Below, piece by piece: positions 1 through 64,000 of a stretch of DNA of 64,000 bases. Origin of the DNA: Candidatus Eiseniibacteriota bacterium. Lineage in GTDB: Bacteria; Eisenbacteria; RBG-16-71-46; SZUA-252. A program made the translations under genes and the position numbers. The notes beneath the pieces are model-generated. The model was not told the origin of the DNA, made no database searches, and saw nothing but the letters and a program-made list of their open reading frames with translations. The stretch lies in contig VBOZ01000017.1 in assembly GCA_005893305.1 (NCBI GenBank), forward strand, positions 12,853 through 76,852, read 5' to 3'. Position 1 is the stretch's first letter, and the number at the start of each line of letters is the position of its first letter.

Positions 1-9
1 ATACCATGG

Positions 10-101
10 GGAGAGGTGGCCGAGTGGCTGAAGGCAGCCGCCTGCTAAGCGGTTGACTGGGTAAAACCGGTCCGGAGGTTCGAATCCTCTCCTCTCCGCC
101 A
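10..101 (+). tRNA. tRNA-Ser (anticodon GCU), class II long variable arm, CCA encoded
   Basis: Acceptor ggagagg/cctctcc, T-arm ggttcgaatcc, anticodon loop ct-GCT-aa, long extra arm; ends gcca. Confidence 0.85.
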
Positions 102-126
102 TCTCGGATTCCGGGACTCGAGTTGC

Positions 127-203
127 GCGCCCATAGCTCAACTGGATAGAGTGTCTGACTACGGATCAGAAGGTTGGGGGTTCAAATCCTCCTGGGCGCG
201 CCA
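127..203 (+). tRNA. tRNA-Arg (anticodon ACG), the A34->I editing substrate of TadA
   Basis: Acceptor gcgccca/tgggcgc, D-arm agctcaactggatagagt, anticodon loop ct-ACG-ga, T-arm ggttcaaatcc, 3' gcca. Confidence 0.85.
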
Positions 204-286
204 CTACTTAATCTTGGAGCCGCGATTTTGACGAGCCGTCGCCTTCATTCCCCGCGCCGATAGCCGCCCCGCAGAGGTAAAAGATC

Positions 287-1443
<1,157 letters not shown>

Positions 1444-1468
1444 GCCGCCTTCACGTATTCTCCCCGAC

Positions 1469-1558
<90 letters not shown>

Positions 1559-1603
1559 TTAGACGACGGCGCGCGAGGAAGCGCGCGTGCACCTTAGCTT
1601 CCC

Positions 1604-1693
1604 GGAGAGATGTCCGAGTGGCTGAAGGAGCACGGTTGGAAACCGTGTAAGCATGAAAGTGCTTCGAGGGTTCGAATCCCTCTCTCTCCGCCA
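1604..1693 (+). tRNA. tRNA-Ser (anticodon GGA)
   Basis: Same acceptor/T-arm architecture as preceding Ser tRNA; anticodon loop ttGGAaa; long variable arm. Confidence 0.85.
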
Positions 1694-1718
1694 GTCTCAC
1701 AGGTTACCCAAGTGCCGT

Positions 1719-1794
1719 GGGGATGTAGCTCAGTTGGGAGAGCGCCTCGTTCGCAACGAGGAGGTCACCGGTTCGATCCCGGTCATCTCCACCA
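1719..1794 (+). tRNA. tRNA-Ala (anticodon CGC) with G3:U70 identity pair
   Basis: ggggatgtagctcagttgggagagcgcctcgttCGCaacgagg...ggttcgatcccggtcatctccacca; G3-U70 wobble in acceptor stem. Confidence 0.9.
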
Positions 1795-1865
1795 GTTTTC
1801 TCACGCACGGCAATCGGCCCACGGGCCCCGGAGTCCGGGCGCTGGCCTCCTCGTGGCTTGGCGTT

Positions 1866-1972
1866 GACGGCCAGTTCCCGCGCAATCGAGAGTCACGAAC
1901 TCCGTCAGGACCGGAAGGTAGCAGCGGTCAGTGATCGCCTCGATGTGCCGCGGATCCAACTGACCCGAGCCA
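1866..1972 (+). ncRNA. ffs: signal recognition particle RNA (4.5S / small SRP RNA, ffs); ends approximate (+/-10 nt)
   Basis: Domain IV signature gtcaggaccGGAAggtagcagc (cf. E. coli GGUCAGGUCCGGAAGGAAGCAGC) with GGAA tetraloop at 1913-1916 and conserved AGG/AGC symmetric loop; flanking arms pair (ggccagtt/aactgacc, cccgcg/cgcgg, gtcac/gtgat, cgag/ctcg) into the long SRP hairpin; sits immediately upstream of dnaX as in Bacillus (scr-dnaX). Confidence 0.7.
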
Positions 1973-2030
1973 GAAGCGGGGGGGCCGTCACCGGGCCTCC
2001 CGGAAGATCCCCGGCCCGTTAGGAGGCCCC

Positions 2031-3794
2031 TTGTCCCACCTCGCACTCGCACGCAAGTACAGGCCCCAGCGATTCGCCGACCTGGTCGGCCAGGATCCGA
2101 TCCGGACGACGCTCGAGCGCGCGGTCGCGACGAACCGGGTCGCGCACGCGTATCTCTTCGCCGGTCCCCGAGGGAGCGGAAAGACGACCACCGCGCGCCT
2201 CGTGGCGAAGGCGATGAATTGCGCGAAGCGGCCGGACGGCGAGGCCGAGCCCTGCAACGAATGTCCCTCCTGCCTCGAGATCACCGCGGGGACCTCGATG
2301 GACGTGCTCGAGATCGACGGCGCGTCGAATCGCGGCATCGAGGAGATCCGGAATCTGCGCGAAAACGTGAAGTACGCGCCATCGGGCGGCAAGTCGAAGG
2401 TCTACATCATCGACGAGGCGCATCAGCTGACCGACTTCGCGTGGAACGCGTTATTGAAGACGCTGGAAGAGCCGCCCGCGCACGTCCGATTCGTCTTCGC
2501 CACGACGGAGCCTCTCGAGGTTCCCGACACGATCGCCTCCCGCTGCCAGGTCTTCGAGTTCCGCCGGCTCCGGGCCGAGGAGCTGGTTCGCCACTTGATG
2601 GACGTGGCCAAGGCGGAGGGGGCGAAGCTGGACGACGACGCTGCGGTCTTGATCGCCCGCGCTTCCGAGGGGAGCGTGCGCGACGCGTTGAGCCGCCTCG
2701 ACCAGGCTCTCTCGGTCTCGCCCGATGGGGTCACGGCTGCGGTCGTGGCCCAGGCGCTCGGTCTGGCCGGTCTCGACGCCTACTTCGAGTTGGGGGAGGC
2801 GCTCGCGGCGCGCGATCCGAAGGCGGCCCTCGAGACGCTCGACCGGCTCCACGACCGCGGGATGGACGTGGAGGAGGTGGCGGACGGTCTGACCCATCAC
2901 CTGCGCCAGCTCCTCCTCGTCGCGGTCGATCCCTCGCTTGCGCGCCTCATCGATGCGGCGCCCTCGGACCGCGAGCGCTACGCCGCCCAGGCGGTGCGAT
3001 TTCAGGCGAACGATCTGAGCGCGATGCTCGCCCTGCTATTGGAGACCCGGGGCCAGCTTCGCCGGGCGGAAGCTCCGCGCGTCCTGCTCGAGGTCTGCTT
3101 GGTCGAGCTTTGCACGCTTCCGAGCGCCGCCGACGTGGGTAGCTTGATTGCGCGGCTCGAGGCGCTCGAGAGGCGGCTGGGAGGCGCGGCGCCGCCCCGA
3201 CGCGCATTGGAGTCGCAGGCGCGTCCAGCCCCACCCGGTCCGCCCGCGCCCGCGGCCACACGCGCACCGGCGCCCGCGCGGGCCGCGGTCACACCGCCCC
3301 GAAGCGCCGAACCTCACCCTCCCCCCGCCGAGCGCACGACGGCGATCGAGCCCGCTGTGGCCATCGAGCCCGCTGGGGAAGGGGACGCCGTCGTCCGGTG
3401 GCGCCAGGCGGTCGACCGCGTGAAGGAACGGAAGCTTCTCCTGGGCACCTGCCTGGAGGAGGGCCTGTTCCTCGGCATCGCGGGCTCCAATGTCCGCGTG
3501 GCCCTCTCGCCGGAGCACGCGTTCCACCGGGCGATGCTGGAGATGAAGGAGAACCGCGAGATCCTGAATCAGGAGTTCGAGCGACTCTACGGCCGGGGCG
3601 CCACGCTCGTCTGCGTGAACAGCGACCAGGCGGTCTCGGGCTCCGGATATCAGGTGCGCCCCACGACCCGGGAGGCGGAGCTCGACGAAGAAAGCGCCCA
3701 GGACGGCGCCGAAGACGGGCTGGTGCAGCGCATCGTGGATCTCTTCGACGGCGAGATCTTGAAGCCCGGCCCCCAGGGGAGCGGCGCGTCGTGA
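2031..3794 (+). CDS. dnaX: DNA polymerase III subunit tau/gamma DnaX
   Basis: N-terminus YRPQRFADLVGQ...AYLFAGPRGSGKTT (clamp-loader AAA+), Cys4 zinc module CNECPSC; TTG start 10 nt after AGGAGG; Pro/Ala-rich linker then tau C-domain. Confidence 0.95.
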   Translation: MSHLALARKYRPQRFADLVGQDPIRTTLERAVATNRVAHAYLFAGPRGSGKTTTARLVAKAMNCAKRPDGEAEPCNECPSCLEITAGTSMDVLEIDGASNRGIEEIRNLRENVKYAPSGGKSKVYIIDEAHQLTDFAWNALLKTLEEPPAHVRFVFATTEPLEVPDTIASRCQVFEFRRLRAEELVRHLMDVAKAEGAKLDDDAAVLIARASEGSVRDALSRLDQALSVSPDGVTAAVVAQALGLAGLDAYFELGEALAARDPKAALETLDRLHDRGMDVEEVADGLTHHLRQLLLVAVDPSLARLIDAAPSDRERYAAQAVRFQANDLSAMLALLLETRGQLRRAEAPRVLLEVCLVELCTLPSAADVGSLIARLEALERRLGGAAPPRRALESQARPAPPGPPAPAATRAPAPARAAVTPPRSAEPHPPPAERTTAIEPAVAIEPAGEGDAVVRWRQAVDRVKERKLLLGTCLEEGLFLGIAGSNVRVALSPEHAFHRAMLEMKENREILNQEFERLYGRGATLVCVNSDQAVSGSGYQVRPTTREAELDEESAQDGAEDGLVQRIVDLFDGEILKPGPQGSGAS

Positions 3795-4102
3795 ACATCC
3801 AGCAAATGATGAAGCAGGCCCAGGCGCTCCAGGCCAAGATGGCCCAAATGCAGGCGGAGCTGAAGACGCGCGAGCTCGTAGGGGCCTCCGGCGGCGGGAA
3901 GGTGAAGGTCACGATGAACGGCGCGCAGGAGGTCACCGCGATCTCGATCGATCCGAGCGTGGTGAATCCGACCGAGGCGGACCTCCTGGAAGACCTGGTT
4001 CTCGCTGCGCTCAAAGACGCCCGGGGCAAGGTGACGCGCATGGTCGAGGAGGAGATGGGCCGCGTCACCGGCGGCATGGGTCTCCCGCCGGGGCTCTTCT
4101 AG
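3791..4102 (+). CDS. ybaB: nucleoid-associated protein YbaB/EbfC
   Basis: MMKQAQALQAKMAQMQAEL...GGGKVKVTMNG...AAxKDA motif; GTG overlaps dnaX stop; canonical dnaX-ybaB-recR order. Confidence 0.9.
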   Translation: MNIQQMMKQAQALQAKMAQMQAELKTRELVGASGGGKVKVTMNGAQEVTAISIDPSVVNPTEADLLEDLVLAALKDARGKVTRMVEEEMGRVTGGMGLPPGLF

Positions 4103-4107
4103 CCCGA

Positions 4108-4710
4108 ATGCAGTTCTCCAGCGCCCTCCTCGAGGCCCTGCTCGCCGAGCTGACCCGCCTGCCCGGAGTGGGGCGGAAATCCGCCCAGCGGATCGCGTTC
4201 CATCTCCTCCGCTCCCCGGAAGCCGACTCGAAGAGGCTGGCCGCGGCGATCGTGGATTTGAAGGCAAACGTCCACGACTGCTCGATTTGCGGCAACGTGA
4301 CCGAGACCGACCCGTGCGCCCTCTGCACCGATCCGCGACGTGAATCGACGACCCTCTGCGTCGTCGAGCAGCCCATGGACGTGCTCGCGCTGGAGCGGAC
4401 CGGCGAGTTCAAGGGGCGGTACCACGTCTTGAAGGGCGCGCTCTCGCCGGTCGACGGCATCGGCCCCGACCAGCTTCGCCTGCGGGAGCTCTTAAATCGC
4501 GTCGATAATGGCGGTTTCACTGAGGTGATCGTTGCCACCAACCCCACGGCCCAGGGCGAGGCCACGGCCCTCTACATCGCCCGCCTCCTTCAACCGAAGC
4601 AGGGAGTGAAGGTCACGCGGATCGCGCGCGGGGTCCCGATGGGGTCCGACCTCGAGTTCTCCGACCAGGTCACCCTGGCGCGCGCCCTGACGGGCCGAAA
4701 AGAGATATAA
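4108..4710 (+). CDS. recR: recombination protein RecR
   Basis: HhH LPGVGRKSAQRIAFHLL, C4 zinc finger CSICGNVTETDPCALC, Toprim domain; 200 aa. Confidence 0.95.
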   Translation: MQFSSALLEALLAELTRLPGVGRKSAQRIAFHLLRSPEADSKRLAAAIVDLKANVHDCSICGNVTETDPCALCTDPRRESTTLCVVEQPMDVLALERTGEFKGRYHVLKGALSPVDGIGPDQLRLRELLNRVDNGGFTEVIVATNPTAQGEATALYIARLLQPKQGVKVTRIARGVPMGSDLEFSDQVTLARALTGRKEI

Positions 4711-4943
4711 GTCCCTGATTTTTGGTAGTTTCCCCTTGACCGACTAGGGGGACGTGTTAGGTTTCCGCAAAATTCCTTGAGGGAGCACCGCGCGGAGGAT
4801 GGGCCGCGCGGAATCGTGGCCGTGGGGGAAGTGGTTTCGCTGCCGCCTTTACGCGGGCGAGGGTAGGACACCCCTCGATTCCGCGTCCACAAGGGTCGGC
4901 GGTACCACGCCGCGAAGCCAAAGGTGTCCAAGGAGCCGAGATA

Positions 4944-5447
4944 ATGGTCAAGGGGAACTGGGCGCTCTTCGAGGAAGACTTCTATTCGATGACCCTCATC
5001 CTCCAGACGTTGATGAGGACCGCCAACTCGCGCAGCGTGATGCTGATCGACAAGACGGGCCAGCTCATCAGCACCGTGGGGACACCACCCGATTTCGACG
5101 TCATCTCCTTCTCGTCCCTCGCGGCGGCCGATTTCGGCGCCAACGCGGAGCTGGCGAAGATGGTCGGTGAAAAGGACTTCGCCACCCTCGTCCACCAGGG
5201 GAAGGACGACAGCCTCTACCTCTCGATGATCGCGAACCGCGTGATCCTGGTCGTGCTCTTCGACAAGAAGACCTCGCTCGGCCTCGTGCGGTTGAAGGCG
5301 AAGCGGGCATCGGACGACCTCCAGGTCGTGCTGGACAAGGTTTTCAACAAGTTGCAGTACAAGAACGAGGACATCGCGACGACGACCCTCGGAGCGGACT
5401 TCGCGGCCGAAGCGGAAAGCGAGATCGACAGCCTCTTCAAAGACTAG
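4944..5447 (+). CDS. mglB: MglB roadblock/LC7-family GTPase-activating protein
   Basis: Strong similarity to Myxococcus MglB ([48 protein letters not shown], acidic C-terminal SEIDSLFKD); AAGGAG RBS 7 nt upstream. Confidence 0.85.
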
Positions 5448-5461
5448 GAGCCCAAAGCTTC

Positions 5462-6040
5462 GTGTCGCTGATCAATTACTCGTCCCGCGAGATCAACTGC
5501 AAGATCGTCTACTACGGTCCGGGTCTCTGCGGGAAGACCACGAATCTCCAACACATCTATTCGAGGGTTCCACAGGATACGCGGGGGAAGATGATTTCCC
5601 TCGCAACCGAGATGGACCGGACCCTCTTCTTCGACTTTCTTCCGCTCGAGCTGGGCCAGATCCGCGGATTCCGCACCCGATTCCACCTGTATACCGTCCC
5701 CGGCCAGGTCTACTACAACGCGAGCAGAAAGCTCATCTTGAAGGGGGTCGACGGGCTCGTCTTCGTCGCGGACTCCCAGATCGACCGCTTCGAGGCGAAC
5801 ATCGAGAGCCTCGTGAACATGCACGACAACTTAGCCGAGCATGGCCTCTCGTCCGAAAAGGTTCCGCTCGTGATCCAATACAACAAGCGCGATCTCCCGC
5901 GCGTCGTGTCCGTACCCGATCTCGAGAAGGAGTTGAACCCGAAGGGCGTTCCGTTCTACGAAGCCGTCGCGCTCCGGGGCACGGGGGTGTTCGACACCCT
6001 CAAGCTGACCTGTAAGCTCGTCCTGAAGACCCTCGGCTAG
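5462..6040 (+). CDS. mglA: MglA Ras-like polarity/motility GTPase
   Basis: Near-identical motifs to M. xanthus MglA: [73 protein letters not shown]; GTG start. Confidence 0.95.
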
Positions 6041-6044
6041 CCGC

Positions 6045-6503
6045 ATGCGGCGCCTCGCCGTCTTGCTCGCGACGGGCTTCGGCGTCGGCTACATCCCGCT
6101 CGCTCCCGCCTCGTGGGCGTCGCTCGGCACCGCGCTCTGCCTCCTCCCGTTCCTGCCCCGCTTCGACCCCTGGATCCTCGGGGCCGTCATCCTCGCGGTG
6201 ACCGCGCTCGGCGTTTGGGCGGCCGGCGAGGCGGAGCGCCCGCTCGGCCGCGATGCCGGCCCGATCGTGATCGACGAAATCGCGGGGATGCTTCTCGCCG
6301 TGTGGGCGGTCCCGCTCGGGAGCAGGCCGCTCGTCATGCTCGCCCTCGCGTTCGTGCTCTTCCGATGCCTCGACGTCTGGAAGCCGTTCCCGATCCGCCA
6401 GAGCCAGCACCTTCCCGGAGGCTGGGGGGTCATGGTCGACGACATCCTGGCCGCCGCCGTGACGAACCTTCTCCTGCGCGCCGCCGCGCTCGTGGTCCGA
6501 TGA
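6045..6503 (+). CDS. pgpA: phosphatidylglycerophosphatase A
   Basis: GFGVGYIPLAPASWASLG...IDEIAGM...CLDVWKPFPI PgpA family motifs; 152 aa. Confidence 0.8.
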   Translation: MRRLAVLLATGFGVGYIPLAPASWASLGTALCLLPFLPRFDPWILGAVILAVTALGVWAAGEAERPLGRDAGPIVIDEIAGMLLAVWAVPLGSRPLVMLALAFVLFRCLDVWKPFPIRQSQHLPGGWGVMVDDILAAAVTNLLLRAAALVVR

Positions 6504-7744
6504 GCGCCGAGGTGATCACGATCGGTACCGAGCTCCTGCACGGTCTCGTCCGCGACACGAACTCCGGGCGCATCGTGGAGCAGCTGGCCTCGATCGGGGT
6601 CGAGGTCCTCTACCTGACGACGGTGGGCGACGACACGGGGCGAATGGCCGAGATCTTTCGCGCCGCGGCGCACCGGGCGAAGACGGTCGTGACCACAGGC
6701 GGGCTCGGCCCCACCTCCGACGACGTGACCCGCAAAGCGATCGCGACCGTATTTCGCCGCCGCCTCATTCTCGACGAGGCGGTGCTCGATCGAATCCGCG
6801 CCCGCTTTCGGGAGCGCGGGATCGACATGCCGGCGATGAACGAGTCGCAGGCGCTGGTCCCGAAGGGGGCGATCATCATCGAAAACCCCCGCGGGAGCGC
6901 GCCGGGGCTCCACTTGACCCACCTGGAGGCGGACTTCTTCTGCCTCCCCGGCGTTCCGTCCGAGGCCGAGGCGATGATGGAGCAGTACGTCCTCCCGTAC
7001 CTCCGCTCCCGCCGCGTCGGGATGGAAATGGCTCGGCGTGTCGTTCGCACGATCGGGATCTCCGAATCGTCCATGGCCGAGCGGCTCCAGAAGATCGAGG
7101 CCGAGGAGTCGATGGTGAAGATCGGCTATCTGCCGCACTCCTCGGGCGTCGACATCACGCTCGCCGCAGCCGCTCCCGAGGCCGCCTGGGTGCTCGACGC
7201 GATCGAGCGGTGCGAGCGCCGGGTCAAGGAGGCGGCGGGGGAGCACGTCTACGGCGGCGGGCAGGAGTCGCTCTCGGCCGCGCTCGGGGCGATCCTCGCG
7301 GAGCAGAACCTCACGATCGCGACGGCCGAGTCGTTCACCGGCGGCGCGATCGGGGCCGCGATCACGGAGACGCCGGGCGCCTCGCGGTACTACATGGGAG
7401 GCGTCGTCGCCTACTCGAACCGCGCGAAGCTGGAGATCCTGGGCGTCAAGGGCCCGACCCTGGAACGGCACGGCGCGGTGAGCGCCGAGGTGGCAGCGGA
7501 GATGGCCTCGGGCGCCCGCAAGCGTTTCGAATGCGATCTGGCCCTCTCCAGCACCGGAATCGCCGGCCCCGAAGGGGGAACGGTCGAGAAGCCTGTAGGG
7601 CTGGTCTACCTCGGCCTCGCGACCCGCGAGGGCACGCGGAGCTCAAGGCACGTGCTGGGCGGCACGCGCTCGGAGATCATCGCGCGGTCGGCCGCCTACG
7701 CTCTCGATCTGGCCCGCCGCCAACTCGCTCTCTCGCGCAGGTGA
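6500..7744 (+). CDS. cinA: CinA / NMN amidohydrolase (competence-damage inducible protein)
   Basis: MSAEVITIGTELLHG...TTGGLGPTSDDVT (MoCF-binding domain) and C-terminal CinA domain TAESFTGG; ATG overlaps pgpA stop. Confidence 0.9.
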   Translation: MSAEVITIGTELLHGLVRDTNSGRIVEQLASIGVEVLYLTTVGDDTGRMAEIFRAAAHRAKTVVTTGGLGPTSDDVTRKAIATVFRRRLILDEAVLDRIRARFRERGIDMPAMNESQALVPKGAIIIENPRGSAPGLHLTHLEADFFCLPGVPSEAEAMMEQYVLPYLRSRRVGMEMARRVVRTIGISESSMAERLQKIEAEESMVKIGYLPHSSGVDITLAAAAPEAAWVLDAIERCERRVKEAAGEHVYGGGQESLSAALGAILAEQNLTIATAESFTGGAIGAAITETPGASRYYMGGVVAYSNRAKLEILGVKGPTLERHGAVSAEVAAEMASGARKRFECDLALSSTGIAGPEGGTVEKPVGLVYLGLATREGTRSSRHVLGGTRSEIIARSAAYALDLARRQLALSRR

Positions 7745-8301
7745 CGCGGACCTTCATCGCGTTGATGATCCCGTCCGACTGGACGGACTACCTCGGGGCG
7801 ATTTCCCGGGAGCTTGCGTCGAAGATGCGGGGCCTCTCGTGGGTCCGTCCCGAGAATCTGCACATCACGCTCCGATTCCTCGGGGACCTCGACGACGCGG
7901 GGGTCCAGCGCGTCTGCGATCTGGTGATCCGGGAGACCGGGGAGGCCGTGGCGCCTCACGCCCGCCTGGGGCCGATCGGCGCGTTTCCGAATTTGAATCG
8001 CCCGCGCGTCGTCTGGGTCGGGTTGGCCGAGGGGGAGGAGGCCGTCTCCGCCATTGCCCGCGGGGTGAATGACGCGTTGGGGCGCGGGGGGTTCGGCGAG
8101 CCGGAGAAACCGTTCCGGCCGCACCTGACGCTCGCGCGCGTGCGGGAGAGCGCCAGGGGTCTGGAGGCGCTCCGGGACGCTGTCCTTGCGCCGGCTCCGC
8201 ACGCGGCGCCCCTCGAGCGCATCTGCGTGATGAAAAGTGAACTACACCCGGCCGGAGCCCGGTATACTGCGCTCACTGAAGCCCGACTTCGACGTCCTTA
8301 A
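7741..8301 (+). CDS. thpR: RNA 2',3'-cyclic phosphodiesterase (2'-5' RNA ligase LigT/ThpR family)
   Basis: Two HxTL motifs ([15 protein letters not shown]) of 2H phosphoesterases; GTG overlapping cinA stop; cinA-ligT-recA arrangement. Confidence 0.8.
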
Positions 8302-8366
8302 ATTTCGCCCCGGCCCGAACCGGTCCCGGCACGGACCGCCAGAAACAGATCAGGGGGAATCGCGAC

Positions 8367-9473
8367 ATGGCAGGGAACACGTCCACGAGCCCATCGGCCA
8401 GGGATGCAAGCAACAAGGAGCGCTCGAAGGCGCTCGAGCTCGCGGTACAGCAGATCGAGCGCCAGTTCGGCAAGGGCGCGATCATGAAGCTGGGGGAGGA
8501 CTCGGCGCGCGTCCAGGTCGAGACGATCCCGACCGGCTCGATCCTGCTCGACGCGGCGCTCGGAGTCGGCGGCGTGCCGCGGGGGCGCGTCATCGAGATT
8601 TACGGCCCCGAATCGTCGGGCAAGACGACGCTCGCGCTGACCGTTATCGCCCAGGCCCAAAAGGCCGGCGGGCACGCGGTCTTCATCGACGCCGAGCACG
8701 CGCTCGACGCGAACTACGCGAAGCGGATCGGGGTCGACATCGACAGCCTCCACGTCTCTCAGCCCGACACCGGAGAGGAGGCGCTCGAGATCGCCGAGCA
8801 CCTCGTGCGGAGCGGCGCGGTCGACATCATCGTGATCGACTCGGTGGCGGCCCTGGTTCCGAAGGCCGAAATCGAAGGAGAAATGGGTGACTCGCACATG
8901 GGGCTTCAGGCGCGCCTCATGTCGCAGGCGCTGCGCAAGCTCACCGGAACGATCTCGAAATCGAAGACGACGGTGGTCTTCATCAACCAGATCCGCATGC
9001 AGATCGGCGTCATGTTCGGCAATCCGGAGACGACGACCGGCGGGCGCGCGCTCAAGTTCTACGCGTCGATCCGGCTGGACATTCGACGCATCGGCGCGAT
9101 CAAGGAAGGCGACAACAACATCGGCAGCCGCGTGAAGGTGAAGGTGGTGAAGAACAAGGTCGCGGCTCCCTTCAAGGAGGCCGAGTTCGACATCCTCTTC
9201 AACGAGGGAATCTCCCGGCAAGGGGAGCTTCTCGACCTGGCGGTCGATCGGAACATGATCCAGAAGAGCGGGACCTGGTTCTCCTATGGCGAAGAGCGGA
9301 TCGGACAGGGACGGGAGAACGCCCGGCTCTGGCTGAAGGAGCACCCGGACGCGACGGTGGAGCTCGAAGGGAAGCTGCGCGAGGCGCTTGGCCTCACGCG
9401 GCCCGCCCAGGATGGGGACCAACCCGCCGCGGCGACCCCGGAAGCCAGAGGAGAGCGCCGGGTCCGGATCTGA
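8367..9473 (+). CDS. recA: recombinase RecA
   Basis: GPESSGKTT Walker [10 protein letters not shown]1/L2 loop motifs; 368 aa. Confidence 0.97.
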
Positions 9474-9477
9474 GGCG

Positions 9478-10002
9478 ATGCCGCTTCGACCGGATCGGGC
9501 AATTTCGGAGGACGCGGCCAAGGAGGCCGCGCTCCGGATCTTGGAGCGCGGACCGAGGACCGAGCAGGAGGTCTTCGACCGGCTCCTGGCACGAGGATTC
9601 GTCCAAGACGCGGTGGAGCGCGCCATCGAGCGGCTCCGCCGCGTCTCACTTCTGGACGACCGCGCCTTCATGCGCACCTTTCTCCGGACCGAGATCCCGC
9701 GCCGCCCGCAGGGACGCCGGCTCCTCGTCGTGAAGCTCAGGCGAAGAGGAATCCCGGCCGCGCTTCTCGAGGAGCTCGATCAGCTCCTCGCGGAGGACCC
9801 CGATCTCGCGGAGCGGTCGCTCGACACCGAGGAGGGAAGGGCGCGGGCCGCGCTCGCGCAGATGGAGCGGCGCCTTGCCCGGCGCGACGCCGCGGATCGC
9901 GCCCGCCGCATGCAAGGAGCCTTGGTGCGGCGCGGGTTCGACTGGAGCACCGTGCGCGATCTTGTGACCTACGCGAGAGACGAGGGCCAAGAGCCACACT
10001 GA
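9478..10002 (+). CDS. recX: RecA regulator RecX
   Basis: Three-helix repeat RecX pattern (ALRILERGPRTEQEV...RAFMRTFL); follows recA, precedes alaS as in E. coli. Confidence 0.85.
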   Translation: MPLRPDRAISEDAAKEAALRILERGPRTEQEVFDRLLARGFVQDAVERAIERLRRVSLLDDRAFMRTFLRTEIPRRPQGRRLLVVKLRRRGIPAALLEELDQLLAEDPDLAERSLDTEEGRARAALAQMERRLARRDAADRARRMQGALVRRGFDWSTVRDLVTYARDEGQEPH

Positions 10003-12680
10003 TGCGAACGACCGGAAGCAACGAGCTCCGCCAGCTCTTCATCGATTTCTTCAAGGAGCGTGGGCATCCGCACCTCCCCCAAGCTCCCCTCGTCCCGCTC
10101 GACGATCCGACGCTGCTCTTTACGTCGGCGGGGATGGTTCCGTTCAAGCCGTACTACTCGTCGCCGCTCCCTCCGCCGACGCGCCGCGCGGTCACGGTCC
10201 AGCGGTGTCTTCGCCTCACCGACATCGAGAACGTCGGAATCACCGTGCGCCACGCCACCTTCTTCGAGATGCTGGGCAACTTCTCGTTTGGCGACTACTT
10301 CAAGCGCGAGGCGATCGAGTGGGCGTGGGAGTTCGCCACGAAGGTTCTGGAGATGCCGGCGGACCGGCTCTGGCCCTCGGTGTTTCGCGAGGACGATGAG
10401 GCCTTCGATCTCTGGGCCAAGCACATCGGCCTCGGGGCGAAGCGCGTGGTCCGCCTGGGCGAAAAGGACAATTTCTGGGGCCCGGCGGGCGGCTCCGGCC
10501 CGTGCGGCCCCTGCTCGGAGATCTACTGGGATCAGGGCCCCGGGGTCGGCTGCGGCCGCGCCGAATGCGCGCCCGGCTGCGACTGCGAGCGCTTCCTCGA
10601 GTTCTGGAATCTCGTGTTTCCCCAATTCGACCAGGCACCCACGGGCGAGCGGAAGCCGCTCGCGAACCGGGGCATCGACACCGGGATGGGCCTCGAGCGG
10701 CTCGCCATGATCCTCCAGGGCGTTCCGTCGGTCTTCGACAACGATCTTCTAGCGCCGATCGGCGACGCGGTGCGGCGGATGGGGAGCGCCAAGGAAGCGG
10801 CGGGCGACCGCGGCCGCCACGCGTCGCGCGTCATCACCGACCACATGCGCGCGCTCGTCTTCACCTTCGCCGAGGGGTTGCTTCCCTCGAACGAGGGACG
10901 CGGCTACGTGGTGCGGCGCCTGCTCCGCCGCGCGGCCCGGCTCGGCCGCTACGTCGGGATCCAGGGCACGTTCCTCTCGCGTCTCGTTCCCGTCGTCGTG
11001 AAACAGATGGCCGCGTACGAGGAGTACGCGTTTCTCGAGCGGGAAGAGCCGGCGGTCGCTGCGGCGATCCTCGAGGAGGAGACGCGGTTCGCGGAGACGT
11101 TGGAGCAGGGAGTGGCGCGTTTCGAGGAGACCGCGGCGGCACTGGAGAAGCGGAAGGAAAAGTCGTTCCCGGGCGCGGTTGCCTTTCAGCTCTACGACAC
11201 GTTCGGATTTCCGATCGACCTGACGATCGAGATGGCGGGCGAGCGCGGCCTCACGGTCGACATGCCCGCGTATGAGGGCGCGATGGAGGAGCAGCGCGAT
11301 CGCGCGCGAAAGTCGGCGCGGTTCGGATCGCGCCGCGACGAGGGGGGCGCCTGGCGCTCCCTGAGCGAGGGGCCGCACTCGGAATTTCGCGGATACGACG
11401 AGTGGGCTCTCGACGGCGTCTCGATTCGCGCGATGCGCGACCTCCCGGCCGGCGGCGCGGGCGCGCCCCGGGAGATCGAGCTCACGCTAGACCGGACGCC
11501 CTTCTACGCGGAAGGGGGCGGGCAGGTCGGGGATACCGGCTGGATCACGTCGATGCAGGGCGCCGCGAAGGCGCGCCTCCGCGTCGTCGATACGTACCGG
11601 GAGGGCGATTCGATCGTCCACCGGGCGGAGATCGTGGAAGGGACGCCGCACGCCGGCCCGTACCGCGCCGAGGTCCACGCGGAGAAGCGCGCGGCGACCC
11701 AGCGGAATCACACCGCCACGCACCTCCTGCACGCGGCGCTCCGCGGACGGCTGGGCACCCACTTGAAGCAAGCCGGCTCGCTCGTCGCGCCCGACCGTCT
11801 TCGTTTCGATTTCAGCCATGGGAAGGCGCTCGGGCCCGAGGATCTCCACGCGATCGAGGGCGAGGTGAATTCGAAGATCTTAGCCGACCTTCCGGTCCGG
11901 ACCGAGATCACGTCGCTCAAGGAAGCGCAGGAGAAGGGAGCGATGGCCCTCTTCGGGGAGAAATACGGCGAGCGAGTGCGCCAGGTGATCGTCGAGGACT
12001 ATAGCCGGGAGCTCTGCGGCGGATGCCACGTGCGGCGCACCGGGGAGATCGGCTACATGCGGATCGAGTCCGAAGCCGCGATCGCCGCGGGGACGCGGCG
12101 GGTCGAGGCGTTGACCGGGGCGCTCGCCTACAAGCGCGCGGAGGAGGATCGGGCGCTTCTCCGGGAGCTCGCCGCCCGCCTCGGCGCGCCGCGCGAGCAG
12201 CTGGCGGGCCGGGTTCAAGCGCTCCAGGAAGAGGCGCGCCGGCTCCACGAGCGCCAGACGAAGCAGAGCAAGGAGCAGCTCACCGAGCGGGTTCTCGAGC
12301 TGATCCGGAAGGCCAAGACGAAAGGCGATCCCCCGCTGGTCTCGGCCTCGGTGGAGGCGGCGAGCGTGGAGGAGCTCCGCGACGCGAGCGACCTGATCCG
12401 AAAGGGGCTTCCCAACGGGGGCGGACTTCTGGCCGCCGTGATCGACGGGAAGCTCTCGGTCGCGGCCTCGGTCGGTCCGGAGGCGGTGGATCGCTTGGCG
12501 GCCGATGCCTGGGTGCGCGACGCCGTATCGATCGCGGGGGGCAAGGGCGGAGGGAAGAAAGAGATGGCGGTGGCCGGCGCGAAGGACGCGTCGCGTCTCC
12601 GTGAGATCTTGGAGAGAGGTGTCGCGTTCGCGGAGGAGCGCTTGAAGGGATCGAAGACGGCGAGGTCGGCGGGCGCATGA
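10002..12680 (+). CDS. alaS: alanine--tRNA ligase
   Basis: 892 aa; class II motifs FTSAGMVPFKPYY, GNFSFGDYFK, editing domain HxxxH/CxxxH (NHTATHLLHAAL ... CGGCH), C-terminal DHHA1. Confidence 0.97.
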   Translation: MRTTGSNELRQLFIDFFKERGHPHLPQAPLVPLDDPTLLFTSAGMVPFKPYYSSPLPPPTRRAVTVQRCLRLTDIENVGITVRHATFFEMLGNFSFGDYFKREAIEWAWEFATKVLEMPADRLWPSVFREDDEAFDLWAKHIGLGAKRVVRLGEKDNFWGPAGGSGPCGPCSEIYWDQGPGVGCGRAECAPGCDCERFLEFWNLVFPQFDQAPTGERKPLANRGIDTGMGLERLAMILQGVPSVFDNDLLAPIGDAVRRMGSAKEAAGDRGRHASRVITDHMRALVFTFAEGLLPSNEGRGYVVRRLLRRAARLGRYVGIQGTFLSRLVPVVVKQMAAYEEYAFLEREEPAVAAAILEEETRFAETLEQGVARFEETAAALEKRKEKSFPGAVAFQLYDTFGFPIDLTIEMAGERGLTVDMPAYEGAMEEQRDRARKSARFGSRRDEGGAWRSLSEGPHSEFRGYDEWALDGVSIRAMRDLPAGGAGAPREIELTLDRTPFYAEGGGQVGDTGWITSMQGAAKARLRVVDTYREGDSIVHRAEIVEGTPHAGPYRAEVHAEKRAATQRNHTATHLLHAALRGRLGTHLKQAGSLVAPDRLRFDFSHGKALGPEDLHAIEGEVNSKILADLPVRTEITSLKEAQEKGAMALFGEKYGERVRQVIVEDYSRELCGGCHVRRTGEIGYMRIESEAAIAAGTRRVEALTGALAYKRAEEDRALLRELAARLGAPREQLAGRVQALQEEARRLHERQTKQSKEQLTERVLELIRKAKTKGDPPLVSASVEAASVEELRDASDLIRKGLPNGGGLLAAVIDGKLSVAASVGPEAVDRLAADAWVRDAVSIAGGKGGGKKEMAVAGAKDASRLREILERGVAFAEERLKGSKTARSAGA

Positions 12681-13444
12681 GTGGCCAGGGGCGCATGAGA
12701 GACATCGGACGGTCGCTCGTCGAGTCGGCGGTTCGCCAGGGCGCGGCGCACCTCGTTCTGATCGACCCGGATCGCGTTTCGCCGGAGCGCGCGACCGATC
12801 TCGCGCGCGAGTGCGCGGATGCGTTCGTGGACGCGATCCTGATCGGGAGCAGCACGCCGCCTGAGCGGGATCCCGCCCTCATTCTCGGCGCGATTCGACG
12901 CGGCGCCGACCTTCCGATCATCCTGTTCCCCGGCGCCGCCGATCAGCTCTTTCCCGGGGTCGACGCGGTTCTCTTCCTCTCGCTCCTCTCCGGCCGCGAT
13001 GCGCGCTACCTCGTGGACGAGCAGGTCCGCGGCGCGCCCAAGCTCCTGGCGTGGGGGATCGAGGCGATTCCGACCGGGTATCTCCTGATCGGAGACTCGG
13101 AGGAGTCGACCGTCGCGCGCGCGACCGGCACCTCGCCGCTTCCCGCCGAGCCGCCCGCCCGGGTCGTGGCCCACGCTCAGGCGGCGGCCTGCCTCGGGAT
13201 GGCGATGGTCTACCTCGAAGGCGGGAGCGGAGCCCGTAGCCACGTGCCCGCCTCCCTCGTCCGCGCGGTATCGCGCGCCGTGCCGACGCCGGTCGCGGTC
13301 GGCGGCGGCATCCGCCATCCCGCCGAGGCGGCCGCGCTGGTCGCCGCGGGCGCGCGGTTCATCGTGACGGGCACCGCGCACGAACGGGGGCTCCCCGTGC
13401 GCCCCTTCACCGACGCCGTCCACGGCGCCGTGGTGACGGTCTGA
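12677..13444 (+). CDS. pcrB: (hepta/geranylgeranyl)prenylglyceryl phosphate synthase, PcrB/GGGPS family (TIM-barrel)
   Basis: 255 aa; PcrB/GGGPS pattern: HLVLIDPDR..., ILIGSS, FLSLLSGRDARYLV, MVYLEGGSG, AVGGGIR, FIVTGTA; ATG overlaps alaS stop. Confidence 0.75.
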   Translation: MSGQGRMRDIGRSLVESAVRQGAAHLVLIDPDRVSPERATDLARECADAFVDAILIGSSTPPERDPALILGAIRRGADLPIILFPGAADQLFPGVDAVLFLSLLSGRDARYLVDEQVRGAPKLLAWGIEAIPTGYLLIGDSEESTVARATGTSPLPAEPPARVVAHAQAAACLGMAMVYLEGGSGARSHVPASLVRAVSRAVPTPVAVGGGIRHPAEAAALVAAGARFIVTGTAHERGLPVRPFTDAVHGAVVTV

Positions 13445-13446
13445 GC

Positions 13447-14517
13447 ATGGCGATGAAGGCCCTGATCCTGAGCGGCGGCAAGGGAACGCGGCTTCGGCCG
13501 ATCACCCACACGAGCGCCAAGCAGCTCGTGCCGATCGCGAACAAGCCGATCATCTTCTACGGGATCGAAGCGATCCGCGCTTCCGGGATCACGGACGTGG
13601 GGATCGTCGTCGGCGACACCGAGGCGGAGATCCGCGCCGCGGTGGGGGACGGGTCCGCGTTCGGGATCAAGGTCACGTACATCCGGCAGGACGCGCCGCG
13701 CGGCCTCGCGCACGCGGTGAAGGTCTCCCAGGGATTCCTGGGCGAGGACACCTTCGTGATGTACCTCGGCGACAACCTCATCCTGGACGGGATCACGCCG
13801 CTGGTCGAGGAGTTCCGGCGCGACCGTCCGAACAGCCAGATCCTCCTCGCGCGGGTCCCGCACCCGGAGGAGTTCGGCGTCGCCGAATTGGACGGAGATC
13901 GCATCAAGCGGCTGGTCGAGAAGCCGAAGGAGCCCAAGTCCGATCTCGCCCTCGTGGGCGTCTACATGTTCGACGCCACCATCTTCGAGGCGGTCGACGC
14001 GATCAAGCCGTCGTTCCGGAACGAGCTCGAGATCACCGACGCGATCCAGCACCTGATCGACCGCGGGCGGGTCGTACGGCACCACATCATCGACGGGTGG
14101 TGGAAGGACACGGGAAAGCTCGAGGACATTCTCGAGGCGAACCGCATGGTCCTCTCGCGCGCCAAGCGCTCGCTCCAGGGCACGCTCGACGCCCAGACGA
14201 AGGCCGAGGGCGAGGTGATCGTCTCGAAGGGGACCGTCGTCAAGAACTCGATCCTCCGCGGCCCGCTCACCCTGGGCGAGCGGTGCGTCATCGAGAATTC
14301 GTACATCGGACCGTTCTCGTCGATCTACGACGACGTGACGATCCGGAACAGCGAGATCGAGCACTCGATCGTCCTCGAGCGCTGCACGATCCAGGATGTC
14401 CCGGTCCGGATCGAAGCCAGCCTGATCGGCAAGGAGGTCAGCATCCAGCGCTCGCAGCGGAAGCCCTCGGCCTACCGCTTCATGCTCGGCGATTCGAGCT
14501 TGGTGGACGTCCTGTAG
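13447..14517 (+). CDS. sugar-1-phosphate nucleotidyltransferase, long form with C-terminal LbH domain (RmlA/glucose-1-P thymidylyltransferase-like)
   Basis: LILSGGKGTRLRPITHTSAKQLVPIANKPII signature, 356 aa with hexapeptide-repeat C-terminus. Confidence 0.8.
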   Translation: MAMKALILSGGKGTRLRPITHTSAKQLVPIANKPIIFYGIEAIRASGITDVGIVVGDTEAEIRAAVGDGSAFGIKVTYIRQDAPRGLAHAVKVSQGFLGEDTFVMYLGDNLILDGITPLVEEFRRDRPNSQILLARVPHPEEFGVAELDGDRIKRLVEKPKEPKSDLALVGVYMFDATIFEAVDAIKPSFRNELEITDAIQHLIDRGRVVRHHIIDGWWKDTGKLEDILEANRMVLSRAKRSLQGTLDAQTKAEGEVIVSKGTVVKNSILRGPLTLGERCVIENSYIGPFSSIYDDVTIRNSEIEHSIVLERCTIQDVPVRIEASLIGKEVSIQRSQRKPSAYRFMLGDSSLVDVL

Positions 14518-14522
14518 GGCCC

Positions 14523-15383
14523 ATGCGTGTCCTGATCACCGGCGCGAACGGAATTCTGGGACGGGCCCTCTCCGAGCGGTTGGGGGGAGCGCACACGCTC
14601 TACCTCTGGGGACGGGACGAGGCCGACCTGACCGACGAGGCGCAGGTCCGCGGGGCCGGCAAGTCGATCGCCTTCGAGGCCGTCGTCCATGCGGCCGCGA
14701 TGACCAACGTCGACGGGTGCGAATCGGAGCCCGACCGGGCCATGGCGGTCAATCGGGACGCGACGCGCCACGTGGCGGATCTGGCGCGCGAGCGGGGCGC
14801 GATCTTCGTCTACGTGAGCACCGATTACGTGTTCGACGGCTCCAAAGGGTCCCCCTACATGGAAGAGGATCCTACCGGTCCGATCAACGTGTACGGGCGA
14901 ACGAAACTCGCGGGCGAGGAGGCGGCGCGGGCTTCGGGCGCGCCCTGCCTCGTGGTCCGCACCTCCTGGCTCTTCGGCCCGGGAGGGAAGAACTTCGTCG
15001 ATACGATCGCGACGAAGCTCGGCCGCGGCGAGAACCTCGAGGTGGTCGACGACCAGCGCGGATCGCCGACCTACGCGCGGGATCTGGCCCACGCGATCGA
15101 GATCCTCCTTCGACGCGGCGCGCTCGGAACGGTCCACGTCACCAACTCCGGCCAGACCACCTGGCACGGTCTCTCCGTCGAGATCGCGCGGTATCTTGGA
15201 TCCCCGGCCACCGTCGCGCCGACCACTTCCGAAAAATTCCGACGGCCCGCGCCGCGCCCCAAATACTCGGTCCTCTCGGGCGCGCGATTCCACGCGTTGA
15301 CCGGGGAGAGCCTGAGACCGTGGGAGGAGGCGGTCCACCACTACCTGGCCTCCCGGAAGGCGATCGCGGGGGAGCCCGCGTGA
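14523..15383 (+). CDS. rmlD: dTDP-4-dehydrorhamnose reductase-like NAD(P)-dependent sugar reductase (RmlD family)
   Basis: MRVLITGANGILG Rossmann, YVSTDYVFDG, YGRTKLAGE (YxxxK) RmlD motifs. Confidence 0.8.
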   Translation: MRVLITGANGILGRALSERLGGAHTLYLWGRDEADLTDEAQVRGAGKSIAFEAVVHAAAMTNVDGCESEPDRAMAVNRDATRHVADLARERGAIFVYVSTDYVFDGSKGSPYMEEDPTGPINVYGRTKLAGEEAARASGAPCLVVRTSWLFGPGGKNFVDTIATKLGRGENLEVVDDQRGSPTYARDLAHAIEILLRRGALGTVHVTNSGQTTWHGLSVEIARYLGSPATVAPTTSEKFRRPAPRPKYSVLSGARFHALTGESLRPWEEAVHHYLASRKAIAGEPA

Positions 15384-15982
15384 AGCGCGCGAGCTCTGCG
15401 GTCGGCTCAGGGGTGGCGAGCTCGATCCGCCGCGGGCTGGAAGAGTCGGCGGGGCTCCTCCTCGAGCTGCTCGCGCGGGACGGGGCCCGGATCGAGCGGA
15501 TGGCGAAGCTCTTCGGCTCGACCTTGGCGCGCGGCCGGACGATCTTCTTCTGCGGAAACGGCGGGAGTGCGGCCGAGGCGCAGCACCTTGCGGCCGAGCT
15601 GGTCGGGCGCTTCGTTCGCGAGCGCCGCGCGCTCCCGGCGGTGGCGCTCACGACCGACAGCTCGATCCTCACGTCCGTCGGGAACGACTACGGCTTCGCG
15701 CGCATCTTCTCGCGGCAGATCGAAGCATTGGGCCGCCGCGGCGATCTCCTCGTCGTGCTTACGACCAGCGGGAAATCGCCGAACGTCCTCGCGGCGGTCC
15801 GCGCGGCCCGGGCGCGTGGGCTTCGCGTGGCGGGCCTGACCGGCGCGCGCGGGGCCGCCTTCGCCCGCCGCTGCGATCTCTGCATCGTGGTCCCGAGCCG
15901 CTCCACGCCGCGCGTCCAGGAAGCCCACCTCGCCCTCGGCCATCTCTGCTGCGAGCGGGCGGAGGAGATGGCCCGGCGGTGA
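15380..15982 (+). CDS. gmhA: D-sedoheptulose-7-phosphate isomerase (SIS domain, GmhA)
   Basis: FFCGNGGSAAEAQHLAAEL, SILTSVGNDYGF, VLTTSGKSPNVL SIS motifs; GTG overlaps rmlD stop. Confidence 0.75.
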   Translation: MKRASSAVGSGVASSIRRGLEESAGLLLELLARDGARIERMAKLFGSTLARGRTIFFCGNGGSAAEAQHLAAELVGRFVRERRALPAVALTTDSSILTSVGNDYGFARIFSRQIEALGRRGDLLVVLTTSGKSPNVLAAVRAARARGLRVAGLTGARGAAFARRCDLCIVVPSRSTPRVQEAHLALGHLCCERAEEMARR

Positions 15983-16884
15983 TCCGCGACGTTCTGCGAT
16001 CGATGCGGCCCTATCAGTGGACGAAGAACCTCGTCCTCTTCGCGGGCCTGGTCTTCACCCTCAAGATTCTCGAGCCGCCGTTCGTCCTGGCCGCCGTCGC
16101 CGGATTCTTCGCGTTCTCGATCGCGGTCTCGGGCGCCTACCTGGCGAACGACGTCCTCGACGTGGAGCGGGACCGGCTCCATCCCGACAAGCGGAATCGC
16201 CCGGTCGCGTCGGGCCGCCTCCCAATCCGCGCGGCCATGGCGTGGTCCGCGGTGCTTCTGGCCGCCGGCCTGGGCGGCTGCTTTTTCCTCGGACCGCGGT
16301 TCGGCGCGACGGCGGCCGCCTACGTGGCGCTCACGGTCGCGTACTCGCTCTTTCTCAAGCAGGTCGTGCTTCTCGACGTTGTATCGATCGCGCTCGGATT
16401 CGTGCTTCGCGCCACGGCCGGGGTCGAGCTCCTCCGGGATCGAAGCGGCGCCGGAGGACAGCAGATCGAGATCAGCCCGTGGCTTCTCCTCTGCGCGTTC
16501 TTTCTCGCGCTCTTTCTCGCGATCGGAAAGCGCCGGCACGAGCTCGCCGTTCTCGAAGGAGACGCGTCGCGCCACCGCGCGGCACTCGGAAGCTATAACG
16601 AGAAGCTCCTCGACCAGCTCGTGGCCGTCGTGACCAGCGCCACCGTGCTCGCCTACTCCATCTATACGATCGCTCCCGAGACGGTCGCCAAGTTCGGGGG
16701 CCGTCCCCTCTACCTCACCATCCCGTTCGTCCTGTACGGAATTTTCCGCTACCTCTACCTCATGTACGCGCAGGACAAGGGCGGCAATCCCTCCGAGCAC
16801 CTGCTTCGCGACCGCGCGACCTTCGTGAACGTCGCCCTCTGGGCGCTTGCGGTTCTCGCCATTCTCACCTGGTCCCGCCGCTAG
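15979..16884 (+). CDS. UbiA-family prenyltransferase, decaprenyl-phosphate 5-phosphoribosyltransferase (DPPR synthase, Rv3806c)-like
   Basis: RPYQWTKNLVLFAG (cf. RPRQWVKNVLV), AYLANDVLDVERDRLHPDKRNRPVASG Asp-rich motif, ~9 TM helices, C-terminal LLRDRATFVNVALWA resembling DPPR synthase; GTG overlaps gmhA stop. Confidence 0.75.
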   Translation: MIRDVLRSMRPYQWTKNLVLFAGLVFTLKILEPPFVLAAVAGFFAFSIAVSGAYLANDVLDVERDRLHPDKRNRPVASGRLPIRAAMAWSAVLLAAGLGGCFFLGPRFGATAAAYVALTVAYSLFLKQVVLLDVVSIALGFVLRATAGVELLRDRSGAGGQQIEISPWLLLCAFFLALFLAIGKRRHELAVLEGDASRHRAALGSYNEKLLDQLVAVVTSATVLAYSIYTIAPETVAKFGGRPLYLTIPFVLYGIFRYLYLMYAQDKGGNPSEHLLRDRATFVNVALWALAVLAILTWSRR

Positions 16885-16887
16885 GTC

Positions 16888-17756
16888 ATGGTCGCGCCCG
16901 CCGCGATCCGGGTTCGATGCCCGGCAAAGGTCAATCTGGGCCTGTGGGTTCTCGGACGCCGCGAAGACGGATACCACGAAGTCGATACGATCATGCAAGC
17001 GGTGACGCTCGAGGACGAGCTCACGCTCGAGGCGGCGCCGGAGGGCTTCGCGCTCCACACGCGCGGGATCCCGATACCAGCGGACGGCCCCAACCTCGTG
17101 GAGCGGGCTTGGCATCTCATCTCCGAGCGCGCGGCAGAGGCGAAATTCCTATTCCGATCGGAGCAGGGCTCGGCGGCGGGAGCAGCGACGCTGCCGGTTT
17201 ACTCGCGGGAGTGAATCATCTGCTCGCGCTGAGGCTCACGAAGACCGAGCTTCAATCATTGGGGGCGCGACTTGGCTCTGACGTTCCTTTCTTTTTCGAG
17301 GGCGGAACGGCGCGCGCGACGGGCCGGGGCGAGAGGGTGAGACAACTTTGTCCCATCGAGCCCTTCTGGGCGGTCCTCGTAACCCCACCTATAGCAATTT
17401 CAACAACTTGGGCCTACGGCCGCATCAGATTTTATTTGACACCGAAATCGCGCGGAGCTACTCTCCTCGCGTCGGCGATCGGTAGCCGGGAGTGGGGCGC
17501 GGTTGCGGACGCGATGCACAACGTTTTCGAGGACGTTGTCCTTCCAGAGTTCCCAAGTCTCGCAGAGCTGAAGCGCTCACTCATCGGCTGCGGCACGGTG
17601 AATGCGCTGCTGTCGGGGAGCGGATCGACACTCTACGGTGTCACGCGCTCGTTCGACGAGGCGATGAGGGCCGCGAAGGGAATCGCGGGTCGGGGCGCTG
17701 AGGTTCGTGTGGTCAGGACTCTGGAGCGAGGCGTCTACGTTGCCCGACGTGCGTAA
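16888..17756 (+). pseudogene. ispE: 4-diphosphocytidyl-2-C-methyl-D-erythritol kinase IspE, disrupted by a -1 frameshift near 17138-17142 (probable 1-nt deletion in a G-run; likely assembly error)
   Basis: N-terminal part (PAKVNLGLWVLGRREDGYHEVDT...) in frame 16888, GHMP-kinase core (IPIPIGAGLGGGSSDAAG...LSGSGSTLYGV) continues in the -1 frame through 17756. Confidence 0.8.
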
Positions 17757-17866
17757 TTTCATCGTCCCCCACGACGGCGGCAATGCGGTGCGAGGCCAGA
17801 GACATCGGTGAGGTCCTTAGGGCTTCGAGGGATCGGGGCCCGGAACTCGAGGCGGGTGAGACGGTT

Positions 17867-18157
17867 ATGACACTCGAGATAACTGAAGTCCGCGTATCGC
17901 TCAGGGACGATGATAAGCTCAAAGCCTTCGCCAGCATGACGTTCAACGATGCCTTCGTGATCCGGGGTCTCAAGATCATCGAAGGCACCAACGGGATGTT
18001 CGTCGCGATGCCGAGCCGGAAGCGTCCGGATGGGACGTACCAGGATGTGGCCCATCCGATCAACAACGAGACGCGCAAGTTCATCGAGGATCGGATTCTC
18101 GACGAATATCAAAGGGAACGGGCGAAGCAGCCCTCCCTAATCGGAACGGTGCTCTAG
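17867..18157 (+). CDS. spoVG: septation protein SpoVG
   Basis: MTLEITEVRVSL...KAFASMTFNDAFVIRGLKIIEGTNGMFVAMPSRK SpoVG signature; 96 aa. Confidence 0.9.
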   Translation: MTLEITEVRVSLRDDDKLKAFASMTFNDAFVIRGLKIIEGTNGMFVAMPSRKRPDGTYQDVAHPINNETRKFIEDRILDEYQRERAKQPSLIGTVL

Positions 18158-18227
18158 AGGGCGTTTGTACCGTGGCGCCGATCCCTAGAGGTCCGATCGG
18201 GGGAAGGGATTCCTCGTGGTGATGCAT

Positions 18228-18302
18228 TGGGGCGTCGGCAAGTGGTAAGCCAGGAGACTTTGGATCTCCCATTCGGAGGTTCGAATCCTCCCGCCCCAAC
18301 CA
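18228..18302 (+). tRNA. tRNA-Gln (anticodon UUG)
   Basis: Acceptor tggggcg/cgcccca, anticodon stem-loop ggaga-ctTTGga-tctcc, T-arm ggaggttcgaatcctcc, 3' acca. Confidence 0.8.
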
Positions 18303-18451
18303 TACTGCCGCGGGAAGTAGTGAAGATAGGAACAACACACAACTGAGTCCGGCCGGCGGGCCGCGAGCGGTCCCCGTCTCGACCCAAGACAATTGACCTC
18401 GATCGCCGGGCCCCGGAGGCTTCGTCCTCCGGTCCAGCGAGCGCCGCGCGG

Positions 18452-18491
18452 CGCCTCGGGCCCGATTGACGAAGCCGTCAATCGGTCTTCG
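18452..18491 (+). terminator. candidate intrinsic terminator / leader hairpin upstream of prs
   Basis: Perfect 9-bp palindrome cgattgacg-aagc-cgtcaatcg followed within 10 nt by T6 run (gggtctttttta) ~40 nt before the prs RBS. Confidence 0.35.
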
Positions 18492-18529
18492 GGTCTTTTT
18501 TATTCGGCATCGTTTTCAGGGAGGTCGCG

Positions 18530-19543
18530 ATGACTGTGAAGCTGGCAACGGATCGGCGCGCTGCGCCCTCGGCCAAGGCTCAACCAGAATCCCCGCGGAT
18601 GCGCTCCGCGGAGACTCGCCTGCGCCTCTTCACGGGCAACGCCAACCGGCCGCTCGCGGCGGCGATCTGCGACTACCTGCAGATAGAGATCGGCGACGCC
18701 AGCGTGGACCAGTTCGCGGACGGCGAGACGTTCGTCAAGATCAACGAGAACATCCGAGGCTCCGACATCTTCGTGTTCCAGCCGACGTTCGCGCCGGCGA
18801 CCAATTTGATGGAGCTCCTCGTGATGATCGACGCGGTGCGGCGCGCTTCGGCCCGGCGGGTAACGGCGGTCATTCCGTACTTCGGCTTCCAGCGGCAGGA
18901 CCGGAAGGACCAGCCGCGGGTGCCGATCACGGCCAAGCTGGTGGCGAACTTGATCACGACGGCGGGAGCCGATCGCGTCATGACGATGGATCTCCACTCG
19001 GCGCAGATCCAAGGATTCTTCGACATCCCGTTCGATCATCTCTACGCGGCGCCGGTCCTGGTCGACTATTTCCTGCGCCTCCAGATCCCGAACATGGTGG
19101 TCGTGGCGCCGGACATCGGGAGCGTGAAGATGGCGCGCGCGTACGCGAAGCGGCTCAGCGCGAGCCTCGCCATCGTCGACAAGAGGCGGCCGCGGCCGGA
19201 CGCGGTGGAGATGATGAACGTGATCGGTGAAGTGGACGGGAAGAACGTCGTGATCTTCGACGACATCGTGAGCACGGGCTCGACGCTGATCGAGGCGGCG
19301 CGGGCCCTGAAAGACGCGGGGGCGCTCGAAATCTACGCCGCCGCGACGCACGGCGTGCTCTGCGGCGACGCCAAGCGGCAAATCGACCGCTCGGTGGTGA
19401 AGGAGCTGATCGTCACCGACAGCCTCCCGCACGACCCATCCACCCTCCCGGAGAAGATCCGGGTCCTTTCGGTGGCTGATCTCTTGGGCGAGGCGATCCG
19501 TCGCATCCACGACGAGGAATCGCTCAGCTCGCTGTTTATCTGA
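18530..19543 (+). CDS. prs: ribose-phosphate pyrophosphokinase (PRPP synthetase)
   Basis: LFTGNANRPLAAAI, DGETFVKINENIRG, PYFGFQRQDRK, DLHSAQIQGFFDIP, PRPP-binding VIFDDIVSTGST; GGGAGG RBS 7 nt before ATG 18530 (alternative ATG 18599). Confidence 0.93.
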   Translation: MTVKLATDRRAAPSAKAQPESPRMRSAETRLRLFTGNANRPLAAAICDYLQIEIGDASVDQFADGETFVKINENIRGSDIFVFQPTFAPATNLMELLVMIDAVRRASARRVTAVIPYFGFQRQDRKDQPRVPITAKLVANLITTAGADRVMTMDLHSAQIQGFFDIPFDHLYAAPVLVDYFLRLQIPNMVVVAPDIGSVKMARAYAKRLSASLAIVDKRRPRPDAVEMMNVIGEVDGKNVVIFDDIVSTGSTLIEAARALKDAGALEIYAAATHGVLCGDAKRQIDRSVVKELIVTDSLPHDPSTLPEKIRVLSVADLLGEAIRRIHDEESLSSLFI

Positions 19544-19574
19544 AACGCGGAAGCACAATGGAGGAAGTGGCGAC

Positions 19575-20282
19575 ATGGGCACCCTAGCACTGAAGGGCGA
19601 GCGTCGGAGCGACGTCGGCAAGGGCGTCGCGAGGAAGCTCCGGATGACGGGTCGGATTCCGGCGGTCTACTACGGCCGCGGCGAGGAGCCGATTCCCCTC
19701 GTCGTGAGCTTGAAGGAATTGGAGGAGCTGATCCACTCGGCCGAGGGCTCGAACGTGATCGTCGACCTCCGGGTCGGGGGAGATTCTTCTCCGGAGCGGA
19801 AGGCTCTGATCCGCGAGATTCAGCGAGATCCGGTCGGGGGGACGATCCTTCACCTCGACCTGCAGCACATCTCGCTCACGGAGCGGATCATCGTCGAGGT
19901 TCCGATCGTGCTGCTCGGCACCCCCACCGGCGTGAAGGACGGGGGCGGAATTCTCGAGCACCTGCTCCGCGAAGTGGAGGTCGAGTGTCTTCCGACCGAC
20001 ATCCCGTCGCGCCTGGAAGTGGACGTGAGCGGCCTGAACATCGGCGACTCGCTCCACGTGAGCGACCTCAAGGCGGACCGGATCACCATCAAGACCGACG
20101 CGACACGGGCCATCGCCGCGGTCGTGCCGCCGACGATTCTCGAGGAAGTGAAGCCGGCGGAGGAAGCCGTCGTCACCGAACCCGAGCTCGTGTCGGGCAA
20201 GAAGGACGAGGAAGAGCAGGAGGACGAGGGAGAAGGAAAGGGCAAGAAGCCCGAGGCAGGCAAGGGAGGCAAGGAAGGTTAA
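19575..20282 (+). CDS. rplY: 50S ribosomal protein L25 / general stress protein Ctc
   Basis: L25/Ctc beta-barrel (GKGVARKLRMTGRIPAVYYG ... ILHLDLQHI) plus acidic Lys/Glu-rich C-terminal tail; 235 aa. Confidence 0.9.
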   Translation: MGTLALKGERRSDVGKGVARKLRMTGRIPAVYYGRGEEPIPLVVSLKELEELIHSAEGSNVIVDLRVGGDSSPERKALIREIQRDPVGGTILHLDLQHISLTERIIVEVPIVLLGTPTGVKDGGGILEHLLREVEVECLPTDIPSRLEVDVSGLNIGDSLHVSDLKADRITIKTDATRAIAAVVPPTILEEVKPAEEAVVTEPELVSGKKDEEEQEDEGEGKGKKPEAGKGGKEG

Positions 20283-20286
20283 CGAG

Positions 20287-20892
20287 GTCAAGGTCGTCGT
20301 CGGCCTCGGGAATCCGGGCGCGGAGTACGAGGGCACCCGCCACAACGCCGGGTTTCTGGCGGTGGACGCGCTGTCGAAGCGAGTCGGTCGCTTCGCGGGC
20401 TTCCGCCGGGACGGTGGGTCGCTTCGCGGCGACGGGCGCGCGGGGCGTCACAAGGTGCTCCTGGTCAAGCCTCAGGAGTATATGAATCGAAGCGGAGCGA
20501 CGATCCGCGCGCTTCTCGCGGAGGGGTGGATCGCTTCGGAGATTCTGGTGATCTACGACGACGTGTATCTGCCGTTCGGGACGCTTCGTGTTCGCGCCCG
20601 CGGCGGAACGGCGGGGCATCAAGGGCTCGAGTCGATCTTGGAAGCGACCGGGTCCGAGGAATTTCCGAGGCTTCGTATCGGCGTCGGTCCGGCGCCGCCC
20701 TCGGAAGAGCTCCCGGAGTACGTCCTGGGACGCTTCTCGGAAGAGGAGCGGGCGGGCGTGCCGCGGGTGATCGAGGCGGCGGCCGAGTGCGCGTTCGACG
20801 CGGCCGCAGAAGGTCTGACGCAAGCCATGAACCGTTGGAATCGGTTCGGACGCGATACCACGGAGGAGCGAGGGGACGATGAAACTGTATGA
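20287..20892 (+). CDS. pth: peptidyl-tRNA hydrolase; conserved N-terminus begins at a GTC codon (no canonical start in frame)
   Basis: KVVVGLGNPGAEYEGTRHNAGF (catalytic His) lies upstream of the first canonical start (GTG 20362); in-frame stretch 20152-20361 has no ATG/GTG/TTG; AGGAAGG RBS 8 nt before GTC 20287. Confidence 0.8.
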   Translation, partial: VKVVVGLGNPGAEYEGTRHNAGFLAVDALSKRVGRFAGFRRDGGSLRGDGRAGRHKVLLVKPQEYMNRSGATIRALLAEGWIASEILVIYDDVYLPFGTLRVRARGGTAGHQGLESILEATGSEEFPRLRIGVGPAPPSEELPEYVLGRFSEEERAGVPRVIEAAAECAFDAAAEGLTQAMNRWNRFGRDTTEERGDDETV

Positions 20893-21262
20893 AACGACGG
20901 TGGTCTTCGACCCCGGCCTCGAGGAGGCGCGGGTGAACGAAGAGGTGGAGAGGATCACGCAGCCGATTGCGCAGGCGGGCGGCGAGGTGATCGAAGTGCA
21001 GCGTTGGGGCAAGCGCAAGCTCGCCTACATGATCCGCAAGCGCCGGGACGGCACGTACGTTCACGTCAAGCACAAGAGTCCGCCCGAGCTGATCGCGGAG
21101 ATGGACCGCCGCTTTCGGCTGAACGAGAGCGTGCTCCGGCATCTCACGGTGCTTGCCGTAAAGGAATCGAGGAAGACCCTGGCAGCGGCCGCGGAAGCCG
21201 CGGCGAAGGCCGCCGAGGCAGCCTCGGCGAGCCCGGTCGCGGCAGCGCCGGCGGCGGAGTAG
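20879..21262 (+). CDS. rpsF: 30S ribosomal protein S6
   Basis: MKLYETTVVFDPGLEE...WGKRKLAY S6 signature with Ala/Glu-rich tail. Confidence 0.95.
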   Translation: MKLYETTVVFDPGLEEARVNEEVERITQPIAQAGGEVIEVQRWGKRKLAYMIRKRRDGTYVHVKHKSPPELIAEMDRRFRLNESVLRHLTVLAVKESRKTLAAAAEAAAKAAEAASASPVAAAPAAE

Positions 21263-21315
21263 GGCTTCGGCGCCCGATGACGATTTCCCTGGGACCCGAC
21301 TCTTAGGAGGTATGG

Positions 21316-21558
21316 ATGGCTCGCGAAGGCGAAGCGAGATCGTTTCGACGTAAGTTCTGCAAGCTCTGTTTCGACAAGGTGGACCGGATCGATTACAAGG
21401 ATGACCGGCGGCTTACGCGGTTCATCACCGACCGCGGGAAGATCGTGCCGCGCCGGATCTCGGGCACGTGCGCCCGTCACCAGTCTCAGATTACCGAGGC
21501 CGTGAAGCGCGCCCGCATCCTGGCGCTCCTCCCGTTCACGAGTGAGCAATACCGCTGA
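21316..21558 (+). CDS. rpsR: 30S ribosomal protein S18
   Basis: FRRKFCKLC...IDYKD...[25 protein letters not shown]18 signature; 80 aa. Confidence 0.95.
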
Positions 21559-22537
21559 CGCCGGCCGGCCGGCCGCCCTCCTCGAGGGCGCCCGCGCCGT
21601 CGGCGTTCTGCTGCTCGGCGCGGGGCTGATCGCGGCCGCTTCGAGCGATGTACCGGCCCCGATCCCCTGGGCGTACGGCCTTCTTCCGGTCGGCATCCTC
21701 TGGCTCGCGCGGCGCGTGGGATTGCTCCTCGGAGCGCTCGCGGCAACGGCGACCCTGGGGGCGGTCTACTCCGCGGGGCTCCGCGAGCCGTCGCAGCTCT
21801 TCTTCGTGGCCGTGCTGGCGGGATCGGGATTGTGTCTCGCTTCCTGCGCGCGCCGCGGAGTGGGCGCCTCGACGACGCTCGTGCTCTCCGCGACGCCGGT
21901 GCTGGCCGTGGGAGCCGCGTATCTCATCTTCGGCGGGCTGGACGAGCTGAGCCGCCTTCTCGCGCTCCGGATCGAGGAGTTGCGCCGCCTCGAGAGCGAG
22001 CACCGGGTGTCGCAGGCGCTCGGTCTCTCGGCCGCCGATTTCGAGCTGGCGCTCGAAAAGACCGGGAAGATCTGGACTCTGCTTCTGCCGTCGCTGTTTG
22101 CCTTGAAGTGGGTCCTGGTCATGGCGATCAACTGCTGGCTCGCGTCGGTGCTGTTCCAGGACGAGGAGGGGTTCCCGTCCTTCGCGGAGTTCTCCACGTG
22201 GAGGGTCCATCGCGCGGGGGCCTGGGCGGTGGCGTTGGCGCTGGTCCTGATCGTGACGCAGGTGAAGCCGGCGGTGGAAGCCGGGGTGAACCTCGCCTTT
22301 CCGCTCGCGGTGGCGTACACCATCCAGGGCTTCGCGGTCGCGCGGTTCATGTCGATCGCGTTCGAGCTTCGTGGGATCATTCAGGCGGCGATCCTGATTT
22401 TGATCGTTCTCATGCCGATTCTCCTGGTCGTGTTTTTGGGGATCGGCTTTTTCGACGCGTGGTACGATTTCCGCCGCCGCGCCGTGCTGGGCCCCTCGGG
22501 CTCGCTCGGCGACGGTAGTGGCGGCGACGAAGGCTAG
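21542..22537 (+). CDS. polytopic membrane protein, DUF2232/YybS-like (start uncertain)
   Basis: ~10 predicted TM helices; position between rpsR and rplI matches B. subtilis yybS; start overlaps rpsR by 17 nt so may lie downstream. Confidence 0.5.
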
Positions 22538-22550
22538 AGAGGGAGGAACG

Positions 22551-22994
22551 ATGGAGATCATTCTGCTCGAGGACATCACGGGGCTGGGGAAGCGCGGAGC
22601 GGCCGTGCGCGTCGCCGACGGCTATGCCCGAAACTATCTGCTGCCGCGCAAGAAGGCGATCGCGGCGACCGGAAACTCGCAGGCCGTGTTCCGGGATCGG
22701 GAGCGGGCGCGGGTTTCCCTGGAACAGAAGCAGCGTCAGTCGGCGGAGACCCTTCGCGATCGACTGGCCGGCGTCTCGCTCCAGTTCAGCGCCCAGGTGG
22801 GCGAGGAGGACCAGCTCTACGGGTCGATCACGGTGGTCGACATCCAGGACGCGCTCAAGGCCCAGGGCTACGACGTGGAGCGAAAGAATATCCGGCTGGC
22901 GGAACCGCTGAAGGCGCTCGGGGTGTTCGAGGTGCCGGTTCATCTATTCCAGGACGTCGAGGCGCCCGTGAAAGTGTGGGTTGTGCGGAAATGA
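22551..22994 (+). CDS. rplI: 50S ribosomal protein L9
   Basis: MEIILLEDITGLGKRG...VADGYARNYLLP L9 N-domain; GGGAGG RBS 5 nt upstream. Confidence 0.95.
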   Translation: MEIILLEDITGLGKRGAAVRVADGYARNYLLPRKKAIAATGNSQAVFRDRERARVSLEQKQRQSAETLRDRLAGVSLQFSAQVGEEDQLYGSITVVDIQDALKAQGYDVERKNIRLAEPLKALGVFEVPVHLFQDVEAPVKVWVVRK

Positions 22995-24334
22995 TTCGAC
23001 AGGTTAAATCGAACGGACGCCCGCCCCGCTCCCTGGCGCCGCTCCTGCTCGCGCTCCTCTCGCTCTCCGCCTCGTTTCTGATCGGGTGTTCCGGCGGCCC
23101 GAAGCCGGCCCAAGGCACGGGCGCCGCCTCGCGTCCCGGCGCAGCCGGGAAGGCAAAGGTCTGGCGGCCGGCCGGGCACGATACGCTCGGGCCGACCCTC
23201 GCGATCGTGGGCGGCAGAAGGATCACCCGCCACGACGTGGACTCCCTGATCGCCACCGCGCCGCCGTCGGCTCAGAGCCAGCTGCGCGATCCGGACGGAT
23301 ATCGTGACGTGGTCAAGCGGATGGTCGTCCAGGAAGCGGTGTACAACGCCGCGGTGCGCGCCGGCCTCGAGCGGGACTCATCCTACCTGGCGCAGGTCAA
23401 GCTCAGCTCGCGCGACCTCCTCATGCGACGGTTCTACGAGATGAAGATCCAGGCCCTCCCCGCGATCGAGGACTCGGGGCTCAAGACGTACTACGAGGCG
23501 CATCAGCAGGAATTCGCGATCCATGCCCGCGCAAAGGTCCGCCACATCGTCGTGCCGACCCGGGCGAAGGCGCTGGAGATCCGGCGGGCGCTCGAGAAGG
23601 GGGCCCTCTGGGATCAGACCTGCGCGAAGTACTCGACCGACAAGGCCACCAAGGGCGACGGCGGGCTCATCGGCTGGGTCGCCAAGGACAGCGATCTCGT
23701 GCCCGGAATCGGGAAGGCGCCCGCGATCGTGGCCGCGGCCTACTCCCTCCCGATCGACCAGATCAGTCAGCCGCTCCAGGGCGTGTCCGGCTGGCACTTG
23801 ATCCGGGTCGAGACGCGCGAAGACGAAACCGTCCAGCCGTTCGAGGCGACGAAATCGCGAATCGCGACGCGCCTCAAGTCGGAGCAGCGGGAGAAGTACG
23901 GGAAGACGTTCACCGACTCGCTCCTCCAGTCCAGCGCGACCATCTTCGACGACTCGATCAAGGTCGCCCTGAAGCCGAGCAAGACCGCGGAGGACTATTT
24001 CAAGGAGGCGCAGGCCGCGGTGACCCCGCTTCAGCGGATCGAGCTCTACAAGGAGCTCGTGAAGCGCTATCCCGACGAGAAGGTCTCGATCCAGGCGCAG
24101 TTCATGATCGGCTTCACGTACGCGGAGGAGATGGGGGAATACGACCTCGCCCGCAGGGAGTTCGAAGAGTTCCTCCGGGTCCATCCCGACTCGGAGCTCG
24201 CCGGGTCCGCGAAGTGGATGATCGAGAACATGGGATTGCCCGGCCCCGATTTGAAAGATGACGACTCCGGGGGCGAGGGCGGCACGTCGGCCGGCCCCGA
24301 CTCGGGGAGGGCGGGACCGGGAGGATCGAAGTAG
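22991..24334 (+). CDS. lipoprotein peptidyl-prolyl cis-trans isomerase (parvulin/PpiC domain, SurA/PrsA-like) with C-terminal TPR-like region
   Basis: Lipobox LIGC after signal peptide; parvulin core HIVVPT...GGLIGWV...VSGWHLIRV; C-terminal YbgF-like TPR segment. Confidence 0.7.
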   Translation: MIRQVKSNGRPPRSLAPLLLALLSLSASFLIGCSGGPKPAQGTGAASRPGAAGKAKVWRPAGHDTLGPTLAIVGGRRITRHDVDSLIATAPPSAQSQLRDPDGYRDVVKRMVVQEAVYNAAVRAGLERDSSYLAQVKLSSRDLLMRRFYEMKIQALPAIEDSGLKTYYEAHQQEFAIHARAKVRHIVVPTRAKALEIRRALEKGALWDQTCAKYSTDKATKGDGGLIGWVAKDSDLVPGIGKAPAIVAAAYSLPIDQISQPLQGVSGWHLIRVETREDETVQPFEATKSRIATRLKSEQREKYGKTFTDSLLQSSATIFDDSIKVALKPSKTAEDYFKEAQAAVTPLQRIELYKELVKRYPDEKVSIQAQFMIGFTYAEEMGEYDLARREFEEFLRVHPDSELAGSAKWMIENMGLPGPDLKDDDSGGEGGTSAGPDSGRAGPGGSK

Positions 24335-24339
24335 CCGCC

Positions 24340-24855
24340 ATGAGCATGATCCCCGTTCGGGTGGGCGGTCTCGCCATCGACGAGCGATCGAAAAGCCCTG
24401 TGGTCATACTTCAAGAGATTGAAGGCACGCGGGTGCTCCCCATCTGGATCGGACCGAACGAGGCGACCGCGATTCACATGGAGCTGGTGGGGAAACGGTA
24501 TCAGCGGCCGCTCACGCACGATCTCCTGGTCAACGTCATCGAATCCCTGAAAGGGAAGGTCTCGCGCGTGGTGATCACCGACCTCAAGGACACGACCTTC
24601 TTCGCCAACATCTACCTGGATGGGGGCTCGGGCGCGGTCCCAGTCGATGCCAGGCCCAGCGATTCGATCGCGGTCGCGCTCCGCACGCGGGTCCCGATCT
24701 TCGTCGTGGACGAGGTCTTCAAGAAGTCGGCGCGCCAGCCCGGTACGGCGACGCCCGCCGAGAAGTCCCCCGAGGAGAAGGCGGAGGAGCTGCGCCGCTA
24801 CCTCGAGGAGATGAACCCCGAGGACTTCGGGAAGTGGAATCCCGAAGATCTCTAG
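24340..24855 (+). CDS. bifunctional nuclease family protein (BFN/DUF151)
   Basis: Domain pattern ...PVVILQE..RVLPIWIGPNEATAI...DLLVNVIESL..., 171 aa with acidic tail. Confidence 0.55.
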   Translation: MSMIPVRVGGLAIDERSKSPVVILQEIEGTRVLPIWIGPNEATAIHMELVGKRYQRPLTHDLLVNVIESLKGKVSRVVITDLKDTTFFANIYLDGGSGAVPVDARPSDSIAVALRTRVPIFVVDEVFKKSARQPGTATPAEKSPEEKAEELRRYLEEMNPEDFGKWNPEDL

Positions 24856-24880
24856 CCGGCGAGATCCTCCCATCGCGGCC

Positions 24881-25402
24881 GTGATCGCCCCGCTCCGCGG
24901 GCGGGCTCCGGTCGTCCCCGCGTCCGCCTTCATCGCGCCCACCGCCGTCGTGGTGGGCGACGTCATTTTGGGGGAGGAGTCGTCGGTATGGTATGGATCG
25001 GTCCTCCGCGGGGACGTCGGACCGATCCGAGTCGGGGCTCGAACGAACATCCAGGACGGCTGCATCCTCCACGTAACAGGCGGGCGCTCCGGGCTCACCG
25101 TCGGGAGCGAGGTCACGGCCGGCCATCGCGCGATTCTCCACGGCGCGACGATCCGCGACCGCTGTCTCATCGGAATGGGGGCGATCGTGCTCGATGATTG
25201 CGAGATCGGGGAGGAGTCGCTCGTCGCCGCGGGGTGCGTCGTGCTGGAAGGAACGATCGTGCCGCCCCGCTCCTTTGTAGCCGGCGTGCCGGGCGTTATC
25301 CGGGGCGCCATTCCGCCCGCCATTCACGCGCGGCTGCGCGAATCCGCTCGCCACTACGTCGAGCTGGCCCGCGAGCACGCGGCCCTCCATGCGGCGCGCT
25401 GA
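24881..25402 (+). CDS. gamma-class carbonic anhydrase family protein (left-handed beta-helix, YrdA/PaaY-like)
   Basis: AFIAPTAVVVGDVILGEESSVWYGSVLRGD, NIQDGCILH hexapeptide repeats with metal-binding His pattern. Confidence 0.75.
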   Translation: MIAPLRGRAPVVPASAFIAPTAVVVGDVILGEESSVWYGSVLRGDVGPIRVGARTNIQDGCILHVTGGRSGLTVGSEVTAGHRAILHGATIRDRCLIGMGAIVLDDCEIGEESLVAAGCVVLEGTIVPPRSFVAGVPGVIRGAIPPAIHARLRESARHYVELAREHAALHAAR

Positions 25403-26879
25403 CCGGTTCCGCGCCCTGGCGGCGACGGGCGGCTTCGTTGGCGCGGCGGCCCTCCTTGCCTCGCTCTGCGGCGGGGCGTCCGCTCCCGCCTCTCCGCCCG
25501 CTCCGAAAGCGGCGGCGCCCGCCACGGCTGCGCCCACCGCGACGGCGCCCACGACGATCGTCGACCGCCACTATCCCTCGAACCGCGCCGGGGAGCTCAA
25601 GGCGCGGCTCCTCGAGCGCCCCAAGGATTCCGCCGCCGCGGCCTGGGCCCTCGAGTACGCGTCGTCGCCGGAGGTTGCGAGGCTCGACCCGATGACCCGC
25701 GCGGCGGAGCGCGCCTGGGCCGCGCGCCTGGGCCTCGCCGCGGCCCCGACCGACTCAGCCAGGAAAGTGCTTCAGGACATCGTCGACTCGATGGAGAATT
25801 GCCCACTCGATTCGGTCGCCATCAAGCGGGCCGCCCAGGGGCTCACGCGGATCGGGATCGTCGTTCCGCTCTCGGGTCGCTACGAGCGCTTTGGGAAGAC
25901 CTTCGTGAACGGCCTCCGCGTCGCGATGGAAGAGCACAACCGCGATTGGTCCCCGACGCTCAACCTGATCCTCCACGATTCCGAGGCCGATCCCCTCGTG
26001 GGCGCCCGAAAATCGCGATGGCTGCTCAAGGATCACGGCGTGTCGCTCCTGGTCGGCGAGATCTTCAGCGCCAACACCGCGCCGCTCGCCGCCGCGACCC
26101 AGGTCCTGGGCGCCATCCTGATCTCGCCTTCGGCCACGAACGAGCGCCTCGCGATCCTCGGCGACGGGGTCTTCCAGCTCCACATCGGTCCCGCCGCCAC
26201 GGCGGCGGCGCTCGCCCGGCAGATGGCCGGCGAGTCGCCGCACTCCACGATCGCGATCCTCGCGGCCCGGACGCCGGACGACTCCGCCCAGACGATCGCC
26301 GTCGTGAAGGCGTGCGATTTCTCGGCGGTCCGCGTGCTCGGGACCCGGTGGGTGAAGGAGGAAACCGCCGATTTCACGAAGCCGCTCCAGGCGCTGAAGA
26401 GCAAACGCCCCACGGCGCTCGTCCTGATCGGACCTCCACGGATGGTCGGGAACGTGGGGGCGCAGATTCGCACCGCCTGGCCCGACGCGCGCATCCTGGG
26501 CTTCCAGTCGCTCGATCCGGAGGGATTGAACGAGGAGGCGCGCGCCGGCCTGGAGGGAGCCACGATCTTCATGGACGATTACGCGCTGGAGGGCGCCCCG
26601 CGGGATTCGTTCCAGACGCGATACATCCACGTGTTCCGGGAGCCGCCCACGCGCATGTCGGTCCGGGGATACCTCACCGGCCTCGCCATCGATCGGGCGA
26701 TCGAGGCGGGGTGCGTGACCGCGTCCCAGCTTCGGGAGGCCCTTCGGAGCCAGGTCTATGAGACGCCGGAGGGGCGCAAGCTGCGCGCGCTCCGCCCGGT
26801 CGTGCCCGCCTTCCCGGAGCGCCTCGTGATCCGCGCAGGGAAGGCCGTCCCCTTCCAAGACGCGCCGGTTGAGCCTTGA
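25389..26879 (+). CDS. periplasmic binding protein type I (Leu/Ile/Val-binding family-like) with ~130-aa N-terminal extension; secreted
   Basis: Signal peptide with AxA site; PBP1/ANF-receptor-like core (IGIVVPLSGRYERFGKTFVNG...); precedes bona fide livKHMGF. Confidence 0.5.
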   Translation: MRRADRFRALAATGGFVGAAALLASLCGGASAPASPPAPKAAAPATAAPTATAPTTIVDRHYPSNRAGELKARLLERPKDSAAAAWALEYASSPEVARLDPMTRAAERAWAARLGLAAAPTDSARKVLQDIVDSMENCPLDSVAIKRAAQGLTRIGIVVPLSGRYERFGKTFVNGLRVAMEEHNRDWSPTLNLILHDSEADPLVGARKSRWLLKDHGVSLLVGEIFSANTAPLAAATQVLGAILISPSATNERLAILGDGVFQLHIGPAATAAALARQMAGESPHSTIAILAARTPDDSAQTIAVVKACDFSAVRVLGTRWVKEETADFTKPLQALKSKRPTALVLIGPPRMVGNVGAQIRTAWPDARILGFQSLDPEGLNEEARAGLEGATIFMDDYALEGAPRDSFQTRYIHVFREPPTRMSVRGYLTGLAIDRAIEAGCVTASQLREALRSQVYETPEGRKLRALRPVVPAFPERLVIRAGKAVPFQDAPVEP

Positions 26880-26968
26880 ATCCGGCAGGTCGTTCGGCTA
26901 GGGTGGCCCCCTAGGATTCGCAGGAAAGTCCTATGGATTGCAAACACTTACGCCATGGAGGCTCGAAG

Positions 26969-28162
26969 ATGATCCGGCTTCGGACATCCCTGCGGCCCGC
27001 CGTCGTGCTCGCGCTCGCCGCGGCGACGGTTCTGGGCTGCGCCAAGCGAGAGAACGAGATCGTCATCGGAGAGTACGGCTCGCTGACCGGCAGCACGGCG
27101 ACCTTTGGCGTCTCGACCAAGAACGGGATCGAGCTCTACGTCGACAACGTAAACGCCGCGGGCGGCGTGGGAGGAGCCAAGCTCCACGTCATTGTCGAGG
27201 ACGATCAGTCGAAGCCCGAGGAGGCGGCCACGGCCGTGAACAAGCTGGTCGACCAGGACGGCGTCGTCGCGGTCCTGGGGGAGGTGGCCTCGAGCCGCAG
27301 CATGGCGGCGGCCCCGATCTGCCAGCAGGCGGGCGTTCCGATGATCACGCCCTCGTCCACGAACCCCAAGGTGACCGAGCTGGGCGACTACATCTTCCGC
27401 GTCTGCTTCATCGATCCATTCCAGGGACAGATGATCGCGAAATTCGCCAAGAGCACGCGCGGGCTGACCAAGGCCGCGGTCTTCCGCGACAACAAGAACG
27501 ACTACTCGGTCGGGCTCGCGAACTACTTCTCCGAGGCATTCCACGCGATGGGCGGGGCCATCGTCGCCGACGAGGCCTACTCCGAAGGGGACCAGGACTT
27601 CCGAGCACAGCTCACCGTCATCAAGGCGAAGCATCCGCAGTTCATCATGGTCCCCGGCTACTACACCGAGGTCGGGCTGATCGCGCGGCAAGCCCGCGAG
27701 CTGGGGATCACCGTGCCGCTCCTGGGTGGAGACGGCTGGGTGTCGGATCGTCTGCTCGAGATCGCGCAGGATGCGCTGAACGGTTCCTACTTCGTGAATC
27801 ACTACTGGGTGGAGGATCCCAACCCGGCGATCCAGAAGTTCGTGACGGAGTACCGCGCGCGCTACAACGCCACCCCGGACGGCCTCGCCGCGCTCGGCTA
27901 TGACGCCGCGGGCGTGCTCACGAGCGCGCTCGAGCGGCTTCGCCAGGAGGATCCGGCCGGGTTCAAGGCCCTGTGCGGGCCGCGGAGCGACAAGCAGAAG
28001 CCGGCCCGCGCCAAGCTCCGCGACATGATCGCGTCGACGAAGGACTTCCCGGGCGTGACGGGGCGGATCTCCCTCGACGCTTCGCGGAACGCGGTCAAGC
28101 CCGCCGTGTTCCTCGGGATCGAGAACCGAGCGTACAAGTACGTCGCGGCGGTCGAGCCCTAG
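26969..28162 (+). CDS. livK: branched-chain amino acid ABC transporter substrate-binding lipoprotein (LivK/LivJ)
   Basis: Signal + lipobox (VLGCAK); IVIGEYGSLTGSTATFG, GGVGGAKLHVIVEDDQSKPE LivJ/K family motifs. Confidence 0.85.
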   Translation: MIRLRTSLRPAVVLALAAATVLGCAKRENEIVIGEYGSLTGSTATFGVSTKNGIELYVDNVNAAGGVGGAKLHVIVEDDQSKPEEAATAVNKLVDQDGVVAVLGEVASSRSMAAAPICQQAGVPMITPSSTNPKVTELGDYIFRVCFIDPFQGQMIAKFAKSTRGLTKAAVFRDNKNDYSVGLANYFSEAFHAMGGAIVADEAYSEGDQDFRAQLTVIKAKHPQFIMVPGYYTEVGLIARQARELGITVPLLGGDGWVSDRLLEIAQDALNGSYFVNHYWVEDPNPAIQKFVTEYRARYNATPDGLAALGYDAAGVLTSALERLRQEDPAGFKALCGPRSDKQKPARAKLRDMIASTKDFPGVTGRISLDASRNAVKPAVFLGIENRAYKYVAAVEP

Positions 28163-28190
28163 ACCGCCGCGGCGATATCCCAGCCCCCAC

Positions 28191-29096
28191 GTGCAGGAGC
28201 TCTTCCAGCAGCTCGCAAACGGGATCGCGTGGGGAAGCATTTACGCCCTCATCGCGCTGGGATACACGATGGTCTACGGGATCCTGCGCCTCATCAACTT
28301 CGCGCACGGCGACGTCTACATGGTGGGGGCGTTCGTCGCGTACTACCTCGCCCTCTGGACCGGCGCGGGCGGCGCCAACGCCTCGCCGTTCGCCGCCGTT
28401 CTGGTGCTCCTCGGCGCGATGCTCGTCTGCGCCATCCTGGGAATGGCGATCGAGTTCTTCGCGTACCGGCCGGTCCGCCGCTCCTCTCGCATCACGGCGC
28501 TCATCACGGCGATCGGCGTTTCGCTCCTGCTCGAAAACGTGGGGCTCCGCGTGTTCGGCGCCGACCCCAAGTTCTTTCCGCAGCTGATCGCGCCGCGCCG
28601 GATCGAGCTTCCCGGCGGCGTCCTCGTGACGAACCACCAAATCACGGTGGTCGTGGTGTCCATTCTCCTCATGATCGGGCTCACCCTCTTCGTCCAGCGG
28701 ACGCGGACTGGGAAGGCGATGCGGGCCGTATCGTTCAACCGGGACGCCGCGAGCCTCATGGGGATCCCCGTGAACCGCATCATCACGATCACGTTCGCGA
28801 TCGGATCGGCCCTCGCGGCCGCGGCCGGCGTGCTGGTGGGGCTCACGAATCCCAAGATCGAGCCCCTCATGGGGATCATGCCCGGGATCAAGGCGTTCGT
28901 CGCCGCCGTGCTCGGCGGAATCGGGAGCGTCCCGGGCGCCGTGATCGGCGGACTCCTGATGGGCGTCTCGGAATACCTCGTGGTCGGGTACGTCTCCTCC
29001 ACCTACCGGGACGGGATCGCGTTCGTGATCCTCATCCTCGTGCTCCTGATCAAGCCGGCGGGGCTCCTGGGAAGGAATGTCGCAGAGAAAGTTTAG
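28191..29096 (+). CDS. livH: branched-chain amino acid ABC transporter permease LivH
   Basis: GIAWGSIYALIALGYTMVYGILRLINFAHGD LivH N-terminal signature; 8 TM. Confidence 0.9.
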   Translation: MQELFQQLANGIAWGSIYALIALGYTMVYGILRLINFAHGDVYMVGAFVAYYLALWTGAGGANASPFAAVLVLLGAMLVCAILGMAIEFFAYRPVRRSSRITALITAIGVSLLLENVGLRVFGADPKFFPQLIAPRRIELPGGVLVTNHQITVVVVSILLMIGLTLFVQRTRTGKAMRAVSFNRDAASLMGIPVNRIITITFAIGSALAAAAGVLVGLTNPKIEPLMGIMPGIKAFVAAVLGGIGSVPGAVIGGLLMGVSEYLVVGYVSSTYRDGIAFVILILVLLIKPAGLLGRNVAEKV

Positions 29097-30084
29097 CCTG
29101 GGGCGCCGCGTCCTCTGGACCGCGGGGACCCTCCTCGCGGCCTGGGCGCTCGACCGGATCGCCGCCCAGGCGGTCAACCCGTACATCTATCGAATCCTCG
29201 TGCTCTGTGGGCTCAACGCGATCCTCGCGCTCAGCCTGAACCTCGTGAACGGGATCACCGGCCAGTTCTCGATCGGACATGCCGGATTCATGGCGGTCGG
29301 CGCCTACACCTCGGCCGCGTTCACGGTCTACGCCGTGCCGAAGCTCTTCGGAGTCGATGCCGCGGAGGGAGGGCTCGGCGCCGCCTTCCCGCTCCTCTGC
29401 GCGATCCTCCTCGGCGGAGCGTGCAGCGCGGTCGCTGGATTTCTCGTGGGGCTCCCTTCGATGCGGCTCCGCGGCGACTACCTGGCGATCGTGACGCTCG
29501 GGTTCGGGGAGATCATTCGGGTCGTCATTCTGAATGTCGAGGCGGTCGGCGGCGCGCGCGGATTCGCGGGGGTTCCGCACCGGACCAATCTCGCGTGGGT
29601 GCTGGGCGGCGTGCTCGGCACGTTCGTCGTCATACGCCACCTGATGCGCTCCTATCACGGGAGGGCGTTCCTCGCGATCCGCGAGGACGAGATCGCGGCC
29701 GAGTCGCTCGGCGTGCCGACGACGAGGTACAAGGTCATGGCGTTCGTCATCGCGGCCTTCTTCGCGGGCGCGGCGGGCGCTCTCTTCGCCCACTACACGT
29801 ATCTCCACACGAACAGCTTCACGTTCATGAAGTCGATCGAGGTGATCGTGATGGTGGTGCTTGGAGGCATGGGGAGCCTGACGGGCTCTCTCCTCGGCGC
29901 GACCATTCTGACCGCGCTCCCCGAGGCGCTCCGCTTCGCGAGCTCCGATCGCCTCATCATCTATTCGATTCTCCTCATCGTTCTCATGATCGTGCGGCCG
30001 CAGGGGATCCTGGGCCGCGGCGAGCTCTCCGTCCGAGGGCTCACCCGGCTGTGGAGGCGGCCGCGGCCGGCCGGGACGCCATGA
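29077..30084 (+). CDS. livM: branched-chain amino acid ABC transporter permease LivM
   Basis: [27 protein letters not shown] and GIxGGARGF LivM motifs; overlaps livH by 20 nt. Confidence 0.9.
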
Positions 30085-30872
30085 ATACTGCTCCCGTCCC
30101 CGCCGTCAGCGCGATCCTCGCCCTTCGCGGCGTGACCTGCATGTTCGGCGGGCTCAAGGCCGTCTCGGATCTGGACCTCGATCTTCCGCCGGGCATTCTG
30201 GCCGGGCTGATCGGGCCGAACGGAGCGGGGAAGACCACGGTCTTCAACCTGATCACGGGGGTCTACACTCCCACCGAGGGGGAGATCGTCTTCGAGGGGA
30301 AGCCGATCCACGGGCGCCCGACGAGCGCGATCGCCCGCGGCGGGGTGGCGCGCACGTTTCAAAGCCCCCGGCTCTTCGCGGAGCTGACCTGTCTCGACAA
30401 CGTCCGCATCGCCTGCCACACGCATGCGCGCGCCCGGCTCCTCGACAGCGTGCTCGAGACCCAGCGCTCGGTGGACGAGGAGGCCGACATCCTCCAGCGC
30501 TCCGACGCGCTGCTCGAGACGTTCGCGCTCTCCCAGTATCGCGACTCGCCGGCGCGCAGTCTTCCGTACGGCCAGCAGCGCCGTCTTGAGATCGCCCGCG
30601 CCCTCGCGGCCGAGCCGCGGCTGCTGCTCCTCGACGAGCCCGCGGCCGGGCTCAACCCGCAGGAAACCCAGACGCTGATGGAGCTGATCCGCCAAGCGCG
30701 GGAGTTCTACGGGCTCACCGTGCTCCTGATCGAGCACGACATGAAGGTCGTGATGGGAATCTGCCAGCGGATCACGGTGCTCGACTACGGCGTCAAGATC
30801 GCGGAGGGGGACCCGGATCGGATCCGGAGCGACCCCGCCGTGATCGAAGCCTATCTGGGAGAAGGACCGTGA
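30081..30872 (+). CDS. livG: branched-chain amino acid ABC transporter ATP-binding protein LivG
   Basis: Walker [13 protein letters not shown] signature [13 protein letters not shown], Walker B LLLLDEP; ATG overlaps livM stop. Confidence 0.9.
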
Positions 30873-31585
30873 TCCTGCTCGAGCTCGAGGCGACGCACGT
30901 CCACTACGGGGCGATCCACGCGCTCAAGGGAGTCTCGATCTCGGTCGAGGAGGGGCAGATCGTCACCCTGGTCGGCGCGAACGGGGCAGGGAAGAGCACG
31001 ACCCTCCGCGCGATCTCGGGCCTATTGAAGCCCAGCGCCGGCGCGATCCGCTATCGCGGGAATTCGATCGCGGGGCGTCCCGCCCACGAGATCGTGAAGC
31101 TCGGGATCTCCCACGTTCCCGAGGGTCGGATCGTCTTCGCGAATCTCTCGGTCGGCGACAACCTCGACCTGGGCGCCTACCTCCGCCGGGACCGCGCCGG
31201 GATCGCCGAGGATCTGAAGCGGATCTTCCGCCTCTTCCCGCGGCTCGAGGAGCGCCGGCGTCAGCCGTCCGGGACCCTGAGCGGCGGCGAGCAGCAGATG
31301 CTCGCGATCGGGCGGGCCTTGATGGCCCGGCCGAAGCTGCTTCTCATGGACGAGCCCTCCCTGGGGCTGGCGCCACTCCTGGTTCGAGAGATCTTCGCGG
31401 TCATCCGGGAGATCCGCGGGCAGGGGACGACGATCGTCCTGGTGGAGCAGAACGCGCGGATGGCGCTGGCGGTGGCCGACCGGGGCTACGTGCTCGAGAC
31501 CGGACAGGTCTGCCTCGCCGATCGGGCCGACGCGCTCCTGGCCAACCCGTCGGTCCAGGCCGCGTACCTGGGAGGGGCGGCGTGA
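30869..31585 (+). CDS. livF: branched-chain amino acid ABC transporter ATP-binding protein LivF
   Basis: GANGAGKSTT, LSGGEQQMLAIGRAL, LLLMDEPS; GTG overlapping livG stop. Confidence 0.9.
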   Translation: MILLELEATHVHYGAIHALKGVSISVEEGQIVTLVGANGAGKSTTLRAISGLLKPSAGAIRYRGNSIAGRPAHEIVKLGISHVPEGRIVFANLSVGDNLDLGAYLRRDRAGIAEDLKRIFRLFPRLEERRRQPSGTLSGGEQQMLAIGRALMARPKLLLMDEPSLGLAPLLVREIFAVIREIRGQGTTIVLVEQNARMALAVADRGYVLETGQVCLADRADALLANPSVQAAYLGGAA

Positions 31586-33015
31586 GCGCGGGCGGCGCGC
31601 GGCGGAACGGGGCGCGCGGCAAGCTCCGCGCGATCCCCTCGGTCGAATCGCTTCTCCAAACCCAGGCGCTCGCCGAGCTCGGGGCGCGCGTTCCGCGGAG
31701 CGTCGTGGTGGGGGCCGCGCGCGAGACGCTCGCCGCTCTGCGCGACTCGCTCCGCCGCGGCGCGCAGGGCAGCGCGCCCTCGGTCGAATCGCTTGCGGCC
31801 GAGACACGGCGCCGCGCGGAGCAGAGCCTCGTCCCGAGCTTGAAATCGGTGATCAATGCGACCGGCGTCATCCTCCACACGCACCTGGGGCGCGCGACCC
31901 TCCCCGAAACCGCGGTCGCCGCGGTTACCGAGGCGGCCCGCTCGTACACGAATCTGGAAATCGATCTGGAGAGCGGGAAGCGCGGCTCCCGCATGGCCCA
32001 TCTGGAGCCGCTCCTCCGCCAACTCCTGGGCGCGCCCGCGGTCCTCGTCGTGAACAACAACGCCGCGGCGATGCTCCTGGCTCTGAACACGTTGGCTTCC
32101 GGCCGGGAGGCGGTGATCTCCCGGGGTCACTTGGTCGAGATCGGCGGCTCGTTCCGGATTCCCGAGATTCTCGAGCGGGCCGGAGCGACCCTCCGCGAGG
32201 TCGGGACGACGAACCGGACCCGGCTCCGGGACTACGAAGGCGCCATCGGGCCCAAGACCGGGCTCCTCCTCCGGGTCCACGCCAGCAACTTCGCGATCGT
32301 CGGGTTTTCCGAGAGCGTGTCCCGCGAGGATTTGGTCCGCCTCGCCCGACGGAAGAAGATTCCGCTGCTCGAGGACGTCGGAAGCGGGGCGCTGATCGAT
32401 CTGAGACAGCTCGGGCTTCCGGAGGAGCCGCTCTTGAAAGAAGCTCTGGCCGAAGGGGTCCCCTTGGCGTGCGCGAGCGGCGACAAGCTCCTCGGCGGTC
32501 CTCAGGCGGGGATCCTCGCCGGGACGAAACGGATGATCGAGGCCTGCCGCGCGAACCCGATGGCGCGCGCGCTCCGCGTCGACAAGCTCACGCTCGCCGC
32601 GCTCGAAGCCACGCTCCGTCTCTATCGCGATCCGGAGACGCTCCGCGCCGCGGTCCCGGTGCTCCGGATGCTGGGAGAGCCCGCGGACACCGTGCGCGCC
32701 CGCGCGCGGCGCGTGGTGCGCGGTCTCGGTGCGGAACTCGCTGTCCTGACGGGCGCGGAGGTGATAGCCTCCACCGCCGAGGTGGGGGGAGGCTCGATGC
32801 CGCTCGCGCGCGTGCCTTCCTACGCTGTATCGGTACGCGCGCCGCGGGGGAAGATCGCCGATCTGGCGCGCGCGCTGCGCCTGGGTCCCGATCCGGTTCT
32901 CGGTCGGATCGAGGCAGATCGGCTGCTCCTCGACATGAGGACCGTCGCGAAAAGCGAAGTGCCGCGGCTGATCGCGTCGCTCGTCCGGGCGTCTCGGGAG
33001 GGGGAACAAGGGTGA
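31582..33015 (+). CDS. selA: L-seryl-tRNA(Sec) selenium transferase SelA
   Basis: INATGVILHTHLGRA, PLP-fold segment VNNNAAAMLLAL, HLVEIGGSFRIPE, lysine region SGDKLLGGPQAGI; GTG overlaps livF stop. Confidence 0.9.
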   Translation: MSAGGARRNGARGKLRAIPSVESLLQTQALAELGARVPRSVVVGAARETLAALRDSLRRGAQGSAPSVESLAAETRRRAEQSLVPSLKSVINATGVILHTHLGRATLPETAVAAVTEAARSYTNLEIDLESGKRGSRMAHLEPLLRQLLGAPAVLVVNNNAAAMLLALNTLASGREAVISRGHLVEIGGSFRIPEILERAGATLREVGTTNRTRLRDYEGAIGPKTGLLLRVHASNFAIVGFSESVSREDLVRLARRKKIPLLEDVGSGALIDLRQLGLPEEPLLKEALAEGVPLACASGDKLLGGPQAGILAGTKRMIEACRANPMARALRVDKLTLAALEATLRLYRDPETLRAAVPVLRMLGEPADTVRARARRVVRGLGAELAVLTGAEVIASTAEVGGGSMPLARVPSYAVSVRAPRGKIADLARALRLGPDPVLGRIEADRLLLDMRTVAKSEVPRLIASLVRASREGEQG

Positions 33016-34634
33016 TCGAAGCGGACGTCGAGCGCTACACGGATCCACAGGCCTTCGCGCGCGAGGTCAACCTTCCGCTTCTCGGGATCTCCAGCGTCGA
33101 CCCGGTGCCCAGCGGTGCGGGCGTCTCCGCGATGCTCGGGATCCTGGCCCCGCCCGCCCTTTCCTCGGTGGTCGACGGTCTCGTGGAAACCCGCCAAACC
33201 CTGACGCTCCGATCCCTCCTTCTGGCCGGCTTCCCCGACGATCCCGAATGCTTCGCGACAGGGCTGGCCCTGGCGCGCGAATGGAGCCGCCGCGGCCTCA
33301 AGGTCGCGGTCGTCGACCTCGACTTCTGGAATCCTACCGTCGTCCGCCCACGGCCCCATCCGAACGAAGGCTTCGTCGACATGCTGGAGTACGGCTGCTC
33401 GTTCCGCCGGGTCGCCTGGGAGATCGTGGCGGACGGACTCTGGCTGGTCGGCCCCGGGAGTCACCCTCCCGACGAGACCCGGATCGCGGACCATCGCGAC
33501 TGGGAGCGCGCTTCCCGCGGCCTGGCGGCCCACGTGGCCGTGACCCTCTTCGTCGCGCCCCTCCTCGACCGGCGCGGCTTTGTCGGAAAGCTGTCGAAGC
33601 GGATGGACGGGGTGCTGTTGGCGGCTTCCGTCGCGCGTGTCGGCCGCGCCGAGCTGCGAGATGCCTTCCTAGAGCTTTGGGGATCGGACGCTCCGATCAT
33701 CGGATGCGTCGGGATCGAGCCGTCGATGCAGCCGGCCCCGACGATCGCGCCGGTTCGCAGGGCGGGGGACGCTCCCACTCCGGCGCCTCCGGCCGCGACG
33801 GTTGCTCCGACGCCTCCGGCCGCGACGGTTGCCCCGACGCCTCCGCCCCCGGCGGTCCCGGCCATGCCTCCGGCTCCGGCGCCCGATTCGGTGCATACGG
33901 TTCCGGTGGGCGCGTGGGACGCGCCTCCTCCGCGCCGCGACTTTCCCGAGCCGCCGCCCCGACCGATTCCTTCGCGCGCCGCGATCGAGCCCGGCCCGTC
34001 CGCGACTCGAGGCGAGGACCGGGATCACGCCGATCTCACGGCCACCCTCGATCGGGAAGTCCGCTACGGAGGGAGAAGGCGAACGCGGGGTCGGCGCTCC
34101 AATACGGGGCTCTTGGTCGGGATCGGCGTCGGTCTCGTGGTCGCGGCCAGCGTTGCCGTCGTCGTGTCGCGCCAGCCCCGGCTGCCTCTGAGCAGGGAGA
34201 CCCTTCCGGCGGGCACGGAGGAGGTGCAGCCCGCGCCGTCGGAGTCCGCTCCTCCCGCCGACCAGGGCGGAGGAGAATCGTCAGCTCCGCTCGCGGGCAG
34301 CGCGGGCGCGACCTCGCCATCGTCTGGCACGTCCGCGGGCGCCGCGGGAAGCGCCGAGAGCGGGGTCATTCCGCCCTCCGCGCCGACGCCGGATACGCCG
34401 TTCCGCGTCCACGTCGCCTCATTCAAGTCCGAGGACAAGGTGCGTGGACTGGTCCGCCAGCTCCGGCTCCGCGGCGCGGACGCCTGGTATGAGCCGGCGC
34501 CCACCGCGTCGGGATACTACCGGGTCTTCGTCGGACACTTCGCCACCGAGGCCGAGGCGCGAGCCCACGCGCGGTGGCTTCTCGAGAACGGCTGGGTCGA
34601 CCGGGCTGAAGCCTACCCTTCGACTCCGAGGTAG
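33012..34634 (+). CDS. SPOR-domain protein with N-terminal degenerate ParA/MinD-like (P-loop-less) domain and Pro-rich linker
   Basis: C-terminal SPOR fold (FRVHVASFKSEDKVRGLVRQLRLRGADAWYEP...YYRVFVGHFATEAEARAHARWL); N-terminal GLKVAVVDLDFWNPTV resembles ParA family but lacks GKT Walker A; GTG overlaps selA stop. Confidence 0.7.
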   Translation: MIEADVERYTDPQAFAREVNLPLLGISSVDPVPSGAGVSAMLGILAPPALSSVVDGLVETRQTLTLRSLLLAGFPDDPECFATGLALAREWSRRGLKVAVVDLDFWNPTVVRPRPHPNEGFVDMLEYGCSFRRVAWEIVADGLWLVGPGSHPPDETRIADHRDWERASRGLAAHVAVTLFVAPLLDRRGFVGKLSKRMDGVLLAASVARVGRAELRDAFLELWGSDAPIIGCVGIEPSMQPAPTIAPVRRAGDAPTPAPPAATVAPTPPAATVAPTPPPPAVPAMPPAPAPDSVHTVPVGAWDAPPPRRDFPEPPPRPIPSRAAIEPGPSATRGEDRDHADLTATLDREVRYGGRRRTRGRRSNTGLLVGIGVGLVVAASVAVVVSRQPRLPLSRETLPAGTEEVQPAPSESAPPADQGGGESSAPLAGSAGATSPSSGTSAGAAGSAESGVIPPSAPTPDTPFRVHVASFKSEDKVRGLVRQLRLRGADAWYEPAPTASGYYRVFVGHFATEAEARAHARWLLENGWVDRAEAYPSTPR

Positions 34635-34637
34635 CGT

Positions 34638-37600
34638 GTGTTCCTAAAACGGCTCGACATCCAGGGATTCAAATCCTTCCCCCAGCGCGTCCGGGTCGAG
34701 TTCGGCCCCGGCATTACGTCGGTCGTGGGACCGAACGGCAGCGGCAAGACGAACATCGTCGAGGCGATCCGCTGGGTGCTGGGCGAGCAGAACATGCGTC
34801 ACCTCCGCGGGGATACGCTGGAAGACGTGATCTTCACGGGGTCGGCGCACCGCAAGCCGCTCGGCATGGCGGAAGTCTCCCTCACGATGGTGAACAACCG
34901 GGGCGTTCTGCCTTCGGAATACACGGAGGTCATGATCGCCCGGAGAACGTTCCGGAGCGGGCAGAGCGAGTACTCGATCAATCGGAACGCGTGCCGGCTC
35001 AAGGACGTCCGCGAGCTCTTCCTGGACACCGGGATGGGATCGCACGCCTATTCGCTGATCGAGCGAGGCATGGTCGACAACGTGCTCTCCGACGAGAGCG
35101 GGCACCGGCGGTTCCTCTTCGAGGAAGCGGCGGGCATCATGCGGTACAAGACCCGGAAGAAGGAGGCGCTCCAGAAGCTCGACCTCACGCTCACCGATCT
35201 CACGCGCGTGAGCGACATCATCGCGGAGATCGAGAGGGAGGTTCGCTCCCTCGCGCGGCAGGTGGGCAAGGCGCGCCGCTACGGGCGGCTCAAGGATGAG
35301 ATCCGCCGGATCGATCTCGGCCTCGCGAAGGAGGAGTACGACCGGATCGCGAAGGAGACGGGCGCCCTCCGCGACGAGCGGGCGGGAGCCGAGAATCGCC
35401 GCGCCGCGATGGGAGGCGTTCTCGCGCGTCACGAAGCGGAGCTGGAGCAGCACAAGCTGGAGCTCCTGAAGCGCGAGGGGGAGGTCCGCCTCGCTCAGGA
35501 GGCCCTGAGCGAGCACGAAGCGCGCGGGGCGTCGCTTCTGAACGAGGTCGCGGTGCTCCGCGAGCGGCGCGCCGGCCTGGTCGAGAAGCTGGAGCACGCC
35601 CGCTCCGAATCGAGCCGGCTTCGGCAGAGCGTCGAGGAAGTCCGCTCGCATGCGGAGCGGCTGACCGCGGAGCGCGCGCGTCTCGATCAGACCCAGGCGG
35701 AGCGCGACTCCGAGGAGCGGCGTCTCTTGGCCAAGCTGGCCGGGCTGGGCCCCGATCTCGAGCAGCGCCGCACCGCGCTCGCGGAGAGGAAGCAGCTCTC
35801 CCTCGATCTCTTCGAAGCCCGCGTGCTTCAGGAGAGCTCGGCCCGCGCGTGGAAGGAAAAGCGCGCGGAGCTCGCCAACCGGCGCGAGGAGCTCGGCAAG
35901 CAGCGCGCATCGCTCGCCCTCGAAGAGGAGACCCTGCGCGCCGGGCTTCAGGGGATCGAGCGCTTGATGACGGGAACGGCCGCGGAGGTGGAGCGCGCGA
36001 AGGCGGGCGTTCAGGCGGCCCTCGCCTCCATCGCGGAGGCGGAATCGAAGATCGCGGAGCAGGACGGGTTGGAAATGCGGGCCCGGGAAGCGCAGGCGGC
36101 CCTCGAGGCGCGCCATGCGACGCTCCGCGAGCTCAAGGAGCGCTACGAAGGCTACGACGCGAGCGTTCGCTGGCTGGTCGCGGGGCCGAGCCGGCCGGCG
36201 AGGATCCTCGGCACGGTGGGCGACGTGCTCCAGGCCTCCGGCGAGTGGCTCACCGCGCTCGAGGCGGCCCTGGGCGAAGCCGTGCAGTTCATCGTGGCCG
36301 AGCGGACCGACGCCGCCCTCCAGGCTCTTCAGGCGCTGGAGGGGAGCGGCGAGGGCCGCGCGACGTTCATCTCCCTCGACCGACTCTCCCGTTTCCGGGT
36401 CACGCCCCTCTCCGATGAAGTCTCGCAAGCGCCCGGCGTGCTCGGGCCGCTTCTCGACCACGTGCGATTCGAGCCCGGCTACGTCGCGCTCGCGTCGTTC
36501 CTTCTCTCCGGCGTCGTCGTGGTCGACTCGATCGAGGCGGGGCTCAAGCTGAACGAGCGCTTCGCCGCCGAGAGGCTGCACTTCGTCACGCGGCGCGGGG
36601 AGCGGGTCGTCGGCCCGGGAATCTTCCACGGCGGAAGCGGCTCCACTCGCGCCGGGTCGGTGCTCCGCCGCGAGGACGAGCTGACCGGGCTCGCCGGGGA
36701 GATCGAGGCCTCCGCCCGCGCCCTGGCCGGGACGGTCAAGGTCTCCGAGCAGTTCCGCCAGGTCCGCGCCGCGGCCGTGGCCGAGTTGGAGGAGGCGAAT
36801 CGGACCCTCGCCGTCGCGGAGCAGGCCCATCGCGCCCAGGAGTCGAGGCGGGCGGAGCTCACGATCCGCGGAGACGCGATGGTCCAGATGGCGGGCTCGC
36901 TGGCGGCGTCGCTTGCGGCCGTCGAGGCCGAGCACACGCGCGCCCTCGCCGAGACGGAGAGCGCCATGGCCGCACTCCAGACCGCCGACGAGGAGCGCGG
37001 ACGCGTGGACGGCATCCTCGCCCAGGAGGAGACGGCGGTCCGCGAGATCGAGCTGGAGCGGGAGCGGTCGGTCGCCCAGCACGCGGAGGCCCGCATCGAG
37101 GCGACCCGTTCGCGCGCCGCGGTCGAGTCGAGCCTCAAGGAGATCGAGCGGCTCATGGCGAGCGCCGCCGAGGCCGAGCGCGACATCCGGAGCCGAGATG
37201 AAGAGGCGGCGCTCACCGAGAAGCGCATCCAGGAGACCGACGCCCTCAGCGCCCAGCGCGAAGGCGAGCTGGCCCAGGAGGTCGAGCGAAAGACGGAGCG
37301 GGAGATGATCCTACAGAAGTCGCGCGACCGGTTCGGGGAGGTGATGGGCCTCGCCGACGACTTCGAGGCGCGCACCCGCGAGCACCGGCGGGAGCACGCC
37401 GAGCTGACCGAGCGGCTCCATCGCGCGGAGCTCGAGCAGGCCGAGGCCGACGGCGACAACCGCCGCCTCATCGAGCGGATCCGGAATGAATACGAGGTGG
37501 ATCTGGCGACCTACGTGCCGCCGGTCGAAGGCGCGATCGCGGAGGGCGAATCCGGCGCGGAGAATGCGCTCGCCGAGGTCGAGGATGTGGATGTCGAGGC

Positions 37601-38393
37601 GGAGGAGGGTCGTGTTCCGGACGAGGCGATCGTCGACCGCGGGGCAGCCTCCGACACGTCCCCGGGGGCGGCTCCCGTCCTAGCCGGCGCGCCGCGGGAA
37701 GACCGCGAGGCCAGACTCCGATTCCTCGGCGAGAAGCTCCGCGCGGTGGGGCCGGTCAACCTGCTCGCGCTCCAGGATTACGATGAGCGGCGCGAGCGGC
37801 TTCGCTTCCTCACGGGGCAGAGGCAGGATCTCGACGACGCCCGCCAGTCGCTCCTCGAAGCGATCCAGAAGATCAACGGCACCGCCTCGCAGCTCTTCCT
37901 GGACACGTTCGCCCTGGTGAACACGAACTTCCAGAAGGTGTTCACCTCGCTCTTCGAGGGAGGAGAGGCCGCGCTGCTCCTGACCGGGGAAGACCCGCTC
38001 GAGGCGGAGATCGAGATCCTCGCGCGCCCGCGCGGCAAGAAGCCGCAATCGCTCTCCCTCCTCTCGGGAGGCGAGAAGGCGCTCACCGCCATAGCACTCC
38101 TCTTCGCCATCTATCTCGTCAAGCCGAGCCCCTTCTGCATCCTCGACGAGGTGGACGCGCCGCTCGACGACGCCAACATCGACCGATTCGTCCGTCTACT
38201 CCGCGAATTCAGCGAGAAGACCCAGTTCATCGTCGTGACGCACAACAAGAAGACGATGGAGGTGGCCGACTGCCTCTACGGCGTCACGATGGAGGAGCTC
38301 GGGGTCTCGAAGCTTGTCTCCGTCCGCTGGAATCGGGAGCGACCGGCCGAGATCGAGCCCGCACCGGAGGAGCTCGCGCCGGTCGAATCGTAG
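34638..38393 (+). CDS. smc: chromosome segregation protein SMC
   Basis: 1251 aa; N-terminal Walker A GPNGSGKTNIVEAIRWVLGE, long coiled coils, hinge, C-terminal LSGGEKALTAIALLFAIY signature and Walker B ILDEVDAPLD. Confidence 0.97.
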   Translation: MFLKRLDIQGFKSFPQRVRVEFGPGITSVVGPNGSGKTNIVEAIRWVLGEQNMRHLRGDTLEDVIFTGSAHRKPLGMAEVSLTMVNNRGVLPSEYTEVMIARRTFRSGQSEYSINRNACRLKDVRELFLDTGMGSHAYSLIERGMVDNVLSDESGHRRFLFEEAAGIMRYKTRKKEALQKLDLTLTDLTRVSDIIAEIEREVRSLARQVGKARRYGRLKDEIRRIDLGLAKEEYDRIAKETGALRDERAGAENRRAAMGGVLARHEAELEQHKLELLKREGEVRLAQEALSEHEARGASLLNEVAVLRERRAGLVEKLEHARSESSRLRQSVEEVRSHAERLTAERARLDQTQAERDSEERRLLAKLAGLGPDLEQRRTALAERKQLSLDLFEARVLQESSARAWKEKRAELANRREELGKQRASLALEEETLRAGLQGIERLMTGTAAEVERAKAGVQAALASIAEAESKIAEQDGLEMRAREAQAALEARHATLRELKERYEGYDASVRWLVAGPSRPARILGTVGDVLQASGEWLTALEAALGEAVQFIVAERTDAALQALQALEGSGEGRATFISLDRLSRFRVTPLSDEVSQAPGVLGPLLDHVRFEPGYVALASFLLSGVVVVDSIEAGLKLNERFAAERLHFVTRRGERVVGPGIFHGGSGSTRAGSVLRREDELTGLAGEIEASARALAGTVKVSEQFRQVRAAAVAELEEANRTLAVAEQAHRAQESRRAELTIRGDAMVQMAGSLAASLAAVEAEHTRALAETESAMAALQTADEERGRVDGILAQEETAVREIELERERSVAQHAEARIEATRSRAAVESSLKEIERLMASAAEAERDIRSRDEEAALTEKRIQETDALSAQREGELAQEVERKTEREMILQKSRDRFGEVMGLADDFEARTREHRREHAELTERLHRAELEQAEADGDNRRLIERIRNEYEVDLATYVPPVEGAIAEGESGAENALAEVEDVDVEAEEGRVPDEAIVDRGAASDTSPGAAPVLAGAPREDREARLRFLGEKLRAVGPVNLLALQDYDERRERLRFLTGQRQDLDDARQSLLEAIQKINGTASQLFLDTFALVNTNFQKVFTSLFEGGEAALLLTGEDPLEAEIEILARPRGKKPQSLSLLSGGEKALTAIALLFAIYLVKPSPFCILDEVDAPLDDANIDRFVRLLREFSEKTQFIVVTHNKKTMEVADCLYGVTMEELGVSKLVSVRWNRERPAEIEPAPEELAPVES

Positions 38394-38399
38394 GGCGCC

Positions 38400-39344
38400 G
38401 TGTCGTTCCTCGACAAGATCACGCAAGGCCTGCAGAAGACCCGGGACGCGCTCTTCGGCCGGGTCGCCTCGGTCTTCCAGCCGGGGCGCCAGCTCACCGA
38501 TGAGGACTACGAGACGCTCGAGGCAGCCCTCCTGCGCTCCGACGCGGGGCCCGCCACCACGGACAAGATCCTCACGGGCGTGAAAAACCGTCTCTCTGAT
38601 TCCACGTTCTCCGGCGACCCGCTCGATGCCATGCGTGCCGAGATCGAGTCCCTACTGCGAAACGGGGGCCGCGGGATGGCGGAGGGGACCGTTTCTTCAC
38701 CCCGTGTCCCCGGAGCCATCCCGCGGCCCCATATCACATTAGTCATCGGCGTCAATGGCACCGGCAAGACGACGACCATTGCGAAACTGGCCAATCGCTA
38801 CAAGCAAGGTGGGGAATCCGTGTTGCTCGTCGCTTGCGACACCTTCCGCGCGGCGGCGGCGGACCAGCTCGAGATCTGGGCCGAGCGGGCGGGCGTGGAG
38901 ATGGTGAAGCAGAAGCCGGGCGCCGACCCGGCCGCGGTCGCGTTCGACGGCATGGCGCGCGCGAAGAGCCGGAACGTCGACCGGGTGATCGTCGATACGG
39001 CGGGGCGGCTCCACGTGAAGTCGAACTTGATGGCGGAGCTGGAGAAGATCCGCCGTGTGATCGAGAAGGCGCTGCCGGGAGCGCCCCACGAGACCCTCCT
39101 CGTGCTGGACGCCACGGTGGGGCAGAACGGGCTCGCGCAGGCCCGCGAGTTCGACCGCGCGCTCAAGCTGAGCGGGATCGCGTTGGCCAAGCTGGACGGC
39201 ACGGCGAAGGGCGGTATCGTGCTCGCGGTCGCCGACTCGCTCCGGACGCCGATCCGGTGGATCGGAGTGGGCGAGGGGCTGGACGATTTGATCCCCTTCG
39301 ATCCCGCCGAGTTCGCCGCCGGCCTGATCCGGGTCGAGGGCTGA
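38400..39344 (+). CDS. ftsY: signal recognition particle receptor FtsY
   Basis: NG domain: GVNGTGKTTTIAKLA, DTFRAAAADQL, DTAGR, LTKLDGTAKGG; smc-ftsY synteny. Confidence 0.95.
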   Translation: MSFLDKITQGLQKTRDALFGRVASVFQPGRQLTDEDYETLEAALLRSDAGPATTDKILTGVKNRLSDSTFSGDPLDAMRAEIESLLRNGGRGMAEGTVSSPRVPGAIPRPHITLVIGVNGTGKTTTIAKLANRYKQGGESVLLVACDTFRAAAADQLEIWAERAGVEMVKQKPGADPAAVAFDGMARAKSRNVDRVIVDTAGRLHVKSNLMAELEKIRRVIEKALPGAPHETLLVLDATVGQNGLAQAREFDRALKLSGIALAKLDGTAKGGIVLAVADSLRTPIRWIGVGEGLDDLIPFDPAEFAAGLIRVEG

Positions 39345-39347
39345 TCC

Positions 39348-40064
39348 ATGCAATTGGCCGAGGAGCTCCGACGCGCGGGGGACTGGCTCTTTCGACGCCG
39401 AAGCTATCTCCCCTTGTTCCTCCTCGTCCTCGTCCACGTGGACATGCTGCACTTTTCCTATTTCCGGGGCAGCCACGAGTGGGACCGGATCTGGGAGCTC
39501 TTCTGCCTAGGCGTCTCGCTCGTCGGCGTCGCCATCCGGGTCATGACGATCGGCTACCGGCCGCACGGAACCTCGGGCCGCAACACGCGCGGCCAGGTCG
39601 CGGAAACGTTGAACACCGACGGGATGTATTCCGTAACGAGGCACCCGCTCTATCTGGGCAACTACTTCAACTGGCTCGGCCTCGCGCTCTTCACGCACGA
39701 CTGGTGGCTTCCGATCATCGTCACGCTCGCCTTCTGGCTTTATTACGAGCGCATCATGTTCGCGGAGGAGGCGTTCCTCCACGAGAAGTTCGGCGAGACC
39801 TACTCGCTCTGGGCCGCGCAAACGCCGGCGTTCTGGCCGCGGCTTCGGAGCTGGCAGCCGCCGGCGCGTCGTTTTTCCTGGGGCACGGTGCTTCGGGGCG
39901 AGTATTCGGGGCTCTTCGCGATCGTGGCCGTCTTCACGTACATGGAGCTGCTCGGCGACCTCGTCGTGGAACGGCGGCTTACGATCGACGGAATGTGGGT
40001 GGGGATCTTCGCCGTGAATCTCATGCTCTACCTGACGCTCCGCACGCTGAAGCGGCGCGGGTAG
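39348..40064 (+). CDS. membrane methyltransferase of the isoprenylcysteine carboxyl methyltransferase (ICMT)/phospholipid MTase family
   Basis: Polytopic membrane protein with RHPLYLG and C-terminal EExxLxxxFGxxY motif typical of ICMT/PEMT-like enzymes. Confidence 0.6.
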   Translation: MQLAEELRRAGDWLFRRRSYLPLFLLVLVHVDMLHFSYFRGSHEWDRIWELFCLGVSLVGVAIRVMTIGYRPHGTSGRNTRGQVAETLNTDGMYSVTRHPLYLGNYFNWLGLALFTHDWWLPIIVTLAFWLYYERIMFAEEAFLHEKFGETYSLWAAQTPAFWPRLRSWQPPARRFSWGTVLRGEYSGLFAIVAVFTYMELLGDLVVERRLTIDGMWVGIFAVNLMLYLTLRTLKRRG

Positions 40065-40077
40065 CCCGCGCCAAAGC

Positions 40078-41529
40078 CTACTCGCCCGCGAACACGCCCT
40101 GATTCTTGCCGCGCTCCTTCGCGATTCGGAGGTGAGCGTTCGCGCGCGCCCAGAGCTCGTGGGCGAGCTTTTCCCGCTGGGGGCGGTCCAGGCCGCGGGA
40201 GCGATCCCAGGTTACCGGTACGTCGGCGGGGAAGAGGGCGCCCCCCAAGCTCATCGTCACGCGAACGGCGTTCTCGCGGCCGTCCAGGCCAGGCACGACG
40301 ATCGCCATGTTCTGCACCTTGAGCCGAAGTCGCTCGCAGATCTCCTTCGCTTCGGCCTTCGTCGTGGCGGCGCTCAAGATCAGCGCGAACTCCTCGCCGC
40401 CCCAGCGCGCGACCGTGTCGAACGGCCGGACGCTCGAGGCCAAGGTCTGGGAGATCTCCCGCAGCACCACGTTCCCGGCTTCGTATCCGTAGGTGTCGTT
40501 GACGCGCTTGAAGTCGTCGATGTCGGCGATGATGAGCGACATGGGCCGCTCCTCGCGGTAGGCGCGCGCGAGCTCGTGGTCCAGCTGGCGTCCGAAGTAC
40601 GGGCGGTTGTAAATCCCGGTGAGCTCGTCGACCATGACGAGCATCCCGAGCTTCCTCAGGGTCAGGAGCAGGTCGGTGGCGTGCTCCCCGACGACGGTCA
40701 GGATTCCGATCCGCTCGTCGGTGAAGAATCCGGGGGTCTTGCTCCAGGCCTCCAGCGCGAACAGGAACGGAGATCCCGGCTCTCCCACGCGCGCCATCGC
40801 GAACGAGCGGTGCTCCCCGGACCCGGGTCGCGGCGAATAGGGCGCGATCGCGAGATGCACCGTGGCGTCCATCGCCTCGGCGTCGACCATCGTCTGCACC
40901 GTTCCCGGCTCGGAGAAGTCATGGACGTAGACCGGGAGGGCGCGCTTCGCCACCCATTCCTCGGCGAGCGCCCGGTTCCAGGGCTCTCCCTCGCTGACCG
41001 GCTGCACGTGGCGCGGCTCCTCGACGCCCCGGTTGAGCGCGAAGAGGCGCGTTTCGTCGCACTCGAGGACCTGGCGGGCGGACGCGAGGATCGTTCTCAG
41101 GATCTCGCCCACGTCGGTCTGGAGATATTCGAGATTTCGCTCGTCGCGCGTGAAGAGCTTTCGCTCGACGGCGATCAGGTGGGAAAGACTGCGGTAGAGG
41201 AGCCGGCTTCGCGCGTGCCAGTGGGGCCGTGAGACCCGGACCAGCTCCTCGGCCGGGGTGTCCTCCCGCGCGGCAAGGAGGAAGGTCTCGCCCGACGCGG
41301 GAATCCGGTATCGCACGTACGGCTTCCCGTCACGCTGGAAGCGATCCACCCGCTCGAGCGCGCCGGAATCGAGAAGGCGCTCCGCGATCTCGAACGCGAT
41401 CTGATCGCGGCGCTCGTCGTCGATCCCGGTCAGGGTGAGCTCGATCAGACGCTTCCGATCTTCGGGGGCGGCCTCGTGGAGCGAGAGCGACGAAAGGAAT
41501 GCCGTGCGGATGCGGTTTGCTTCGTTCAT
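40078..41529 (-). CDS. GAF-GGDEF diguanylate cyclase (intact GGEEF and RxxD I-site context)
   Basis: C-terminal GGDEF domain: LTGIYNRPYFG...IADIDDFKRVND..GYEAGN...RWGGEEF; central GAF-like sensor region; ATG 41529 chosen (AGGGGA RBS), longer ORF track version rejected. Confidence 0.85.
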   Translation of the reverse strand: MNEANRIRTAFLSSLSLHEAAPEDRKRLIELTLTGIDDERRDQIAFEIAERLLDSGALERVDRFQRDGKPYVRYRIPASGETFLLAAREDTPAEELVRVSRPHWHARSRLLYRSLSHLIAVERKLFTRDERNLEYLQTDVGEILRTILASARQVLECDETRLFALNRGVEEPRHVQPVSEGEPWNRALAEEWVAKRALPVYVHDFSEPGTVQTMVDAEAMDATVHLAIAPYSPRPGSGEHRSFAMARVGEPGSPFLFALEAWSKTPGFFTDERIGILTVVGEHATDLLLTLRKLGMLVMVDELTGIYNRPYFGRQLDHELARAYREERPMSLIIADIDDFKRVNDTYGYEAGNVVLREISQTLASSVRPFDTVARWGGEEFALILSAATTKAEAKEICERLRLKVQNMAIVVPGLDGRENAVRVTMSLGGALFPADVPVTWDRSRGLDRPQREKLAHELWARANAHLRIAKERGKNQGVFAGE

Positions 41530-41962
41530 TCCCCTACGTCTCGGATGCGCGCGCTCGGATGGACGGGAACAGACGCCAATTATAGCACATAGCGCCCTCG
41601 GGCCGCTGCCCGCCCCTCGCGGCGGACCGCCGCCCCGAGCGTCTAAGACCTTTTTGGGCTTGCGTTTGACCTGAGACTTTGCTACCGTTCGGTTGCGTAG
41701 CCGGAGTGCCTGCCCACGGAAAGGGTGCGCGCGTGGCTTCCAAGCCCACATCGAAATCCAATCGCGCTCGCTACCCATCCCCGGGGCCGGCAGCGCCTTT
41801 CGTTTCCCTGGCCGCGTCCATTCCCCATGTAGTGGCATTCTCGGAGCGTGCCGCTTCGGCCGCTCAGGAGCGAACAAAATGGACAAATCGGTTACAACAC
41901 GCCATGGCGAGTCCCCACCCCCAGCTCGCCGCATCGTCGCCGGAGACGCGGAGGTGGTCTCC

Positions 41963-42268
41963 ATGAAGATCCAGAGGTCGGGCGGCTTCCGGTTGCTCGC
42001 GTGGACCGGGACGGCACTCTTGCTCGCGGTCCTCGGCGGAGCGCCACGGGACGCGGAGGCGCGGCTCTACAAGCCGAATGAGCCGCCGTATCCGGATGGC
42101 GATCCCACGGCGGACGATCAGCCGAGCCCGACGCCCAAGCTCAACCGGAACGTATCGGCACACATGCAGGGGAGCGCAAACGCCCTTGTCGGGAAGGCCG
42201 GCTTCTCGTACGGCCGCCTGATCTGGCTCTCGTACGTTCGCACGTGGATCCGAATCATCGTTCTTTGA
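41963..42268 (+). CDS. small secreted hypothetical protein (101 aa, signal peptide)
   Basis: GGAGGTGG RBS 6 nt upstream; MKIQRSGGFRLLAWTGTALLLAVLGGAP signal peptide; no homolog recognised. Confidence 0.4.
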   Translation: MKIQRSGGFRLLAWTGTALLLAVLGGAPRDAEARLYKPNEPPYPDGDPTADDQPSPTPKLNRNVSAHMQGSANALVGKAGFSYGRLIWLSYVRTWIRIIVL

Positions 42269-42320
42269 TGCGGCTTTAAAACCAACACCGGGGCGGGCGA
42301 GTGCCCGCTCCTGAGGTCTC

Positions 42321-44657
42321 ATGATCGACGACAAGAGGCCGCGGAGCGACACCGGCGGCTTCCTCCTCAAAATCGACGATCTTCTCGCGCACGCGCGATT
42401 CTCCGCGGTCCTGGACGCGGTCGCGGAGATCAGGGCAACCGGGCCCCTCCCGGAGGCGCTGGAGACCCCGCTGCTCCTGGCGCGCTGCCGGGCCCTCCTC
42501 GGGCTGGGCCGGTGGAAGGAAGTCGGGGAGATCGCCGAGAAGAAGCTGAGCGAGCTCTACGCGCTCCACCCCGACGACAAGCGCGCGCTCCTCGAGTTCC
42601 ACATCGCCGCCGGCCGCGCCGTCTGGCGCATCGGCCGGCCGTCCCGCGCGGAGGAGCACTTCCGCGCGGCCTATCACATCAGCAGGTGGGATTTCGAGGA
42701 CACCGCGGGAATGCTGCGCTCCCGGAATCTCCTCGGCCTCTGCTTCCTGAGCGCGGGCGAGTTCCACCGCGCGGTCGGCGAGTTCGCGCGCGGCCAGCTT
42801 CAGGCGCGCGACGCGGGCCTCTATCACGAAGAGGCGTCGTTCTCGCTCAACTTGAGCATCGCATTGGCGAAGCTCGGACGACTCGAGGAGGCCGACCAGG
42901 GCCTCGCCCGCGCGCGGACTTTGTTCGGCGAGCGCGGGCACTCTCGAGGCAAGGTGCAGGCGCGCCTCTTCCACGCGTTTCTCCTACGAATTGCCGGCGA
43001 CCTCGCCAAGGCGGACACGCAGGTGCGGGGAGCTCTCTCGGAAGCCGAGGAGCACGGTTTCGAGCGCGAGCAGATCATCGCGCTCGAGTACCTGGGCGAC
43101 CTCGCCCTCGACCGCCACGAGAATCAATCGGCCATCGAGAGCTACGATCGCGCGCTCGTCCACGCGGAGAAGCTGGCGCCCGAGGGAGACCTGGTGCCGG
43201 AGCTGAGTCGCCGGATTGCCGAGATCCACGTCCGGATCGGGGAGCCGAACCGGGCGTTGATCACGTGCGAACGCGGGCTCCGCGTCGCGAGAAGGATCAA
43301 CGACCGGTTCGAAGAGGCCGCGACGTACCGCGTGATGTCGATGGCGCACCTCCTGCTGTCGCACCGGGAGAAGGCGATCCGGACGGCGCACGAAGGCATC
43401 TTGCAGCTGCGGAAGCTGGAGGCGCTGTACGAGCTCACGCGCCTCCTCGTCTGGGCGGGCGAGATCCTGCTCACAGGCGGGGACGCCGAAGAGCGGCGCG
43501 CGGCCCGCGACTATCTCTGGGAGGCGCGCAGCCTCGCCATGTCGATGAAGCTCGACCACTGGGTCGAGCGCGTCGAGAAGATCCTGGGCGTGGAGATCGC
43601 GTCCCTTCCGGTTGTCGTCCCCGCGCCGGAGGGGGTATCCGCGGGAAGCGACGCGCCGCCGCGGGGCGCCGACCCCGGCTGCTTCAAGCTCGGCGTCGTC
43701 ACTCAGGATCCGCGGCTGATCGACCTGGTGCGGATCCTCGAGCGCGCCTCGAGCAGCCGGCTGCCGATCCTGATCCTGGGGGAGACCGGCACCGGCAAGG
43801 AAGCGCTGGCCCGCGCGGCGCACTCGTTGAGCGACCGGTCGGGTCACGTCTTCGTCGTGGGGCACTGCGCCGCGCTCCCCGACGGCCAGCTCGACATCGA
43901 GCTCTTCGGACGGGATGCGGCGGGAGGGCCTGGCGGCGAGCGCGCACGGGCCGGGCTCTTCGAGACGGCTCACCGCGGGGTGATCTTCCTCGATGAGGTG
44001 AGCGAGCTCTTGACCGCCGCCCAGGCGAAGCTTCTGCGCGTGATCGAGATGGGCGAGCTCCGCCGCGTGGGCGGCATGGGACTCCGCCAGGTGGACGCGC
44101 GCGTCATCGCGGCGTCCACTCGCGATCTGGGGGGCCTCGTCCGGCGGGGGCTCTTCCGCGACGATCTCTACTATCGGCTGAACGGGATCCGCCTCGAGGT
44201 CCCGCCGCTCCGGGAGCGACCGGGCGACATCGAGCTGATCGGCCGCTACCTGCTCGAGCGCGCCTGCGTGCAGGCACACAAGACCGTCACGCTGAGCGAA
44301 TCGGCGTGGGCCTACCTCATGTCGTACGCTTGGCCCGGAAACGTCCGGGAGCTTCGAAACGTCATCGACCGGGCCGTGGCCCTCGCCCAGGACGGCGACC
44401 GGTGCCGCGCGGAAGCGGTCCAGGTTCAGATCCCGGGACGCAATGGGGCCCGGCACGGGCAGGCCGGTGCGCGCGGCGCTGGCCGCCCCGCTTCCGCCGA
44501 CGAGCGCGACATGATCCTGAACGCGCTTCGCACGCACGGCGGAAATCAGTCGGAGGCCGCCCGCAGCCTGGGCGGAATGAAGCGCACGACCCTCCTCTAC
44601 AAGATCAAGAAGCTCGACATCCGCCCCGAGGAGTACGGACACTCCACCGGCGCCTGA
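42321..44657 (+). CDS. NtrC-family AAA+ transcriptional regulator (sigma-54 activator domain with degenerate GAFTGA) fused to N-terminal ~400-aa TPR sensor domain; C-terminal Fis-type HTH
   Basis: Walker A LGETGTGKE, ELFGRDAAGGPGGERARAGLFE (GAFTGA replaced by AGGPGG), Walker B IFLDEV, R-finger/sensor II WPGNVRELRN, HTH NQSEAARSLGMKRTTLLYKIKK; TPR-like repeats 42400-43560. Confidence 0.85.
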   Translation: MIDDKRPRSDTGGFLLKIDDLLAHARFSAVLDAVAEIRATGPLPEALETPLLLARCRALLGLGRWKEVGEIAEKKLSELYALHPDDKRALLEFHIAAGRAVWRIGRPSRAEEHFRAAYHISRWDFEDTAGMLRSRNLLGLCFLSAGEFHRAVGEFARGQLQARDAGLYHEEASFSLNLSIALAKLGRLEEADQGLARARTLFGERGHSRGKVQARLFHAFLLRIAGDLAKADTQVRGALSEAEEHGFEREQIIALEYLGDLALDRHENQSAIESYDRALVHAEKLAPEGDLVPELSRRIAEIHVRIGEPNRALITCERGLRVARRINDRFEEAATYRVMSMAHLLLSHREKAIRTAHEGILQLRKLEALYELTRLLVWAGEILLTGGDAEERRAARDYLWEARSLAMSMKLDHWVERVEKILGVEIASLPVVVPAPEGVSAGSDAPPRGADPGCFKLGVVTQDPRLIDLVRILERASSSRLPILILGETGTGKEALARAAHSLSDRSGHVFVVGHCAALPDGQLDIELFGRDAAGGPGGERARAGLFETAHRGVIFLDEVSELLTAAQAKLLRVIEMGELRRVGGMGLRQVDARVIAASTRDLGGLVRRGLFRDDLYYRLNGIRLEVPPLRERPGDIELIGRYLLERACVQAHKTVTLSESAWAYLMSYAWPGNVRELRNVIDRAVALAQDGDRCRAEAVQVQIPGRNGARHGQAGARGAGRPASADERDMILNALRTHGGNQSEAARSLGGMKRTTLLYKIKKLDIRPEEYGHSTGA

Positions 44658-44681
44658 TCCGCTCCGACGCGCCCCCCGCGC

Positions 44682-44710
44682 TTGACGGCCCCGTCGGCGC
44701 CCCCTACACT
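44682..44710 (+). promoter_or_regulatory. candidate sigma-70 promoter for nuoI (TTGACG-N17-TACACT)
   Basis: -35 TTGACG 44682-44687, 17-nt spacer, -10 TACACT 44705-44710, ~36 nt upstream of nuoI start. Confidence 0.4.
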
Positions 44711-44745
44711 TCGAGGCTCATCTTTAGCTCCGTAAACCCGACGAG

Positions 44746-45210
44746 GTGCGCCGCATGGTCGCCGAGCTGATGAAGGGCCTTTCGATCACCCTGTCGCACT
44801 TCTTCAAGAAGCCGGTCACGTTGAAGTACCCGGACGTGAAGATGAAGATGTATCCGCGCTTCCGCGGGCTCCACGAGCTCCACCGCTACGAGAACGGCCT
44901 GGAGCGCTGCGTCTGTTGCGGCCTCTGCGCCGCGGTGTGCCCGGCCGACGCGATCTACATGGAAGCCGCCGAGAATACCCCGACCCTCCGCTTCTCGGCC
45001 GGGGAGCGGTACGCCAAGCGCTACGAAATCGACATGCTCCGCTGCATTTTCTGCGGCTACTGTGAGGAAGCCTGCCCCGAGGACGCCATCTTCCTGGGGC
45101 ACAACTTCGAGCTCTCCGACTACTCGCGCGACGCCTTCATCTACTCGAAGGAACAGCTTCTGGTGCCCCTGGGCACCACGAACACGCCCGGCATCGTCCG
45201 CGGCAGATAG
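44746..45210 (+). CDS. nuoI: NADH-quinone oxidoreductase subunit I (2x[4Fe-4S] ferredoxin-like)
   Basis: Two CxxCxxCxxxCP motifs (CVCCGLCAAVCP, CIFCGYCEEACP); 154 aa. Confidence 0.9.
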   Translation: MRRMVAELMKGLSITLSHFFKKPVTLKYPDVKMKMYPRFRGLHELHRYENGLERCVCCGLCAAVCPADAIYMEAAENTPTLRFSAGERYAKRYEIDMLRCIFCGYCEEACPEDAIFLGHNFELSDYSRDAFIYSKEQLLVPLGTTNTPGIVRGR

Positions 45211-45227
45211 CGAGGCCAAGGCGGTGA

Positions 45228-45998
45228 GTGACCCGATTGTCTGACGGGTGGATGCTGGCCGCCGCCTTCGGGGTGGTCGCCGGGCTCGCCAATGTCGTCG
45301 GGGGATGGCTCGCGGTCGGGCGCCAGGGATGGGACCGCGTCCGCCAGAGCTACTTCGTCGCCGCGGGCGCGGGCTTCATGCTCGCCGCCGTATTTCTCCG
45401 CATGGTGCCCGAGAGCTACCGGCTGATCGCCGCGCGCGGCGGGGCGCCGCTCGGCGTGGGTACGCTCATCCTCGTCGGCTACCTGATCGTCCACGCTGCG
45501 GAGCACGTCCTCGTCGGGCACTTCCATTTCGGCGAGGAGACGCACCGCGAGCACTGGGTGGAGCCGGTCGTGGGCACGACCGCCCTGATCGGCCTGCTCC
45601 TCCACACGCTGCTCGACGGCGTCTCCATCGGCTCCGGGTTTCTCATCCGGCCCTCTCTGGGGATCCTCATCGCCATCGCGATCATCCTGCACAAGGTCCC
45701 CGAGGGGTTCACGGTCGGGTCGATCATGGTGGCTGCGGGCCGGTCGCGCCGGGAGGCCGTCATGAGCGCCGCGTGGCTGGGAATCGCCACGGTCGTAGGC
45801 GTGGTCACGATCTCCTTCTGGTCGGGGCTCGTCGTCTACGCGCTCCCGCTCTCGGCCGGAGCGGCGCTTTACGTCGCGGCTTCCGACCTGATCCCAGCCG
45901 TGAACGAGGCGAAGGGGATCGGGATGGCCCTCGGCGTCTTTGGCGGAGTGCTTTTGTTCTATATCTCGGAGTCGATTCTCGGGAGCCTGGGGTTGTGA
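45228..45998 (+). CDS. ZIP-family divalent metal (zinc) transporter ZupT-like
   Basis: 8 TM; HTLLDGVSIG and HKVPEGF metal-binding motifs of ZIP/ZupT; start GTG 45228 or ATG 45252. Confidence 0.85.
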   Translation: MTRLSDGWMLAAAFGVVAGLANVVGGWLAVGRQGWDRVRQSYFVAAGAGFMLAAVFLRMVPESYRLIAARGGAPLGVGTLILVGYLIVHAAEHVLVGHFHFGEETHREHWVEPVVGTTALIGLLLHTLLDGVSIGSGFLIRPSLGILIAIAIILHKVPEGFTVGSIMVAAGRSRREAVMSAAWLGIATVVGVVTISFWSGLVVYALPLSAGAALYVAASDLIPAVNEAKGIGMALGVFGGVLLFYISESILGSLGL

Positions 45999-46103
45999 TT
46001 GATTTCACAGGCTCCGATTGATACGCTCGGGGGTGCGGTTCAGTTTCTGGCGCCGGGGCCGCGGTTTTCCGGCGCCCGTTTCAACCGAGGCAGGTGATCC
46101 CAC

Positions 46104-46610
46104 ATGGGTTTAGAAGAGCTCGTACCGGACGGTATTCTCACCACGACCGTCGACAAGATGGTCAACTGGGCACGCCGCTCCTCGCTCTGGCCGGCCACGT
46201 TCGGGCTGGCCTGCTGCGCCATTGAGATGATGGCGACCAGCGCTTCACGCTACGACCTCGCGCGGTTCGGCGCGGAGGTGTTTCGCGCCTCCCCGCGCCA
46301 GGCGGATCTCATGATCGTCGCGGGACGCGTGAGCAAGAAGATGGCGCCGGTGCTGAAGCGCATCTACGATCAGATGCCGGAGCCCAAGTGGGTGATCTCG
46401 ATGGGCGCGTGCGCTTCGTGCGGCGGCGTCTTCAACGACTACGCCATCGTGCAGGGCGTCGACACGGTGGTCCCGGTGGATGTCTACGTCCCCGGATGCC
46501 CGCCGCGCCCCGAGGCCCTGATCTACGGCATCATGAAGCTTCAGGAGAAGATCGACAAAGATCACGTCCGGCCCGTTTCCGCTCCTCCCGCACCCTCCGC
46601 CGGCGCCTAG
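46104..46610 (+). CDS. nuoB: NADH-quinone oxidoreductase subunit B (N2 cluster subunit)
   Basis: [40 protein letters not shown] Cys ligand pattern. Confidence 0.95.
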
Positions 46611-46623
46611 AGCGTTTCACCGG

Positions 46624-47815
46624 GATGTCCACCGCGCTCGCCTCCCCGGAGTTCAAGACCCTCACCATCAACATGGGGCCGCAGCACCCGTCGACCCACG
46701 GGGTGCTCCGCCTGGTCATCGAGCTGGACGGCGAAACCGTTGTCTCGCTCAAGCCCGTGATGGGATACCTCCACACCGGCATGGAAAAGATCATGGAGTC
46801 GAAGACCTATACCAAGTCGATCACGGTCACCGACCGGATGGACTACCTCTCACCGCTCGGGAACAACATGGCCTACGTGGGCGCGGTGGAGCGGATCATG
46901 GGTCTCGAGATCCCCGAGCGCGCGCAGGTTCTGCGCGTGATCCTGCTGGAGCTCACCCGGATCTCCTCGCATCTCGTCTGGCTCGGGACGCATGCGATCG
47001 ATCTCGGCGCCATGAGCGTGTTCCTCTATTGCTTCCGGGAGCGCGAGAAGCTCCTGGACGTGAACGACATGGTGGCGGGCTCCCGCCTGACGCCGAGTTA
47101 CTTCCGCGTGGGCGGCTTCTATCAGGACGTCCCCGACGCGTTCGTTCCGTTCGTGAAGAAATTCTGCGACGAGTTCCCGGTCGCTCTCGGGGAGTACCAG
47201 AACCTCCTCAGCAAGAACCGGATCTGGATGAATCGAACGATCGGCGTCGGCACGATCAGCCCGGAGCAGGCGCTCCAGCTGAGCGTGACCGGTCCCACGC
47301 TGCGAGGCAGCGGCATCGCCTACGACGTGCGAAAGACCCAGCCCTACTGCGGCTACGAGACCTACGAATTCGAGACGCCGCTCGGGCGAAACGGCGACGT
47401 CTACGACCGCTACCTCTGCCGCATCGAGGAGATGAAGCAATCGCTCAAGCTCGTCCGTCAGGGACTCGACCGGCTTCGCCCCGGGACCGTTCGAGCGGAC
47501 AACCCGTATCTCTTCCCGGCGAACCGCGAGGACGTGAAGAAGGGGATGGAAGAGCTGATCTTCCACTTCAAGATCATGTCCGAGGGATTCCGCGCCCCGA
47601 CCGGGGACGCCTACTTCGCGATCGAGTCGCCCAAGGGAGAGCTGGGATTCTACGTCGCGAGCGACGGGGGTCCTCTCCCGTATCGCGTGCGGGTGCGCCC
47701 TCCCTCGTTCATTAATCTTCAAGCCCTCGAGGGCATGAGCATCGGACGCATGGTCTCCGACGTCGTCGCGTGCATCGGGAGCATCGACATTGTGCTGGGG
47801 GAGGTGGATCGCTAG
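46624..47815 (+). CDS. nuoD: NADH-quinone oxidoreductase subunit D (49 kDa)
   Basis: TINMGPQHPSTHGVLRLVIELDGE, YLHTGMEK, RGxG... NuoD signatures; 397 aa (not fused to NuoC). Confidence 0.95.
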
Positions 47816-49099
47816 ATGAGCGCGAACGGACGCGTGCTGATGGCGACGGTCGACCTCCCGGGTTCCCACACCCTCGAGGTCTACAGGAAGCACGGGGGCT
47901 ACGAGGCCCTCGCGGCGGCGCTCACGAAGCAGCCCGAGGAGATCATCGACGTCGTGAAACGCTCCGGACTGCGCGGCCGCGGCGGCGCGGGGTTCCCGAC
48001 CGGCACCAAATGGGGGTTCGTCCCCAAGTCGACCGACAAGCCGAAGTATCTCTGCGTGAACGCCGACGAGAGCGAGCCGGGGGCGTTCAAAGACCGCCTC
48101 CTCTGCGCGAAGGATCCGCATCAGGTCCTCGAGGGGACCGTGATCGGGGCCTACGCGATCGGAGCGCGCCGGGCCTACATCTACATCCGCGGGGAGTTCG
48201 CCGAGGAAGCGCGGATTCTCCAGTCGGCGATCGACGAAGCGCGGGCGGCCGGCCTGGTCGGGAAGAACATCCTGAACTCGGGCTTCGACTGCGACGTGGT
48301 GATGTACTTGGGCGCGGGCGCCTACATCTGCGGCGAGGAAACCGGCCTGATCGAATCGATCGAGGGGAAGCGCGGCGAGCCTCGGCTCAAGCCTCCGTTC
48401 CCCGCGGTCGTCGGCCTCTTCGGCTGTCCCACGGTGGTGAACAACGTGGAGACGCTGGCCTGCGTGCCGCACATCGTGAAGCGCGGCTGGGAGTGGTTCG
48501 CCTCGATCGGCCCCGAGCGGAACTCCGGCCCCAAGCTATATGGGTTGAGCGGGCACGTGAATCGTCCCGGCGTCTACGAAGCGCCCATGGGCATTCCGCT
48601 GCGCGCGCTGATCGAGGAATACGGCGGCGGGGTGCCCGGCGGACGGCCGGTGAAGGGGGTCATCCCCGGAGGGGCCTCGTGCCCGGTCCTGACCGGCGAC
48701 GAGATCGACATCCCGATGGACTTCGACTCGCTCACCCGCGCCGGATCGCTCTTCGGCACAGGGACGCCGATCGTCATGGACGATACGACGTGCATGGTGC
48801 GCGCGGCGTGGATCACGGCGCGCTTCTTCGCCCACGAGTCGTGCGGGCAGTGCACGCCCTGCCGCGAGGGATGCGGCTGGCTCCAGCGCCTCCTCTGGAA
48901 GATCGAGACCGGAAACGGCGTCGAGCGCGACCTCGACATCCTTCTCTCGGTCACGGATGAGATCGAAGGAAACACGATCTGCGCGCTGGGCGACGCGGCG
49001 GCATGGCCCGCGCGCGGCTTCGCGAAGAAATTCCGGGACGAATTCCTGCAGCATATCCGCGAGAAGCGCTGTCCGATCGGCAGCGGCTCGCTCCACTAG
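47816..49099 (+). CDS. nuoF: NADH-quinone oxidoreductase subunit F (51 kDa, FMN/NADH-binding, 4Fe-4S)
   Basis: GRGGAGFPTGTKW, CVNADESEPGAFKDR, GAGAYICGEETGL, ESCGQCTPCREG. Confidence 0.95.
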   Translation: MSANGRVLMATVDLPGSHTLEVYRKHGGYEALAAALTKQPEEIIDVVKRSGLRGRGGAGFPTGTKWGFVPKSTDKPKYLCVNADESEPGAFKDRLLCAKDPHQVLEGTVIGAYAIGARRAYIYIRGEFAEEARILQSAIDEARAAGLVGKNILNSGFDCDVVMYLGAGAYICGEETGLIESIEGKRGEPRLKPPFPAVVGLFGCPTVVNNVETLACVPHIVKRGWEWFASIGPERNSGPKLYGLSGHVNRPGVYEAPMGIPLRALIEEYGGGVPGGRPVKGVIPGGASCPVLTGDEIDIPMDFDSLTRAGSLFGTGTPIVMDDTTCMVRAAWITARFFAHESCGQCTPCREGCGWLQRLLWKIETGNGVERDLDILLSVTDEIEGNTICALGDAAAWPARGFAKKFRDEFLQHIREKRCPIGSGSLH

Positions 49100-49108
49100 G
49101 GGATCGGC

Positions 49109-50740
49109 ATGGCCACGGTGAAGGTCAAGGTCGACGGCCGCGAGGTCGTCGTCGAGAAGGGGACGAACCTGATCGAGGCGGGGAAGAAGGCCGGCGTCCT
49201 CGTCCCCAGCTTCTGCTACCACCCCGGCCTGCCGGTCGTCGGCGTCTGCCGCATCTGCCTCTGCGAGGTCGAGGGCCGGCCGAAGCTCGTCGCGGGCTGC
49301 GCCACCCCGGTCGAGGAGGGGATGCACGTGATCACCCGGTCGGCCAAGGTGCGCGACGCGCGGCGCGCCGTCATGGAGCTCCTGCTCATCCACCACCCGC
49401 TCGATTGCCCGATGTGCGACAAGGGCGGGGAGTGCACGCTGCAGGACTACACGATCATGATGGGCCCGGCCGCCTCCCGCTTCGAGTTCGAGAAGACCAC
49501 GTGGCCGGAGGAGGACGTCGGCGGGAAGCTCATCCTGAACAAGAACCGCTGCATCCTCTGCCTCCGCTGCGTGAACCTCTGCAGGGAGGTCGCCGGAGAG
49601 GACGAGATCGCCGTGCTCGGCCGCGGCGAGGAGACCTACATCGGCACGGTCGCCGGGCGAAAGATCACGAACGAGCTGGCCGGGAACATCGCCGACATCT
49701 GTCCGGTCGGCGCGCTCACCAGCACGGACTTCCGCTTTCGCGCGCGCCCCTGGGAGCTCCAGCCCGTGCCGTCGGTCTGCACGCTCTGCTCCAAGGGATG
49801 CAACACGAACGTCGGCTATCACCCGCGGCGGAACGAGGTCGTCCGGATCACGGCCCGCGAGAACATGGACGTGAACCAATGGTGGATCTGCGACCGCGGG
49901 CGTGGGGGATTCCATCCGGTGCACGATCCCAAGCGGCTCACGGCTCCGGCCGGGCGGAACGGCACCCCGGGTGCGGCCGCGACCACCTGGCAGGACGCGA
50001 TCACGGCGATCGCCCTCAAGCTTCGCGCCATCCTGGCGCAGCACGGCGAGGGCTCGGTGGGGATCGTCGGATCCGCCGAGCTCACGAACGAGGAGTGCTT
50101 CCTCACACGCTCGATTTTCCGGGACTCCCTGGGCATCGCGAATCTCGACTTTCCCGCGCGTCCGCAGCCCCCCGTCGTCTACAAGCAATTCACGATCGAG
50201 GGGGACCAGAATCCGAACACGCGGGGTGCCCGTGCGATCGGCATCGCGCCCGGCCCCCAGGGGCTCGGCCTCGCCGACATGATGCGGGCGGCCGCGGAGG
50301 GCGGGATCCGCGCGCTCATCTTCCTCCGCGGGGGACCGCTGGAACGCTTCGGCGATCCCACGGTGGTGGCCCGCGCCATCGGCCAGGTGGAGCTCCTGGT
50401 GGTGGTCGATTCCCACCCGTCGCCGGTCTCGGAGCGGGCCCACTGGGTCCTTCCGGGTGTGAGCTTCGCGGAGCGGGAAGGGACCTATACCAACTCGAAG
50501 GGACGCGTCCAGCGCGCCCCGAAGGTCTTCACCCTCCGGGGAGACACGCGCGAGGACTGGCGAATCCTGCAAGACCTCGGCCGCGCGCTCGGCGTGTGGA
50601 CGATGGAGAGCCTCGGCCCCGACCAGATCTTCCAGCGCTTGGCGCTCGCCCACCCCGCCTTCGGCGGCCTCGACTACACGGTCCTGGGAGAGCTGGGTGC
50701 ACCGCTCGCCGCCGCGACGGCGGACGTCGCCGTGGGGTGA
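49109..50740 (+). CDS. nuoG: NADH-quinone oxidoreductase subunit G (75 kDa), short form
   Basis: 2Fe-2S CYHPGLPVVGVCRICLCEV, HHPLDCPMCDKGGECTLQ, CILCLRCV, molybdopterin-like domain; 543 aa. Confidence 0.9.
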   Translation: MATVKVKVDGREVVVEKGTNLIEAGKKAGVLVPSFCYHPGLPVVGVCRICLCEVEGRPKLVAGCATPVEEGMHVITRSAKVRDARRAVMELLLIHHPLDCPMCDKGGECTLQDYTIMMGPAASRFEFEKTTWPEEDVGGKLILNKNRCILCLRCVNLCREVAGEDEIAVLGRGEETYIGTVAGRKITNELAGNIADICPVGALTSTDFRFRARPWELQPVPSVCTLCSKGCNTNVGYHPRRNEVVRITARENMDVNQWWICDRGRGGFHPVHDPKRLTAPAGRNGTPGAAATTWQDAITAIALKLRAILAQHGEGSVGIVGSAELTNEECFLTRSIFRDSLGIANLDFPARPQPPVVYKQFTIEGDQNPNTRGARAIGIAPGPQGLGLADMMRAAAEGGIRALIFLRGGPLERFGDPTVVARAIGQVELLVVVDSHPSPVSERAHWVLPGVSFAEREGTYTNSKGRVQRAPKVFTLRGDTREDWRILQDLGRALGVWTMESLGPDQIFQRLALAHPAFGGLDYTVLGELGAPLAAATADVAVG

Positions 50741-51818
50741 CCCCCGGCGCCGCCGACTTCTCCTCCACGCACTCCCGAAAACCGATCTTCACGTTCACTT
50801 GGACGGGTCGATTCGCCCGGCCACGCTGCTCGCGCTGGGAAAAGAGCAGGGAATCCGCCTTCCGGTCCGATCGAACCAGGAGCTCCGCCGCTTTCTTTCC
50901 AGCCTGACCTCGGGCGTCAGCCTCCCGCGCTATCTCAAGGCCTTCGATCTCACGCTCAAGGTGCTCCAGGAGCGCGACGCGCTCGAGCGCGCCGCGTTCG
51001 AGCTGGCCGAGGACGCGCACAAGGAGCAGGTCCGGTATATGGAGGTCCGCTACTGCCCCGCGCTCCATACGCGGCAGGGACTCTCGATGGAAGGATCAGT
51101 CGAGGCGGTGACGGCCGGCCTCGAGCGGGCGCGGCGCCGGTACGGGATCCAGACCGGCACGATCGTCTGCGGCATCCGGCACCTGAGCCCGCGCCTCTCC
51201 CTCAAGCTCGCGGAGCTCGCCGTCGCCTACTACGGCCGCGGGGTGGTCGGCTTCGACCTCGCGGGCGCGGAGAAGGACTACCCGGCGAAGGCGCACCGCA
51301 AGGCGTTCGATCACGTGGTGCGGAGCAACGTGAATGTGACCGTGCACGCGGGCGAGGCGTTCGGCGCGGAGAGCATCGCGCAGGCGCTCCACTACTGCGG
51401 CGCGCACCGCATCGGACACGGGACGCGGCTGCGCGAGGATCCGGACATTCTCCGCTACGTGAACGACCACCGGATCCCGCTCGAGATGTGCCTCACGTCG
51501 AACGTCCAGACCGGGGCGGTGTCGTCACTGCGGGCGCACCCGTTCCACGAGTACCTGACCCAGGGGCTTCGGGTCACGCTCAACACCGACAACCGCCTCG
51601 TCTCCTCGACGACCATGACGCGCGAGCTCGACCGGGCGGTGACCGCGCTGCGACTCCGCCCGGCGGATGTCCGGCACGTCCTCTTGAACGGGTTCAAGTC
51701 GGCCTTCCTGCCGCTCCGCGAGCGGGGAGACATCGTTCTTCGGGCGGTCGCGGAGATGGACGCCGTGTTCGAGGCGGCTCGGGCCCACGATAAGGAGACC
51801 GAGCCGGACCTGCTTTGA
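50697..51818 (+). CDS. add: adenosine deaminase
   Basis: LPKTDLHVHLDGS, HAGEA.G, HRIGHG, SLCLTSNVQTG, TLNTDNRLVS metal/catalytic motifs; only canonical start ATG 50697 overlaps nuoG by 44 nt. Confidence 0.85.
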   Translation: MHRSPPRRRTSPWGDPRRRRLLLHALPKTDLHVHLDGSIRPATLLALGKEQGIRLPVRSNQELRRFLSSLTSGVSLPRYLKAFDLTLKVLQERDALERAAFELAEDAHKEQVRYMEVRYCPALHTRQGLSMEGSVEAVTAGLERARRRYGIQTGTIVCGIRHLSPRLSLKLAELAVAYYGRGVVGFDLAGAEKDYPAKAHRKAFDHVVRSNVNVTVHAGEAFGAESIAQALHYCGAHRIGHGTRLREDPDILRYVNDHRIPLEMCLTSNVQTGAVSSLRAHPFHEYLTQGLRVTLNTDNRLVSSTTMTRELDRAVTALRLRPADVRHVLLNGFKSAFLPLRERGDIVLRAVAEMDAVFEAARAHDKETEPDLL

Positions 51819-51908
51819 ACCCCGCCGGAATCGCCGCATCCAAAGTGTCGGGTCCCTTGAAGGTTGGGCCCGAGTGGAATAGACTGGTGTCGTGGTGAGG
51901 AGACAGCG

Positions 51909-52946
51909 ATGAACCAAATGGGCCGTGCGGCGGGGCCGCTCTCAGCATCCGGGCGTCTGAGCCCCGTCCCAATCTTGCAGACAGTCACCGGCTTCTGGGC
52001 GAGTCAGGCCCTCATGGCGGCGGTTGAGCTGCGTCTCTTCACGATCCTCTTCGGTGGGCCAAAGTCAGCCGCCGAGGTGGCCGCCGAGGTGGGCACCGAC
52101 CCCGCCGCGCTCGAGGCCCTGATGGACGCCAACTGCGCCCTGGGCTTCCTCCACCGGACGGGCGATCGATACCGGAACGACGAGGTCTCAAACGCCTACC
52201 TGGTCGAGGGGTCACCCGGATCGTACGTGGAGCTGGTCCACTTCATGCGTGACCCGCTCTTCGGCATCTGGCAGTCGCTTCGAGATACGGTGCAGACCGG
52301 GAAATCGCCGAACGCGCCGAACGCGATGGGCGAGATCGAAGTGTCGCTCGCGCGGGCGTTCCACAACGGCGTCTACGCGACGATGATGAGGGTCGCCGAG
52401 ATCCTCGACATCGAATTCAGCGCGTATACGAAAATCCTCGATCTGGGCAGCCATACCGGGGCCGGGGCGCTCTGCCTCGCCCGGCGCTATCCGCAGTTTC
52501 AGGCCACGATCCTCGACCGCGCCGCGTTTCAGCCGGTGGCCGAAGAGTACATCCGCGGCATGAAGCTGGAGGAGCGCGTCCGGTTCCTTCCGGGAAATCC
52601 CGAGGACGGACAGCCGGACGGGGACTACGACCTCGTTCTCCTCGCCCATCATCTGTCGCGCCAGAGCCGCGCGTCGATCCCGGGCTTCCTCCAGAGCGTG
52701 AAGCAGTCGCTCCGCTCGGGAGGCACCCTCCTGGTTACGGAATTCCTGCTCGAAGACTCCAAGGCGGAGCCGCGGGAGGCGGCCCTCTATCGCCTCAACG
52801 TCCTGGCCACCTACGGCGCGGGCTACGCGGGCGCCCTGACGCGGACCGAGCTCTACCGGCTGCTTCAGGAGGCGGGCTTCGCGAACGTCGACATGGTCGG
52901 GCTCCCGATGTTCGGCATCACGGCAATCACCGCTACCAAGAGCTGA
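51909..52946 (+). CDS. class I SAM-dependent O-methyltransferase (family 2, dimerisation + MTase domains)
   Basis: N-terminal winged-helix dimerisation region, SAM motif ILDLGSHTGAGA, LHHL-type motif LLAHHLS; GGTGAGGAG RBS. Confidence 0.7.
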   Translation: MNQMGRAAGPLSASGRLSPVPILQTVTGFWASQALMAAVELRLFTILFGGPKSAAEVAAEVGTDPAALEALMDANCALGFLHRTGDRYRNDEVSNAYLVEGSPGSYVELVHFMRDPLFGIWQSLRDTVQTGKSPNAPNAMGEIEVSLARAFHNGVYATMMRVAEILDIEFSAYTKILDLGSHTGAGALCLARRYPQFQATILDRAAFQPVAEEYIRGMKLEERVRFLPGNPEDGQPDGDYDLVLLAHHLSRQSRASIPGFLQSVKQSLRSGGTLLVTEFLLEDSKAEPREAALYRLNVLATYGAGYAGALTRTELYRLLQEAGFANVDMVGLPMFGITAITATKS

Positions 52947-52949
52947 GCC

Positions 52950-53591
52950 GTGCGCGTCGAGCGCTTCCAGGTCGGACCTCTCGACAACAACCTCTACTTG
53001 CTCACGACGGCCGGATCGCGCGACGCGGTCGTCGTCGATCCCTCGATCGAGAGTGAGACCGTGCTCGACACGATCCGCTCCCGCGGCCTCGTCGTGAAGC
53101 GGATCCTCCTCACGCACGCGCACATCGATCACATCCTCATGGTCAAGCCGTTTAGCGCCGCGACGGGCGCGCCGGTCTGGCTCCACGCGGACGACCGCGC
53201 CTATTACGAGCGCGGCAAGGAGCAGGCCGCTTCGATGGGGCTCGCGTGGCCGGGAAGCGCTCCGATCGCCCACTGGATCACCGATGGGGAAGACGTCGGC
53301 ATTCCCGGTATCGAAATCCGCGCCATGCACACGCCCGGGCATTCGAAGGGCAGCGTCACCTTCGCGACGCCGGAGGGCCTGATCTCCGGCGATGTCCTTT
53401 TTCGCGATTCGATCGGCAGGACGGATCTCCCCGGGGGCGACTTCGACACGCTGGTTCGGACCATCCGCGAGAAGCTCTTCGTCCATCCCGCCGACACCAC
53501 GGTCTACCCGGGCCACGGACCGGTGACCACGATCGGACACGAGATGGAATCGAATCCCTTCGTGGGCGCGCGCGCCCTCAAGCAGGCCTAA
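52950..53591 (+). CDS. MBL-fold metallo-hydrolase (glyoxalase II/GloB-like)
   Basis: THAHIDH, D..., HTPGHSxG, GDxLF metal-binding motifs; 213 aa. Confidence 0.75.
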   Translation: MRVERFQVGPLDNNLYLLTTAGSRDAVVVDPSIESETVLDTIRSRGLVVKRILLTHAHIDHILMVKPFSAATGAPVWLHADDRAYYERGKEQAASMGLAWPGSAPIAHWITDGEDVGIPGIEIRAMHTPGHSKGSVTFATPEGLISGDVLFRDSIGRTDLPGGDFDTLVRTIREKLFVHPADTTVYPGHGPVTTIGHEMESNPFVGARALKQA

Positions 53592-53715
53592 GCCCACGCC
53601 CTCGGACTTCGAGCACCTTCTCCATCCCACCGCGCTCTACCGGGATTTCCTTACCTCGCCCGGGCGGGTCCGCGACTTCTATCCGGTCGACTTCCGGGAC
53701 CCGGAGGCAGTCAGC

Positions 53716-55230
53716 GTGTCCGCGGCCGGCCGCGACTATCCCGCCGACCGTCGCGCCCGGGTGGCGGCGATCCTACGCCGCCAGGCGGAAGCCCTGGGAG
53801 TCCAAGACCTTTCCCTCGAACCTCTGAAGCGATTCGAGCGTCCCAATTGTTTAGCGGTGGTGGCGGGCCAGCAGCCGGGGCTCTTCGGGGGCCCTCTCTA
53901 CACGCTCTACAAGGCGCTCACCGCGATCTCCCTGGCCCGGAATCTCGAGGCGGCCTCGGGCCGCCCGGTCGTTCCGATCTTTTGGGTCGCCTCCGACGAC
54001 CACGATTTCGAGGAGGTCCGACGCGCGTGGCTGATCGACGGTGGATCGGAGCCGAGCGTGCTCGAGTATCCGGCCGAAGCGGCTCCGCCAGGCGTCTCGC
54101 TCTCGCGGGTTCGCCTGGGTCCGGAGATCGCGTTGCTTACGGATCGCGTCGAGTCGCTCCTTCCGGCGTCAGAGTTTCGCGACCGGGTGATGGGGCCGCT
54201 CCGCGCGGCGTACGCTCCGGGCCGATCGTGGACCGAGGCGTTCGCGCGCTTCATGGCCGGCTTGGTGACGCCGCTCGGCGCGTTGGTGTTCGATCCGTCC
54301 GATTCCGAGGCCAGGGCGCTCTCGCTCCCGGTGTTCGAGCGCGAGGTGGCCCTGATGGGGAACTCATCCAAGGCGGCGCGCGAGCGAGGCGAGGAGCTGA
54401 CGCGACGCGGCTACCATGCCCAGATCGCGCGCGCGGGGAACGAGCTCAATCTCTTCTGGCACCAGGAAACGCGCGACGCCGTTCGGGTCGAGGGGGGCGG
54501 CACCCTGCGCGTCGGGGCGAAGGGCCGCAGCATGAAGCCCGAGGCCCTGATCGCGGCGATCCGGGCGAGGCCCGAGGACGCGAGTCCCGGCGTGCTCCTG
54601 CGTCCGATGGTGCAGGACTACCTCCTCCCGACCGCGGTCTACGTGGGCGGTCCGTCGGAGGTGGCGTACTGGGCCCAGGTCAACGCGCTCTACCCGCTCT
54701 TCGAGATGCCGGCGCCGGCGGTCGCCCCGAGAGCGGGCGCCACGCTCCTCGAGCCGAAGGTCGCGAAAACCCTGGGGCGGTTCGGCATCGAGTGGACGGC
54801 GCTCGCGGGGGACGTCGAGGGGGTCGTGAGCAGCTCGATCGGCTCGCTTCTGCCGCCCGATTTTCCCGAGACGTTCGAGCGGGAGCGGGAGACCTGGCTG
54901 CAGAGCTTTGAGCGGCTCAAAGCCAAGGTCGTGGAGTTCGATCCGTCGCTCCAGGCGGCGGTCGCGACCGCCGCACGCAAGGTGGAGCACGAGGGCTTGG
55001 GGCTGGAGCGGAAGCTGATGCAGGTCTGGAAACGGCGTCAGGAGGAATCGGTGCAGCAGATCCGCCGCGCGCGCGCACACCTCTTCCCGGAGGGGAGGCT
55101 CCAAGAGCGCGTCTATTCGCCCGTCGGCTACGCGGCGCGCTACGGACCCGAGCTGGCCGCGCAGCTGGCCGCGGCGCTCGGCGCGCCCGGATCCCACGTT
55201 CTCATTTCGCTCGGAGGCTCGGACCAGTGA
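53716..55230 (+). CDS. bshC: bacillithiol biosynthesis cysteine-adding enzyme BshC (coordinates from first canonical start; conserved sequence continues upstream to ~53527)
   Basis: VVAGQQPGLFGGPLYTLYKALTAI...PIFWVASDDHDFEEV, ...GGPSEVAYWAQ; upstream in-frame SDFEHLLHPTALYRDFLTSPGRVRDFYPV resembles BshC N-terminus but has no ATG/GTG/TTG. Confidence 0.75.
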   Translation: MSAAGRDYPADRRARVAAILRRQAEALGVQDLSLEPLKRFERPNCLAVVAGQQPGLFGGPLYTLYKALTAISLARNLEAASGRPVVPIFWVASDDHDFEEVRRAWLIDGGSEPSVLEYPAEAAPPGVSLSRVRLGPEIALLTDRVESLLPASEFRDRVMGPLRAAYAPGRSWTEAFARFMAGLVTPLGALVFDPSDSEARALSLPVFEREVALMGNSSKAARERGEELTRRGYHAQIARAGNELNLFWHQETRDAVRVEGGGTLRVGAKGRSMKPEALIAAIRARPEDASPGVLLRPMVQDYLLPTAVYVGGPSEVAYWAQVNALYPLFEMPAPAVAPRAGATLLEPKVAKTLGRFGIEWTALAGDVEGVVSSSIGSLLPPDFPETFERERETWLQSFERLKAKVVEFDPSLQAAVATAARKVEHEGLGLERKLMQVWKRRQEESVQQIRRARAHLFPEGRLQERVYSPVGYAARYGPELAAQLAAALGAPGSHVLISLGGSDQ

Positions 55231-56396
55231 AGATCGGCATCTCCTGCTATCCCACCCACGGTGGCTCCGGCGTCGTCGCGACGGAGCTGGGGATCGAGCT
55301 TGCCCGGCGCGGGCACGAGATCCACTTCATCTCATATTCGATCCCGTTCCGCCTCAAGTCCTACCAGGAAGACGTCTATTTTCACGAGGTGCAGGTCACC
55401 TCGTATCCGCTCTTCCAGTATCCGCCCTACACCCTGGCGCTCGCCGCCAAGATGGCCGAGGTGGCGGACGAGGTGGGGCTCGACGTCGTCCACGCGCACT
55501 ACGCGATCCCGCATGCCATCTGCGCCTATCTCGCGCGCCAGGTCGCGGCGTCTACCAAGCTCCGCATCGTGACCACACTCCACGGGACGGACATCACCCT
55601 CGTCGGATCGGATCAGTCGTTCCGCACCCTCACCCGATTCGGAATCGATCAGAGCGACGGCGTCACCGCGGTCTCGGAGTTCCTCCGCCGGAAGACGGTC
55701 GAGGTGTTCCGGCCCCAGCGCGCGATCCAGGTGATCCCGAACTTCGTCGACACGTCCCGATACGCTCCGCGCGATCCGGGGAAATCCAGGCGGGAGCGGT
55801 TCGCGAAGAAGGGGGAGAAGATCCTTGTCCACATCTCCAACTTCCGGCCGAGCAAGCGGGTCGAGGACGTGGTTCGCGTCTTCGCTGCCGTCCGTCGCGA
55901 GGTGCCCAGCGTCCTCCTGATGGTCGGCGACGGCGCGGATCGCACGCGGAGCCGCGAGATCGCGGTCTCGCTCGGGGTGGAGCGCTACATTCGCTATCTG
56001 GGCCAGCTCGACGCGGTGGAGGACGTGCTCTCGGCGGGCGATCTGTTCCTGCTCACCAGCTCGAACGAGAGCTTCGGCCTTGCCGCGCTCGAGGCGATGT
56101 CGTCGGGTGTCCCCGTGATCGGGACGACCGCGGAAGGGCTCCCCGAGCTGATCGAGTCGGGGAAGAGCGGATACCTGCTCCCGGTCGGCGACGTCGAAGG
56201 CATGTCCCGCCGGGCGACCGAGATCTTGACCGATGAGAAGCTCCACGCCGCGATGGCGCGCGAAGCCCGCCGCGTCTCGATCGAGCGCTACGAGGCGAGC
56301 AAGGTAGTCCCGATGTACGAGGAGTTCTACGCCCGCGTCACCGGACAGCCGGTGGGCGCCACCGGATACCTCGCGCCGCCCGAAGGGCTGGCTTAG
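55227..56396 (+). CDS. bshA: N-acetyl-alpha-D-glucosaminyl L-malate synthase BshA (GT4 glycosyltransferase)
   Basis: Close to B. subtilis BshA: KIGISCYPTHGGSGVVATELG..RGHEIHFIS.SIPFRL, VVHAHYAIPHAICAYLA, TTLHGTDIT, GT4 E-x7-E region; GTG overlaps bshC stop. Confidence 0.8.
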   Translation: MKIGISCYPTHGGSGVVATELGIELARRGHEIHFISYSIPFRLKSYQEDVYFHEVQVTSYPLFQYPPYTLALAAKMAEVADEVGLDVVHAHYAIPHAICAYLARQVAASTKLRIVTTLHGTDITLVGSDQSFRTLTRFGIDQSDGVTAVSEFLRRKTVEVFRPQRAIQVIPNFVDTSRYAPRDPGKSRRERFAKKGEKILVHISNFRPSKRVEDVVRVFAAVRREVPSVLLMVGDGADRTRSREIAVSLGVERYIRYLGQLDAVEDVLSAGDLFLLTSSNESFGLAALEAMSSGVPVIGTTAEGLPELIESGKSGYLLPVGDVEGMSRRATEILTDEKLHAAMAREARRVSIERYEASKVVPMYEEFYARVTGQPVGATGYLAPPEGLA

Positions 56397-57531
56397 GGGC
56401 AGGGGCCTGGTTGACAGGGAGGTCGACGTAGAGGTCGAACGTCGAGTCGGCGGTGGAGGAAACGTTGGGGATTGTTGCTTCGGGCGAATACACCGATCCG
56501 ATCCGAAGGTCGTACCCCTCGCTCGGCCGCACGAACAACCGAAACGTGCCGAACAGATCGCTTCTCGTCAAGGCGGATCGATTCGATCCGATTTCCAACG
56601 CGTTAATGTAGGTAAACGGAATGGGGCTGCTGTCCGAGGCGCGGCGTAGCGTCACGTCCCATCGGGTGGCTGGGAAGACGATCGCGATCGAGGCGTCCCC
56701 TGAAATCGACCAATAGCCGGTCTCAGGGCCGACAATGGAGCCGTCGGATGAGTATGCGACGAAGGAGTAGCCGCCACCGGGCAGGTAAAGCACGGCAGAG
56801 CCGTCGAGGCGGGTAGTCGCCGTGGCGCGGACCCCGATCGCACCGGACTCCGCTTGGAGCTGGACATTGGGGATCGGTGTGCTCCCGCCGAGGGTGGTCG
56901 TGACGGTTACCGCGTGACCGGTCAAAGCGAAGTTCACCACCGTATCCGAGGTCGAGATATTTGCGGCGACCTCAATGTTCGGAATTCCTGTGCTGTAACT
57001 TCCAGGGTCGCCGTAAAACTCGTACGCTCCCTGCGGAAGCAACATGGAGTAGTGCCCGCGGACCGCTCTCGTACTCACGTAGATCTGGTTCGCGTCGGAG
57101 GTCGCCGAGACGTAGGAGTCGTCAAGCAACGCTCCCCCAGGGCCAGTGACATCTCCGATGACCCGCGTGCCCGAGTATCGGTAATCGAGTCGGGTTCCCG
57201 CCGCGCGCACATCGAACTTCGGGATCGTTACGGACGGCAACCCGCTTTCATAGGGGGGGCCGATTCGAACCTCGTAGGTTCCTTGGACCAATGTGATGCG
57301 AAACGCCCCGGTCGCGTCCGTGTTCGTATAGAAGGACTGGCTCGACGAAATCGGAGTTGATCGAAACGCGACGAAGGCATTGGCCAACGCGGGCCCATCG
57401 CGATCCCTGAGCGTGCCCTCGACGACGATGCTCCCCGCCGGAGCCGACACGATCGGCGCCGTCGGCATGTCGGAACAAGAGATGATGCCCAAGAGGAGAA
57501 GGGCGACCAGAAGCAGAGCGACGCGGGACAT
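56338..57531 (-). CDS. lipoprotein with tandem carboxypeptidase-regulatory-like/Cna-B-like beta-sandwich repeats (hypothetical)
   Basis: Signal MSRVALLLVALLLLGIISC (lipobox); ~4 repeats with GxYxF/GTYEV-like motifs; ATG overlaps stop of upstream OMP gene (ATGA); 3' end overlaps bshA 3' end convergently by 59 nt. Confidence 0.55.
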   Translation of the reverse strand: MSRVALLLVALLLLGIISCSDMPTAPIVSAPAGSIVVEGTLRDRDGPALANAFVAFRSTPISSSQSFYTNTDATGAFRITLVQGTYEVRIGPPYESGLPSVTIPKFDVRAAGTRLDYRYSGTRVIGDVTGPGGALLDDSYVSATSDANQIYVSTRAVRGHYSMLLPQGAYEFYGDPGSYSTGIPNIEVAANISTSDTVVNFALTGHAVTVTTTLGGSTPIPNVQLQAESGAIGVRATATTRLDGSAVLYLPGGGYSFVAYSSDGSIVGPETGYWSISGDASIAIVFPATRWDVTLRRASDSSPIPFTYINALEIGSNRSALTRSDLFGTFRLFVRPSEGYDLRIGSVYSPEATIPNVSSTADSTFDLYVDLPVNQAPAPKPALRAARGIRWRPPAVR

Positions 57532-58160
57532 CAGAACCCCACGCTGATGCCGGCGGCAACCGACTGGAGGGCGTCGGTCGTTCGCTCGCCGGTGGAGAGC
57601 ACGCTCCCGGTTGAGGAGTAGGTGACACTCCGCATCCGGTAGAACGCCGCGGAATATTCGGCGAATATCTTCGTCCGCTTCCACGCGGCGTATTCCACGC
57701 CGGCGCCGGCACTCGCCGAACCGCCGGCCGCATCGTTCGCGTCGTCGAAATTGAAGAGCACTCCTCCGAATCCACCCATGAGGTACGGCCGGAAACTGCC
57801 CGTCAGGAGTCTGCATTGGCCAAGGGCGCGAAGGCTCGAGACGCGGGCGGATTTTCCCGTCGTCTTCCTCGCGGGGTCCACCTGCGTGTAATCCATCAGA
57901 ACGGAAAATCTCCGATCGGCCTCCATCCCGAAGCGGAAACCAAACGACGCCTCACCGTTGAAATCGAGCTTCTTGTCGAACCAGGACGCCCCGGCCATCG
58001 GGGCGACCGTGAATTCACGGTCGGATAGGGCGAACACGGCGCACGGCGCCAACAGCCACAGGCCGGCGGCGATTAGCGCGCAGGCGAGGCGGATGTGGCC
58101 TTGTGGACGGGCCGGAAACCCGCCCGGACGCAGCCGGAGACTCGGGGGAACTGCTTTCAC
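57531..58160 (-). CDS. outer-membrane beta-barrel protein (OmpA-like/OmpW-like 8-strand barrel), C-terminal Phe
   Basis: Signal peptide, alternating amphipathic beta-strands, C-terminal ...AGISVGF; GTG start 5 nt after AGGAGG. Confidence 0.55.
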   Translation of the reverse strand: MKAVPPSLRLRPGGFPARPQGHIRLACALIAAGLWLLAPCAVFALSDREFTVAPMAGASWFDKKLDFNGEASFGFRFGMEADRRFSVLMDYTQVDPARKTTGKSARVSSLRALGQCRLLTGSFRPYLMGGFGGVLFNFDDANDAAGGSASAGAGVEYAAWKRTKIFAEYSAAFYRMRSVTYSSTGSVLSTGERTTDALQSVAAGISVGF

Positions 58161-58294
58161 CGTACCTCCTTACAGCGCGCCGGGGGAGTGCGCGGGGCTT
58201 GTGATGCGGGCACGTTCCGTGTACCATCGCAGATTCTACTCTAGGTGCCGTCGCACCCGCAATGCGCCTCATTTGAAATGACTTCCGGGGACCG

Positions 58295-59290
58295 ATGACC
58301 CGACGCGAGCGAATTCGAAAGACCCTGCTGGGCGAGGCGACCGATCGGCCGCCGGTCTCCTTCTGGAGGCACTTCTATCACCGGGAGAGCTCGGCGCAGG
58401 ATCTCGCCGAGTCGATGCTGGAGTTCCAGCGGATCTACGACTGGGACCTGATGAAGGTGAACCCGCGTGCGTCTTATCACGTCGAAGACTGGGGAGTGCG
58501 GACGAAGCGGGACGGCAGCGGCCCGCTCGACAAACCGAAGGTCGTCGAGACGCCGATCCGCCGGCCCGAGGATTGGGACCGGATCCGTCCGCTCGATCCG
58601 ACGAAAGGGGTTCTGGGTGAGATGCTCGACGCCGAGGAGCGAATCGCGGCGTCGATCCAAGGGGATACCGACTGGATCATGACGGTTTTCAATCCGATTT
58701 CCATCGCGGCCGACCTCGTGCATGAGGACGCCGTGTTCGTGGATCACCTCCGCAACCACGGCGATCGAGTGCACGGCGCGCTCCGCGCGATCACGGACAC
58801 GTTCTCGGGATTCGTTCGCGAGACGATCCGCCGCGGCGCCTCGGGCATTTTCTTCGCCACGACCGACTGGGCGAACGACACGCGGATCGGTGCTGAGATC
58901 ACGAGAGAGTTCGGCCGTCCGTACGATCTCAAAGTATTGGCCGAGGCCGATGGCGCGCTCCTGAACACGCTTCACGTCTGCGGCCCGGGGGCCTACCTGA
59001 ACGATCACCTCGACTACCCGGTGTCGGTCCTATCCTGGGACGCGCGGGCGCTGCGGAATCCCTCGATCCGCGAGGTCCATCTCCTCACGGCGAAGACGCT
59101 CCTTACCGGGATCGATCACGAAGGTACCTTCGTCCGGGGACCGATCGAGGCGATTCAGGAAGAGGCTCGCTCCGCGATCCAGGAATCAGGCGGAACGCGC
59201 TTCATCCTCGGGCCCGGGTGCGCCGTGCCCGCGGCGGCGCCGCTGGAGCATTTCCGGGCCGCCCGGGACATGGCGGTCGCATGCGCCTGA
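58295..59290 (+). CDS. uroporphyrinogen decarboxylase (URO-D) family protein / MtaA-CmuA-like methyltransferase fold
   Basis: TIM-barrel URO-D family pattern (RPPVSFWRH...DWDLMKVNP...[10 protein letters not shown]...LHVCG); 331 aa. Confidence 0.6.
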
Positions 59291-59664
59291 CAGCCTTCAA
59301 ATCCAAGATCCATCGGGCCCGTGTCACCGAGGCCGATCTCAATTACGAAGGATCGGTCACGGTCGACGCCGATCTCTTGGACGCGGCCGACATTCTGGTC
59401 CACGAGCAGGTGCAGGTCCTCAACGTGATGAACGGGGAGCGATTCGACACCTACGCGATCCGCGGCCCCCGCGGGAGCGGCATGGTTCGCCTGAACGGTC
59501 CGGCGGCGCGCCTCGCCCACGTCGGCGATCTCGTCATCATCCTGAGCTACGCCGGGATGGAGCGCGAAGAGCTGCTCCGCCACACGCCGAAGGTCGTCCT
59601 GGTCGACGAGCGGAACCGGATCGTGACGCCGAGCGGCGCCGGGCACTCGGGAGGCTCCCGATGA
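59281..59664 (+). CDS. panD: aspartate 1-decarboxylase
   Basis: [29 protein letters not shown] (Gly-Ser self-cleavage site), [16 protein letters not shown]; 127 aa. Confidence 0.9.
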
Positions 59665-60930
59665 AGCGGCTCGCGGCGATCGCGCTGGCCGCGATCGCGA
59701 CCGCGCTGGCCTTCGCCGCCCTTGGCGCCTCGCCGCCGGCCGGATCGGGCAAGCCTCAGGTCGACGTCCTGACGTTGGAAGGCGCGATCCAGCCCATCAG
59801 CGCGGAGGTCTTCCTGCAGGCAATCGACCGGGCCGAGAAGGAGAAGCGCGAAGCCCTGATCGTCCGGCTCGACACGCCGGGCGGGCTCGACACCTCGATG
59901 CGCGACATTATCAAGCGGATCCTCATCTCCGAGGTGCCGGTCGTGATCTACGTCTCGCCCTCGGGCGGCCGGGCCGCGAGCGCGGGGACGTTCATCGCCA
60001 TGGCCGCGCACGTGGCGGCCATGGCAGGTGGGCGGAGGCGACGTGGGGTCCAAGGACCTCGCGCGCAAGGTGAAGAACGACGCCGTGAGCTACATCCGGT
60101 CCCTCGCCGCGCAGCACGGTCGGAACGCCGACTGGGCGGAGAAGGCGGTGCGCGAGGGAGGCTCGCTGGGGGAGACGGACGCGCTACGGATGAAGGTCGT
60201 CGACCTGGTCGCGCGCGACGTCGACGAGCTCCTCGTCGCGATCGACGGGCGGACCGTCACGGTCGCGGGCCGCGCGCGAACGCTCCACACGAAGGGCGCG
60301 GAGCGCCACGAGGTGAGCGCGACCTGGCGGCAGAAGCTCCTGAGCCGCATCATCGACCCGAACGTCGCCTACATCCTGTTCATCCTCGGCTTCTACGGGA
60401 TCCTTTTCGAGCTGTCGAACCCGGGGGCGATCCTTCCCGGCGTCGTGGGCGGGATCTGTCTCCTTCTGGCTTTCCTCGCGTTCCAGGCGCTGCCGGTCAA
60501 CTTGACCGGGGTGTTCCTCATCGTGTTCGCGATGGTCCTCTTTGCGGTCGACGTGAAGGTGCAGAGCCACGGCATTCTTACGCTCGGGGGGGTGGTGTCT
60601 TTGCTGCTCGGGTCGTTGATCCTGCTCGGCGGCGAGCCTGGCGTCGCGCGGGTCTCGCTCTCGGTGATCGCGACCGTGGTCGGGGTCACCGTCGCCTTCT
60701 TCGTGTTCGTTCTCGGCGCGGCGTACCGCGCTCAGCGGCGAAAGCCGGTCACTGGAATTCAGGGGCTCATCGGGGAACGCGGGACGGCGCTGACCGACCT
60801 CGCCCCGTCGGGACAGGTGTTTCTCCACGGCGAGTACTGGACCGCTCAGGCGGACGCTCCGATCTCCAAGGGCTCCGCCGTCGTCGTGGATCGTGTCGAC
60901 GGGCTCTCGCTCAAGGTCAAGAAGGCCTAA
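59661..60930 (+). pseudogene. nfeD: NfeD-family membrane-bound ClpP-class serine protease (STOPP operon), frameshifted near 60024-60030 (+1; G-run), likely assembly error
   Basis: N-terminal protease domain (LDTPGGLDTSMRDIIKRILISEVPVVIYVSPSGGRAASAGTFIAMAAH) in frame 59661; continuation (KVKNDAVSYIRSLAAQHGRNADWAEKAVRE..., TM helices, C-terminal OB-fold) in frame 60028-60930. Confidence 0.75.
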
Positions 60931-60942
60931 AGGGGGTCGCGA

Positions 60943-61710
60943 ATGGTCTCGTATTCGTTTTTGACGGTCCTGTTCATCGGGATCCTTCTCCTCACCAGCT
61001 CCATCAAGGTGCTCCGGGAATACGAGCGCGGGGTGATCTTCCGACTCGGGCGCTCGATCGGAACGAAGGGCCCGGGGCTCATCTTCCTCATCCCGATCGT
61101 GGACAAGATGGTCAAGATCCCGCTCCGGACGGTGGCCATGGACGTGCCGCCCCAGGACGTGATCACGCGCGACAACGTTTCGGTGAAGGTGAACGCGGTG
61201 ATCTATTTCCGCGTCCTCGACGCGACCCGGGCGGTGCTGGAGGTCGAGAATTACCTTTACGCCACCTCCCAGATCGCGCAGACGACCCTTCGGAGTACGC
61301 TCGGCCAGGCGGAGCTGGACGAGCTCCTCGCGAACCGGGACAAGATCAACAAGGAGCTCCAGCTGGTGATCGACGGCCACACCGAGCCGTGGGGGATCAA
61401 GGTCAGCACCGTCGAGGTGAAGAACGTCGACCTGCCCCAGGAGATGCAGCGGGCGATCGCGCGCCAGGCCGAGGCGGAGCGCGAGCGGCGCGCCAAGGTC
61501 ATCAACGCGGAAGGGGAGCTCCAGGCGAGTCAGAAGCTCTCCGAGGCGGCCAAGGTTCTCGCGACCCAGCCGCTCGCGATGCAGCTCCGGTATCTGCAGA
61601 CGCTCGCCGAGATCGCGACCGAAAACAACTCGACCACCATCTTCCCGGTGCCCATCGATCTGTTCGAACCGCTGATTCGCGCCCGGGTGCTGGCGGAAAA
61701 GTCATCGTAG
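60943..61710 (+). CDS. SPFH/band-7 stomatin-like protein
   Basis: N-terminal TM, SPFH core ([16 protein letters not shown]...[16 protein letters not shown]), coiled coil; classic nfeD-stomatin pair. Confidence 0.85.
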
Positions 61711-61741
61711 TCTCCAGGGATTGTTCCAAGGAGGAATTCCC

Positions 61742-62293
61742 GTGAAACAGGATTCGACGACGTTCCGTCCCGCGGATCTCGCCACCGCCCCCGCGGGCCC
61801 CGCTCCGACCGAGCCGCAGCGGCTCCTTCCGGCCCGGGTGGCGGAACGGGTGCGGCGGGGCGATCCGCTTCGCGACGTGCTCGAGTTCATGGTGGCGGAG
61901 CTCAAGTGGCACTTCCCGGCGTACGCCTGGGCCGGCGTCTACCTGACGCAGGGGGAAGTTCTGGAATTGGGCCCGTTCCGCGGCCCGGAGTCGCCGCACC
62001 ACCGCATCCGGATCGGAGTCGAGGGCATCTGCGGCTGGGTGGCGCAGCACGCCGTCCCGCAAGTGATTCCCGACGTGAACGCCGACCCGAGGTATCTGAG
62101 CTGCAGCGCCTCGATCCGTTCCGAGATCGTGGTCCCGATCGTGCACGAAGGCCGCGTGTGGGGTGTGATCGACATCGACTCGGAGACGCCCGCCGCCTTC
62201 ACGCAGCGGGACCTCGACGTGCTGGTGGAGCTGGCGCGCGTCGTCGCACCCTCCTTTGCCCCGGCTTCCGCGGACGCGGCGGGGCGCGCGTGA
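61742..62293 (+). CDS. GAF-domain free methionine-(R)-sulfoxide reductase (fRMsr/YebR-like)
   Basis: GVYL..., GICGWVAQHAVPQVIPDVNADPRYLSCSASIRSEIVVPIV..GRVWGVIDIDS matches fRMsr catalytic Cys pattern; GTG start. Confidence 0.75.
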   Translation: MKQDSTTFRPADLATAPAGPAPTEPQRLLPARVAERVRRGDPLRDVLEFMVAELKWHFPAYAWAGVYLTQGEVLELGPFRGPESPHHRIRIGVEGICGWVAQHAVPQVIPDVNADPRYLSCSASIRSEIVVPIVHEGRVWGVIDIDSETPAAFTQRDLDVLVELARVVAPSFAPASADAAGRA

Positions 62294-63687
62294 GCGCGGA
62301 CCGTTACGACATCGCGGTCCTGGGCGGGGGCCCCGGAGGGTACGTGGCCGCGATCCGCGCCGGCCAGCTCGGTCTGAAGACGGTCCTGATCGAGAAGGAG
62401 AAGGTCGGGGGGACGTGCCTTCACGTGGGCTGCATCCCCACGAAGGCGCTCCTGGAGGCCGCGGAGGTGCTCACGCTCTGTCGCAAGGCCGGCGAATTCG
62501 GAGTGCGCGTCGCGGAGGCGACGCTCGATCTGAAGGCGGCGATGGAGCGGAAAGACCGGGTGGTGAAGAAGAACTTCATGGGAACCGAATCGCTCCTCCG
62601 GAAGAACAAGGTGACGACGGTGAAGGGGTTCGGATCGTTCGTGGCCCCGGGCCGGATCGAGGTAAAGGACGCCGCCGGCGCCAAGTCGACGGTCGAGGCG
62701 AAGGCGGCCATTGTCGCCACCGGATCGCGCGTGGGATCGCTGCCGATGGCGCCGGTGGACGGCCGCATCGTGCTCTCGAGCGACGAGATCTTGAGCCTCG
62801 ACCGCGTGCCGGAAACGCTCCTCGTGATCGGCGCGGGCGCCGTCGGAGTCGAGTTCGCGTCGATCTACCACTCGTTCGGCTCGAAGGTGACCCTGATCGA
62901 GCGCCTTCCCCGGATCGTTCCGGTCGAGGACGAGGAGGTCTCCGAGGCGCTCCTGCGCTCCTTCTCGCGGCAGGGGATGGAGGTGCACGTCGGCGCGAAC
63001 CTAAAGAGCGTGCGCGTCGACGGCGACGGCGCCTGGAGCGAGCTCGAGGTGAAGGGGGAGACGAAGCGGATCCGCACGGAGCGCGTGCTGATGGCCGCGG
63101 GGCGGAAGCCCGTGACGGACGGTATCGGGCTCGAGACGCTCGGGGTCGCGATGGATCGCGGATATGTCACCGTCAACGAATACATGGAAACGAACGTCCC
63201 GGGGCTCTACGCGATCGGGGACGTGACGCCGACGGCGGCCCTCGCCCACGTGGCATCGCACGAGGGGCTCGTCGCGGTCGAGCGTATCGCAGGGAAGAAT
63301 CCTCACCCGGTGGACTACAATGCGATCCCGAACTGCACCTACTGCCACCCCCAGGTCGCCAGCGTCGGCCTCACCGAGACTCAGGCGCGCGCGGCGGGGC
63401 GCTCGGTCCGGACGGGGAAGTTTCCGTTCACGGCCAACTCGAAGGCGTCGATCCTGGGTCAGGGCGAGGGATTCGTGAAGGCGGTGTCGGACGCGGGCAC
63501 GGGCGAGATCCTCGGCGTCCACATCATCGGCGTGCTCGCGACGGAACAGATCGCCGAGTCGGTCGTCGCCCGCCACTTCGAGGCCACCGCGATCGAGCTG
63601 GCGGAGGTGGTTCACGCTCACCCGACGCTGTCCGAAGCCACCATGGAGGCAATGTTTGGAACCGAAGGGCGCTCCATTCACATCTGA
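62290..63687 (+). CDS. lpd: dihydrolipoyl dehydrogenase
   Basis: FAD motif YDIAVLGGGPGGY, redox disulfide GGTCLHVGCIPTK, NAD motif VIGAGAVGVE, C-terminal HAHPTLSE; GTG overlaps previous stop. Confidence 0.95.
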   Translation: MSADRYDIAVLGGGPGGYVAAIRAGQLGLKTVLIEKEKVGGTCLHVGCIPTKALLEAAEVLTLCRKAGEFGVRVAEATLDLKAAMERKDRVVKKNFMGTESLLRKNKVTTVKGFGSFVAPGRIEVKDAAGAKSTVEAKAAIVATGSRVGSLPMAPVDGRIVLSSDEILSLDRVPETLLVIGAGAVGVEFASIYHSFGSKVTLIERLPRIVPVEDEEVSEALLRSFSRQGMEVHVGANLKSVRVDGDGAWSELEVKGETKRIRTERVLMAAGRKPVTDGIGLETLGVAMDRGYVTVNEYMETNVPGLYAIGDVTPTAALAHVASHEGLVAVERIAGKNPHPVDYNAIPNCTYCHPQVASVGLTETQARAAGRSVRTGKFPFTANSKASILGQGEGFVKAVSDAGTGEILGVHIIGVLATEQIAESVVARHFEATAIELAEVVHAHPTLSEATMEAMFGTEGRSIHI

Positions 63688-64000
63688 CCGCCCCGCGCCG
63701 GGCGTCCCGATCTCGCTCACGCTTCCCTCCGATCGGAGGAAGGAAGCGGCCGAGAAGCGGAAGCCGCTCCGCCTCTACGAGCGCCTCACCGTCGCCCCCG
63801 TCGGGCCGCGCCGACCGGACTGGCTTCGCGCCCGCATTCCGACGGGCGCGGCCTATCACGAGACCAAGGCGATTCTCCGGAGCCTCGATCTCCACACGGT
63901 CTGCGAGAGCGCCAATTGCCCGAACATCGGCGACTGCTTCTCCCGGCACACCGCGACCTTTCTCATCCTCGGAAACGTCTGCACGCGCTCCTGCCCGTTC
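63656..64000 (+). CDS. lipA: lipoyl synthase LipA (5' part; continues beyond window end), start tentative (TTG 63656)
   Basis: RPDWLRARIP, LHTVCESANCPNIGDCF, ATFLILGNVCTRSCPF (radical-SAM CxxxCxxC) in frame; no ATG/GTG in frame after lpd stop, TTG at 63656 overlaps lpd 3' end. Confidence 0.8.
   Translation, partial: MEPKGAPFTSDRPAPGVPISLTLPSDRRKEAAEKRKPLRLYERLTVAPVGPRRPDWLRARIPTGAAYHETKAILRSLDLHTVCESANCPNIGDCFSRHTATFLILGNVCTRSCPF

Follow-up and report, generated by a model that had tools for sequence, protein, structure and literature searches.

An rmlA-rmlD-gmhA-ubiA array beside a repeatedly lost GGGPS gene in Eisenbacteria is a probable envelope glycan-precursor module

In Eisenbacteria, the genes rmlA-rmlD-gmhA-ubiA stay together while pcrB, the geranylgeranylglyceryl-phosphate synthase (GGGPS) gene next to them, has been lost repeatedly. 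This repeated loss, with the four sugar genes staying, leads us to read the array as an ordinary envelope-precursor operon beside a dispensable lipid gene: probably a lineage-specific envelope glycan-precursor module that adjoins an ancestral, dispensable ether-lipid synthase of the FCB group. The initial annotation of this DNA had proposed that PcrB and the sugar and UbiA genes form a single pathway to a glycosylated ether lipid, a proposal disfavored by the loss of pcrB where rmlA-rmlD-gmhA-ubiA persists. The window, by which we mean the whole 64 kb stretch that was analyzed, has its nearest homologues and loci in contigs labeled Eisenbacteria (FCB group).

Layout of the array and identity of its genes

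The five open reading frames described by the initial annotation, pcrB to ubiA, exist at the positions it gave, all on the + strand, and lie among housekeeping genes as follows.

10002..12680, + strand: alaS, alanyl-tRNA synthetase, the upstream housekeeping gene
12677..13444, + strand: pcrB, predicted group II geranylgeranylglyceryl-phosphate synthase (FCB-bacterial type)
13447..14517, + strand: rmlA (RmlA_long), predicted long-form sugar-1-phosphate nucleotidyltransferase
14523..15383, + strand: rmlD, predicted dTDP-4-dehydrorhamnose reductase (extended SDR)
15380..15982, + strand: gmhA, predicted sedoheptulose-7-phosphate isomerase (SIS fold)
15979..16884, + strand: ubiA, predicted UbiA-fold polyprenyl-phosphate 5-phosphoribosyltransferase (PPPRS/DPPRS type)
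16888..17756, + strand: ispE, CDP-ME kinase, directly downstream of ubiA and disrupted in the window
17783-18157, + strand: spoVG, open reading frame in housekeeping context
18530-19543, + strand: prs (PRPP synthetase), open reading frame in housekeeping context; rplY, pth and rpsF come next

The 4-nt overlaps said to join the five genes are present at rmlD/gmhA and gmhA/ubiA (both GTGA) and absent from the remaining two of the four internal junctions, which are gaps of 2 nt (pcrB/rmlA) and 5 nt (rmlA/rmlD). The gene gmhA begins with the GTG that shares bases with the rmlD stop; a second GTG in the same frame, at 15413, is an alternative start. Tight packing extends past the five genes: alaS ends and pcrB begins within one ATGA, ispE starts 3 nt past the ubiA stop, and no terminator-like site was found between genes from alaS to ispE. 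The genes are probably co-transcribed, and would form one long co-oriented array, recA-recX-alaS-(pcrB-rmlA-rmlD-gmhA-ubiA)-ispE-spoVG-prs-rplY-pth, with two separable units inside it.

Profile matches uphold all five gene names (PcrB, RmlA_long, RmlD, GmhA and DPPRS-type UbiA). Judged by such matches, RmlA_long, RmlD and the DPPRS-type UbiA stand above curated cutoffs, and GmhA and GGGPS combine near-cutoff scores with conserved catalytic residues. The PcrB protein matches PF01884 (E=1e-30) and the TIGR01768 GGGP family (148 bits, cutoff 113), aligns to the GGGPS of M. thermautotrophicus (4mm1, 149 bits) and F. johnsoniae (4jej, 139 bits), and retains the invariant motifs DPD, FPG, SGR, YLExGSGA, GGGI and TGT. 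It is likely an Mg-dependent TIM-barrel GGGPS that would ether-link a polyprenyl diphosphate (probably GGPP) to sn-glycerol-1-phosphate.

RmlA scores 473 bits against TIGR01208 rmlA_long (cutoff 320) and E=7.5e-56 against PF00483, consists of a nucleotidyltransferase domain followed by a C-terminal left-handed beta-helix, and has B. anthracis RmlA (3hl3, 187 bits) as its top solved relative. RmlD reaches 292 bits on TIGR01214 (cutoff 224) and 308 bits on PF04321, and aligns over its full length with RfbD (3sc6, 183 bits), STDYVFDG and YGxxK motifs included. GmhA belongs to SIS_2, falls slightly under the TIGR00441 gmhA cutoff (181 bits against 209) and aligns to Burkholderia pseudomallei GmhA (2xbl) with 188 bits over 173 residues. 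Its Zn/catalytic residues H69, E73, Q180 and H188 are conserved, as is a phosphate-binding Ser; H69, E73, S130, Q180 and H188 are kept in 39-41 of 41 aligned sequences (the window protein and 40 pcrB-linked homologues).

UbiA matches PF01040 and carries the motifs quoted for it, RPYQWTKN (residues 10-17), NDVLDVERD (57-65) and a C-terminal LRDR. Its supposed affinity to DPPR synthases is borne out by 270 bits on NF008977, decaprenyl-phosphate phosphoribosyltransferase (cutoff 234), by a full-length alignment with Rv3806c (8j8j, 106 bits), and by conserved PRPP and lipid-phosphate residues. Among 13 experimentally defined substrate-binding residues of Rv3806c, 10 are identical: R10, K16, Y54, N57 and D61 correspond to R22, K28, Y70, N73 and D77 of Rv3806c, and K71, R74, Y122, K127 and K184 to K87, R90, Y138, K143 and K191. 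These residues identify the ubiA product as a PRPP-dependent polyprenyl-phosphate phosphoribosyltransferase (DPPRS/PPPRS type), with the predicted reaction polyprenyl-P + PRPP -> polyprenyl-P-ribofuranose-5-P + PPi. According to the authors of the Rv3806c work, phosphoribose-binding sites are absent from UbiA prenyltransferases. An assignment of UbiA as a DGGGPS is ruled out by scores of only 25-31 bits on DGGGPS models together with the retained PRPP and lipid-phosphate residues.

Repeated loss of pcrB and its wider context

The gene order recurs in every Eisenbacteria locus fetched, so the array is no chance adjacency. The five genes do not, however, co-occur as one unit: rmlA-rmlD-gmhA-ubiA is retained in 18/18 comparable Eisenbacteria loci, while pcrB is absent from four of them (L083, L084, L130 and L131), whose alaS touches or overlaps rmlA, and is reduced to a remnant in two more (L086 and L118) by an in-frame deletion of residues ~70-201. 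The remnant-bearing loci are very close relatives of a locus with intact pcrB (L095). Nine loci retrieved by ubiA have a visible junction, with pcrB intact in three, a remnant in two and missing in four. In an unbootstrapped NJ tree of the 18 loci (RmlA+RmlD+GmhA), those with and without pcrB are interleaved, which implies at least three losses. The 3.1 Mb and 821 kb contigs with pcrB-less loci do not appear in any PcrB cluster of the homologue search, a hint that they carry no pcrB copy elsewhere. Among L003-L009, pcrB has the lowest identity of the five genes (59-67%; UbiA 68-77%, RmlA 75-79%), and UbiA identity in pcrB-less genomes is 73-81%.

Across FCB phyla, alaS lies directly upstream of pcrB in 40/65 loci, and an alaS-pcrB-gmhA core without rmlA, rmlD or ubiA is found in 40/64 loci of FCB phyla other than Eisenbacteria, where pcrB occurs with none of these three genes inside 10 kb. 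The position of pcrB just past alaS is probably ancestral in the FCB group, and the gene probably dispensable in Eisenbacteria. The pcrB-gmhA pair is seen in at least five further FCB phyla, and pcrB occurs without gmhA in Poribacteria (gmhA in 0/13) and Latescibacteria (0/3). In Zixibacteria/Ignavibacteria, pcrB also neighbors Wzy_C/O-antigen-ligase-like, DUF3098 and GT1 genes, and in KSB1/Calditrichota a CpsB/CapC phosphatase. FCB-type GGGPS does have a looser association with glycan genes, separable both ways; our reading treats the pcrB-gmhA recurrence as historical, and it could be a real functional link.

The housekeeping flank is conserved as well. The order downstream of ispE (spoVG, prs, rplY, pth, rpsF; Pfam labels) is matched in relatives. 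The window's ispE is broken by a 28-nt deletion near 17115-17150: its N- and C-terminal parts lie in separate frames, in relatives in a single one, and TIGR00154 matches the C-terminal frame only. The 28 nt are retained in a 99.4%-identical contig (L085) and also in L086, L087, L089 and L093. The arrangement ispE...spoVG...prs-ctc-pth is an old housekeeping array, Bacillus included, and because of this the nearness of prs to ubiA is probably incidental.

Envelope precursors and competing explanations

With moderate confidence, we propose that rmlA_long-rmlD-gmhA-ubiA supplies separate cell-envelope glycan precursors. RmlA and RmlD would catalyze the first and last steps of a dTDP-hexose or dTDP-L-rhamnose branch, GmhA would supply D-glycero-D-manno-heptose-7-P, and UbiA would make polyprenyl-phospho-ribofuranose-5-P from PRPP, a donor type for periplasmic GT-C glycosyltransferases. 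More distant PPPRS homologues are found beside DprE1/DprE2-like genes, beside a GT-C or beside an SDR epimerase, in keeping with the published logic of pentofuranose donors (PMC11127046). The other steps (RmlB/C, the heptose kinase, phosphatase and nucleotidyltransferase, a 5-phosphatase, a flippase and a GT-C) would be encoded elsewhere. The nearby absence of rmlB/C and hddA/gmhB noted earlier holds for the entire 64 kb window, which has no rmlB/C, heptose kinase/phosphatase, GT-C, flippase or 5-phosphatase. Since acceptor-side machinery, rmlB/C and the heptose kinase/phosphatase are missing from these 64 kb, we infer the supply role from family membership alone, and with it the actual substrates and the feeding of four products into envelope glycans instead of one common product.

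It is conceivable, though unlikely, that the invariant four make up a single dedicated pathway to a modified lipid-linked sugar donor and not four independent precursor steps; the SIS isomerase, the RmlD-like SDR or both would, for example, act on a polyprenyl-P-pentose, as DprE2 or ORF13-type epimerases do. The four always stand side by side in one order, with overlapping codons, canonical rhamnose and heptose partner genes are not nearby, and an SDR beside a PPPRS has precedents in a DprE2-like gene at L099, an extended SDR at L113 and C. youngae ORF13. Yet RmlD and RmlA_long lie well over equivalog cutoffs and align at full length, with signature motifs, to solved dTDP-sugar enzymes, GmhA has the Zn/catalytic residues that mark genuine heptose isomerases, and no DprE1-like oxidase is present. 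The housekeeping genes on either side are just as syntenic across the phylum, and the four-gene order is therefore no proof of common function.

The pathway first proposed, in which PcrB would make an ether lipid and sugars would be added via the nucleotide-sugar enzymes and a UbiA-made polyprenyl-phospho-sugar donor, strikes us as quite improbable. The five genes are co-oriented and closely spaced, the array is kept in many Eisenbacteria, FCB-type pcrB recurs beside glycan genes elsewhere (gmhA, Wzy_C, GT1, CpsB/CapC), and the fate of the bacterial GGGPS product is an open question in PMC7888582. Against these points stand the losses or internal deletions of pcrB with the other four genes intact and conserved, the phyla that carry pcrB without rmlA, rmlD and ubiA or, as in Poribacteria and Latescibacteria, unlinked to gmhA, and a cluster without a glycosyltransferase able to put sugar on a glycerol lipid. 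The alaS-pcrB adjacency is equally widespread and a functional link between the two is implausible; synteny alone is therefore weak evidence.

A phosphoribosyl ether lipid, made if UbiA transferred phosphoribose from PRPP to the prenylglyceryl phosphate of PcrB and not to polyprenyl phosphate, would be a new product. It is chemically plausible, as the PcrB product is itself a lipid phosphomonoester; Rv3806c recognizes its acceptor mainly by the phosphate (K28, Y157, K191) and a hydrophobic tunnel, and ORF15 takes farnesyl-P, a short analogue (PMC11127046). Although pcrB and ubiA are close in the cluster and prs lies 1.6 kb downstream, a proximity that is probably incidental, ubiA persists in pcrB-less genomes under apparent purifying selection and the reaction is without precedent, which makes this very unlikely.

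The initial annotation's other suggestion, that a GGGPS + DGGGPS pair produces diether lipids of the archaeal type as in Ca. Cloacimonetes, draws on a GGGPS and a UbiA-superfamily gene in the same cluster, on GGGPS and DGGGPS homologues reported in FCB bacteria and on co-localized Cloacimonetes genes that yielded PG-archaeol in E. coli (PMC7852524; PMC6431249), but is close to refuted: UbiA scores 270 bits as DPPRS against at most 31 as DGGGPS, and 106 bits over the full length of Rv3806c against 26 bits across 77 residues of the solved DGGGPS 6m31, conserves the phosphoribose 5-phosphate residues and the PPi K/R cluster, and is held at 73-81% identity where pcrB is lost, and the 64 kb window has no G1PDH, DGGGPS, CarS or geranylgeranyl reductase.

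Comparison with known systems

The RmlA and RmlD of the window exceed equivalog cutoffs for the dTDP-L-rhamnose enzymes (long-form RmlA, TIGR01208), with solved homologues at 183-187 bits, in a cluster and a 64 kb window without RmlB and RmlC; according to the TIGR01208 family description, long-form RmlA is not invariably linked to rhamnose. GmhA has the same Zn/catalytic His, Glu, Gln and His and phosphate Ser as 2xbl. Unlike canonical gmhA, its gene has no HldE/GmhB or HddA/HddC nearby and shows a linkage to pcrB that extends over several FCB phyla.

PcrB shares its Pfam family and reaction type with B. subtilis PcrB, the group I heptaprenylglyceryl phosphate synthase, but is far from it (only 35 bits, against 149 to group II); Bacillus pcrB neighbors pcrA-ligA, a genomic context unlike that of the window. 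With the group II GGGPS of the FCB group (F. johnsoniae 4jej; Ca. Cloacimonetes, Villanueva et al. 2021) it shares the TIM-barrel family and motifs, and its closest sequence relatives are likewise all from the FCB superphylum and related candidate phyla. At the 'aromatic anchor' of the hexamer, W141 in mtGGGPS, the window's protein has Arg148 and other FCB homologues have Y or F; a charged residue at this position accompanies dimers in Flavobacteriales (PMC7888582). Unlike the Ca. Cloacimonetes type, the window's pcrB has no co-localized DGGGPS, and the gene has been lost repeatedly within Eisenbacteria.

The PPPRS of the three-component pentofuranose systems of C. youngae (ORF15) and P. aeruginosa PA7 (Kelly et al. 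2024, PMC11127046) resembles the window's UbiA, whose gene, in contrast, has no adjacent PAP2 phosphatase, DprE1/E2, flippase or GT-C. UbiA also lacks a fused HAD phosphatase domain, matching only 192-478 of the HAD-UbiA model NF006088. It departs from Rv3806c at Q135 (Thr) and K208 (Ala) and by a 9-residue loop insertion past TM5. With this M. tuberculosis DPPRS it nevertheless shares the UbiA fold, a full-length alignment and the Mg, PPi, 5-phosphate and acceptor-phosphate residues, and its relatives carry the PGAP label decaprenyl-phosphate phosphoribosyltransferase.

The gene array between alaS and ispE

All five genes between alaS and ispE lie where the initial annotation had placed them, on the forward strand, and an HMM scan confirms each of the five family names that it had proposed:

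12677-13444, + strand: pcrB, the GGGPS gene (PF01884, E=1e-30; TIGR01768)
13447-14517, + strand: rmlA, long form, glucose-1-phosphate thymidylyltransferase (TIGR01208)
14523-15383, + strand: rmlD (TIGR01214)
15380-15982, + strand: gmhA-like gene of the SIS fold (TIGR00441, below cutoff)
15979-16884, + strand: ubiA-fold gene (NF008977, decaprenyl-phosphate phosphoribosyltransferase)

The description of 4-nt overlaps throughout the cluster holds for the rmlD/gmhA and gmhA/ubiA junctions (GTGA in both), but not for pcrB/rmlA or rmlA/rmlD, which are separated by gaps of 2 and 5 nt, respectively. Packing is also tight beyond the cluster, where the alaS stop and pcrB start overlap as ATGA and ubiA lies 3 nt from ispE. 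Given this packing, and with no terminator or promoter between the genes, the five are a segment of a longer array: recA-recX-alaS-[five genes]-ispE-spoVG-prs-rplY-pth-rpsF. No terminator-like hairpins were found between the cluster genes, as the hits fall within coding sequence and do not exceed shuffled expectation, and no sigma-70-like promoter was found. These scans are neutral on a single transcript, neither supporting nor refuting it. Within ispE itself (16888-17756), a 28-nt deletion near 17115-17150 splits the gene over two reading frames. The absent 28 nt are present in the related loci L085 (a metagenome contig, 99.4% identical), L086, L087, L089 and L093. The deletion may stem from the assembly, or else this essential MEP-pathway gene has become a pseudogene in this particular strain.

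Distribution of pcrB and its neighbours

The closest homologues of both PcrB and the UbiA protein carry the label Candidatus Eisenbacteria. Scanning a genome collection with a PcrB alignment yielded 80 loci, with neighbour genes in the high-GC Eisenbacteria loci taken from tblastn and precomputed gene calls. The order alaS-pcrB-rmlA-rmlD-gmhA-ubiA-ispE-spoVG-prs is found in all PcrB-found Eisenbacteria loci with enough sequence. Proximity to prs was considered as a sign of PRPP channelling and rejected, because the order ispE-spoVG-prs-rplY-pth is kept in all relatives, with or without pcrB. Some records with Eisenbacteria-level identity carry other labels, among them Hyphomicrobiales, Latescibacterota/Latescibacteria and Limnocylindrales: two loci by pcrB (L008 and L002, 62-70%) and three proteins by UbiA (P0198, P0203 and P0214, 73-77%). 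In L008 the Eisenbacteria gene order is complete, and L002 runs recA-alaS-pcrB up to its contig end; all five probably come from MAG contigs that were mis-binned or mislabelled.

Contigs found through the UbiA protein are unbiased as to pcrB, and they reveal pcrB to be a passenger that Eisenbacteria can dispense with and have repeatedly lost. In the Eisenbacteria loci L083, L084, L130 and L131, pcrB is missing, alaS overlaps or abuts rmlA, and the rest is unchanged. Further close relatives of the window organism came from scanning metagenomes with UbiA; pcrB is intact in L085, L089 and L095, and L086 and L118, whose alaS and RmlA are 89% and 96% identical to those of the window, hold a remnant in which residues ~9-69 are fused in frame to ~202-246, so that ~130 residues are gone, among them the YLExGSGA motif and the greater part of the barrel. 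The remnant, located at L118:6147-6458 and L086:800-1114, is a case of recent gene decay seen in soil metagenomes. Altogether, pcrB is intact in three, a remnant in two and absent in four of the nine UbiA-found loci with a visible junction. These states are mixed in a neighbour-joining tree of concatenated RmlA, RmlD and GmhA (844 columns, no bootstrap), in which pcrB-positive L095 is sister to the remnant-bearing L086/L118, pcrB-positive L082 is sister to pcrB-less L130, and the pcrB-less L083/L084 and L131 sit on separate branches. As the position of pcrB after alaS is ancestral in FCB phyla, this interleaving implies at least three independent losses. PcrB clusters list neither the 3.1 Mb nor the 821 kb contig that hold pcrB-less loci, which suggests that pcrB is truly absent from these genomes and not relocated. 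Loci without and with pcrB are carried by the 3.1 Mb and 2.1 Mb contigs of ENA ERZ25039492. The order rmlA-rmlD-gmhA-ubiA is kept in 18/18 loci, and of the five genes pcrB shows the lowest conservation, at 59-67% identity compared with 68-77% for UbiA (L003-L009). The initial annotation had held that adjacency would be coincidental if the genes did not co-occur in relatives; co-occurrence breaks down for pcrB, and the other four genes are always together.

Outside Eisenbacteria, pcrB keeps different company. Neither rmlA, rmlD nor ubiA is near it, and when the 80 genome loci were searched permissively by tblastn, no UbiA-family gene turned up within 10 kb of pcrB except in Eisenbacteria. Directly upstream of pcrB is alaS in 40 of 65 loci; for 40 of 64 loci, gmhA follows pcrB on its own strand, no more than 2.6 kb away. 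This gmhA is found in Zixibacteria (9/9), Ignavibacteria (5/5), KSB1 (3/3), Calditrichota (2/2), Marinimicrobia (2/3) and Eisenbacteria (7/7), and not in Poribacteria (0/13), Latescibacteria (0/3), Fibrobacterota (0/1) or Cloacimonadota (0/1). The order alaS-pcrB-gmhA can be seen across phyla in L010-L080, for example at L053:10025-12632, and at L081:5061-9362. In Zixibacteria and Ignavibacteria the pcrB-gmhA pair is followed by Wzy_C (O-antigen ligase family), a DUF3098 membrane protein and GT1, with a fused nucleotidyltransferase-phosphomutase and a HAD phosphatase on the opposite strand; examples of this context are L053:11367-12632, L033:5505-5786, L054:3892-5052 and L023:12941-15451(-). 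In KSB1/Calditrichota-type loci a CpsB/CapC-type PHP phosphatase (PF19567, E=1.5e-57; L020:10808-11605) lies between pcrB and gmhA, and it also follows pcrB in some Latescibacteria. This phosphatase, which recurs in L010, L019, L027, L029, L038, L040-L042, L058, L070 and L076, could be a candidate for dephosphorylating prenylglyceryl phosphate.

Protein assignments and missing partners

PcrB is a predicted group II GGGPS, the group of most Archaea and Bacteroidetes (group I holds Bacillus PcrB and Archaeoglobus). It reaches 107 bits on PF01884 (cutoff 23.9) and 148 bits on TIGR01768 (cutoff 113), and is just under the equivalog cutoffs of TIGR01769 (149 vs 161.6) and NF003198 (236 vs 247). Solved archaeal and Flavobacterium GGGPS (4mm1, 6jo3, 4jej) are matched at 139-149 bits, whereas the heptaprenylglyceryl-phosphate synthase (HepGPS) structures of B. 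subtilis and S. aureus are matched at only 31-35 bits. The barrel motifs DPD, FPG, SGR, YLExGSGA, GGGI and TGT are intact. Residues D30-P31-D32, Y179, E181, G183-S184-G185, G209-G211 and G232 show no or almost no variation in an 18-sequence alignment, and the same phosphate/G1P- and Mg-binding motif residues are identical to mtGGGPS in a pairwise alignment, which is a motif-level test only. From its family, PcrB is predicted to make prenylglyceryl phosphate. The hexamer of mtGGGPS has W141 as its ‘aromatic anchor’, whereas the window PcrB has Arg148 there (window 13118-13120); this position is Arg in Eisenbacteria PcrB, and Tyr or Phe in homologues from Zixibacteria, Marinimicrobia and Poribacteria. 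Charged residues at the anchor site accompany dimers in Flavobacteriales GGGPS (PMC7888582), and by analogy Arg148 suggests a dimeric PcrB in Eisenbacteria.

Solved dTDP-sugar enzymes match RmlA and RmlD from end to end, and both proteins exceed the cutoffs of their models, with 473 bits on TIGR01208 (rmlA_long, cutoff 320) and 292 bits on TIGR01214 (cutoff 224). On the HddC model the same nucleotidyltransferase reaches just 49.5 bits (cutoff 300). The SIS-fold protein appears nearest to GmhA, the sedoheptulose-7-phosphate isomerase, with 188 bits against Burkholderia GmhA (2xbl) and 181 bits on TIGR00441 (cutoff 209). Its Zn/catalytic residues H69, E73, Q180 and H188 and the phosphate-binding Ser are conserved. 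A role as a DiaA-like replication factor is less likely, as the catalytic residues are kept and the DiaA model scores 116 bits vs 188 for GmhA.

The UbiA protein is, judged from its sequence, a PRPP-dependent polyprenyl-phosphate phosphoribosyltransferase (PPPRS). The affinity to decaprenyl-phosphate phosphoribosyltransferases that had been proposed at the outset is borne out by a score of 270 bits on NF008977 (cutoff 234) and by a full-length match of 106 bits to the M. tuberculosis enzyme Rv3806c (8j8j; residues 2-294 on 14-297). We mapped by alignment the Rv3806c residues for Mg2+, PRPP pyrophosphate, ribose 5-phosphate and acceptor phosphate that are known from structure and mutagenesis (PMC10994848). 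R22, K28, Y70, N73, D77, K87, R90, Y138, K143 and K191 correspond to R10, K16, Y54, N57, D61, K71, R74, Y122, K127 and K184, and all are identical. Y157 is replaced by F141, a Phe variant that occurs in some mycobacteria too, and two positions are unconserved (Q135 to T119, K208 to A201). The protein is not a MenA/UbiA-type prenyltransferase. A DGGGPS identity was likewise rejected: NF009521 and NF009522 give 31.5 bits (cutoff 296) and 25 bits (cutoff 353), and the solved DGGGPS 6m31 matches over 77 residues only, at 26 bits.

No partner genes of these enzymes are close by. A Pfam scan of essentially every GC3-supported ORF found no heptose kinase, phosphatase or nucleotidyltransferase (HldE/GmhB, HddA/GmhB/HddC), no GT-C, flippase, PAP2/HAD phosphoribose phosphatase or DprE1/E2, and no G1PDH, DGGGPS or CarS in the 64 kb window. 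Of the dTDP-L-rhamnose set, RmlA_long and RmlD are present above cutoffs and RmlB and RmlC are not in the window. The absence of rmlB/C and hddA/gmhB that had been claimed from the sequence extends to all 64 kb. The rest of the window is housekeeping or unrelated: PpiC, a BFN nuclease, a Liv-type ABC transporter, SelA, a SPOR protein, SMC, FtsY, a PEMT-like protein, GGDEF, a sigma-54 activator, Nuo subunits, adenosine deaminase, BshC with a GT4, PanD, NfeD/SPFH, Lpd and others. Two places in it are worth recording. At 4944-6503, genes for a Roadblock/LC7 (MglB-like) protein and a small Ras/Arf-like (MglA-like) GTPase are followed by pgpA (phosphatidylglycerophosphatase A), a trio kept in relatives. 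At 53716-56396, BshC is followed by the GT4, possibly BshA, which hints that a candidate phylum of the FCB group makes bacillithiol.

Readings of the cluster and known systems

We think that the cluster is probably two separable units within a housekeeping array. The first would be an ancestral FCB-type GGGPS that makes prenylglyceryl phosphate and is dispensable in the phylum. The second would comprise the four genes invariant in Eisenbacteria, leading to a dTDP-hexose/rhamnose branch, to heptose-7-phosphate and, from PRPP, to polyprenyl-phospho-ribofuranose-5-phosphate. These products may feed envelope glycans, with the remaining enzymes encoded elsewhere. Since PPPRS is universal in Eisenbacteria, a pentofuranose-containing envelope glycan is predicted in this uncultured phylum.

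The four invariant genes could instead form one dedicated lipid-linked-sugar pathway, which we regard as unlikely because the canonical signatures in the RmlA, RmlD and GmhA sequences speak against it. It is improbable that all five genes encode an integrated glycosylated ether-lipid pathway, as the initial annotation had envisaged: pcrB is separable, the four genes outlast it and stay conserved without it, and in other phyla pcrB persists without rmlA, rmlD and ubiA. There is a slim chance that FCB group II GGGPS does not supply a bulk membrane lipid but a product that anchors or carries an envelope glycoconjugate containing heptose or pentofuranose. If so, the alaS-pcrB-gmhA core in at least six phyla and the genes that join it (Wzy_C/GT1, CpsB phosphatase, RmlA/RmlD/PPPRS) would reflect one function, the Eisenbacteria cluster would be its most elaborate version, and pcrB-less strains would have switched anchor. 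That PPPRS takes GGGP as its acceptor is chemically conceivable but very doubtful, as the enzyme is retained in pcrB-less genomes. A GGGPS and DGGGPS pair making archaeal-type diether lipids on the Cloacimonetes model, the other pathway initially suggested, is scarcely credible, with the UbiA protein in another clade and no DGGGPS, G1PDH or CarS in the window.

Each of the five genes is an unremarkable new addition to a known family. What appears to be new is how the genes are arranged in this lineage, the synteny of alaS-pcrB-gmhA across phyla, and a natural polymorphism for the presence of pcrB. Our literature search found no publication on Eisenbacteria and GGGPS, or on GGGPS and phosphoheptose isomerase. 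There is ample documentation of GGGPS homologues in FCB bacteria, and their role is a recognised question (PMC7852524, PMC6431249). Their function matters to the ‘lipid divide’ debate, for which a glycan-linked cluster would have been a useful lead, and pairs of pcrB+ and pcrB- strains offer a natural comparison for the role of a bacterial ether lipid.

Distant PPPRS homologues (37-49% identity) in other lineages lie in gene contexts for pentofuranose or arabinofuranose donors. A DprE1-like FAD oxidase and a DprE2-like SDR are directly upstream of PPPRS in L099 (6781-9870), a GT2 is upstream and a PMT_2-type GT-C downstream in L111 (8150-11618) and L114, and an extended-SDR epimerase is upstream in L113 (7790-9909). 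These contexts match the mycobacterial DPA route and the ‘three-component’ systems, in which PPPRS is joined by a phosphatase, a flippase and a GT-C, with an SDR epimerase optional (Kelly et al. 2024, PMC11127046). Unlike these homologues, the Eisenbacteria PPPRS has no DprE1/E2, GT-C or epimerase neighbour. It also differs from the known type of PPPRS with a fused HAD phosphatase in having no such fusion, and from the three-component system in that the phosphoribose 5-phosphatase, MATE/SMR flippase and GT-C are outside the window; these three may have genes elsewhere in the genome. The papers on GGGPS in FCB bacteria report a GGGPS beside a UbiA-family gene only for Cloacimonetes, where that gene is DGGGPS (PMC7852524, PMC6431249). 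The neighbour in Eisenbacteria, by contrast, belongs to a different UbiA clade, that of PPPRS, and because it is predicted to be a PRPP enzyme, a UbiA-family gene near GGGPS needs its clade checked before it is taken for DGGGPS.
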